Shown here in pieces: positions 1-36,908 of a stretch of 36,908 nucleotides of DNA; the stretch's first letter is position 1, and the number at the start of each line of letters is the position of its first letter. Both the position numbers and the translations under genes were made by a program. The DNA is from Clostridiales bacterium (GTDB lineage Bacteria; Bacillota; Clostridia; Oscillospirales; Oscillospiraceae). The stretch lies in assembly GCA_003516765.1 (NCBI GenBank), contig DPCD01000166.1, forward strand, positions 1-36,908. Reading direction: 5' to 3'. The notes under the pieces are model-generated. The model was not told where the DNA came from. It saw nothing but the letters and a program-made list of their open reading frames with translations, and made no database searches.

Positions 1-249
1 TACCAGCGCTGCACGGTGCATTTCTACCGCAACGTTTTCTCTGTTGTGCCCAAATCCAAGGTCAAAATTGTGGCAAAAATGCTCAAGGCGATCCACGCGC
101 AGGAGAGCAAAAAAGCATCCCGCGAGAAGGCAAAGACCGTGGTCGACGAGCTGAGAGCGATGAAGCTGAAAGAAGCGGCAAAGAAGGTCGAGGACGGCAT
201 TGAGGAAACGCTGACCTACTGCGATTTTCCCAGTGAGAATTGGACCCGG
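1..249 (+). pseudogene. IS256-family transposase fragment, cut by the window edge and 3'-truncated
   Basis: Frame 1 reads YQRCTVHFYRNVFSVVPKSKVK...EETLTYCDFPSENWTR, with the IS256 CxxH motif region. The expected IRTNN..ERLN segment carrying the catalytic Glu is absent and the frame continues into unrelated sequence. Confidence 0.8.
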
Positions 250-336
250 TATTTGATAAAGGTAACGGAACGTTTCGCAACGTCCCGTTACTATTGTCTC
301 ATGCATGTCCATGCGCGGGGGGGGGTTGACGCTTAC
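250..336. mobile_element. Probable IS66-family terminal segment (one IR plus subterminal hairpin)
   Basis: Ends in GGGGTTGACGCTTAC at 336 (reverse complement GTAAGCGTCAACCCC); IS66 IRs begin GTAA. A 13-bp hairpin with 1 mismatch lies at 262-291. Confidence 0.5.
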
Positions 337-396
337 GCTCAGCGAGATGGCGGTCTTTTATTCATGGCCACGTTTTACGCTTGCCTTATGTAAAAT

Positions 397-439
397 AGCA
401 CGACGCAAACTCATGCATTTGAGTTTGCGTCGTGCTTTT
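397..439. terminator. Perfect 17-bp stem-loop, terminator-like
   Basis: AGCACGACGCAAACTCA-tgcatt-TGAGTTTGCGTCGTGCT, followed by T's and preceded by an A-rich stretch. Confidence 0.6.
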
Positions 440-492
440 GCCCGTGCCGACTGTACCCCCATGACACATTGTGTACCTATGGGGCGAAACAG

Positions 493-677
493 TTGGAAAT
501 CGTGGAGTCCCGGTACAAGCGAAACTCCACGATCTTCTGTTCCCAATTTGACATCCCGGGCTGACCAAAAAAGCTGTGGCTGATGCCATCTGCGACCGAA
601 TTGTTCACGACGCCTACACCATAGTCATTGGCGACAAGGAATCCATGCGCAAGCGGAAGGGGCTGCAAGACATCTGA
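493..677 (+). pseudogene. istB: IS21-family IstB helper ATPase, C-terminal remnant
   Basis: LEIVESRYKRNSTIFCSQFDIPG* (TGA 562-564 where W is expected), then after a frameshift AVADAICDRIVHDAYTIVIGDKESMRKRKGLQDI*. Confidence 0.8.
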
Positions 678-720
678 CTCCGACCATATTTATGATACCT
701 TGACACCTTTGTGCTGTCCA

Positions 721-832
721 TATTCAACCTGAGCGGTGGGACTGCTCAATCCGGGCGGTCCCATTGCTCAATTCAAGCGGAACCGCTGCTCAATTTCGCC
801 AGTCGAGACGATTCCGCAGAGCGGCGTACGCA
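721..832 (+). mobile_element. IS21-family right end with 22-bp periodic repeats
   Basis: TGCTCAAT at 743, 765 and 787, degenerate units at 721 and 809, most units carrying GCGG. Ends in ...GCGGCGTACGCA (terminal CA) directly after the istB remnant. Confidence 0.7.
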
Positions 833-872
833 GTCATTACATATCAGTCTTTTCCCATAGTTTTATTGTTAG

Positions 873-1865
873 CTATCTAGTCATCTTTTTCTGGCGATAT
901 GCATTGATAGCAAGAGCCACCAAAATAACTCCGCCTTTGATGATCTCCTGCATATAGAAGTTCACGTTCAAAATGGTCAAGCCATTGGTAATAAATGAAA
1001 AAATCAGCACTCCAATCAACGTGCCATAAACTTTACCTACACCGCCCGAGGGGCTAGTTCCCCCCAAGATCGCACCACCAATAACATCATAAGAATAGGA
1101 ATCGCCTGCATTAGGCTGTCCTGTCGCCAAGCGTGATGCCATCAGAATACCAGCCATTGCTCCGCAGAAACTACAAACCACATGGACAAAAATTTTCATC
1201 CGATCTACATTAATGCCAGAAAGACGAGCTGCCTCTTTATTGCCACCAGTTGCATAAAGCTGTGTGCCTAATTTGAATCTATTTAACATCACATTTACAA
1301 CTAAAAATACAACTAAAGCAATCCAGATTGGGACTCTAACACCCAAGACTTTTCCCTGACCAAAGAACATAAACTCGGAAGGTAAGTTGATGATAGGATA
1401 TCCACCCGTCCATGAATATGTAATACCATGGCAAATTAGCATCATCGCAAGAGTTGTAATAAACTCAACAACCCCCAGTTTACTGATAACTAATCCATTA
1501 ATCAAACCAATCAAAGCACCAATTCCTAAAGTTGCAATAATTGCCAGCCATATCGGCAAATGTCCTTGTGTCATCAATTGGCAGACAACAATGCCGGAAA
1601 GACTCATTACATACCCAATACTCAGATCAATACCGCCAAGAATAATGACCAGTGTCATTCCAGCTGCCATTATGAAAGTAATAGAAGCTTGGTTCAAAAC
1701 ATTCAGGATGTTACTGACTGTGAGAAATGCGTCTGTCGAAGAAATTGACAAGGCAACAAAAATCACAGCTAACACAATAAAAATACTAAACTCATGAACC
1801 TGAAACAGGTTCAAAATAGATCTGCTTCTTTGCATTCTTTTCAATTCTGTTTCTTTATTATGCAT
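873..1865 (-). CDS. Monosaccharide ABC transporter permease (RbsC/CUT2 family)
   Basis: Hydrophobic 330 aa; GGIDLSIG and ATGGNKEAARLSGIN motifs. Confidence 0.93.
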   Translation of the reverse strand: MHNKETELKRMQRSRSILNLFQVHEFSIFIVLAVIFVALSISSTDAFLTVSNILNVLNQASITFIMAAGMTLVIILGGIDLSIGYVMSLSGIVVCQLMTQGHLPIWLAIIATLGIGALIGLINGLVISKLGVVEFITTLAMMLICHGITYSWTGGYPIINLPSEFMFFGQGKVLGVRVPIWIALVVFLVVNVMLNRFKLGTQLYATGGNKEAARLSGINVDRMKIFVHVVCSFCGAMAGILMASRLATGQPNAGDSYSYDVIGGAILGGTSPSGGVGKVYGTLIGVLIFSFITNGLTILNVNFYMQEIIKGGVILVALAINAYRQKKMTR

Positions 1866-1866
1866 T

Positions 1867-3357
1867 TTATCTTTCTCCCAAATAGTGTGTCAGGATTTTT
1901 TCTTCTGTTGCCTCTTCACGAGACATTTCCGCCACAATTTTTCCTTGACGCATAACCAATATTCTTCTACACAACCCAAGAATTTCTGGCATTTCAGAAG
2001 AAATTAATACTATGGCAAGCCCCTGCTTAGAAAGTTCGCCGATTAATTTATAGATTTCCGCTTTTGTGCCGACATCAATACCTCTTGTCGGTTCATCCAA
2101 AATTAGAATTTTTGGCTGCGTTGCCAGCCATTTGCTAATTACGACTTTTTGCTGATTGCCACCAGACAAACTGCTAACTTTTTGATCGACACTTGCCATC
2201 TTAATCGACAGTTTATCTGCATATTCCTCAATAACAGCCTTCCGCTTATCCCGAAGAATATAACCCCATTTGCAAAGAGAATCCAGAACGGAAAGCACCA
2301 GATTTCCCTTGATATCCATAATCTGGACCAAGCCCTGTACTTTTCGGTCTTCAGGAACAAGGGCCATCCCTAACTTAATCGCATCAGCCGGCGAATGGAT
2401 ATTTACCTGTTTGCCTTGCACGTAGACAGATCCACTATCAAGTTTGTCATATCCAAAAATACACATGGCAGTTTCACTTCGTCCAGCGCCAACGAGACCA
2501 GAGATTCCCAGAACTTCACCTGCGCGGATCGAAAAGGATACATCTTCAAATTTTCCTTTTCTAGTAAGGTGTTCCACTCGCAGTTGTTCTTCACCTAAAA
2601 TATTTTCCGAATAGTCAAATAGTTTTTCAATCCGTCTACCGACCATCTTTGCAATCAATTCTGTTGGAGTGATTTCGTCAATGTTCTTTGTATCAACAAT
2701 CTCGCCATCTCGCAAAATAGTAATACGATCAGAAACACTGAAGATATCTTCCATTTTATGAGAAATAAAGATAATAGATTTTCCCTGCTCTTTCAAAGCG
2801 CGAGTTGAACGAATAAGTAGCTTTGTTTCGGCGTCTGTCAATGATGACGTTGGCTCATCCATAATAATTATGTCAGGATTCGTTGAAAGGCCCTTAGCAA
2901 TCTCAATTAGCTGCTGTTTTGCTGCACTCAGATTCCGAACAGGCACGTCTAACTCAACGTCTTTGGAAACTTGTTCCAAATAAGATTTCGCACGCAATTT
3001 CAGCATGTTTTTATCAATTATGCCTAATTTATTCACTGGCTCCTGACCGATCATGATATTCTGAGCACCAGTCAAATCTGGTATCAAACTGCGTTCTTGA
3101 TAAATTGTTGCGATTTTTTTCATTTTGGCTTCCAGTGGGTCTGCAAATTTCACAACTTCACCATGCAATTTTAAAGTGCCACTGTATTCATTGATTGCGC
3201 CAGACAAGATTTTCATTAATGTAGATTTGCCTGCTCCGTTTTCACCAATTAGACAATGTACCTCGCCATAACGAAGTTCAAAATTTACATTTTTAAGTGC
3301 GTGGACACCACCAAAAGACTTACTGATATTGTTCATCTCCAATATCACTTGACTCAT
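1867..3357 (-). CDS. Monosaccharide ABC transporter ATP-binding protein with two NBDs (RbsA/MglA family)
   Basis: GENGAGKST, DEPTSSL, GLVGAGRSE, PEDRK, LSGGNQQK, DEPTRGIDVG. Confidence 0.95.
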   Translation of the reverse strand: MSQVILEMNNISKSFGGVHALKNVNFELRYGEVHCLIGENGAGKSTLMKILSGAINEYSGTLKLHGEVVKFADPLEAKMKKIATIYQERSLIPDLTGAQNIMIGQEPVNKLGIIDKNMLKLRAKSYLEQVSKDVELDVPVRNLSAAKQQLIEIAKGLSTNPDIIIMDEPTSSLTDAETKLLIRSTRALKEQGKSIIFISHKMEDIFSVSDRITILRDGEIVDTKNIDEITPTELIAKMVGRRIEKLFDYSENILGEEQLRVEHLTRKGKFEDVSFSIRAGEVLGISGLVGAGRSETAMCIFGYDKLDSGSVYVQGKQVNIHSPADAIKLGMALVPEDRKVQGLVQIMDIKGNLVLSVLDSLCKWGYILRDKRKAVIEEYADKLSIKMASVDQKVSSLSGGNQQKVVISKWLATQPKILILDEPTRGIDVGTKAEIYKLIGELSKQGLAIVLISSEMPEILGLCRRILVMRQGKIVAEMSREEATEEKILTHYLGER

Positions 3358-3400
3358 TGTTGCACCTCTCTTTACACCATATAGATATAAAAAAGCAGTC

Positions 3401-3435
3401 TACAAGCAGCCTTCGCCTCCTGAAGGCTGCTTGTA
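3401..3435 (-). terminator. Intra-operon stem-loop downstream of the binding-protein gene (mRNA stabiliser or partial terminator)
   Basis: Perfect 14-bp stem TACAAGCAGCCTTC / GAAGGCTGCTTGTA, with a T-run about 6 nt downstream on the minus strand. Confidence 0.65.
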
Positions 3436-3466
3436 TTTTGAATAACTTGGGACCTTCAAAACATTA

Positions 3467-4510
3467 TTAATCGTACTGGCTCCAATCAATGGAGAATGGG
3501 GGATAGCCAGTATTACCGGGGATGTCGATAGAAGCAGCATTTTCCGGAGTAATATTGACAACAGGAATCTGAACAATTTCAGGCAATGTACCACCTTCCA
3601 GATAACGGTCAATGGCTTCCATCTCCAACTCAGCCATCAAACGAGGTCTTTGAGCACCAGAGCAACCAAAGGGCTTACCGTCAATCATAGCTTGCTGGCT
3701 CATTTGCTGACCATCCACTGCACAGAAAACAACATCCTCTATATCATTATTAAGGAATGCGGTCATAATACCATAAGCGGTATTATCATCGGTACAATAA
3801 ACAGCATCAATCTCCTTTGCGATGGATGCAGCCCAAGCTTCACCAATCTTCATGCCCTCGTCAACGCTGCAACCGCGCTGCTCCGCAACAATCTCGATGT
3901 TCGAACCTTCCAGCGCATCCACAAATCCATCATAGCGCATGCGGCAGCATTCAATCTGAGGATAATTTCCAATTGCAATTTTGCCCTCACCGCCAAGGTA
4001 ATCTACCAGCCATTCGCCAACAATTTGACCACCCTGATAGTTGTTAGTTTCAATGTGGAATTCAACTTTTTCATTCTCTGTGGTGCTGCACTTCACGTCA
4101 ATAGTAAAGACGGGGATACCAGCATCGTTACAGTTCTTGATACTCGGGACAATCGCCTCACTGTCAACAGCGCAAATCACTATTGCATCGCATCCAGCAG
4201 AAATCATATTGTCAATAGCGTTTGCTTGTTTTGCAGGATCGGATGCCGCATCAGATTCAGTTAGAGTCCAACCTCTGGCATCTGCTTCACGAACAAAGGT
4301 GTCGCGCATAATAACAAAATAGGGATCATTCAGGAAGGGGAAGGAAACACCGAGCAGGAATTCGTCGGAAGATTCTGCTGAATCTATACTGTTTGTTTCA
4401 GGTGTTGCGTTATTTGGGTCTGCAGATGCATCATTTGATATCTGCGCGCAGCCCACAAAGATCACAAGGATCATGATAGCCGTCAAAAGCAATGTCAGTG
4501 TACGTTTCAT
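3467..4510 (-). CDS. Sugar ABC transporter substrate-binding lipoprotein (RbsB-like, type I fold)
   Basis: Start moved to ATG 4510 (GGAGG RBS). Signal peptide and lipobox MKRTLTLLLTAIMILVIFVG-C; NDAGIPVFTID and TNNYQGGQIVGE segments. Confidence 0.9.
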   Translation of the reverse strand: MKRTLTLLLTAIMILVIFVGCAQISNDASADPNNATPETNSIDSAESSDEFLLGVSFPFLNDPYFVIMRDTFVREADARGWTLTESDAASDPAKQANAIDNMISAGCDAIVICAVDSEAIVPSIKNCNDAGIPVFTIDVKCSTTENEKVEFHIETNNYQGGQIVGEWLVDYLGGEGKIAIGNYPQIECCRMRYDGFVDALEGSNIEIVAEQRGCSVDEGMKIGEAWAASIAKEIDAVYCTDDNTAYGIMTAFLNNDIEDVVFCAVDGQQMSQQAMIDGKPFGCSGAQRPRLMAELEMEAIDRYLEGGTLPEIVQIPVVNITPENAASIDIPGNTGYPPFSIDWSQYD

Positions 4511-4607
4511 TTTTATTCCTCCATTTTTCATTTTTTTGGAAAACGTCCTCTTCAAAACGATTTAAGAATCAAATTTCTTATGTACAAGCTATGATTCAAA
4601 AAATATT

Positions 4608-6071
4608 TCATTCTTTTTCCAAGGGAATTCCCTGCAAGAACTCAATCGGATATTCCATCTTATCAGCTTCATTTTCCCAATTACCCCACTTGCCATATGC
4701 ATTGTATACATAAGCTGGAATGGGTAATGCAGGATATTCATTTTCTCCATTGCTACCCCAGTTCACCCAACCAGAAGAGCGCTTTTGAACAATCTGAAGT
4801 CTAGCCGACGGATTTGAAGTATACCAAATCATTCCATATCCAGTTTCTGTGCTGTAGTGCATAGTCTTCTTAGTAGCTGTGGGGAAAATTGTTTGATCAA
4901 TTACATCAGGTACATTCACAAAATCAGCATGTTTGATATCACCACGACGACCATCTTTCATATGGGTCACATAATGCGCTTTTTTCAGAATCTGCTGTGA
5001 ATAAACCTTGATCTCCTCATCACTGAGGTATCCCATGCCCTTTCCAAAAATCTGCCAGAAATAATCCCAACTCAACTTGTGGATATTATCACCGACCATT
5101 TCTTTGCAGGCACGGAACAATTCATTGGAGTCGCCCTTCTCTTTCAGGACCTTCAGTACAAATTCCTCCAACACCACAGCATACCGATCTCCTTCACGGT
5201 AATCCGTACCACCGTAACTGGCAAAACGATCGAAAACAACATTATTAGGTCCACTGTCGAATTCATCGCCAACAGTAATTTGATTTTTAACCGGCATACC
5301 GTCAACTGTCGTTTCAAACGGAGTTGTCTCAACATAACGGCGGAACCACGGTGACATGTAGAAGAATTCCCATGTTACTTTAAACTCTTTATTATAGAGT
5401 TTCGGATCAAGGCCGTTAGGGAACATACCATGTAGCAAATATTTACAATACAGTGGGCCTTCCACCAAAACATCAATTTCTGCAACGGTGGTCTCCGGCG
5501 CATTGATCAGACCGTTATTGACAGTAAAAAATGGGCCGTAGAGACCACCCATCGCATTTTCGCCTGTGCCGCGCATCAAATCTTTACCCTCTGCTTTTGC
5601 CTGAATGCTACGGATGCCCCACTTGCTCGAAATATCTCCCCCGCCATTTCCTCGGCAGAACTCCAAAATATAATAGCCAGTATCAAGACGGCGGAATCCA
5701 TCTTTTAGAGTTGTGGGTAACTGACTGATACCCTCAATACAGCAAGGTCTAAACTTTACATCATCCGCCTTAGTATAGATACTTTTTGCTGCGTCATAGC
5801 ACAAGTAATACACTGTCTCGGTGTGATCAATATTACAAAGAAATGCTACATCCACAGATACCAATTTACCTGCTGCCAATACAGGGTTAAAGAATTGAAT
5901 TGGGATTTCTACATCTTCTTGTGAAAGCAATTGAATGGTGTCTGCCTCAGGTGCTTCATACTCATCCAAAAATTGAATCGTCTTAACTATCGGCTCATTG
6001 ATGCGGTTAAGTTGCATCGGAGAGGACATCATTAAAGGAATCCTATAGTCGAATTTGACATTCTTTTTCAT
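4608..6071 (-). CDS. Unknown cytoplasmic protein (about 487 aa), first gene of the sugar-uptake operon
   Basis: Long ORF in AT-rich DNA, co-oriented with the ABC genes; start is ATG 6071 or TTG 6077. No signal peptide and no family recognised. Confidence 0.75.
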   Translation of the reverse strand: MKKNVKFDYRIPLMMSSPMQLNRINEPIVKTIQFLDEYEAPEADTIQLLSQEDVEIPIQFFNPVLAAGKLVSVDVAFLCNIDHTETVYYLCYDAAKSIYTKADDVKFRPCCIEGISQLPTTLKDGFRRLDTGYYILEFCRGNGGGDISSKWGIRSIQAKAEGKDLMRGTGENAMGGLYGPFFTVNNGLINAPETTVAEIDVLVEGPLYCKYLLHGMFPNGLDPKLYNKEFKVTWEFFYMSPWFRRYVETTPFETTVDGMPVKNQITVGDEFDSGPNNVVFDRFASYGGTDYREGDRYAVVLEEFVLKVLKEKGDSNELFRACKEMVGDNIHKLSWDYFWQIFGKGMGYLSDEEIKVYSQQILKKAHYVTHMKDGRRGDIKHADFVNVPDVIDQTIFPTATKKTMHYSTETGYGMIWYTSNPSARLQIVQKRSSGWVNWGSNGENEYPALPIPAYVYNAYGKWGNWENEADKMEYPIEFLQGIPLEKE

Positions 6072-6253
6072 AAACAATTTCCCTTTCTTTATAAAATGTC
6101 ATATTGAATAAACCTCTACGAATTAAATACACGCAAACTTACCTGTTAGTCCAAAGAGCATAATTCCATTCTTAGAACGCTAGGTATTAAAATAGACATA
6201 AAACAATAGATTATATATTATGGTTGTAAAACCTAACATATCATTTTTCAAAT

Positions 6254-6267
6254 TGTAAATGTTTACA
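6254..6267. promoter_or_regulatory. LacI-family/cre-like operator
   Basis: TGTAAA-TG-TTTACA, a 14-bp near-palindrome one base from TGTAAACGTTTACA, just downstream of the promoter. Confidence 0.6.
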
Positions 6268-6298
6268 TTTTGCGCTGTGTTGTTCTTCGTTCATCTAC

Positions 6299-6328
6299 AG
6301 TATACGTCTTTCCACTTTTCTACGTCAA
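6299..6328 (-). promoter_or_regulatory. Sigma70/SigA promoter of the sugar island
   Basis: TTGACG-18 nt-TATACT on the minus strand. Confidence 0.6.
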
Positions 6329-6413
6329 GAAAAAAGTTCAAATCAATTCATATTTTGTCAGTTTGATTCATCTGTACTTTCCGTTTTTGTAAAAAATCAA
6401 CAAACATTTCTTT

Positions 6414-6621
6414 GGTTGATTGTAAAATGAAGCTGGACACTTAAAGAAAAGAACCATAGTGATATACCCGCATGATAAAATGGAGTTTGAAGACAACATT
6501 CATCAAGAGGGCGATCACTATGGACTGCCATCATTATAACACAGAACTGCCGGAACGCAAACGCGGGCAGCACCTTCAGCGAGAAGAAAGAGGGAGCATT
6601 CAGGCGCTGAAACAGCAAGGG
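6414..6621 (+). mobile_element. IS30-family left end and first about 34 transposase codons
   Basis: GATTGTAAAATGAAGCTGGACAC resembles Firmicute IS30 IRs; MDCHHYNTELPERKRGQHLQREERGSIQALKQQG resembles an IS30 transposase N-terminus (HL...ER..I). Confidence 0.65.
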
Positions 6622-6786
6622 CTGACACAACAGCAGCTTGCGGATCTGCTTGGCGTAACGCGGCAGACGATCATTTCACTGGAGAATGATAAGTACAATC
6701 CATCCATTCTTCTGGCACACAAAATCGCGCAGATATTTGACGCGCGCATTGAGGATATTTTTATTTTCGAGGAGGAAGACGCATGA
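6520..6786 (+). CDS. In-frame chimera of IS30 transposase N-terminus and XRE (HTH_3) regulator
   Basis: After KQQG the frame reads LTQQQLADLLGVTRQTIISLENDKYNPSILLAHKIAQIF, a classic small XRE regulator. ATG at 6520 follows GAGGG. Confidence 0.7.
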   Translation: MDCHHYNTELPERKRGQHLQREERGSIQALKQQGLTQQQLADLLGVTRQTIISLENDKYNPSILLAHKIAQIFDARIEDIFIFEEEDA

Positions 6787-6865
6787 AATTAAAGGAACAA
6801 AAAGCTCCATATTCCTCGCTTCCGTGCAGAGCGCGAAAGCTCATCCATTTCGCTGCGCCTCCTCT

Positions 6866-6900
6866 CAAAATCGCAATCGCTTTGCTGGATTGCAATTTTG
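6866..6900. repeat. REP-like palindrome
   Basis: CAAAATCGCAATC-gctttgctg-GATTGCAATTTTG, 13-bp stem with 1 mismatch, in non-coding DNA. Confidence 0.45.
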
Positions 6901-7009
6901 TTCTTTGCACGTCGGCGCAACGTGGGCTTTTGCACCGCTGCTGCGCACACTCTTGCAGTCGGGGCAAAAAACCGCACGCAGCGGCGACACGCGCCTCACC
7001 GCGCGGTGC

Positions 7010-7375
7010 GGACGTTCGGCACGCTTGAGGGAAATCCATCGCTTGCCGTTGTTGCGGCAGGTATCTGCCAGAATCCCGTTTTCTCTTAGAGCCGCAATGC
7101 TTTCCCGCACCAGCCGGGTGATCTTCCTCACCGAATTCGAGTTTCAAAGTCCGGTCGGGGATATCACGCCCGGTACAATGCAGAGAGGCAATATTGGCAA
7201 GACGAGAGTGCTTTTGCAAAACAAATGCCGAGTCCGCCGCACCACTTAATCCCGTCGAGCCGGAGATCATGTTCATCGGATCGTCGTCGTGGAGCTTGCG
7301 CAGGTGGTGAACCAAGAGGATTGCGATGTGCCGTTTGTCTGCAAGTTTCTTGAGCAAACCAATATCTTGATACCC
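7010..7375 (-). pseudogene. AAA_25/RepA-like helicase-ATPase C-terminal remnant (ICE/IME type) with an internal deletion
   Basis: YQDIGLLKKLADKRHIAILLVHHLRK..DDDPMNMISGSTGLSGAADS..CTGRDI..GEEDH (7372-7118). No Walker A. A probable tail RENGILADTCRNNGKRWISLKR continues in another frame. Confidence 0.75.
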
Positions 7376-7764
7376 GGATCGACGCAGTGATGTGCAACAA
7401 CGACGCAATCGCACTCGGCGTGTTGGCGTCTTTGAAAAACGTTGGCTATGGGACAGCGGAAAAGCCGTTCCCGGTCATCACCGGCATGGACTGCGATATT
7501 GCAAACATCAAGGCGATCAAGTCCGGAGAAATCTCCATGACGGTCTTTAAGGACAATCGTATCATTGCGAAAAAGGCTGCCGAAGTTATGGACTGTGTCC
7601 TGCACGACAAGACCCCGCAGGCGGGAGATGCCTTCGAAACCACGTTCAATAACGGCGTGTGCGATGTGACGGCGTTCCTGATTGCACCGGAAGTGATTGA
7701 CAAGGACAATTATCAGGCGGTTTTGTTTGACAGCGGGTATTACTCGGAAGATCAGCTGAAATGA
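7375..7764 (+). pseudogene. ChvE/XylF-like sugar-binding protein, C-terminal third only
   Basis: RIDAVMCNNDAIALGV..GYGTAEKPFPVITGMD..SMTVFKD..VIDKDNY..LFDSGYYSEDQLK; no signal peptide, RBS or N-terminal part. Confidence 0.8.
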
Positions 7765-7892
7765 GTGTATGGCAGTAGGTGATGGATTATTTGAAAGCAG
7801 ACATCACTTTTCTGCGTAGCGGAAGATAGTGCTTTGCAGCGTGGTACATATTCAGCCTTTTTCCGCCGCCGCACGCATCAAAATAAGGACAC

Positions 7893-7928
7893 AAAATCCC
7901 GGTGATCGTGAACGATCATCGGGATTTT
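7893..7928. terminator. Bidirectional terminator-like hairpin
   Basis: AAAATCCCGGTGATCGT-ga-ACGATCATCGGGATTTT, 17 bp with 1 G-U pair, between convergent gene remnants. Confidence 0.55.
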
Positions 7929-8008
7929 CCTACAATTGCGCCGGCAAATTTGTACGTTACAATTTTCTTGACGAGGTTTACGACAATTGTTGTGACTGCT
8001 GTTTGACT

Positions 8009-8647
8009 ATGGTGCGTCTGCGCCGTCAGCGGGCAGTGGACAGAGATGTAGTCACTCTGGCATACCAGCTCCTCAAAGCTCACCAGCTTCACGCCGAGCT
8101 CCTTCGCATTTTCCTCGGAGACGAACGGATCGTAAGCCAGAATCTGCATGTCAAAGCCGGAGAGCTTTTTTGCCACCGCGCGCGGGATGCGTCCGAAGCC
8201 GATCAGACCGACCGTCTTGCCCGCTGTGCGGTACATGGGCTTTGTGATTGCGTAATTCCATTCGGCACGGCGGATCATATCGATCGTCTGCGGAATCTTC
8301 CGCGCCGCACACAGAAGCAGCGTCACCGCGTAGGTGCTGACCTCATCAATGCCGTAATCCGGAACGTTTACGACCGGAATGCCGCGCTCGCTGGCAGCGG
8401 CAAGATCGATATTGTCTACGCCGATGGCGTAGCGGATAATCATCCTGCAGTGCGCAAGATTCTCGATCACTTCGCGGTTGATGTCCGCGTACTGCGTGAC
8501 CAGGACATCACAGTCCGCCGTAATTTCCTTCACGTGCGCTGCGTCCCGGTACTGATAATCTTTCAACTCAATATCGGGTCTGGCGAGAATTTTTCGCTCA
8601 ATGTCCAAATTCTCATACGTATAATCTGTAACGACTACTTTAAACAT
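8009..8647 (-). pseudogene. D-isomer 2-hydroxyacid dehydrogenase (SerA/CtBP-like), 3'-truncated
   Basis: ATG 8647 with GGAGG; RYAIGVDNID, NVPDY, GLIGFGRIP and HCPLT are present. Homology stops after HCPLTAQTHH, so NTARG, the catalytic Glu and TPH are missing; the frame reads on to a stop at 7916. Confidence 0.85.
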
Positions 8648-8701
8648 ACGAACCTCCATTTTCTTATTGCTGTTCAGAAGTCATAAAAAACAGACTACAA
8701 A

Positions 8702-8768
8702 TAGTTTTATCTGATAAAACTAAGTTTCACAAAATATGCAAATAATGAAAACCGGTTTCATTATTTGC
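8702..8768. promoter_or_regulatory. Two palindromic operator-like sites (IclR/KdgR-type) upstream of the dehydrogenase
   Basis: TAGTTTTATC-t-GATAAAACTA (8702-8722) and GCAAATAATGAAA-accgg-TTTCATTATTTGC (8738-8768), both perfect. Confidence 0.65.
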
Positions 8769-8775
8769 CGAAAAA

Positions 8776-9561
8776 TCAAAACCGTCTGCGACCGGAACCA
8801 AGCAGCCGGGAAATCTCTGCCGCAGCCTCCTGCACCATCTGCAATACATGCGTCTCACCTGCGCGCTCAAACGCCTCCCGCACCGTACCGAGACTGATGC
8901 CCGCAACCATACCGTTCGTGTAATCAAAAATCGGCACACAGGCGCTGACGATGCCCTCATCGTGCTCGCCGTTGTTGATGACATACTGCAAATCGCGGAT
9001 ATTTTGAATCCGCTCCATGATTTGCGGAATTTCCGTCTGCGTTGTTGTTGTGTAGCGGCCGAGCGGCTGCCTGGACAGAAACTCCCGGCAGTATTTGTCG
9101 TCGTGCTGCGACAGGAACAGAAGCCCGATGCCTGTGCAGTGCATCGGCAGAATGCCGCCGATCTGCGACATCAGCTGCGTCGTGCTCTGCATTCTTGCCT
9201 TCGGAAAAATCTTGCTGATGACAACGACCTTCTCATCCTCCAGAATTGCCAGATGGACGAACATATTGCTCCGGTTTGCCAGCTCCTCCAGAATCGGTCT
9301 CGACACTTCGATCAGATCGATGGACGCAAGCTTGCTGACACCGAGCGCGAGCGCACAGTAGCCGAGCTGATACTTCCGCGTCTCTTCCTTGTATGACAGG
9401 AACTTTTCATTCAGAAGCGTTGTCGTCATGCGAAGTGCGGTGCTTTTGTTGAGATCGCTCTCGTCGGCGATCTGCTTGAGCGTCATCGGCTGGTTATCCG
9501 GCAGGAACAGTTTGAGAATGCGAAGCGCACGCTGTACGCTTGTGATTGTATAATCATTCAT
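8776..9561 (-). CDS. IclR-family transcriptional regulator
   Basis: SVQRALRIL and LNKSTALR HTH; PMHCTGIG; GEHDEGIVSACVPIFD. Confidence 0.93.
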   Translation of the reverse strand: MNDYTITSVQRALRILKLFLPDNQPMTLKQIADESDLNKSTALRMTTTLLNEKFLSYKEETRKYQLGYCALALGVSKLASIDLIEVSRPILEELANRSNMFVHLAILEDEKVVVISKIFPKARMQSTTQLMSQIGGILPMHCTGIGLLFLSQHDDKYCREFLSRQPLGRYTTTTQTEIPQIMERIQNIRDLQYVINNGEHDEGIVSACVPIFDYTNGMVAGISLGTVREAFERAGETHVLQMVQEAAAEISRLLGSGRRRF

Positions 9562-10118
9562 AATTCATACATTCCATCTCTTGCTTTCTTATCTTAAGTT
9601 TGCAGCCCCGGCTTTGGAAAAGCGAGTGCAAATCACCGGCGAAGGAATACTTTGGTTGGTTGAACAGCTTTTTAAAAGACAATTGTGCAAATAATAGAAC
9701 GCGGTTTTATGAAACAAAATTTTATGGACCGGCTTTTCTGTCTTTTCCGCCGCAGCAAGACAATCTGCGTCCGGCTGCGCGGCTGTTTGCCCCGCTCCGG
9801 TGCAAGCCTGCCGTATCGCCCAGGCATTCGCTTCGTTTGCATAATATGCATGCTGCCTTCCTATCCTTGCATGCGCGTCCTGGCACGCCGGGCGCGCCAG
9901 GAGCTGGAGCGGGAGATGGAGCTGTTCAGGACTTGTCGGAAGCCATCACATCGTGTACAATCAAAACATCGCAGATCAGCTGCGCGTGTTTGAGGCGAGA
10001 AGCCACGACAACGACAGGAACGTGCTGGAAACGAACATCGACCGGACCGATACGTTTTCCGCGAACAGGTGCATCGTGTGCGGCGGAGAGATTACGTGTT
10101 ATAAAAGGAGCAATTCAG

Positions 10119-10652
10119 ATGGTATCTACCTGTCATTATGATTCGCCGTTGGGCGGCATTTTGTTGGCAGCGGATGAAATTGGGCTGACCGGCTTGTGGT
10201 TCGACGGGCAAAAATACTTTGCGCGCGGACTGCCTGCGGATCGGGTGGAACGGGAAACGCCAGCGCTGCTTGAGGCAAAGCGCTGGCTGGACATTTACTT
10301 TAGCGGCAAAGAACCGGATTTTACGCCGCCGCTGCACCCCATCGGCTCCGCGTTCCGGCAGTCGGTGTGGGAAATCCTGCTGCAAATTCCCTACGGAAAA
10401 ACCACAACCTACGGCGAAATTGCGAGGCAGCTTTCCGAAAAGATGGGGCTTTCCCGGATATCCGCGCAGGCGGTCGGCGGCGCGGTGGGGCACAACGAAA
10501 TTTCCATCATCATTCCCTGCCATCGGGTTGTCGGCGCGAACGGCAGTCTGACCGGTTACGCCGGGGGGATTGACAAAAAGGGAAAGCTGCTGGAATTGGA
10601 GCATACCGATAGGACCGGATTTTTCGTGCCGAGGAAGGGCACGGCGCTTTGA
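10119..10652 (+). CDS. ogt: Methylated-DNA-protein-cysteine S-methyltransferase
   Basis: ATG 10119 after AGGAG; IPYGKTTTYGEIA, AQAVGGAVG, IPCHRV active site, LTGYAGG. Confidence 0.93.
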   Translation: MVSTCHYDSPLGGILLAADEIGLTGLWFDGQKYFARGLPADRVERETPALLEAKRWLDIYFSGKEPDFTPPLHPIGSAFRQSVWEILLQIPYGKTTTYGEIARQLSEKMGLSRISAQAVGGAVGHNEISIIIPCHRVVGANGSLTGYAGGIDKKGKLLELEHTDRTGFFVPRKGTAL

Positions 10653-10702
10653 CGGCAGAGCCTTTACATCGCTGCAGCTGCGACACAAAAGGCGCGGCAT
10701 GG

Positions 10703-10748
10703 AACAACGGCTCGGATCTGCAGACGCAGGGCCGAGCCGTTGTTTTTT
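10703..10748 (+). terminator. Intrinsic terminator after ogt
   Basis: AACAACGGCTCGG...CCGAGCCGTTGTT followed by TTTT. Confidence 0.7.
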
Positions 10749-11229
10749 GGAGGAAACATCCATCGGACGTTCGGGTGGTTTCAAAAACGCATCGGTAGGA
10801 TCAGATGGTTCTTCGGCATGTTTCTGCCTGCATGCTTCGATTTGTGAAGCAAATGATATCCTGTTTTTGGTATGCGATCTTTCCTCCCAGTGTGATTCTC
10901 CTATCCTATTACGAGGGGCGGAAACGGGCAAGTTCGTTTCGGCACAGATGCAGTATTGTTGATTGATGTGTATTTACTGCAAATTTCACCCATCGGATGG
11001 CGTGAATATGCACAAATTCACAAGAATCAAAAGCTGCAGTTTGCACGAAAATATAAATGCGGGCATTCTTTTTCGAAATTTTCTGTAGCTTTCCGAAGGG
11101 CACTGGTATATTCTATATAATATGGGGAGAGCGTTTTTTTCGGAAACGCACGATCCCCGGCAAAGAAAATCTTTCAGCAAAGCACGATCCTTGTTTCACA
11201 AATTCATGTTTAAACTGGAGGAAACGGTT

Positions 11230-13110
11230 ATGGTTGACGCATACTTTGGACGCTTTGTTCTCCCGGAAGATCTGCACGCGGCGCTTATGAAATGCCGCTC
11301 GATTGCCTACATTGAGACGCAGGAAGAATTAGACGAGCTCGTCTTCGGTCCGACGCATTCGTCCCGCTATGATGTCGTTTACAACATCGTCGGCAAAGGA
11401 AGCGTCAAGGAAGCGGAGGTCATCCGCTGCAAAAACGGCGCGTCGGTAAACTTCATGGAAGACTATATGCGCAGGCGTGACCCCAACTCGATGGTCATCA
11501 GTGACGATCTTCCGACCGACAAGCCGCGTTTTCTCGATCGGTTCGGCTATTCCTTCTCGAAGGTGCGGCAGGAGACGATGGACTGGCTGTCCGAGCAGCG
11601 CGTGATTATGCTACCCTTTAAGGCGGGCGACCCGGCGCACGGGTATGACAGCTTGCTCGTTTGCCCGGCGAACGCGGCGTTCTTCGCGTTGGCGCTTGCC
11701 AACATGCAGGGGTTTGTCGCGATTCAGGATATCCCCGAAAATTACACCCCGCGCGCGATTATCTACGTCGCGCCGCCCTTCCGGCACACGCATTTTGACG
11801 GCAAGCAGGTCGTGGTCCACAACCGCAGCGAGACCCTGCACGAGGTTTTCGCGTACAATCTTTACCCGGGACCCTCTGCCAAAAAGGGTGTGTACTCCGT
11901 CCTTCTTGATATCGGCGAGCACGAGGGTTGGGTCTGCTGCCACGCATCGTCTGCGCTCGTCGAAACGCCGTATGAAAACGAGACGGTCTTTATGCACGAA
12001 GGGGCGTCCGGTGGTGGCAAGAGCGAGATGCTGGAGGATTTCAAGCGTGAGCCGGATGGAAGACTTCTTCTTGGCGAACACGTGCTGACAGGCGAGCAAT
12101 ATTTCTTAGACCTGCGCGAGTCGTGCAGCATTTTCCCAATTTCAGACGATATGGCACTTTGCCACTCGGCGTATCAGGACCCGGTCGAAGGCAAGCTCCG
12201 CATCGTAGATGCCGAAGCCGGTTGGTTCCTCCGCATGGACAGTCTGCATGCCTACGGCAATAACCCGATCTACGAAAAAGCGTCGATTCACCCGTCGAGA
12301 CCGCTGCTGTTTTTCAACATGGACGGCGTGCCGGGCGCGACATGCCTGATCTGGGAGCACGTGAAGGACTCGAATGGGCAGCCGTGCCCGAACCCGCGCG
12401 TGATTATTCCGCGCGACATGATCGAGCATATCGTCCCGCGCGAGCCGGTGTCTGTTGATGTGCGAAGCTTCGGCGTGCGTATGCCGCCGTCGACCGCGGA
12501 GCAGCCCAACTACGGCGTGATGGGCTTGCTTCACATCATTCCGCCGTCGCTTGCGTGGCTGTGGCGGCTGGTCTCGCCGCGCGGCTTTAAGAACCCCAGC
12601 ATCGTCGACGGCGGAGGCGGCATGAAGAGCGAGGGTGTCGGCTCTTATTGGCCGTTTGCGACGGGGCTTCGCGTGACGCAGGCGAATCTACTCTTGAGAC
12701 AGATCATGGCGTGCCCGAAGACGCTCAACGTTCTCATTCCGAACCAGCACATCGGCGCATACAAGATCGGATTTATGAGCGAGTGGATCGCGCGGGAATA
12801 TTTGGCGCGGCACAACGGCGAGATTAAGGCAAAGCACTTGACGCCCGCAAGATGCTCGCTGTTCGGCTATGCCTTAGTTGACATGAAGCTCGATGGGCAG
12901 TATGTCCGCCAGACCTTCCTTCGCCCCGAGACGCAGTCGAAGCTCGGCATCGATGGCTACGACGCGGGCGCGAAAATTCTGACCGACTTCTTCAAAGATC
13001 AGATCAAGCAGTATCTCACCGATGATCTCGACCCGCTGGGCAGACAAATTATCGAGTGCTGCCTGAACGATGGCACGCTGGACGATTATCTCAGACTTAC
13101 CCCGATGTAA
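11230..13110 (+). CDS. DUF4914-family protein (PEP carboxykinase-like P-loop fold)
   Basis: ATG 11230 after GGAGG; YMRRRDP, YPGPSAKKG, HEGASGGGKSE, SDDM, CPNPR and SEGVGSYWPF motifs; about 626 aa. Confidence 0.8.
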   Translation: MVDAYFGRFVLPEDLHAALMKCRSIAYIETQEELDELVFGPTHSSRYDVVYNIVGKGSVKEAEVIRCKNGASVNFMEDYMRRRDPNSMVISDDLPTDKPRFLDRFGYSFSKVRQETMDWLSEQRVIMLPFKAGDPAHGYDSLLVCPANAAFFALALANMQGFVAIQDIPENYTPRAIIYVAPPFRHTHFDGKQVVVHNRSETLHEVFAYNLYPGPSAKKGVYSVLLDIGEHEGWVCCHASSALVETPYENETVFMHEGASGGGKSEMLEDFKREPDGRLLLGEHVLTGEQYFLDLRESCSIFPISDDMALCHSAYQDPVEGKLRIVDAEAGWFLRMDSLHAYGNNPIYEKASIHPSRPLLFFNMDGVPGATCLIWEHVKDSNGQPCPNPRVIIPRDMIEHIVPREPVSVDVRSFGVRMPPSTAEQPNYGVMGLLHIIPPSLAWLWRLVSPRGFKNPSIVDGGGGMKSEGVGSYWPFATGLRVTQANLLLRQIMACPKTLNVLIPNQHIGAYKIGFMSEWIAREYLARHNGEIKAKHLTPARCSLFGYALVDMKLDGQYVRQTFLRPETQSKLGIDGYDAGAKILTDFFKDQIKQYLTDDLDPLGRQIIECCLNDGTLDDYLRLTPM

Positions 13111-13146
13111 CCTGGAACAACAGAATATGCCCGAGTAAAAACGAAA

Positions 13147-13281
13147 TGCTTCCGGGCGTTCGTCTGCGACAGCGACGATATCACCTGCGCAAATCTTCAC
13201 CCGAAGCTTCTCCGGCATCGGACGCGAACGCTGGGCAGGGGCAACGCCTGCTGCGATTTCTGCCTGCGGATCAAAGAATAG
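13147..13281 (+). pseudogene. C-terminal remnant of an L-2-amino-thiazoline-4-carboxylic acid hydrolase-like protein
   Basis: CDSDDITCANLHPKLLRHRTRTLGRGNACCDFCLRIKE* (13165-13281) matches the family tail C..D....R..TL..G..CCDF. Too short for the ORF track. Confidence 0.65.
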
Positions 13282-13320
13282 TTAGGGGCATGTGAAGCTG
13301 GACATCCGGCGTTTCTGTAG

Positions 13321-13359
13321 AAAAAAGCGATACCCCGGTGAGCTTGCCGGGGTATCGCT
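13321..13359 (-). terminator. Intrinsic terminator after rsgA
   Basis: AGCGATACCCCGG / CCGGGGTATCGCT 13-bp stem, followed by a T-run on the minus strand. Confidence 0.8.
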
Positions 13360-13381
13360 GTATGTGTGGGCAGCTTTTCGG

Positions 13382-14374
13382 TCAGCTGCCGCTTTTTCGA
13401 TTTGTCTTGTTGGTTTTTGAGATGCTCTTGAATTTTTCGCGTTTGGCGTCCAGATAGCGGCTGCGCTCCGCCGCAGAAGCATTTTCCAGCTTCAGCTTCC
13501 GGAACGATTCCCAGCGTCCGGCGTCCAGCGTGCCGTCTGCCAGCGCTTTCAGAACCGCGCAGCCGGGCTCTGCGGTGTGCGTGCAGTTGGAAAACCGGCA
13601 GGCGCGCGTCAGCTCCAGAAGGTCCTGAAACGCCGTGTCGATGCCGCCGTCGCTGTCCCACATGCCGAGCTCGCGCATGCCCGGTGTGTCGATCAGAAAT
13701 GCGCCGTTCGGAAGGGGAAAAAGCTGGCGGTGCGTAGTGGTGTGCCTGCCCTTGTCGGCAGTTCCGACGGCGCCCGTGGCAAGTGCGCTGGTTCCCATGA
13801 GCTTGTTGATCAGCGTGGATTTTCCGACGCCGGAGGAGCCGAGAAACGCAACCGTCCTGCCCGGAAGGATGTAGGGAAGGACCGCGTCCGTATCGCCGGT
13901 AAGAGACGAGACCGTGAGAATTTCCGCCCCGGGCGCGGCGGTCCGCACCTGCGCGATTTTTCCTTCCGGGTCCTGGCACAGATCCGCTTTGGTCAGGACC
14001 ACCACCGGCTCCGCGCCGCTGTCATACGCAATGGAGAGATAGCGCTCCAGGCGGCGGAGGTTGAAATTCTGGTTGAGCGACATGCACAGAAAGACCGTGT
14101 CGATGTTTGCCGCGACGACCTGCTCCTGCTTTGCGCTGCCGGCAGCTTTCCGAAGAAAGCAGCTTTTGCGCGGAAGCAGGCTGCGGATGATTGCAGGGGA
14201 GCCGGCTTCCTGCCACTCGGCAAGGACATAGTCGCCCACCGCCGGATAGTCGGAGACTGTCTGCGCTTCATAGCGGAATTTGCCGGAGACGGACGCCTGC
14301 TTCACTTCCGTGCCGCTGCTGATCTGATACAGCCCTTTTTCCTGCGAGATGACTCTCGCGCGTAGCTCGCTCAT
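13382..14374 (-). CDS. rsgA: Ribosome small subunit-dependent GTPase A (circularly permuted GTPase)
   Basis: PAVGD, AANID, TKAD, GSSGVGKST, GRHTTT, DTPG and CRFSNCTHTAEPGC zinc finger. ATGA overlap with the upstream gene. Confidence 0.93.
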   Translation of the reverse strand: MSELRARVISQEKGLYQISSGTEVKQASVSGKFRYEAQTVSDYPAVGDYVLAEWQEAGSPAIIRSLLPRKSCFLRKAAGSAKQEQVVAANIDTVFLCMSLNQNFNLRRLERYLSIAYDSGAEPVVVLTKADLCQDPEGKIAQVRTAAPGAEILTVSSLTGDTDAVLPYILPGRTVAFLGSSGVGKSTLINKLMGTSALATGAVGTADKGRHTTTHRQLFPLPNGAFLIDTPGMRELGMWDSDGGIDTAFQDLLELTRACRFSNCTHTAEPGCAVLKALADGTLDAGRWESFRKLKLENASAAERSRYLDAKREKFKSISKTNKTNRKSGS

Positions 14375-15312
14375 ATGCACATCTGCCTTTCCGGGGATAA
14401 GATGTCTTCCAGGGTGTAAGGCTTTTCGGGGAACTGGTGCCGGGTATGTTCCTGCGTCGTCAGCGTTACAGGAAGACCTGCATCCTTTGCCGCGGTATAG
14501 AGCTGCCTGGCAAGCGGCAGGCAGTCTTCATCCTCCAGACCGCAGAAAATCCGCAGCGCAATGTGCTTTTCCCGGAGTGCCCGCACCAGCGCGTCCGAAT
14601 GCTCCTGCAGAACCGGAGTCCACGGGCTTTGCAGGACCAGCACATCGCAGCGCGCCGGGGTGAAGCAAATGGCGCGCAGCAGCATGTCGCACCCGGCGGA
14701 AAAGCCGCCGCAGACCATTGTTTCATAGCCCTCTGTCTGCAGCGCTTCCAGCGCGCCTGCGACCGGCAGGAACGAAGCCATGTCATAGCTCCAGCGGTAC
14801 GTGCCGCAGCCGTCCGGCTCGGCGCTCTGGACGGTTTCCAGCTGCCAGCGTGCGCTGCCCGCCAGCACCGGCGCCCAGTCTTCGCGCGCGAGATCGGCGT
14901 TCTGCGTGTTTCCGTGGACGGCAAGAAACAGGTTTGCAGCCGTTTTCGATTTTCGGGAAAAGACCGCCTTCGACGTTTCGCGGGCTTTTTGATAGCGCGC
15001 GTCGGAGACGGCTTTCAGAGAAAGAAATTCAGGATTGCCGCTCAGCGTTTCGAGATCGTCGTCGATCAGCACCTCCGGGCGATACCACCAGCCGTTCTCT
15101 AAAACGGCTTTTTTGAGCCAGCCGAGCGCAGCTTCCGAAAGCCCCGTGCCGCCTGAAAGACAGGCAAGGAAGTAGAACGTCTGCGGTCCGTATGCTGCCG
15201 GGCTTTTTTCGTAGGCATCCAGCAAAAAACGATATGCCTGCGCGTAATCTGTTTCGGCGATGGACAGGACCTGCTCCAGCAGATCCGCTTCTTTTTTCAG
15301 ATTCAATGGCAT
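14371..15312 (-). CDS. Hypothetical protein: helical/TPR-like N-domain plus alpha/beta-hydrolase-like domain
   Basis: AVHGN, GGFSAG nucleophile elbow, GLEDED and HQFP as candidate triad. Start is ATG 15312 or TTG 15306 after AAGGAG. Confidence 0.7.
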   Translation of the reverse strand: MPLNLKKEADLLEQVLSIAETDYAQAYRFLLDAYEKSPAAYGPQTFYFLACLSGGTGLSEAALGWLKKAVLENGWWYRPEVLIDDDLETLSGNPEFLSLKAVSDARYQKARETSKAVFSRKSKTAANLFLAVHGNTQNADLAREDWAPVLAGSARWQLETVQSAEPDGCGTYRWSYDMASFLPVAGALEALQTEGYETMVCGGFSAGCDMLLRAICFTPARCDVLVLQSPWTPVLQEHSDALVRALREKHIALRIFCGLEDEDCLPLARQLYTAAKDAGLPVTLTTQEHTRHQFPEKPYTLEDILSPERQMCI

Positions 15313-15342
15313 TCTCCTTTTTGAATTTGATTTATAATGACT

Positions 15343-15372
15343 AATATATATCAACCATACGATGAAAGTCAA
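15343..15372 (-). promoter_or_regulatory. Putative sigma70 promoter for the hydrolase-rsgA pair
   Basis: TTGACT-18 nt-TATATT on the minus strand. Confidence 0.4.
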
Positions 15373-15379
15373 CCGCAAT

Positions 15380-17041
15380 TTACACATGGGACAGCGCAGC
15401 ATTCCGCTGGGACCCGATTTCGATGGTTCTGCCGCCGAGATTTTCGTAAATGCGGTGTGAGACGGAAAGTACGGTGCGCCCTTCGCAGGCGCGGCGCAGC
15501 GCGGCAAGCACGCGCTGTTCGGTTTCGGCGTCCAGATTTGCCGTGATCTCGTCGAGAAGCAGCACGGCAGGATTTGCCGCCGCAGCGCGCGCGATGGACA
15601 GCAGCTGCCACTCGCCCTGCGAGAACAGCCCCTCCGTGCATATCGTATGATAGCCCTCCGGCAGCGCCTGCACGGCAGCGTCGATACCGGCAAGACGCGC
15701 AGCATGTTTTGCCATTTCCTCGGTGATCTGCGGATCGCCGAGCGTGATCTGGTCCAGCACTGTGCCCGGCACGCGGGAAAAATGCTGCTCCACGCAGCCG
15801 ATGCAGCTGCGGCGCGTCCGGTCCGAAATTGCCGAAGCGTCTACGCCGCCGATGGTGACGGTTCCTGCCTGCGGCGGATACAGTCCCAGCAGGAGCTTAA
15901 AAACCGTGCTTTTGCCCGCACCGGTCCTGCCGACGAGCGTGATTTGCTCGCCCTGCTTGACGGTCATGGAAAAATCGCGCAGGACGGGCGCTTCGCCGTA
16001 GCCGAAGGTGACGTGCGACAGCACGACATCGCCGCGCGCGGCTGTGTTTTTCTTTTCCATAGCGCGCTCGGGCTGGGCAAGAAAAGCGTCGATGCGCCTG
16101 ACGCCTGCCATTGCCGACTGGATGGTCTGGATTTCCATGCCGAGACTTTCAATGGGCGCAAAAATGCGCGAGATGTAGTTGATCACGGCAACCGAGGTGC
16201 CGACCGACATACCGAACAGAGATAGAATCCGCGCATTGCCGGAGGCGGATAGCAGCATGACGATGCCGACCACGACGGCGTTCAGCAGCAGAACGACGGG
16301 GGAGTAGATCGCGTCATAGAAATTGGTGCGCTCCATCGCGGCGTAGCCGTCTGCGATGCGCTGGTCGTAGCGGCGCGCCATGTAGTCCTCCAAACCCAAG
16401 GCGCGGATGGTGCGGATGTTATGAAGCGTCTCGGGCACCTGCGCAGATGCATCAGCGACGGTGCGGCGATGGTCGAGCTGTGCGCAGAGCATCCGCTTCT
16501 GCACCTGCCGGGTAAACACGGCGAAAAGCGGCAGCACCAGCAGCAAAACCAGCGCCAGACCGGTGTTTTTGACCGCGATGACCGCAAGAATCGAGACGAT
16601 GCGGCAGGCGTCCGCTGCCATGCTGATGATACCGGAGGTAAAAAGCGCCTCCACAGTGTCGACATCGCCGGAAAAGCGCGCGGCAACCTCGCCGGGGTTC
16701 TGCCCTGCCAGCGTGCCTGCCGGAAGGCGCGTCAGCTTCTGCGACATCTCGGTGCGCAGCGCATGGGTCATTTTCTGCCCGAACAGCACAAGAAGACTCT
16801 CTTGCGCGGAAGAGAGAAGTCCTTCCAGCGCGAGGCTGCCGAAATAAAGAAGCACTGCGAAAGCAGTCAGCGGCAGACCATCTGTCAGCCGGTCGATGAT
16901 GCGCGCCAGCAGCAGCGGCGCAAGCAGCGACGAGCCGACCGACGCTGCCACGCACAGAAGCGTTCCCACCGTGAGAAGCCGGTGCACCGACGCTGCCGCC
17001 CGGATGGCGGCGAAGACGCCGCTGTTATGGCTGCTTTTCAT
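15380..17041 (-). CDS. ABC exporter, fused TMD-NBD (heterodimer subunit with catalytic Glu)
   Basis: ATG 17041 with GGAGG; transmembrane N-half, GRTGAGKST, degenerate signature FSQGE, LLLDE. Confidence 0.9.
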   Translation of the reverse strand: MKSSHNSGVFAAIRAAASVHRLLTVGTLLCVAASVGSSLLAPLLLARIIDRLTDGLPLTAFAVLLYFGSLALEGLLSSAQESLLVLFGQKMTHALRTEMSQKLTRLPAGTLAGQNPGEVAARFSGDVDTVEALFTSGIISMAADACRIVSILAVIAVKNTGLALVLLLVLPLFAVFTRQVQKRMLCAQLDHRRTVADASAQVPETLHNIRTIRALGLEDYMARRYDQRIADGYAAMERTNFYDAIYSPVVLLLNAVVVGIVMLLSASGNARILSLFGMSVGTSVAVINYISRIFAPIESLGMEIQTIQSAMAGVRRIDAFLAQPERAMEKKNTAARGDVVLSHVTFGYGEAPVLRDFSMTVKQGEQITLVGRTGAGKSTVFKLLLGLYPPQAGTVTIGGVDASAISDRTRRSCIGCVEQHFSRVPGTVLDQITLGDPQITEEMAKHAARLAGIDAAVQALPEGYHTICTEGLFSQGEWQLLSIARAAAANPAVLLLDEITANLDAETEQRVLAALRRACEGRTVLSVSHRIYENLGGRTIEIGSQRNAALSHV

Positions 17042-18767
17042 GTGCAGTCCCTCCTGTCTGGCTTTCATAGAGCCTGTGATACGCCGGAACGGTCCGGAGA
17101 AGTTCCTCGTGCGTGCCGACGGCAGTTTTGCCGTCTTCCATGAAAATGACCTGCTGCAGCTGCGGGAAGTGATACAGCCGGTGCGAAATCAGGAAGACAA
17201 CCTTGTCTTTCGCGTAGTCCTGCAGCCTTGCAAAGATGGCGTCTTCCGTGCTGCGGTCGAGCGCGGAGAACGGATCGTCGAGAATCAGGACGGGTCTCGG
17301 ATGCGCCAGCGTTCTTGCCAGCGCCAGCCGCTGCGCCTGTCCGCCGGAAAGGCGTGTGCCGCCGCTGCCGATGACGGTTTGCGGTCCGTGCTCCATGCAG
17401 AGCACTTCATCTTGCAGGCAGACGGCTTTCAGATATGGCATGGCGTCCTGCTCGCTTCCGCACAGAACGTTGTTTTCGATCGTGTCGGCGCTCAGTTCCG
17501 GGTCGTGCCCCAGATAGCCAACCGCTGCGGCAAGCCGGCGCGGCGGGAGCGCGGAAAGCTCTGCCTGTCCGAATGCTGCCGAACCGCCGTAAGGCGCTTC
17601 GCAGAGAAATACCCGCCCGAAGGTCGATTTGCCGCAGGCGACGGGACCGGTCACGCCGATGATCTCGCCGGGCTGCGCCGTCAGGCTGAGTCCCGAGAAC
17701 ACAGGCGTTTCGCCATAGGAAAACGAGAGGCTTTCCAGCGTCACGGTCTGCGTGTCCACGATGGTGAGCGGCGCAAGCTTCTCGGGCGTTTTCATCAGCG
17801 GCTGGATGCGCTTCCAGGAGACCTCCGCCTTCTGCACGGAGTTAAAGAGCTTTGCCACATTGGACGATTTGACCGTCAGCCTGGTGAAGCAGGACAGAAA
17901 GGTGGTAAATGCTGCGATGTCCCAGGCGCGCCAGCCGGTGCCGAGCACGTTTTTCGCGCCGAACCACAAAATGAACAGCACGCCCGCCTCCGATATGGCA
18001 AGGTATAATGGCGGCAGGGCAGACTGCCGGACGCTGCTGCGCACGGCGGTTTTTTCATAGTCATCCAGCGCGGCTTCATACTGTGTCTCGCGGGCGCGTT
18101 CGCAGCCGTAAATCCGATAGGTCAGGGCGTTCTGCGCGCGGTCGAGCGTCGCGGCGTTCAATGCGCCTGCCGCTTTTTTATAAGCAGCGCCCGCGCGCTG
18201 CACCGGCTTTTTCATCCACGCTGCGCAAGCGTAGGACGCAGGCGTAAAAAGAAGACTCAGAAGCGCCAGCCGCCAGTCGTAGACCAGAAGCATGATGACA
18301 TAGCCGACCAGCGCCACGCCGGTATCAAAAACCTCCGTCGTAAACTTGCGCATGCCCTCGACGCAGTCGTCCACGTCGGAGATTGCCCTGGTCAGCAGCT
18401 CGCCCGCGCCCGCTTCTTCGAGTTCGGACCGGCGGCTTCTGACCAGATTGGCATACAGCACGCCCTTCATCCGGCGGTTGATGTTGTTGGCAAAGCGGCG
18501 GACATAGAAACGCTTGACAAACCGCGCCGCCTGCACTGCCAGTGTGACGAGAACGTAGAAAAGCACCAGCACTGCCATGCTTGCAGCGCGCGCGTTTCCG
18601 CCCAGAATGTCTGCCAGCCGCTGTGCCAGCTGCCCCTCAAACCACGGCGCGGCAAGGAGCCCGACGTTGTAGAAAAGCCCGGAGAGCGTCACGAAGATCA
18701 GGGGCAGAAGCTCGGCGCGGAAGTAGGAGAAAATCCGGTCCGGGCGAAAGTCGTTATTCTGCTTCAT
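17025..18767 (-). CDS. ABC exporter, fused TMD-NBD (heterodimer subunit with degenerate Walker B)
   Basis: ATG 18767; GPVACGKST, LSGGQ, LILDD, ISHRL. Confidence 0.9.
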   Translation of the reverse strand: MKQNNDFRPDRIFSYFRAELLPLIFVTLSGLFYNVGLLAAPWFEGQLAQRLADILGGNARAASMAVLVLFYVLVTLAVQAARFVKRFYVRRFANNINRRMKGVLYANLVRSRRSELEEAGAGELLTRAISDVDDCVEGMRKFTTEVFDTGVALVGYVIMLLVYDWRLALLSLLFTPASYACAAWMKKPVQRAGAAYKKAAGALNAATLDRAQNALTYRIYGCERARETQYEAALDDYEKTAVRSSVRQSALPPLYLAISEAGVLFILWFGAKNVLGTGWRAWDIAAFTTFLSCFTRLTVKSSNVAKLFNSVQKAEVSWKRIQPLMKTPEKLAPLTIVDTQTVTLESLSFSYGETPVFSGLSLTAQPGEIIGVTGPVACGKSTFGRVFLCEAPYGGSAAFGQAELSALPPRRLAAAVGYLGHDPELSADTIENNVLCGSEQDAMPYLKAVCLQDEVLCMEHGPQTVIGSGGTRLSGGQAQRLALARTLAHPRPVLILDDPFSALDRSTEDAIFARLQDYAKDKVVFLISHRLYHFPQLQQVIFMEDGKTAVGTHEELLRTVPAYHRLYESQTGGTAHEKQP

Positions 18768-19233
18768 CGGCTTCGACCCTCCCGGCTGCGCCTGTAAAGT
18801 GCGGGAAGCCCGCGCGGCTTTCCGCCTTGGACGCGGCATAGAGCTTGTTGAGCGCCGCGGCAAAAAGGGCTGCTTCTTCCGGCGTCAGCGCGCCCAGCAG
18901 GTACTCGTAAAACGCCGCCTCGATCTCTGCTTTGGAGGCTTTCAGGCGCTCTGCCTTCTGCGTCGGATACAGCAGCTGGCTGCGCCGGTCGTTCGGTGCG
19001 TCCCTGCGTATGAGATAGCCCTTTGCCTCCAGATTCCGGGTCCGGCGCGCAATGGCAGCCTTGTCGGCGTGCAGAAGCTTGGCAAGTGCCGCCTGCGTGC
19101 AGCCAGGGTTGTGGCGCAGGGCGTGAATCAGATCGATTTCCGCCGTGCCGACGTCTGTTTCGCGCAGTGTGCGCAGGACGAGCTTTTCCGCCTCGCGCGC
19201 AATTTTGGTAATTTTTCGTTCGGTAATATCCAT
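18754..19233 (-). CDS. MarR-family transcriptional regulator
   Basis: PGCTQAALA..DKAAIAR..LEAKGYLIR..DRRS; GGAGG RBS. Confidence 0.9.
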   Translation of the reverse strand: MDITERKITKIAREAEKLVLRTLRETDVGTAEIDLIHALRHNPGCTQAALAKLLHADKAAIARRTRNLEAKGYLIRRDAPNDRRSQLLYPTQKAERLKASKAEIEAAFYEYLLGALTPEEAALFAAALNKLYAASKAESRAGFPHFTGAAGRVEADEAE

Positions 19234-19258
19234 GACAGCCTCCGTGCCTGAAAAGAAA

Positions 19259-19315
19259 GATGTATCTACATCGTTGTATGTACAACTATTATGCCACGGG
19301 TTTTTTATTTGTCAA
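19259..19315 (-). promoter_or_regulatory. marR promoter with two tandem 14-bp palindromic operators
   Basis: TTGACA-16 nt-CATAAT with TG extension; GATGTA-tc-TACATC (19259-19272) and GTTGTA-tg-TACAAC (19273-19286). Confidence 0.75.
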
Positions 19316-19499
19316 TAGCGACAGCGGCGTTTCAGACAAAAGCCGGAACGCCACTGTGCGGCATTCCGGTATGTACGAAAACGGAAAGGACCGTTTTCTC
19401 AGCGCGCTGCCGTCTCGCGTGTCAGGCGCAGATAGTCGGCATCAAATTGTGCAAGGTCCCTGGAAAACGGCACGGCGCAGGAACTGACCTCGCCGGTTT

Positions 19500-20345
19500 T
19501 TACTTTGTGTGCTTGAGAAAGCGGAGAAACTGCTCCGCCGCCGGAGAAAACGTCTGGTCCTTCTTCCATGCCAGCACCGTTCCGGTTTCCAGCCTCGGAG
19601 ACAGCGGCACAAAGGTCAGGGCGTCTGAAATGTTGTCAAGGTCAAAGCACAGCGCCGCGCCGATGCCGTTTCTCACCATGTTGGAGGCGTTCAGGATCAG
19701 ATTGTATGTCGCAGCGATTTCCAGCTTTTCGTAAGCGCTTCCGAACCAGCCTGCCAGCTCGTTGCGGACGGTTTCACGGCTGCTGATGAGAAGCGGCACA
19801 GCACAGAGGTCCTCCGGCGTGACGCCGGACTTCTGCGCCAGCGGATGCTCCTTCGGGACAAGCAGCCCCCAGCGGTCCTTTTGCGGCGTGCGCAAAAACG
19901 CATAGCGCCCGATGCTGACAGGCTCTGTGAGCAGCCCCATGTCGAGCAGCCCCTTTTCCATGCGCTCTTTTACGTCGTCGGCATTGGCGCTGTGAATGCG
20001 GAAGCGGACCTGCGGGTGAAGCTCCCGAAATTCCCGGATATGCTGAGACAGAAACGTCATCGACCGCGTTTCACCGCAGCCGATGGCAATCTCGCCGGTC
20101 AGCTCCGTTTCGTGATGCTGTAATTCCCGCTCTGCTTTGTCGGCAAGCTCTACGATCTCCTGCGCGCGTCTGCGCAGGAGCATGCCGTCTTCCGTCAGAA
20201 TCACGCGGTATTGGCTGCGGCGAAAGAGCTTGACGCCCAGCTCCGCTTCCAGCTGCATCAGCTGCCGGGAAAGCGTGGGCTGCGTTACGTGCAGAAGCGC
20301 CGCCGCCTTCGTGATGTTTTCCTCCCGCGCCACGGCGAGGAAGTA
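19500..20345 (-). pseudogene. LysR-family regulator lacking its start codon and first about 7 residues
   Basis: Homology starts at [29 protein letters not shown]; upstream DNA is the antisense of an oppF fragment. Confidence 0.85.
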
Positions 20346-20896
20346 CGGTCGGTCTGGCAAGAAGACTGAAAAACTCCTATCCGCACGAACTCGACGGTGG
20401 TCGCCGCCAGCGCATCGGCATCGCGAGAGCACTCAGCCTGAACCCCGCGTTCATCGTCTGCGACGAGCCTGTTTCGGCGCTGGATGTTTCCATTCAGGCG
20501 CAGATTCTCAACCTCATGCAGGACCTGCAGGAGCAGCTGGGGCTGACGTATCTGTTCATCACGCACAACCTTTCCGTCGTCAAGCATATTTCCAACAACA
20601 TCATGGTCATGTATCTGGGACAGATGGTGGAAAAGGCAAGCTCGGACGAGCTGTTTGCGCGTCCGCTGCATCCGTATACCAAGGCACTGCTTTCCGCGAT
20701 TCCTTCGGTCGATCTCGACCATCCGCGCCAGCACATTCAGCTCAAGGGCGAAATCACCTCGCCGATCAATCCGAAGCCCGGCTGCCGCTTTGCCGCGCGC
20801 TGCCCCTATGCGACCGAAGCGTGTCATCAGAAAACGCCGGAGCTGCGCGAGGTATATCCGGGGCACTTTGTCGCCTGCGACAAGGTCGAGGTGTAA
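20345..20896 (+). pseudogene. oppF: Oligopeptide/dipeptide ABC ATPase (OppF/DppF), C-terminal half only
   Basis: [69 protein letters not shown]; Walker A absent. Confidence 0.85.
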
Positions 20897-20917
20897 GCGC
20901 CGGATTGGAAAGAAGGC

Positions 20918-22027
20918 ATGAACATGGTAGATGAGAAGCGGCTGGTGCAGCGCTTTGTGCAGTACGCAGCCTGTGCCAGCGAGAGCGGGCACGAACGGCA
21001 AATGTGCCTGCTGCTGGAGCAGCAGCTGCAGGAGCTGGGGCTGGATGTTTTTCGCGACGACGTGCGCAAAGCCGTTCAGACAGACGGCTGGAATGTTTAT
21101 GCAAGCCTTCCCGGAACGGGAGAGCCCATGCTCTTTTCTGCGCATATGGACACGGTCTGCCCCGGAAGCGGCGTCAAGCCGGTCCTGCGGGACGGAACGA
21201 TTTATTCGTCCGGCGACACCATTCTGGGTGCGGACGACAAGGCGGGTATTGCCGAGATTCTGGAGGCGCTGACCTGCCTGCACGAATCCGGTCTGCCGCA
21301 CCGCCCGATTGAGGTGCTTTTTACCGTGCGGGAGGAAACCGGTCTGGAGGGCTCGGCAAACGCCTGCTATGACAGAATCCGGAGCAAAACCGGCGTGTCC
21401 TTTGACAGCGGTCCGATCGGGCGGATTGTCATTGAAAACCCAATCCAGCAGGTGCTGTTTCTGCAGGTGCAGGGAAAAGCGTCCCACTCCGGCAGCCATT
21501 ATGACGACGGCATACATGCGCTGAAATGCGCGGCGGACATGATTGCGCAGATTCCCTGCGGGCATGTCGACGCAGATACGGCGGTCAATGTCGCAAACTT
21601 CCTCAGCCCCGGTCAGGCAAATTCCGTTCCGGACCTGGCAAGCTTCGAGATCGAAATCCGCTGCTTCAGCGCGCAGAAGCTGGAGACCTTCCGGGAAAAG
21701 CTCCGGGCGATTTTTGAACGGGTGACGCAGAGCTACGGCGCGCAGTACACGCTGCGCACGGAGCTTCGCTCCCCGGGCATGCAGCTCGGCAGGGCGCATC
21801 CGCTCGTCGGACAGGTCTGCGCGGTCTATGAAGCGCTCGGTATCGAGCCGAAGATTGCCCGGGGCTACGGCGGTCATGACGGCGTCAGCTTTGCCGCGCA
21901 TGGACTGGCTGCGGCAAATCTCGGGTGCGGCTTTGCCGGGTGCCACAGTCTGGACGAGCATGTGCGCGTCGAGGATCTGACAAGGGGCGCCCGCGTGGCG
22001 CTGGGGCTTATGACCTGCTGCCGGTAA
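20918..22027 (+). CDS. M20 metallo-amidohydrolase (peptidase T-like)
   Basis: SAHMDTV, LGADDKAG, REE, GKASHSG, GGHD, HSLDE. Confidence 0.9.
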   Translation: MNMVDEKRLVQRFVQYAACASESGHERQMCLLLEQQLQELGLDVFRDDVRKAVQTDGWNVYASLPGTGEPMLFSAHMDTVCPGSGVKPVLRDGTIYSSGDTILGADDKAGIAEILEALTCLHESGLPHRPIEVLFTVREETGLEGSANACYDRIRSKTGVSFDSGPIGRIVIENPIQQVLFLQVQGKASHSGSHYDDGIHALKCAADMIAQIPCGHVDADTAVNVANFLSPGQANSVPDLASFEIEIRCFSAQKLETFREKLRAIFERVTQSYGAQYTLRTELRSPGMQLGRAHPLVGQVCAVYEALGIEPKIARGYGGHDGVSFAAHGLAAANLGCGFAGCHSLDEHVRVEDLTRGARVALGLMTCCR

Positions 22028-22040
22028 GAACGTGCGTACC

Positions 22041-22079
22041 GTCCCCGGGCTGCAGATCGGCAATCCGGGGACTTTTTTT
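22041..22079 (+). terminator. Terminator-like hairpin inside the cluster
   Basis: GTCCCCGG...CCGGGGAC followed by T7. Confidence 0.6.
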
Positions 22080-22111
22080 GAAAAACGAGGAGAAAAGGAC
22101 CATTACACCAT

Positions 22112-23506
22112 ATGGAAGAGAAAAAAACAGGAAGCTTTTCGGAAAAGATTGCCGCGTTTTCTCTGGGGCTGCGGTATGAGGATATTCCGGCATCGGTCAT
22201 AAGCTATGGAAAGCTGCTGCTGAAGGATACCTTCGGCGTGGCAATGGCAAGCCAGAAGCAGGACCATATCCATGCAATCGGAAAGACCATCGAGGAAATG
22301 GGCGGAACACCGCAGGCAACGCTCTGGGGCACGCAGGAACAGGCGAATCTTGCCAATGCGGTGCTCTATAACGCCGCACTGATTCACGGCGCGGATTATG
22401 ACGATACGCACGTCGGCGCCATCGTCCATCCGAGCGCCAGCGTCGTCAGCACGGCAATCACTGTCGGCGAAATGGTTCACGCCGACGGCAGACAGATTCT
22501 GACTGCGATCGTCGCGGGCTGGGAGATCATTGTGCGTCTGGGACTTGCTGCAAAGGGCAGATTCCACGACGTTGGCTTCCACGGCACGGGCATCGTGGCG
22601 CCGTTCGCGGCGGCATGTGTTGCGGCAAAGCTGCTCGGAGACAGTGAGCGCACGCTCAAAAACGCGCTCGGCATCTGCGGCAGCCAGGCGGCGGCGCTGC
22701 AGGAATTTCTCCGCGACGGCAGCTGGGTCAAAAAAATCCATCCCGGCTGGGGCGCGCACAGCGCGATCTATGCCCTCGGCATGGCGCGCAATGGCTTTAT
22801 CGGTCCGGATAAGGTTTTTGAGGGAGAATTCGGTCTTTATATGACGCACTGCGGCGGAACGGACGGACTGGAAGAAGCATTTTCCGATCTGGGGCGCGTC
22901 TGGCATACAACGGAAATTACGACAAAGCTGTATCCGGTCTGCCACATGACGCATTCGTTCATTGACTGCATGATTCGCCTGGAGGAGGAACACCACTTTG
23001 GCGCGGACGACATCGCCTCGGCGCAGTGCCGCATTGAAAGCCGCTGCTATCCGATTGTCTGCACGCCGCGCGAGGTTAAAACGAGACCGAACACGGATTA
23101 TATCATGCGGTTCAGTCTGCCGTATGTTGTGGCAATGGCAGCTGCAAAGCAGAAGGTCGGTCCGGCGGAAATTGATCTGAAATACGCAGAAGACACAAAA
23201 ATGCAGGCGCTGATGGATAAAATCCAGTGCGTCGAGGACGACAGCAAGCGCAATCCGGGCTTCTTTCCGGGCTATCTCACCGTGACATTGAACGACGGGC
23301 GCACATTTACCGCCGACCAGCGCTACGAAATGGGAACCCCGCAGAATCCGCTCAGTGTGGAGGCTGTCGATAAAAAATGCCGGGCAAATCTGGAGGCATT
23401 TTACACGGACGCGCAGATTGCGCAGATTTTGCAGCAGATTTCCGGATTTGAAACGCTGAAGGACGTCAATTGCCTGCTGGCATCGCTGATTGCCGGCGGG
23501 AAGTAA
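22112..23506 (+). CDS. MmgE/PrpD-family protein (paralogue 1)
   Basis: LKDTFGVA, HGADYDDTH..VHP, GFHGTG, KKIHPG, FEGEFG, KLYPVCH, GTPQNP. Confidence 0.9.
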   Translation: MEEKKTGSFSEKIAAFSLGLRYEDIPASVISYGKLLLKDTFGVAMASQKQDHIHAIGKTIEEMGGTPQATLWGTQEQANLANAVLYNAALIHGADYDDTHVGAIVHPSASVVSTAITVGEMVHADGRQILTAIVAGWEIIVRLGLAAKGRFHDVGFHGTGIVAPFAAACVAAKLLGDSERTLKNALGICGSQAAALQEFLRDGSWVKKIHPGWGAHSAIYALGMARNGFIGPDKVFEGEFGLYMTHCGGTDGLEEAFSDLGRVWHTTEITTKLYPVCHMTHSFIDCMIRLEEEHHFGADDIASAQCRIESRCYPIVCTPREVKTRPNTDYIMRFSLPYVVAMAAAKQKVGPAEIDLKYAEDTKMQALMDKIQCVEDDSKRNPGFFPGYLTVTLNDGRTFTADQRYEMGTPQNPLSVEAVDKKCRANLEAFYTDAQIAQILQQISGFETLKDVNCLLASLIAGGK

Positions 23507-23523
23507 TACGAAAGGAATTCGTT

Positions 23524-24783
23524 ATGGGACAAACACTTGTAGAAAAAATCATTGGAAAAAATGTCGGTCATCCCGTAAAAGCCGGCGAAACGGTGATTGT
23601 CAACGTGGACTTTGCCGCGCTGCATGACGGCTCCGGTCCTCTGATGGTGCGGCTTCTGAAAGAGCGCGCGTATGATAAGGACCCTGTTTTCGATCCGAAC
23701 CGGATGCTCTTTGCCAATGAGTTCGGACCGGAATCCACACGCGAGGTGGCAAACGAGCATGCGCTTTGCCGCTGCTATGCGCTCGAGCATGGCTGCCACT
23801 GGGAAGAGGGCGGCACGGGTCATGTACACGCGCACATCTATGAAAGCTTCCTGAAATGCGGCACGGTCTGCATCGTCGGCGACTCCCACACCACGGTCCA
23901 CGGCGCATACGGCTGCTTTGCAACCGGCTGCGGTTCGACCGACATGGTGGCAGTGACCCGCTTCGGAAAGACGTGGATCAAGGTGCCCGAAACCTTCCGC
24001 ATCAATGTCGAGGGCGCGCTGCCGAAGGGCGTTTACTCCAAGGACATCATGCTGAAGCTCGCGAGCATCATCAAGTCCGATCAGGCAATTTACAAGTCGC
24101 TGGAATTCCGCGGCAGCACGATTTCGTCTTTGTCCATGGAGGGACGTCTGACCATCACCAGCATGGGCGTCGACGTCGGCGCAAAGAATGCGATCATGGA
24201 AACGGACGAGCACACGCGCGAATATCTGAAGATCTTCGGTCGTGAAAACGACTATCTGGAGGTCAAGGGCGACGAAGAAGCAAACTACGAGCGCGTCATC
24301 AACATTGACGCAACGCAGCTCGAACCGCTGGTTTCCAAGCCGCACTATGTGGAAAATGTGGATCTGGCGCGCAATTGCAGCAGCGAGCATGTCAACATGG
24401 TCTTCATCGGCTCGTGCACCAACGGGCGCGTGGAGGATCTGCATATTGCAGCCGACATTCTGCGCGGCAAAAAGGTTGCGAAGGGAACGCGCCTGCTGGT
24501 GATTCCGAACTCCAACTATGTCTATCAGCAGTGCATGCGCGACGGCACGCTTCTGACGCTGGCAGAGGCTGGCGCCATGATCGAAGCGCCGAACTGCGGT
24601 CCGTGCATGGGCGTGCATCAGGGCATTCCGGCAGACAACGAGGTCGTTGTCGCTACGCAGAACCGGAACTTCAAAGGACGCATGGGAAATCCCACGGCAA
24701 GCATCTATCTGTCCAGCCCGGCAACCGCCGCTGCGACGGCGCTGACCGGCTACATCACCGATCCGCGCGAGGTCATGGGCTAA
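23524..24783 (+). CDS. Aconitase-family [4Fe-4S] hydro-lyase large subunit (LeuC/HacA-like)
   Basis: MGQTLVEKI, HDG, GDSHT, GSCTNGR, CGPCMG, NRNFKGRMG, YLSSPA. Confidence 0.92.
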   Translation: MGQTLVEKIIGKNVGHPVKAGETVIVNVDFAALHDGSGPLMVRLLKERAYDKDPVFDPNRMLFANEFGPESTREVANEHALCRCYALEHGCHWEEGGTGHVHAHIYESFLKCGTVCIVGDSHTTVHGAYGCFATGCGSTDMVAVTRFGKTWIKVPETFRINVEGALPKGVYSKDIMLKLASIIKSDQAIYKSLEFRGSTISSLSMEGRLTITSMGVDVGAKNAIMETDEHTREYLKIFGRENDYLEVKGDEEANYERVINIDATQLEPLVSKPHYVENVDLARNCSSEHVNMVFIGSCTNGRVEDLHIAADILRGKKVAKGTRLLVIPNSNYVYQQCMRDGTLLTLAEAGAMIEAPNCGPCMGVHQGIPADNEVVVATQNRNFKGRMGNPTASIYLSSPATAAATALTGYITDPREVMG

Positions 24784-24802
24784 GAAAAGGAGCGTAAGTG
24801 TT

Positions 24803-25309
24803 ATGATAAAAGATTCGATTCAGGGTCGTGCATGGAAATTCGGAAGCAACGTCAGTACCGACTCCATTGCCCCCGGCAGACTGATCTCCCTGCGGGCAAA
24901 TCCGCCGGAGTATGCCAAGCATGTTCTTGAAGATGCCCGTCCCGACTTTGTCAAGGGCGTCAAGCAGGACGATTTTATCGTTGCCGACCGGAACTTCGGC
25001 TGCGGTTCCAGCCGTGAGATTGCCGCAATTATCATCAAGCTTGCCGGCGTCGGCGCGGTCCTTTCCAAATCGTTCGGTCGGATTTTCTACCGCAACGCCA
25101 TCAATAACGGCATGCTGCTCATTGAGTGTGACACCGACCGGATTGAAGAGGGCGACGAGCTGTTTGTGGATGTCAAGAACCGCGTCATCCGCAAGATCAA
25201 CGACCCGGCGTTCTCCATGCCGTTTACGCTGTCGGAGAAGGAAATCAAGATCGTCAACGAGGGCGGCTTGCTCAACTACATCGAGAATCACAATTCTCTG
25301 GATATCTGA
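24803..25309 (+). CDS. Aconitase-family hydro-lyase small subunit (LeuD/HacB-like)
   Basis: GRAWKFG, NFGCGSSRE, SFGRIFYRNAINNG, GGLLNY; AAGGAG RBS. Confidence 0.92.
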   Translation: MIKDSIQGRAWKFGSNVSTDSIAPGRLISLRANPPEYAKHVLEDARPDFVKGVKQDDFIVADRNFGCGSSREIAAIIIKLAGVGAVLSKSFGRIFYRNAINNGMLLIECDTDRIEEGDELFVDVKNRVIRKINDPAFSMPFTLSEKEIKIVNEGGLLNYIENHNSLDI

Positions 25310-25310
25310 T

Positions 25311-26672
25311 ATGGAAGCATTGAGACAGCTTGCAGCCTTTGTGCAGGAGCTTCGTCTGGAGGATCTGCCGCAGGACGTGCGCGATGCCGCGCGCTACTGC
25401 GTGCTGGACACGCTGGGCTCTGCGCTCGGTGCTGCGGAAAATGAGGAGCTTGCTGCCATCGCGCGGGAATACGCGCAATGGACGGGGCTCGGCGAAAATA
25501 ACCGCAGCGCGAGGCTCTGGGGCAGCGCGCAGCGGACCAATCTGATGAACGCCGTCTTCCTCAACGGCATGATGGCGCACCAGCTGGAGCTGGACGATGT
25601 GCATACTGCGTCCAAATCCCATGTCGGCGCGGTCGTGGTGCCGGCGGCATGGGCGGTCGCGGAAGCACTCGGCTGCAGCGGCAAGACGTTTCTGGAGGCG
25701 GTCGTCGCCGGCTACGAGGTGATGGGGCGCGTCGGAAAGGCAATGGACGTTGCCAGCAACCGCAAGCGCGGCTGGCACACGACGGGTATCATCGGAACGT
25801 TCGGCGCCGCTGCCGCTGCCTGCAAACTGTTCGGTCTGACGCAGGAGCAGACCGCGAACGCACTCGGGCTTGCCGGCACGCAGTCGTGCGGTCTGTGGGC
25901 GTTTCTGGCAGAAGGCGCTACCTGCAAAAAGCTGCATACCGGCAGGGCTGCCGTCAACGGTGTTGCTTCCTGCCTGCTCGCAAAAAGCGGCATGACCGGC
26001 GCGATTCATATTCTTGACGCGAAGGACGGAGGACTCTATCCGGCAGTCAGCGACAGCTGGGACATGGAAAAACTGACCGAGGGTCTGGGGCAGAGCTACG
26101 AGATCACCCGGATGGACAAAAAGCCGTATCCCTGCTGCCGCACGACGCATCCGAACATCGACGCCGCGCTGCGGCTGCGCGCAGAAGGTGTCCGCGCGCA
26201 GGATGTGGCGCAGGTGCTGGTGGAAACCTATGAGGTCGGCGTTCTGCAATGCGGCTTTTCCAAGTATCCGGAAAGCCCGGTGGAGGCAAAGTTCAGTACG
26301 CCCTTCACCGCAGCGTGCGCACTGGTCAAGGGCCATGTGAATCAGGCGGATTTTGACGAGCAGACGCTGCAGGATGCGCAGATTCGCCGCATCGCGGAGC
26401 ACACCAGCGTTGTTGCCGCGCCGCTTTTTACCGAGCGGTATCCGAAGCAGTGGGGCAGCCGCATGACAATCACCTGCACCGACGGCAGCCGCCGCGTCTG
26501 TCAGATTGACAACATGTCCGGCAGCGTGGCAGTGCCGCTGAGCCCGGAGCAGGAGCAAAGCAAATTCCTGGGTCTGGCAGCTGCCTGCATGGATCTGCCG
26601 CAGGCGCAGAGGCTCATGGAAGAGGTGCTGCGCATCGAGCAGAAGCAGACGCTGCCGCAGGTTGGAATGTGA
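25311..26672 (+). CDS. MmgE/PrpD-family protein (paralogue 2)
   Basis: ATG 25311, 1 nt after the leuD-like stop; LDTLG, HQLELDDVH..SH, GWHTTG, KKLHTG, KPYPCCR, AKFS. Confidence 0.9.
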   Translation: MEALRQLAAFVQELRLEDLPQDVRDAARYCVLDTLGSALGAAENEELAAIAREYAQWTGLGENNRSARLWGSAQRTNLMNAVFLNGMMAHQLELDDVHTASKSHVGAVVVPAAWAVAEALGCSGKTFLEAVVAGYEVMGRVGKAMDVASNRKRGWHTTGIIGTFGAAAAACKLFGLTQEQTANALGLAGTQSCGLWAFLAEGATCKKLHTGRAAVNGVASCLLAKSGMTGAIHILDAKDGGLYPAVSDSWDMEKLTEGLGQSYEITRMDKKPYPCCRTTHPNIDAALRLRAEGVRAQDVAQVLVETYEVGVLQCGFSKYPESPVEAKFSTPFTAACALVKGHVNQADFDEQTLQDAQIRRIAEHTSVVAAPLFTERYPKQWGSRMTITCTDGSRRVCQIDNMSGSVAVPLSPEQEQSKFLGLAAACMDLPQAQRLMEEVLRIEQKQTLPQVGM

Positions 26673-26682
26673 GGATTGCAAT

Positions 26683-28026
26683 ATGGAAAATTACACGCAG
26701 ACGCTGGTCCGGTTTGTTTTGCAGACAAGGACGGAGGATATTCCGCAGAACGTCATCGAGCTGGCAAAAAAGCACTTTCTCGACTGTGTCGGCGCAGCGC
26801 TTGCGGAGGCGGCAGAACCGCGCAGCCAGATTGTCCGGCGCTACTTTTCCGCGCTCGGTGCGGACGGAGACTGCCGCGTCGTCGGACATGGAACAAGACT
26901 GAGCGTAGAAAATGCGGCGTTCTGCAACGGCATTCTGGCGCACACGATCTGCTTTGACGATTCCGGTCCCTCCCATCCGTCCGTGACCATCGTCCCGGGG
27001 CTTCTTGCGCTGGCAGAGCGGTATCATTTTTCGGGAAAAGAGATTCTTGCTGCGCAGGTGCTGGGCTATGAGGTGTTTCAGCGCCTGAACGCCGCGACCG
27101 CGGAAGCGTGGGAGATGCGCAAGCGCGGCTGGCATCCGACCGGCTTTTTCGGAGCTGTCGCCGGAGCAGCCCAGACTGCGCGCCTGCTCGGGCTTTCGCA
27201 GCAGCAGGCGCAGCGCGCGCTCGGCATTGCGGCAACGCTTGGCGGCGGTCTGAGCCAGAACATCGGAAACATGGGCATGGGGCTTCATGCTGGAAACGCC
27301 AGCCGGAACGGCATTACCGCCGCGCTGCTTGCAAAGGAAGGATTTACCGCGGACGAGCGTCCGCTGGAAGGGCGCTTTGGACTCTTGGATGCACTGTGCG
27401 GACCCGGTCAGTATGATGCGTCCAGACTCACCGCAAACCTCGGCGCGCCGTTTGGGATGGAAAACCCGGGCATTACCATCAAGCCGTATCCGAACTGCTG
27501 GGCGCACCACAAGGTTCTGCAGGCAGTGCTGGAACTGCGCGAGAAGCACGCGATTGCACCGGAAAACGTCGAGCGGGTCGAAGTTGACCTGCAGACGGAC
27601 AAGCCAACCTATCGCTACACCGCGCCCAAAACCGATCTGGAAGCGCGCTACAGCCTCGGCTACGGCATCGCGCTGGCGCTGCTGGACGGAGAACTGACAC
27701 TGGCGCAGTACGCACCGGAGCGCCTGCAGCGGCAGGACACGCTGGAGATGCTCGGCAGAATTCAGAATGTGCCTGCCGCAGACGAACAGGCACGGCAGAC
27801 GGTCACCATCTGCATGAAAAACGGGCAGCGGTATTCCGGGCGGGTCCAATATTCAAAGGGACATCCGCTTTACGATCCGATGTGCCTTTCGGAGGTGCAG
27901 GAGAAGTATCGCCTGCTGGCGGGACGTCTGCTGCCGCAGCATCAGGTGGAAGCTTCGATGCAGGCAATTGTGCACCTGGAAGAGGCAGCGGACGTGTCGG
28001 ATGTGATGGACCTGCTGGTCGTTTGA
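26683..28026 (+). CDS. MmgE/PrpD-family protein (paralogue 3)
   Basis: ATG 26683 after GAGG; LDCVG, HTICFDDS..SHP, GWHPTG, LEGRFG, KPYPNC, ARYS, KGHP. Confidence 0.9.
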   Translation: MENYTQTLVRFVLQTRTEDIPQNVIELAKKHFLDCVGAALAEAAEPRSQIVRRYFSALGADGDCRVVGHGTRLSVENAAFCNGILAHTICFDDSGPSHPSVTIVPGLLALAERYHFSGKEILAAQVLGYEVFQRLNAATAEAWEMRKRGWHPTGFFGAVAGAAQTARLLGLSQQQAQRALGIAATLGGGLSQNIGNMGMGLHAGNASRNGITAALLAKEGFTADERPLEGRFGLLDALCGPGQYDASRLTANLGAPFGMENPGITIKPYPNCWAHHKVLQAVLELREKHAIAPENVERVEVDLQTDKPTYRYTAPKTDLEARYSLGYGIALALLDGELTLAQYAPERLQRQDTLEMLGRIQNVPAADEQARQTVTICMKNGQRYSGRVQYSKGHPLYDPMCLSEVQEKYRLLAGRLLPQHQVEASMQAIVHLEEAADVSDVMDLLVV

Positions 28027-28058
28027 AAACACGTTTGTGATACTGGGAGGTTGTATTT

Positions 28059-28628
28059 ATGCTGTTTTGTGCCGCATGTCAGAGCAAAAGCTGCGCTGCC
28101 CGGATGGGCCAGACGCAGACCTTTCCGAAGGGCTGCCCCGGACAGGGAGAAAAGATGGATGCCTGGCTGCAGGAGTATGACGAGCCGCTCGATCGGCTGA
28201 TGGCGCAGAAATCTGCACTCTGCAGCCCGGACCACAGCGAGTGCCGTCTGGCAAAGACCATGCGCTTTGCCAAGGAGTGCGGCTTTCACAAGCTGGGACT
28301 GGCGTTTTGCGATACGCTCGACGAGCAGGGGCGGCAGATTGACGCCATTTTGCGCCGGAACGGCTTTCAGGTAGAAAGCGTCCGCTGCAAGGTGGGGCAC
28401 ATTGACCGGAGCGCCATCGGCGTTCCCTCCGCGCAGAAGGCAATGTGCAACCCGATTGCGCAGGCGGAGCTGCTGAACGAAGCCGGAACGGAGCTGAACA
28501 TCATCGTCGGTCTGTGCGTCGGTCACGACGCGCTGTTCATTCGCCACTCCAAAGCGCCCGTTACGGTGCTGGCGGCAAAGGACCATGTGTATGACAATGC
28601 GCCGCTGGAGTGCCTGAAGGATATGTAG
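28059..28628 (+). CDS. DUF1847-family Cys-rich putative metal-binding protein
   Basis: CAAC...C...GCP, KLGLAFC, CKVG, MCNPIAQA, GLCVGHD, APVTVLAAKD; GGAGG RBS. Confidence 0.85.
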   Translation: MLFCAACQSKSCAARMGQTQTFPKGCPGQGEKMDAWLQEYDEPLDRLMAQKSALCSPDHSECRLAKTMRFAKECGFHKLGLAFCDTLDEQGRQIDAILRRNGFQVESVRCKVGHIDRSAIGVPSAQKAMCNPIAQAELLNEAGTELNIIVGLCVGHDALFIRHSKAPVTVLAAKDHVYDNAPLECLKDM

Positions 28629-28664
28629 CTTTGTCTGCCGGGTTTTCTGACTCTGACAGAGTAA

Positions 28665-28897
28665 AATCGCACCGCAGAGGATTCCCTCTGCGGTGCGATT
28701 CAGGCTGTCGAGGATATTTCCAGACGAAATGTTTCGGAAAGGAAGATAGTGTGAAAGAAACCCATCAGGGGTGTCTTTCGCGTTCAATCAATTCCTTTTT
28801 CAAACTTTTCTGAAGTTTGAAAAAGGATTGCGCGTGTCAAAAAGAACTTTTTGACACGCGCAATCGCACCGCAGAGGATTCCCTCTGCGGTGCGATT
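28665..28897. repeat. Identical 36-bp palindromic direct repeats around a 161-bp palindrome-rich insert (MITE or IS scar)
   Basis: AATCGCACCGCAGAGGATTCCCTCTGCGGTGCGATT at 28665-28700 and 28862-28897; perfect internal IRs at 28793-28827 and 28826-28865. Confidence 0.85.
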
Positions 28898-28900
28898 GCG

Positions 28901-29248
28901 TTATGATGGTTCGTCCGGAGAATCCGGCGGCGCTTCTTCCACCAGCTCGCTGGTGAGAAGACTTTTTTGAAGGCTTGCCGCCTGCTCCAGATCCTCCCAC
29001 GGCACGAACAGCTCCAGCTCGGCGTGGTTCTGCCCGAAGGCGACGGAATACAGGACGCTCCTCGCCTGCCGGGTCAGGCAGCGGATGCCCGCGTCCTTCA
29101 GAAGCTCCTGCATCGCCTCACCCCACGGGGAGACCATGGTGGACAGATAACAAAAGTCGCCGTCTTTGGGCGCGCGCAGAGGCGTTTTGCCGCAGTAGGG
29201 GCAGACCAATCCTTCACAGATCAGATGGCAGTTTTCGCAGTAGTACAT
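28901..29248 (-). CDS. Small protein with N-terminal zinc ribbon (DUF2007-like)
   Basis: ATG 29248 after AAGGAGG; CENC...CPYC, LLKDAGI, ELFVPWEDLEQA. Confidence 0.7.
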   Translation of the reverse strand: MYYCENCHLICEGLVCPYCGKTPLRAPKDGDFCYLSTMVSPWGEAMQELLKDAGIRCLTRQARSVLYSVAFGQNHAELELFVPWEDLEQAASLQKSLLTSELVEEAPPDSPDEPS

Positions 29249-29268
29249 GGCAAGCCCTCCTTCGGCAT

Positions 29269-30612
29269 TTACGCCTTGAGCTGTGCGCGCTCCTCTTTTG
29301 TCTTGCAGAAATGCTCCAGCACGGGGACAAACAGGCACGCCAGTATGCAGCCCGTGAAGCCGCCGTTATACAGCAGATAGCCGCCGTGCAGCAGCGGCAC
29401 ACAGGTGACGAGCGTATAGTGCGCCACACCGGCGAGGATGCCGGCAAACCAGCCGTATCTGCCAGCAACAGGGGAAAGACCGTTTGCAAAGCAGAGCCCC
29501 ACAATGATTGCCTGCGCGTTGATGGCAAGCGCGCCTTCGGTTCCCATCACGCCGCAAAGCGCCTTCATGGCAAAGCTCGCAGCGACATAGCCCACCATGA
29601 TGGACCACACGTTTGCCGGATGGCTTCCTTTGAAGCAGCAGCAGACCATGCAGAACACGCAGCCGAGCGTCACCGCGTTCCAGTTCGCGCCGATGAGCGT
29701 GTAGTAAAGGACGATGAAAAGTCCGTAGACGCCGAAGTTCAGAACGGCAGTCTCAAAGCCGTATTTTGCGCCGTAGTCTGCGCCGAAACCGGTGTCCTTC
29801 AGAAGCTGCCCGTACTTTTTGCCGCCGCCGAGGAAGATCCCCAGCGCGATGGCAAGCAGAAAGACGACCGCGCAGAACGTGTAGCACAGCGCCGGGAACG
29901 AGTCGCCGGTGCCCACACCGGAAGCCTCGGGAAGCACGCCGCCCAGCATCTTATACAGCAGCGCCCGCAGGAAAAACGCGGTCAGACCCATCGGAAGCGC
30001 CGCAGAGTACAGGCAGTAGCCCTTGTGGACATTCGGGCTGTGCGCGAGCCCTGCCGGCAGGATAAAGCCCACACAGGCGCAGACGACCAACGTCAGCACA
30101 AAGCTGCCGAATGTCACGCCGTGCAGTTCCGCGCCGGGATAGCGCAGAAGAAGGTCGGTCGCCAGCGGGCAAAGACCCGTTGCAAAGAGCATCGCATTGA
30201 CCAGACTTCCAAGCGGCTTTTTCTTCACGAGGCTGTACAGCGCGACGCCCACGAACAGGAACCACACGTTCAGAATCGTGATGCCCCAGAAGCTGAAGCC
30301 CGCCGTCAGGAAAAACGCCAGGACGCTCAAGCCGTCGGGCTTTGCGCCGGGCAGCGTATACAGCAGGCTGCAGATCAGGCAGATCAGAAATACGTTCAAA
30401 AAGGTTGCGGCAAAGCCGCCGTAGCTCGCGTCGAAAAAGCTCTTGGTGAGCTGCGCGGGCTGCGTGCAGAGCTGGGCGAGGTTTGCCAGAAGCTCCTGCA
30501 GACCTGTGCCGGAGTCGATCATGCAGACGATCGTGGCAATGGCGCACAGCGCCGTAAAAAGACCAAACAGACGGCGGATGGCGCCTGCCGGTTCCTTGAA
30601 TTGTTCTTTCAC
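29269..30612 (-). CDS. Polytopic membrane protein (DUF1576-like)
   Basis: GTG start after AAAGGAAG; many TM segments; HKGYCLY, GLSPVAGRYGWFAG, HGGYLLYNGGFT. Confidence 0.75.
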   Translation of the reverse strand: MKEQFKEPAGAIRRLFGLFTALCAIATIVCMIDSGTGLQELLANLAQLCTQPAQLTKSFFDASYGGFAATFLNVFLICLICSLLYTLPGAKPDGLSVLAFFLTAGFSFWGITILNVWFLFVGVALYSLVKKKPLGSLVNAMLFATGLCPLATDLLLRYPGAELHGVTFGSFVLTLVVCACVGFILPAGLAHSPNVHKGYCLYSAALPMGLTAFFLRALLYKMLGGVLPEASGVGTGDSFPALCYTFCAVVFLLAIALGIFLGGGKKYGQLLKDTGFGADYGAKYGFETAVLNFGVYGLFIVLYYTLIGANWNAVTLGCVFCMVCCCFKGSHPANVWSIMVGYVAASFAMKALCGVMGTEGALAINAQAIIVGLCFANGLSPVAGRYGWFAGILAGVAHYTLVTCVPLLHGGYLLYNGGFTGCILACLFVPVLEHFCKTKEERAQLKA

Positions 30613-30638
30613 AATCTCTTCTTCCTTTCCGGTAAAAG

Positions 30639-30669
30639 TCTGCCGCCGGAAAAGTGGTCCGGCGGCAGA
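30639..30669 (-). terminator. Stem-loop between folD and the membrane-protein gene
   Basis: TCTGCCGCCGGA / TCCGGCGGCAGA, 12 bp, followed by CTTTT on the minus strand. Confidence 0.55.
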
Positions 30670-30685
30670 TTGGATGAATCAGAAC

Positions 30686-31564
30686 TTACAGCGTACGTTC
30701 GGCTGCCTCGACGACATGACCGATCAGAACCGACGTTGTGACGGAGCCGACACCGCCGGGAACCGGAGTGATCGCGCCGACAATCGGCTCAACCTCGGAG
30801 AAGACTGCGTCGCCCGCGATGGCGCCCTTGCCGCCCTTGGCATTGACTTTCTCGGGGTCCCAGTTGATGGAGACGTCGATGACGATCTGATCTTCGGAGA
30901 CGTAGTCCTTCGTCAGGCTGTTCAGAACGCCCGCGGCGGAGACCAGAATGTCTGCCTTGCGTGCGATACCGGCGACGTCCACGGTCTTGGTGTGGCACAC
31001 GGTGACGGTTGCATTTTTTGCCATGAGCATCATGGCTGCGGGCTTGCCGACGACGAGAGAACGACCAATGACGACGGCGTTCTTGCCCTTGCAGTCGATG
31101 CCGTAGTAGTCGAGAATTTCCATGCAGGCCTGCGGCGTGCAGGGTGCAAAGCCCAGCTTCTTGCCGGTGAAGACGCCGGCGTTGGAGAGGTCGGTCATGC
31201 AGTCGACGTCCTTGGCGGCAGCCAGACGGTTGCAGATCTCATCCTGATCCGCCTTGAGGTGCTTGGGAAGCGGGCGGAACATCAGGCAGCCGTGGATGGA
31301 ATCGTCGGCATTGATCGCTTCGATCTGGGCAATCAGCGCTTCCTTGGTCACGTCCTCGGGTAGGACGAACTTCTGAACCTCGACGCCGATCAGCTCGGCT
31401 CTCGCGGTTGCGCCCTTTTCATAGGACAGGTCGGAGGGGTTTTCGCCGCAGCGGACGATTGCCAGCTTCGGGGTAACGCCTTTTTCCTTGAGAGCCGCGA
31501 CACGCGCCTGCAGCTTCTCGTTCATCGCAGCGGTAACTTCTTTGCCCAGCAGTAATTTAGCCAT
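30686..31564 (-). CDS. folD: Methylene-THF dehydrogenase (FolD family)
   Basis: KDVD, PCTP, GRSLVVGKP, ATVTVCH, GDA, TPVPGGVG. Confidence 0.95.
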   Translation of the reverse strand: MAKLLLGKEVTAAMNEKLQARVAALKEKGVTPKLAIVRCGENPSDLSYEKGATARAELIGVEVQKFVLPEDVTKEALIAQIEAINADDSIHGCLMFRPLPKHLKADQDEICNRLAAAKDVDCMTDLSNAGVFTGKKLGFAPCTPQACMEILDYYGIDCKGKNAVVIGRSLVVGKPAAMMLMAKNATVTVCHTKTVDVAGIARKADILVSAAGVLNSLTKDYVSEDQIVIDVSINWDPEKVNAKGGKGAIAGDAVFSEVEPIVGAITPVPGGVGSVTTSVLIGHVVEAAERTL

Positions 31565-31581
31565 GCGTCATATCTCCTTCG

Positions 31582-32202
31582 TTATTTAAAGAATCCGGCT
31601 TTGACGGTTTCAAAGATTTCATCGGCGAGCTTGCCGTAGGTATCGAGCATCCCTAAGCACTTGGCGTTCATTTCCTCGGCGACTGCGCGGTTGGCGAGCG
31701 TCTTGGTATTGATGAACACGTTGAGAGAAGCCGCCTGCAGCGCGGACTTTACGATCACAGCGCCGCAGCCTGCGTCGGAAACGGCAAGGCGGGAGCCCTT
31801 GTCGGCAAAGACCTTGATGGCGTCGAGCGACTTGCAGCACAGCTCCATGATGTGCATCGGGACCTGGCAGGCAATGATGGTCGCCTTTTCCAGCGTTTCT
31901 GCTCTCGTGGGATCGTCCTTCGGGATGCCGTAAGCCTTTGCAAGCGGCACAAAGCCCTCGGCGTCTGCCGGGACCTGATCGAGCAGCTGCTTCTGAAGAT
32001 CGTCACACTCTTTCATGAGGGCTTTGATCTCTTCTTCGACGTCTGCGTATTTTTTCTTGCCAACGGTGAGCGAGCCCACCATGTTTCCAAGCGCCGTGCC
32101 GAGCGCGGCAACGAGAGCCGATGCGCCGCCGCCGCCGGGAGCCGGCTCGTTGGAGGCGAGAACCGTGACAAATTCACGGCAGGATTTTGTCGTCATATCC
32201 AT
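31582..32202 (-). CDS. fchA: Methenyl-THF cyclohydrolase (FchA, FTCD_C family)
   Basis: LASNEPAPGGGGASA, MVGSLTVGKKKY, AVSDAG, LNVFIN; located between fhs and folD. Confidence 0.9.
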   Translation of the reverse strand: MDMTTKSCREFVTVLASNEPAPGGGGASALVAALGTALGNMVGSLTVGKKKYADVEEEIKALMKECDDLQKQLLDQVPADAEGFVPLAKAYGIPKDDPTRAETLEKATIIACQVPMHIMELCCKSLDAIKVFADKGSRLAVSDAGCGAVIVKSALQAASLNVFINTKTLANRAVAEEMNAKCLGMLDTYGKLADEIFETVKAGFFK

Positions 32203-32445
32203 GAAATGTTTCTCCTTAATCAGAAAGAGAGGCGGCGGATAACCGCCGCCTCCCGGTTGGGTTTGCGTATACAGCTTTTAGCCTCGCAGAGTTTTATGCG
32301 TCAGCATAAAATCAATTTGAAATTATTTTTTTGTGAGGGCTTTACCCTTGCAAAAAATCCTGCTCAGGCTGCAAACGTGCGAGCGCAGCAAGTGCGCTGC
32401 CGCAGACTGCAAATTCTTCGAACAAAAGCCTGCTTTTGTTCGATT

Positions 32446-34257
32446 TTAGAACAGACCGGAAACCTTGCCGGTCTCGGTGTCGACGTCGACGCGGCGATAG
32501 GCGGGGTTGGCTGCCGTGCCGGGCATCATGGAGATGGTACCAGCCATCGGGCAGAGGAACTTCGCGCCGCCGTATTCCAGAATGTCGCGGACCTTGAGCT
32601 TCCAGCCTTTGGGTTCGCCCTTCTTGGTGGGGTCGTCGGACAGGGACAGGTGGGTCTTGACCATCATCGTGCAGTAATCCTTGTACTTCGGGTCAGACTC
32701 GAAGCGCTCTGCCTTCTGGACAGCCAGAGGTGCCCATTCGACGCCGTCTGCACCGTAGACTTCCTTCGCGATCAGCTCGACGCGCTGACGCAGCGGCATT
32801 TCGAGGTCGTACAGGAACTTGATGTTGACGGGATCTTCGCAAGCCTCGACGACGGTCTTTGCCAGCTCGATCGCGCCTTCACCGCCGAAGCGCCAGTGGT
32901 TGGACTCGGCGCAGCGGACGCCATGCTCGGCGCAGAGCTTCTTCAGCAGAGCGATTTCCGCGTCGGTGTCGGTGTAGAAGCGGTTGATGCAGACGACCGG
33001 ATTGATGCCGGACTTCTTGATGGTGTTGACATGATGGAACAGGTTGCAGGTGCCCTTTTCCAGGAGCTCGAGGTTCTCCTCGGTGTATTCCTTGGCAAGG
33101 GGAGCGCCCGGGGTGACCTTCGGGCCGCCGCCGTGCATCTTGAGCGCGCGGACGGTTGCAACCAGAACGGAGACGTTCGGGGTCAGACCGGAAAGACGGG
33201 TCTTGACGTTCCAGAACTTCTCAAAGCCGATGTCGGCAGCGAAGCCGGACTCTGTGACATGGTAATCGAACAGCTTCAGAGCCAGACGGTCCGCAATAAC
33301 GGAGGACTGACCGATGGCGATGTTGGCAAACGGACCGGCATGGACCAGAACGGGCTGATGCTCGACCGTGTAGCACATGGTGGGGTTGATGGTGTTGCGC
33401 ATCCATGCGGTCATGGCGCCGGCAACTTCGAGGTCCTCGCAGGTGACGGGGTCGCCGCTCTTGGAGTAGGCAACAACGATCTTGCCGATACGCTCACGCA
33501 GATCCTTCAGATCGCGGGCGACAGCGAGGATCGCCATCAGCTCGGAGCCAACGGCAATGCCGAACTTGGACTCCATCAGGTAGCCGTCGAGACGACCGCC
33601 GATGCCCATGATGATATTGCGAAGACCCTGTGCGCAGAAGTCCAGGACCCAGCCCATCTCCACACGCTTGGGGTCGATATCCAGACGCTTCAGACCCTTG
33701 CTTGCCAGCCACTCGTCGTTGTTGTTGCGCTCGTGCTGCATACGCGCGTTCAGAGCGACCATCGCCAAGTTGTGCGCGTTCATGATATCGTTGATATCGC
33801 CGGTCAGACCCAGGGAGAACTCGGTCATTGGCATCAGAAGCGCGTTGCCGCCGCCGGCAGCAGTGCCCTTGACGTTCATCGTCGGACCGCCGGAGGGCTG
33901 ACGCAGAGCGCCGCCAACGTTCAGACCCAGCTTGCCGAGACCTTCGATCAGACCCAGAGAGACGGTGGACTTGCCCTCGCCGAACGGGGTCGGGGTGATT
34001 GCGGTGACTTCGATGAACTTGCCGTCGGGCTTATCCTTCAGACGGTTCATAACCTTGATAAAGTCAATCTTCGGGGTCTTGCCGTAGGGAATGATTTCTT
34101 CCGGCAGCAGACCGAGCTTCTCGCGGAAGTAATCCACAGAAGGCAGGTTCTTTTCCGCTTCTTCAGCGATCTGCCAGTCCTTGTATTCCGTCGGGTCCAG
34201 CGTGACACGACCGGTCTGGGGGTCAACGTACTTGCCATCTTTAAATTCGATTGCCAT
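32446..34257 (-). CDS. fhs: Formate-tetrahydrofolate ligase
   Basis: [74 protein letters not shown]. Confidence 0.96.
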
Positions 34258-34388
34258 GGATATTTCCTCCTTGTTCTTCCGGGGCTTTCACTCCGCCCCC
34301 GGGAAAGAATAGCTTTGGCGCTATGCATCCCTTCATCCGCAGCCAACAGCGCCATGCGGAATCGATACTTTTTTATCGGTTCGTTCTT

Positions 34389-34417
34389 AGAATATCACTA
34401 ACCTTTTTGGAAGTCAA
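34389..34417 (-). promoter_or_regulatory. Sigma70 promoter of fhs-fchA-folD
   Basis: TTGACT-17 nt-TATTCT with a TG extension. Confidence 0.6.
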
Positions 34418-34648
34418 TACCTAAAAAACGTTTTGTAGCTTTGCACGGAAACACCGCCGTTTCTTTGTGCGATATGTCGCATATGATATAAAGCACCTGA
34501 GTGCTGATATGGCTCTCAGGCGCGTTTATACAAATAGGATTTTCGTTTGTACGGAAAATTTGTCCGAAATGCCGAGCGATATTTCACGTATGGAATATCC
34601 TTATTCTGGGAGAACTCGGCATATGCAATCGGATCTGCCCCGGCAGAA

Positions 34649-35614
34649 TCAGTCCTTCGACGCGGGCGCGTCAACCACGGTCACGTCCGCATTTGCCCGC
34701 ACAAAGGCGATTGCCTTCTTCATGCGGATGTTGTCGCGGACGCTGGCTTCGAACTGCGCGTTCATGTGGGGCTTCAGCTGCTCCATGGTCAGCCCGTTCT
34801 GCCGGCAGATGGCAGCAAGCTCGTTGGCATAGTCCTCGTCCGTCGCAGTAAGACCTTCGAGAAGAGCAATGCGCTCGGCAGATTTCTGAATGCGCAGGCT
34901 GTTTTCCGCCTCGGGCTTTGCGTCGTCGCGGATCTGCTGCTCGGTTTTGCCGGTGAACTGGAGATATGCCTCCAGCGTCAAGCCCTTGCGCCCCAGCTGC
35001 GCCTTTAAAAGCTCGACCTGCGCGTCGATGCCTTCTTTCAGCTCCTGCGCGCTTGGCGTGTAGTCGAGCGTTGCAGCCGCCTGACGCATGAGGGTGTCCT
35101 GCACCTCCATCTCGGCGCGCTCGTCGTAATAGTCCTGCAGGCTCTGACGGAGCTTCTGCTTCATTTCTTCGAGCGTCTGGCAGCCGCCGACCTCTTTGGC
35201 AAATACGTCGTCCAGCTCGTAGGCAGACTTTTCGCGGACCTCGACGATGTGGCAGCGGAACTCGGCGGGCTTTCCGGCAAGGTCGGTGGCGCGGTAGTCC
35301 TTCGGGAAGGTCACGGTGACGAGCACGTCGCTGCCGGCATGCGCGCCGACGAGCTGCGACTCGAAGCCGGGGATGAACATGCCGCTGCCGAGCGTGAGAA
35401 CCTGCTCTTTTGCCGTGCCGCCGTCAAATTGCTTGCCGTCGACGAAGCCGGCGTAATCCAGAACCACGTCGTCTCCCATTTTGGCAGCGCGCTCGGTGAC
35501 GGGAATCACGCGCGGCGTCTGCTGGCGGAGCCGGTCCATCTGGCGGTCCAGCTCATGCTCCGTGACCGTCAGCTTTTCAAAATTTGCCTTCAAACCCTTG
35601 TATACAAAGCTCAT
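34649..35614 (-). CDS. Trigger factor-like chaperone (FKBP PPIase plus C-domain) without the ribosome-binding domain
   Basis: YKGL, GDDVVLDYAGFVDGKQFDGG, LGSGMFIPGFESQLVG, VTFPKDY..LAGK, LDDVFAK; no GFRxG motif; own GAGAGG RBS. Confidence 0.88.
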   Translation of the reverse strand: MSFVYKGLKANFEKLTVTEHELDRQMDRLRQQTPRVIPVTERAAKMGDDVVLDYAGFVDGKQFDGGTAKEQVLTLGSGMFIPGFESQLVGAHAGSDVLVTVTFPKDYRATDLAGKPAEFRCHIVEVREKSAYELDDVFAKEVGGCQTLEEMKQKLRQSLQDYYDERAEMEVQDTLMRQAAATLDYTPSAQELKEGIDAQVELLKAQLGRKGLTLEAYLQFTGKTEQQIRDDAKPEAENSLRIQKSAERIALLEGLTATDEDYANELAAICRQNGLTMEQLKPHMNAQFEASVRDNIRMKKAIAFVRANADVTVVDAPASKD

Positions 35615-35625
35615 GATGTTTCCTC

Positions 35626-36258
35626 TCAGAAGTTATTTTTGATGCTGGAAATCAGAATATCGCCAGCCACCACGCGGTCTTCCGCAGAGAAGCCGGTTTC
35701 AAAGTTGTCGGAATACAGCACCTGGCTGCTGGGCGGGAATTCATCGTCTCCGGCGTAGACCATGATCTGCATCCGGTAGCCGGGCAGCAGTTCAAATTCA
35801 TATCCTGCGTCGCCGTGCTCAACGCGCGCGCCTCCCATGTTTTCACAGGCTTCGGCAAATTTGCCGACACGGGTGCCAAAGGTAAACGCGGCTCGGGTCA
35901 GGACCCGCCCGGTGTAGGGGCTGATGTACAGCTCGCCCCACGGCATTTCGCGGAAGGTCTTGAAGCTCAGCCAGGGACCTGCCTTTTTGCCTTCGAGCAG
36001 ATACCGGAGCAGGAAGGTCTGCGTGGGAATATTTTTGAGACCGAACGCTTTCGGGTTATCTGCCGAGATGGTGTACTCGGGCCAGGTTATGACGTAGGCT
36101 TCTCCCAGAAGCGTCACGGTAAACGCGCCCTTTTCAAACGGCACGCCGCAGCGCAGCGCCGCCTCGTCGGGATCGAGCGCGCGGAACAGCGCCTCATAGT
36201 GGGCAAACGGGACTTCTTCCTTGTTGTTCTGGATGTCTTTACTCTTCAGCTCTGCCAT
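35626..36258 (-). CDS. DUF3786-family protein
   Basis: ATG 36258 after AGGAG; LLRYLL, TFREMPWGELY, ELLP, GDDEFPPSSQVLYS. Confidence 0.8.
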   Translation of the reverse strand: MAELKSKDIQNNKEEVPFAHYEALFRALDPDEAALRCGVPFEKGAFTVTLLGEAYVITWPEYTISADNPKAFGLKNIPTQTFLLRYLLEGKKAGPWLSFKTFREMPWGELYISPYTGRVLTRAAFTFGTRVGKFAEACENMGGARVEHGDAGYEFELLPGYRMQIMVYAGDDEFPPSSQVLYSDNFETGFSAEDRVVAGDILISSIKNNF

Positions 36259-36262
36259 CGTA

Positions 36263-36908
36263 TCACTCCTGTACGCTCGACGGGAACAGCTCGCGGTTGG
36301 TATGGGGCAGGAAGCACGCCGCCACAAATTCGTCCATGTACCGCGGATTCGTCGAAAGCTCCATATATGTCATGTTGGATGCAATCTCATGCACCTTTTC
36401 GTTTGCGCGTTCCGAGCGCACCATTGCGTAGGCGCCAGCAAGCGAGGTGTTGCCGAGGTAGGTAAACAGACTCCGGTCGATATCGGGCAGCATGCCGATG
36501 CGCACGGCGTTTTCCATGTTGATGCCAGAGCCGATGCCGCCGGCAACGTAGACATGCTCGAGAACCGTCACGTCCATATCCAGAGAAGAGAGCATGATGT
36601 TGATGGCGGAGAAGATCGCGCCCTTGGCGCGGATGAACGAGTCGATGTCGACCTCGGTGATCGAAATTTCGCGTCCGGTTTCGCTCTCGTCGGGTCTTGC
36701 GAGAATATATCTTCCCATGCCGTGCTCGTCGTGGGCGACTCTGCCGCCCTCGCGGACGAATTTGCCCTTCGAGGAGATGATGGAGGTGCGGTAGAGCTCG
36801 GCAATCACATCGATGATACCCGAGCCGCAGATGCCGACAGGCTTCTGACCTTCGTCACCGACGATGGTGAGCTTCGGCTCCATGGTATCTTTGTCAATGG
36901 ACACGGCC
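36263..36908 (-). CDS. ASKHA-domain reductive activator of corrinoid enzymes (RACo/AcsV-like), C-terminal part; continues beyond the window
   Basis: PVGICGSGIID, IRAKGAI, YVAGGIGS, IGMLPD, GNTSLAGA, ELS..FVAACFLPHT...FP. Confidence 0.9.
   Translation of the reverse strand, partial: AVSIDKDTMEPKLTIVGDEGQKPVGICGSGIIDVIAELYRTSIISSKGKFVREGGRVAHDEHGMGRYILARPDESETGREISITEVDIDSFIRAKGAIFSAINIMLSSLDMDVTVLEHVYVAGGIGSGINMENAVRIGMLPDIDRSLFTYLGNTSLAGAYAMVRSERANEKVHEIASNMTYMELSTNPRYMDEFVAACFLPHTNRELFPSSVQE

Follow-up and report, generated by a model that had tools for sequence, protein, structure and literature searches.

Four adjacent genes in the window, a 36,908-nt stretch of a Clostridiales genome (contig DPCD01000166.1), form a conserved core, PrpD1-LeuC-LeuD-PrpD2, which occurs in three phyla and is usually accompanied by a divergent LysR gene. 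PrpD3, DUF1847, Opp importers and peptidases are variable accessories. In other bacteria the set travels with a dedicated C-S lyase and carboxylate importers, suggesting an undescribed route for the breakdown of a cysteine-linked polycarboxylic acid; our literature searches found no matching pathway. We tentatively favor the view that the enzymes serve to break down, anaerobically, a cysteine S-conjugate whose acid moiety is of the succinate or aconitate type. On this view, the window would hold a copy, gained by horizontal transfer and partly dismantled, of a two-module system that degrades a carboxylate-rich conjugate of this kind. The observations described below comprise gene identities, conservation, co-occurrence, gene fusion and intact catalytic motifs.

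Using a PrpD2 profile, we collected 60 related loci, 35 of which were core loci, defined by LeuC (>60% identity) together with PrpD2. The order PrpD1-LeuC-LeuD-PrpD2 was found as in the window in 28 of the 35, all in other genomes, and because the same order recurs in 28 loci, the arrangement goes beyond chance. Six core loci are cut short by the contig end, at LeuC or immediately ahead of it, and in L027 no PrpD1 was found within 1.46 kb upstream. LeuC and LeuD are 63 to 93% identical across Bacillota, Synergistota and Spirochaetota. Near the window genome the system is rare: of 400 other genomes in its family, a LeuC orthologue was detected in just one, and of 24 genomes in its genus, one had a PrpD2 homologue, with 31% identity. 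The sequence-only reading had described eight co-oriented genes as one cluster. Pfam and NCBIfam matches bore out the genes, all on the plus strand, and the neighborhood search recovered the four-gene set, but the eight-gene unit did not hold, since PrpD3 was present in 5/35 core loci, DUF1847 in 2/35, and an orthologue of the window M20 gene was found in none of the 60 loci.

PrpD1 (positions 22112 to 23506, plus strand; Pfam MmgE_PrpD_N, 2.3e-61, and MmgE_PrpD_C, 1e-33) has orthologues heading the core in 28 loci (53 to 72% identity), and among solved structures it is closest to B. subtilis "IRG1" (7bra) and iminodisuccinate (IDS) epimerase. The LeuC-like large subunit of an aconitase-family [4Fe-4S] hydro-lyase (23524 to 24783, plus strand) matches NF001614 with 481 bits (cutoff, 385) and passes the TIGR02086 and TIGR01343 cutoffs, but fails the LEU2, leuC and HacA/HacA_Meth equivalog cutoffs. 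It retains Cys298, Cys358, Cys361 and GDSHT and is 68 to 90% identical in relatives. The LeuD-like small subunit (24803 to 25309, plus strand; TIGR02087, 171.6 bits versus a cutoff of 109) carries the GSSRE motif. LeuCD keeps the Fe-S ligands and the catalytic Ser. Its specificity loop, GRLISLR(A/S)NP, differs from YLVY (3vba) and YLRT (2pkp); GRLISLR is exact in 30 of 37 LeuD sequences (36 orthologues plus the window), with one-residue variants in the remainder.

PrpD2 (25311 to 26672, plus strand; Pfam) had 816 homologues at an E value of ≤0.001, the best 120 of the 816 being 56 to 100% identical, and its best solved relative is IDS epimerase (1.7e-47). Two homologues, P0081 and P0094, are fused to a CxxC AhpC/TSA-like domain. 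The three window PrpDs score far under the 2-methylcitrate dehydratase cutoffs; IDS epimerase and the B. subtilis "IRG1" protein are their closest relatives. The substrate of IDS epimerase, the nearest relative of all three, is an N-(1,2-dicarboxyethyl) compound. According to PMC12290011, the known PrpD-family substrates all have a 1,4-dicarboxylate skeleton and undergo enolate chemistry.

Between PrpD1 and DUF1847, neighboring genes overlap by up to 11 nt or stand up to 32 nt apart. The accessory PrpD3 (26662 to 28026, plus strand, with start TTG 26662 or ATG 26683; Pfam) is similar to IDS epimerase (1.1e-55) and lacks two carboxylate-binding residues of the family (E93 is replaced by Cys, and the KK before LH by MG). 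In addition to the core loci mentioned above, a PrpD3 orthologue occurs in an operon with the order PrpD3-TRAP-M24-AhpC-like-PatB (L173). DUF1847 (28059 to 28628, plus strand; PF08901, 159 bits versus a cutoff of 25) is a Cys-rich, putative metal-binding protein with C7, C12, C26, C84, C110, C130, C153, H156 and D157 invariant in 28 sequences. Its gene follows PrpD2 in L008 and L038, and a 59% identical copy in C. asparagiforme follows PatB. The unit ends in a hairpin-rich intergenic region (28665 to 28897, no strand assigned), in which a 36-nt palindrome occurs in two identical copies, spaced 197 nt apart, that flank two perfect hairpins; the MAG contains no further copy of the palindrome.

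The neighbors of the core were counted in the 27 core loci whose flanks span 8 kb or more. Nearly all had a transporter of some kind (26/27) and a LysR gene (24/27) nearby. TTT was found in 15/27, TAXI-TRAP in 6/27 and Opp in 7/27 (7/35 of all core loci). In line with the earlier proposal of a link to importers of carboxylate-rich solutes, these relatives include Opp of the type of the window fragment. Other neighbors were a YbhJ-type aconitase (14/27), PatB (14/27), an AbrB-type membrane protein (8/27), an in-operon, acid-sugar-dehydratase-like MR_MLE enolase (7/27), an AhpC-like protein (4/27) and citrate lyase (2/27). Isocitrate dehydrogenase (IDH) turned up in a single core locus with short flanks, L016. 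In the window genome, the YbhJ-type aconitase stands between citrate synthase and IDH and is a housekeeping enzyme. The PatB C-S lyase, the YbhJ-type aconitase, the TTT and TRAP transporters and the CxxC thioredoxin-fold protein are the most telling partners; they have no counterpart in the window, which is why the sequence-only reading did not foresee them.

The label "aminotransferase" for one of these neighbors was rejected: the protein is a TIGR04350 PatB C-S lyase (433 to 460 bits; cutoff, 340), and among proteins of known structure it most resembles cysteine-S-conjugate beta-lyases, PatB, cystalysin and MalY. The cluster-linked copies are 58 to 67% identical among themselves across phyla, while the closest match among the 399 Clostridia genomes sampled was 48% identical. 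Of five genomes whose core has no adjacent PatB, four encode a member of the orthogroup elsewhere; in E. lavalensis no orthologue was found (best match, 46%). As judged from these comparisons, the PatB orthogroup is dedicated to the core system. PatB sits with DUF1847, the CxxC thioredoxin-fold protein, PrpD3 or peptidases, and its satellite contexts were, besides the L173 operon, LysR-PatB-DUF1847-TctCBA, an AhpC-like gene followed by OppABCDF-PatB-PepC, and PatB-TctCBA next to citrate lyase and the core. Furthermore, a D-cysteine-desulfhydrase-family enzyme replaces PatB in L039, and L028 contains a TIGR01891-family M20D amidohydrolase (239.6 bits; cutoff, 153.75). Together with the PrpD2-CxxC fusion, these two enzymes hint at sulfur chemistry.

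In the window strain, a deletion has left only half of oppF from the Opp importer, and the cluster has no working importer close by. OppF homology begins exactly at base 20345, where the homology of the minus-strand LysR gene (19500 to 20345; Pfam HTH_1 and LysR_substrate) stops. The OppF/DppF-type ABC ATPase fragment (20345 to 20896, plus strand) comprises the C-terminal 183 codons, matches NF008453 at profile positions 148 to 327 of 334 and oligo_HPY (2.5e-19), and has neither a start codon nor the Walker A half. It is 79% identical to OppF of L026 and L033, where OppABCDF adjoins the core cluster. The 5'-truncated LysR gene lacks approximately 7 N-terminal codons and a promoter; its NCBIfam alignments begin at profile position 8, which is base 20345, while an 85% identical orthologue in G010 has a 288-aa ORF. 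This regulator shares only about 25% identity with the LysR that stands beside the core elsewhere, and the PrpD operon has no regulator of its own, no core-type LysR and no recognizable promoter-like site. At 20344/20345, contigs of three of four runs diverge, and the joint is bridged by one 222-nt contig. In these three runs, contigs with the oppF or the LysR side continue beyond the joint into nonwindow sequence, suggesting strains without this deletion. Across 19300 to 22300, 65 to 79% of the sampled words were present in 19 runs.

The PepT-like M20 metallopeptidase gene (20918 to 22027, plus strand; Pfam Peptidase_M20 and M20_dimer; TIGR01883, 252.8 bits, below the cutoff of 274.25) is parted from the six downstream genes by a strong predicted terminator, a hairpin followed by U7 (22041 to 22079, plus strand). 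The hairpin folds with −22.7 kcal/mol (z, −2.45; 3 of 200 shuffles were equally good); a consensus terminator scan did not detect it, which we attribute to its long loop. The best M20 homologues in the window's family are 44% identical, and one lies directly upstream of OppABCDF in another genome, with no PrpD genes in the 20 kb fetched around this Opp+M20 module. The terminator and the separate module speak against the earlier assignment of M20 to the pathway. The bacterium is a pig-gut inhabitant, and its MAG is 75% complete, with 2.0 Mb assembled. No orthologues of PatB, TTT, AbrB, the AhpC-like protein, PepC or CitEF were found in this assembly. The pathway may be inactive in the window strain, or the core may serve another substrate.

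The scheme that we infer, in its substrate and in every reaction step, has two modules. The first-choice substrate would be S-(2-succino)cysteine (2SC), as such or borne on glutathione or a peptide, followed by analogous aconitate or itaconate adducts. In the variable module B, mostly absent from the window, TTT, TAXI-TRAP or Opp would import the conjugate, PepC, M24 or M20 would trim peptide forms, and the PatB-family lyase would cut the cysteine C(beta)-S bond, yielding pyruvate, ammonia and a mercapto-di/tricarboxylate. PrpD3, being IDS-epimerase-like, would epimerize the conjugate at the carbon that bears the acid; DUF1847 and the CxxC thioredoxin-fold protein may handle metal, Fe-S or thiols. 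In module A, the core that is intact in the window, PrpD1, LeuCD and PrpD2 would convert the freed substituted succinate or tricarballylate to fumarate/malate or cis-aconitate, the PrpDs by enolate chemistry (epimerization or beta-elimination of the sulfur substituent) and LeuCD by Fe-S hydro-lyase chemistry. In relatives, the product would pass to the co-encoded aconitase and, in a few, to citrate lyase or isocitrate dehydrogenase. The putative sulfur link rests on gene neighborhood, co-occurrence and one fusion. In the literature to November 2025 (PMC9706529, PMC12757645), the described breakdown of 2SC and S-alkylcysteine depends on N-acetylation plus the ScmK monooxygenase or the 2SL lyase, and YxeQ is without a function there.

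A possible, if doubtful, alternative is sulfur-free catabolism of a tricarboxylate or hydroxy acid, in which the core would isomerize or epimerize an imported citrate analogue; candidates are hydroxycitrate, a nonphysiological isocitrate, a methylcitrate or homocitrate stereoisomer, and citramalate/citraconate. By the logic of the methylcitrate cycle, a PrpD would dehydrate and the aconitase-family enzyme rehydrate, a citrate or isocitrate product would go to aconitase, citrate lyase or IDH, and PatB would be a side activity or serve a second substrate. The frequent TTT importers fit this alternative. The aconitase (of the housekeeping type in the window genome), citrate lyase and IDH point to a C6 tricarboxylate and are unexplained by a 2SC route, and the MR_MLE enolase with a second TctCBA (7/27) better fits a hydroxy-acid substrate. 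The LeuD loop has conserved Arg residues, as in homoaconitase, where the loop Arg binds the distal carboxylate. The lack of an adjacent PatB in 13/27 well-flanked loci favors the sulfur-free route and weakens the S-conjugate reading, which is also weakened because Opp together with M20 can amount to a common peptide module. Moreover, to our knowledge, no aconitate-cysteine conjugate is a natural metabolite, and we know of no aconitase-family or PrpD-family enzyme that eliminates sulfur. However, a sulfur-free route leaves unexplained a PatB orthogroup confined to genomes carrying the core system, the fusion of PrpD2 to a CxxC thioredoxin-fold protein, and the peptidases and Opp importers. In addition, a literature search for hydroxycitrate gave no paper with that word among the matches listed, and for trans-aconitate there is already a route by a PrpF-type isomerase, which PMC11495376 describes as predicted for gut anaerobes. 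Among the substrates suggested earlier, the comparative data favor the succinylated amino acid, yxe-like option.

The broader version of the sequence-only reading, in which Opp imports an amide- or amine-linked polycarboxylate (a citrate siderophore, an opine, an aminopolycarboxylate such as iminodisuccinate, or an N-succino compound), M20 hydrolyzes it and the acid is epimerized or dehydrated, seems quite improbable. The kinship of the PrpDs to IDS epimerase and the loci with flanking Opp are consistent with it, as are M20 enzymes of other subfamilies in L028 and L040, an OCD/mu-crystallin-family enzyme in L040 and the weakly NikA- and CntA-like OppA of L026. However, the window M20 lies behind a terminator, without an orthologue in the related loci, and its relatives form PrpD-free Opp+M20 modules. 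Furthermore, TTT and TRAP importers outnumber Opp, PatB is a C-S rather than a C-N lyase, and no recurrent C-N lyase or opine oxidase was found; siderophore, opine and chelator substrates gained no specific support. It is also unlikely that the window holds a decaying mobile-island fragment without importer, regulator, lyase or current function. The cut of Opp and LysR at the same joint, the missing core-type LysR and promoter-like site, the lack of PatB and transporter orthologues and the twin 3' palindromes would fit such a remnant. Against it stand six full-length open enzyme frames with intact motifs, the retention of 19300 to 22300 across runs, the contigs suggesting strains lacking the deletion, and the incompleteness of the MAG. 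Disfavored and highly improbable is a biosynthetic role of LeuCD as the isomerase in 2-oxoacid chain elongation toward leucine, toward isoleucine by way of citramalate or toward lysine by way of aminoadipate, although LeuC and LeuD pass archaeal-type IPMI/homoaconitase subfamily models and no other LeuCD was found in the MAG. The failed equivalog cutoffs and the rarity of LeuC in the family argue against it. The earlier exclusion of a leucine, methylcitrate or lysine operon stands: no leuA, leuB, prpB, prpC or homocitrate synthase (LeuA/NifV-type) domain was detected among window ORFs of at least 150 aa, and the whole MAG gave one weak HMGL-like match and a single Iso_dh, which adjoins its aconitase. 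In relatives, moreover, the LeuCD copies lie among transporters, under LysR control.

Contig C110, whose first 36,908 bases form the window, is 38,864 bases long and belongs to a MAG of 2.02 Mb (206 contigs, 75% complete). Pfam and NCBIfam scans, together with the sequence itself, confirmed the eight co-oriented plus-strand genes of the sequence-only reading: a C-terminal oppF fragment (20345-20896) and genes for a PepT-like M20 peptidase (20918-22027), PrpD1 (22112-23506), a LeuC-like protein (23524-24783), a LeuD-like protein (24803-25309), PrpD2 (25311-26672), PrpD3 (26662, or an ATG at 26683, to 28026) and DUF1847 (28059-28628). Their G+C content (56-62%) is the same as that of the flanks, and an Rfam search of 19000-29500 revealed no RNA family.

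That all eight genes form one catabolic unit was borne out only in part. A profile of PrpD2 homologues yielded 60 loci from one-genome-per-species contigs, in which orthologues were counted by tblastn with the window proteins. LeuC (>60% identity) together with PrpD2 was found in 35 of the 60 loci (the core loci), and 28 of these 35 contained PrpD1-LeuC-LeuD-PrpD2 in the window's order. Six core loci have a contig end at or just before LeuC, and at locus L027 no PrpD1 was present within the available 1.46 kb upstream. Outside this conserved unit are PrpD3 (orthologues in 5/35 core loci), DUF1847 (2/35), Opp (7/35) and M20 (2/35). Both of these M20 enzymes belong to subfamilies other than the window's, of which tblastn detected no orthologue in the 60 loci.

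The core was found in Oscillospirales (Oscillibacter, Lawsonibacter, Anaerotruncus, and Marasmitruncus), Lachnospiraceae ([Clostridium] asparagiforme, Enterocloster lavalensis, and Hungatella), Christensenellales, Fusibacter, Synergistaceae and Treponemataceae, with identities across carrier groups of 63-93% for LeuC/LeuD and 48-72% for the PrpDs. A LeuC orthologue was present in 1 of 400 other sampled genomes of the window's family, and any PrpD2 homologue in 1 of 24 genomes of its genus (31% identity). Since identity is high across groups while the genes are rare in their own family and genus, the core looks horizontally mobile and sporadic. The analysis thus defines a tightly conserved, apparently mobile PrpD-LeuCD-PrpD unit with recurrent partners, and its cultured carriers include [Clostridium] asparagiforme DSM 15981, Enterocloster lavalensis, Marasmitruncus massiliensis and Fusibacter ferrireducens.

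Related arrangements were also found. The MAG UBA6114 (L015, L041, L043, L048, L172-L174) shows an unusual expansion, with one core, three further PrpD2-type loci, three cluster-type PatB copies and a PrpD3-TRAP-M24-AhpC-like-PatB operon. At L043 (16146-20900) and L052 (4085-11344), CitE-CitF and a YbhJ-type aconitase accompany a PrpD2-like protein (44-49% identical) without LeuCD, and at five Acidaminococcus loci (L046, L047, L054, L056, and L057) a PrpD2-like gene lies beside LysR.

The three PrpD paralogues are merely 25-32% identical to each other, and each contains both Pfam domains at full length (MmgE_PrpD_N, 1.2e-58 to 3.6e-74; MmgE_PrpD_C, 1.1e-28 to 1.9e-35). The nearest solved relative of all three is iminodisuccinate (IDS) epimerase (PDB 2hp0/2hp3; best or near-best match, E 1.1e-55 to 1.7e-32). 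For PrpD1, the best solved relative is the B. subtilis PrpD-family protein "IRG1" (7bra), which is probably YxeQ. Mapped by position and motif rather than by structure, H90, H104, H156 and K271 (numbering of PMC12290011) are kept in PrpD1-3, E93 is replaced by Asp in PrpD1 and by Cys in PrpD3, which also lacks the Lys pair preceding LH. The His/His/His/Lys set of the family is kept in PrpD1 and PrpD2, and PrpD3 lacks two of the family's carboxylate-binding residues.

According to the available portion of PMC12290011, a MmgE/PrpD homologue is present in about one-fifth of prokaryote species, and the characterized PrpD activities are four (2-methylcitrate dehydratase, cis-aconitate decarboxylase, IDS epimerase, and methylsuccinate isomerase), each acting on a 1,4-dicarboxylate skeleton via an enolate. 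The window's PrpDs scored far below the 2-methylcitrate dehydratase models TIGR02330, NF006943 and NF042438 (highest scores, 63.2 bits for a cut-off of 575 and 54.7 bits for one of 458). Solved 2-methylcitrate dehydratases matched them at E 1e-6 to 1e-19 or were absent among the matches listed, and neither prpB nor prpC was found among window ORFs of at least 150 aa or in the relatives' annotated flanks. The equivalog scores and the absent partner genes rule out a methylcitrate operon, and the "PrpD" genes of the window should not be annotated as methylcitrate dehydratases. We also dropped a role of PrpD as trans-aconitate isomerase, for which a PrpF-type route already exists.

LeuC and LeuD together were recognized as a two-subunit hydro-lyase of the aconitase family (NF001614, 481, cut-off 385; TIGR02086, 472, cut-off 410; TIGR02087, 172, cut-off 109). 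LeuC keeps the Fe-S ligands C298 (in IGSCTNGR), C358 and C361 (both in NCGPCMG) as well as GDSHT, and LeuD keeps GSSRE with the catalytic Ser. Both pass archaeal-type isomerase/homoaconitase subfamily models but remain below every equivalog cut-off, including those of the leucine-type dehydratase (TIGR02083, 388 against 611; TIGR00170, 196 against 560) and of the methanogen homoaconitase (NF040615, 407 against 550; NF040625, 150 against 230). The same two subunits, Fe-S ligands and catalytic motifs occur in archaeal-type isopropylmalate/citramalate isomerase and homoaconitase (PDB 4kp1, 4kp2, 3vba, and 2pkp), and maleate and dimethylmaleate hydratases are of the same two-subunit type. The window enzyme differs from the archaeal-type isomerases in missing the LeuC/HacA equivalog cut-offs, in its catabolic setting, and in the LeuD specificity loop, GRLISLR(A/S)NP, in place of YLVY (isopropylmalate/citramalate enzyme) or YLRT (homoaconitase). 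Of the 37 sequences compared, the window's and those of 36 orthologues, 30 have exact GRLISLR and the rest one-residue variants. The MAG contains one weak HMGL-like match and no LeuB-type Iso_dh besides the IDH beside its aconitase. On the equivalog scores and the partners missing from the assembled MAG, a leucine or lysine operon was rejected; the window's LeuCD genes are not leucine genes.

The Opp importer from which the sequence-only reading started is represented by the C-terminal 183 residues of OppF, with no adjoining oppA-D. The fragment starts at the exact base where minus-strand LysR homology (19500-20345) ends. About seven N-terminal codons of this LysR are missing; in G010, another genome of the genus, an orthologue with 85% identity is a 288-aa frame with different neighbours. 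Logan contigs from four public sequencing runs were compared with 18500-23500. Those of runs X1, X2 and X3 stop or begin exactly at 20344/20345; an X3 contig of 8,153 nt carries 3,946 nt of unlike sequence past the LysR side, and contigs of X2 and X3 continue upstream of the oppF side for 842 and 823 nt, respectively. In run X11, the joint is spanned by a 222-nt contig with a depth of 9.7, compared to 8.5-11.3 in the flanks. Because of this bridging contig with matching depth, an assembly chimera at 20345 was dropped, with the proviso that X11 may be the window's source sample. We read the joint as a real, strain-specific deletion; its inferred size, roughly 5 kb, would correspond to about oppA-D plus half of oppF. 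An intact arrangement of LysR and oppABCDF-M20 is suggested only by the contigs extending past the joint. Indeed, an intact copy with its OppA was recovered neither by a metagenome scan with the M20 protein, nor by a family-wide M20 search, nor through the LysR orthologue. The metagenome scan returned one close locus (L072, 98% identical), which begins inside the oppF fragment; its remaining 32 loci were at most 42% identical, and identity in the family-wide search was at most 44%.

The M20 protein fell short of the peptidase T cut-offs (TIGR01883, 252.8 bits against 274.25; TIGR01882, 68 against 285.75) and is an M20 enzyme of the PepT-like branch. Between M20 and PrpD1, a hairpin of -22.7 kcal/mol is followed by U7 (22041-22079), leaving 32 nt, including the ribosome-binding site, up to the PrpD1 start. 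A promoter scan found none for the PrpD operon. Given the terminator and the 32-nt leader, this operon is without its own regulator or a recognizable promoter.

We next consider the partners of the core at the 27 core loci for which flanking sequence amounted to at least 8 kb, based on Pfam/NCBIfam annotation and tblastn counts. At least one transporter was present at 26 of the 27 loci and a LysR gene, usually divergent, at 24. The TTT transporter TctCBA was found at 15 loci, and a PatB-family C-S lyase and a YbhJ-type aconitase-family hydratase of about 770 aa (NF008503, 1343 bits) at 14 each. Less frequent were an AbrB-family membrane protein (8/27), Opp (7/27), an MR_MLE enolase with a second TctCBA (7/27), TAXI-TRAP (6/27), an AhpC/TSA-like protein of 190 aa (4/27), an M24 peptidase (3/27), PepC (2/27) and citrate lyase (2/27). 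In the window's MAG, the only aconitase is likewise of the YbhJ type (contig C194, 5351-10758, locus L071; NF008503, 1131 bits) and lies between a divergent citrate synthase gene and the sole Iso_dh gene. The "hydratase YbhJ" family thus provides the lineage's functioning aconitase, and the hydratase of about 770 aa is the ordinary aconitase of these organisms.

The class I/II "aminotransferase" of the core loci was identified as the PatB-family C-S lyase by TIGR04350 (433-460 bits, cut-off 340); among solved structures, cysteine-S-conjugate beta-lyases of the PatB/MalY type are nearest to it. It forms a separate orthogroup tied to PrpD/LeuCD, DUF1847 and carboxylate transporters: cluster-linked PatBs are 58-67% identical to the Fusibacter copy, whereas no match in the 399 Clostridia genomes sampled exceeded 48%. 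Among five genomes having the core without an adjacent PatB, four carry the orthogroup elsewhere; it was not found in the E. lavalensis genome. We regard this orthogroup as dedicated to the PrpD/LeuCD system. Its satellite contexts are LysR-PatB-DUF1847-TctCBA in C. asparagiforme (whose DUF1847 shares 59% identity with that of the window), OppABCDF-PatB-PepC preceded by an AhpC-like gene in Hungatella, PrpD3-TAXI-TRAP-M24-AhpC-like-PatB in UBA6114, and PatB-TctCBA just past the citrate-lyase genes flanking the core in Marasmitruncus. The Hungatella Opp is 78-88% identical to that of locus L026; the OppF fragment of the window has its closest relative, at 79% identity, in the L026 OppF. Furthermore, two PrpD2-type proteins (P0081 and P0094) are natural fusions with a C-terminal AhpC/TSA-like thioredoxin-fold domain containing a C-T-T-C motif; the domain shares 46% identity with its free-standing counterpart in L012. 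From the partner counts, the satellite PatB contexts and the fusion, we describe the system as two modules: A, LysR plus PrpD1-LeuCD-PrpD2, with or without aconitase; and B, an importer plus PatB, to which PrpD3, DUF1847, the CxxC protein and peptidases may be added. In the window, module A is intact and module B is present in pieces (half of oppF, PrpD3, DUF1847, and perhaps M20); the assembled part of the MAG contains no orthologues of PatB, TctA/C, AbrB, the AhpC-like protein, PepC or CitEF.

DUF1847 (PF08901; 159 bits, cut-off 25) has seven invariant Cys and a His-Asp in 28 aligned sequences and is rare, being above the cut-off in 8 of 300 Clostridia genomes. Of seven other contexts, two are corrinoid methyltransferase operons in which DUF1847 comes directly after RACo, the reductive activase. 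These two operons, from two other Clostridia (DUF1847 at L157, 7254-7937, and L158, 3237-3923), comprise a B12-binding protein, two URO-D-type methyltransferases, RACo, DUF1847 and an NMT1-type ABC importer. The invariant Cys and the RACo contexts fit the earlier guess that DUF1847 may handle metal or Fe-S, and hint at a metal/redox or metal-cofactor helper. A PDB sequence search returned nothing below E 0.39, a protein atlas search returned DUF1847 clusters only, and no literature mention of DUF1847 was found.

Several known systems resemble the cluster in part. In IDS degradation, the epimerase converts a heteroatom-substituted succinate ahead of a lyase; unlike in the window system, the substrate is a xenobiotic N-linked chelator, the organism is an aerobic Agrobacterium, and there is no LeuCD partner. 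The methylcitrate cycle also pairs a PrpD-family enzyme with an aconitase-family hydro-lyase and isomerizes a hydroxy-tricarboxylate in two half-reactions, whereas the window's PrpDs score 28-63 bits with the NCBIfam equivalogs (cut-offs 458-950), prpB, prpC and prpE are absent, and the system has two or three PrpD paralogues. The (S)-(R)-methylsuccinate isomerase of the itaconate cluster, as described in the available portion of PMC12290011, is a PrpD-family epimerase of a C2-substituted succinate that has His, His and Lys in common with PrpD1/PrpD2, but it belongs to an aerobic, CoA-dependent pathway of Proteobacteria; at the site of its catalytic Tyr148, PrpD2 has Lys, by position counting from the paper's numbering rather than by direct alignment.

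A further analogy is to the B. subtilis scm (yxe) operon, in which an importer, an M20 amidohydrolase and the PrpD-family protein YxeQ are grouped around a dicarboxylate cysteine S-conjugate. In the available portions of PMC9706529 and PMC12757645, YxeQ has no assigned role in this grouping, and the pathways described for S-(2-succino)cysteine (2SC) all begin by N-acetylating the substrate, on which a monooxygenase or a class-I lyase then acts. Pfam annotation of the window and of the relatives' flanks showed no ScmL acetyltransferase, ScmK monooxygenase, 2SL class-I lyase or NAC deacetylase; one TIGR01891-family M20D amidohydrolase was found, at L028. Instead, the core system has a PatB beta-lyase, two to three PrpD paralogues, the LeuCD hydro-lyase and aconitase. 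The part families and the type of LysR-controlled acid/conjugate operon have been described before, unlike, to judge from the literature searches, their combination and the reactions that it implies. These searches returned no description of the gene combination; one of them may not have matched the family name as it is usually written.

The likeliest of the readings considered, at somewhat less than even odds, is the following route for a carboxylate-rich cysteine S-conjugate. Free forms would be imported via TTT or TRAP and peptide forms via Opp, and the latter would be trimmed by a peptidase. PrpD3 may epimerize the acid-bearing carbon of the conjugate, and cleavage by PatB would release pyruvate, ammonia and a mercapto-acid. 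PrpD1/PrpD2, by enolate epimerization or beta-elimination, and LeuCD, as Fe-S hydro-lyase, could then convert the mercapto-acid to fumarate/malate or cis-aconitate, with aconitase plus citrate lyase or IDH as a possible last stage. 2SC as the substrate would fit the tricarboxylate transporters, the likeness to IDS epimerase and the analogy with the yxe operon, but would leave aconitase unexplained. An aconitate adduct would account for both the aconitase and two epimerases; we know of no report of an aconitate-cysteine adduct as a natural metabolite. A sulfur-free citrate analogue as the substrate is on the doubtful side. In its favour are the presence of aconitase and citrate lyase, the TTT importers, the Arg residues of the LeuD loop and the MR_MLE enolase, but it would not account for the peptidases, for a PatB dedicated to the system or for the fusion with the CxxC domain. 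If true, it would mean an undescribed tricarboxylate route in gut Clostridia. The amide- or amine-linked substrate of the sequence-only reading, to be imported, hydrolysed and then epimerized, dehydrated or decarboxylated, has become quite improbable, given the terminator behind M20, the lack of M20 conservation and an independent Opp+M20 module in another genome. The window copy is partial, and its value lies in the family, with cultured carriers, to which it led. That it is a remnant without function in the window's strain seems unlikely, and would be compatible with the other readings. A biosynthetic role of the cluster is very unlikely.

In its most far-reaching form, the S-conjugate reading assigns to gut and sediment anaerobes an acetylation- and O2-independent route for succinated (or aconitate/itaconate-adducted) cysteine and its peptides, in which a dedicated PatB frees a mercapto-polycarboxylate, PrpD-family and LeuCD-type enzymes perform epimerization and C-S elimination, and DUF1847 and the CxxC thioredoxin-fold protein serve as sulfur/Fe-S partners. 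We regard this far-reaching version as speculative and rather unlikely to hold in full. If true, epimerization and C-S elimination would be new reaction types for the PrpD and LeuCD families, both large, and the YxeQ-like PrpD branch and DUF1847 would each gain a first functional context. The S-conjugate reading would also account for the recycling by strict anaerobes of succinated cysteine, a damage product that is universal and reaches the gut by excretion.

Several other features of the window were recorded. Just 3' of DUF1847, identical 36-nt palindromes (28665-28700 and 28862-28897), 197 nt apart and the only two copies in the MAG, flank two further perfect hairpins (28793-28827 and 28826-28865); the twin palindromes may be a terminator stack or an insertion-boundary scar. 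The G+C content of 1000-7000 is 40-43%, compared to 51-62% over 7001-36000. This stretch, perhaps an island of foreign DNA or a chimera within the MAG contig, encodes a sugar-type ABC importer (Peripla_BP_4, double ABC_tran, and BPD_transp_2) and contains a 489-aa ORF without a Pfam match. A 662-aa protein with a full-length DUF4914 match (1023 bits) is encoded at 11122-13110. On the minus strand, 30686-36907 contains a methyl-branch Wood-Ljungdahl-type set (FolD, an FTCD_C cyclodeaminase-like protein, and formate-tetrahydrofolate ligase), followed by a trigger-factor-like protein, DUF3786 and, at the window end, the C-terminal part of RACo.
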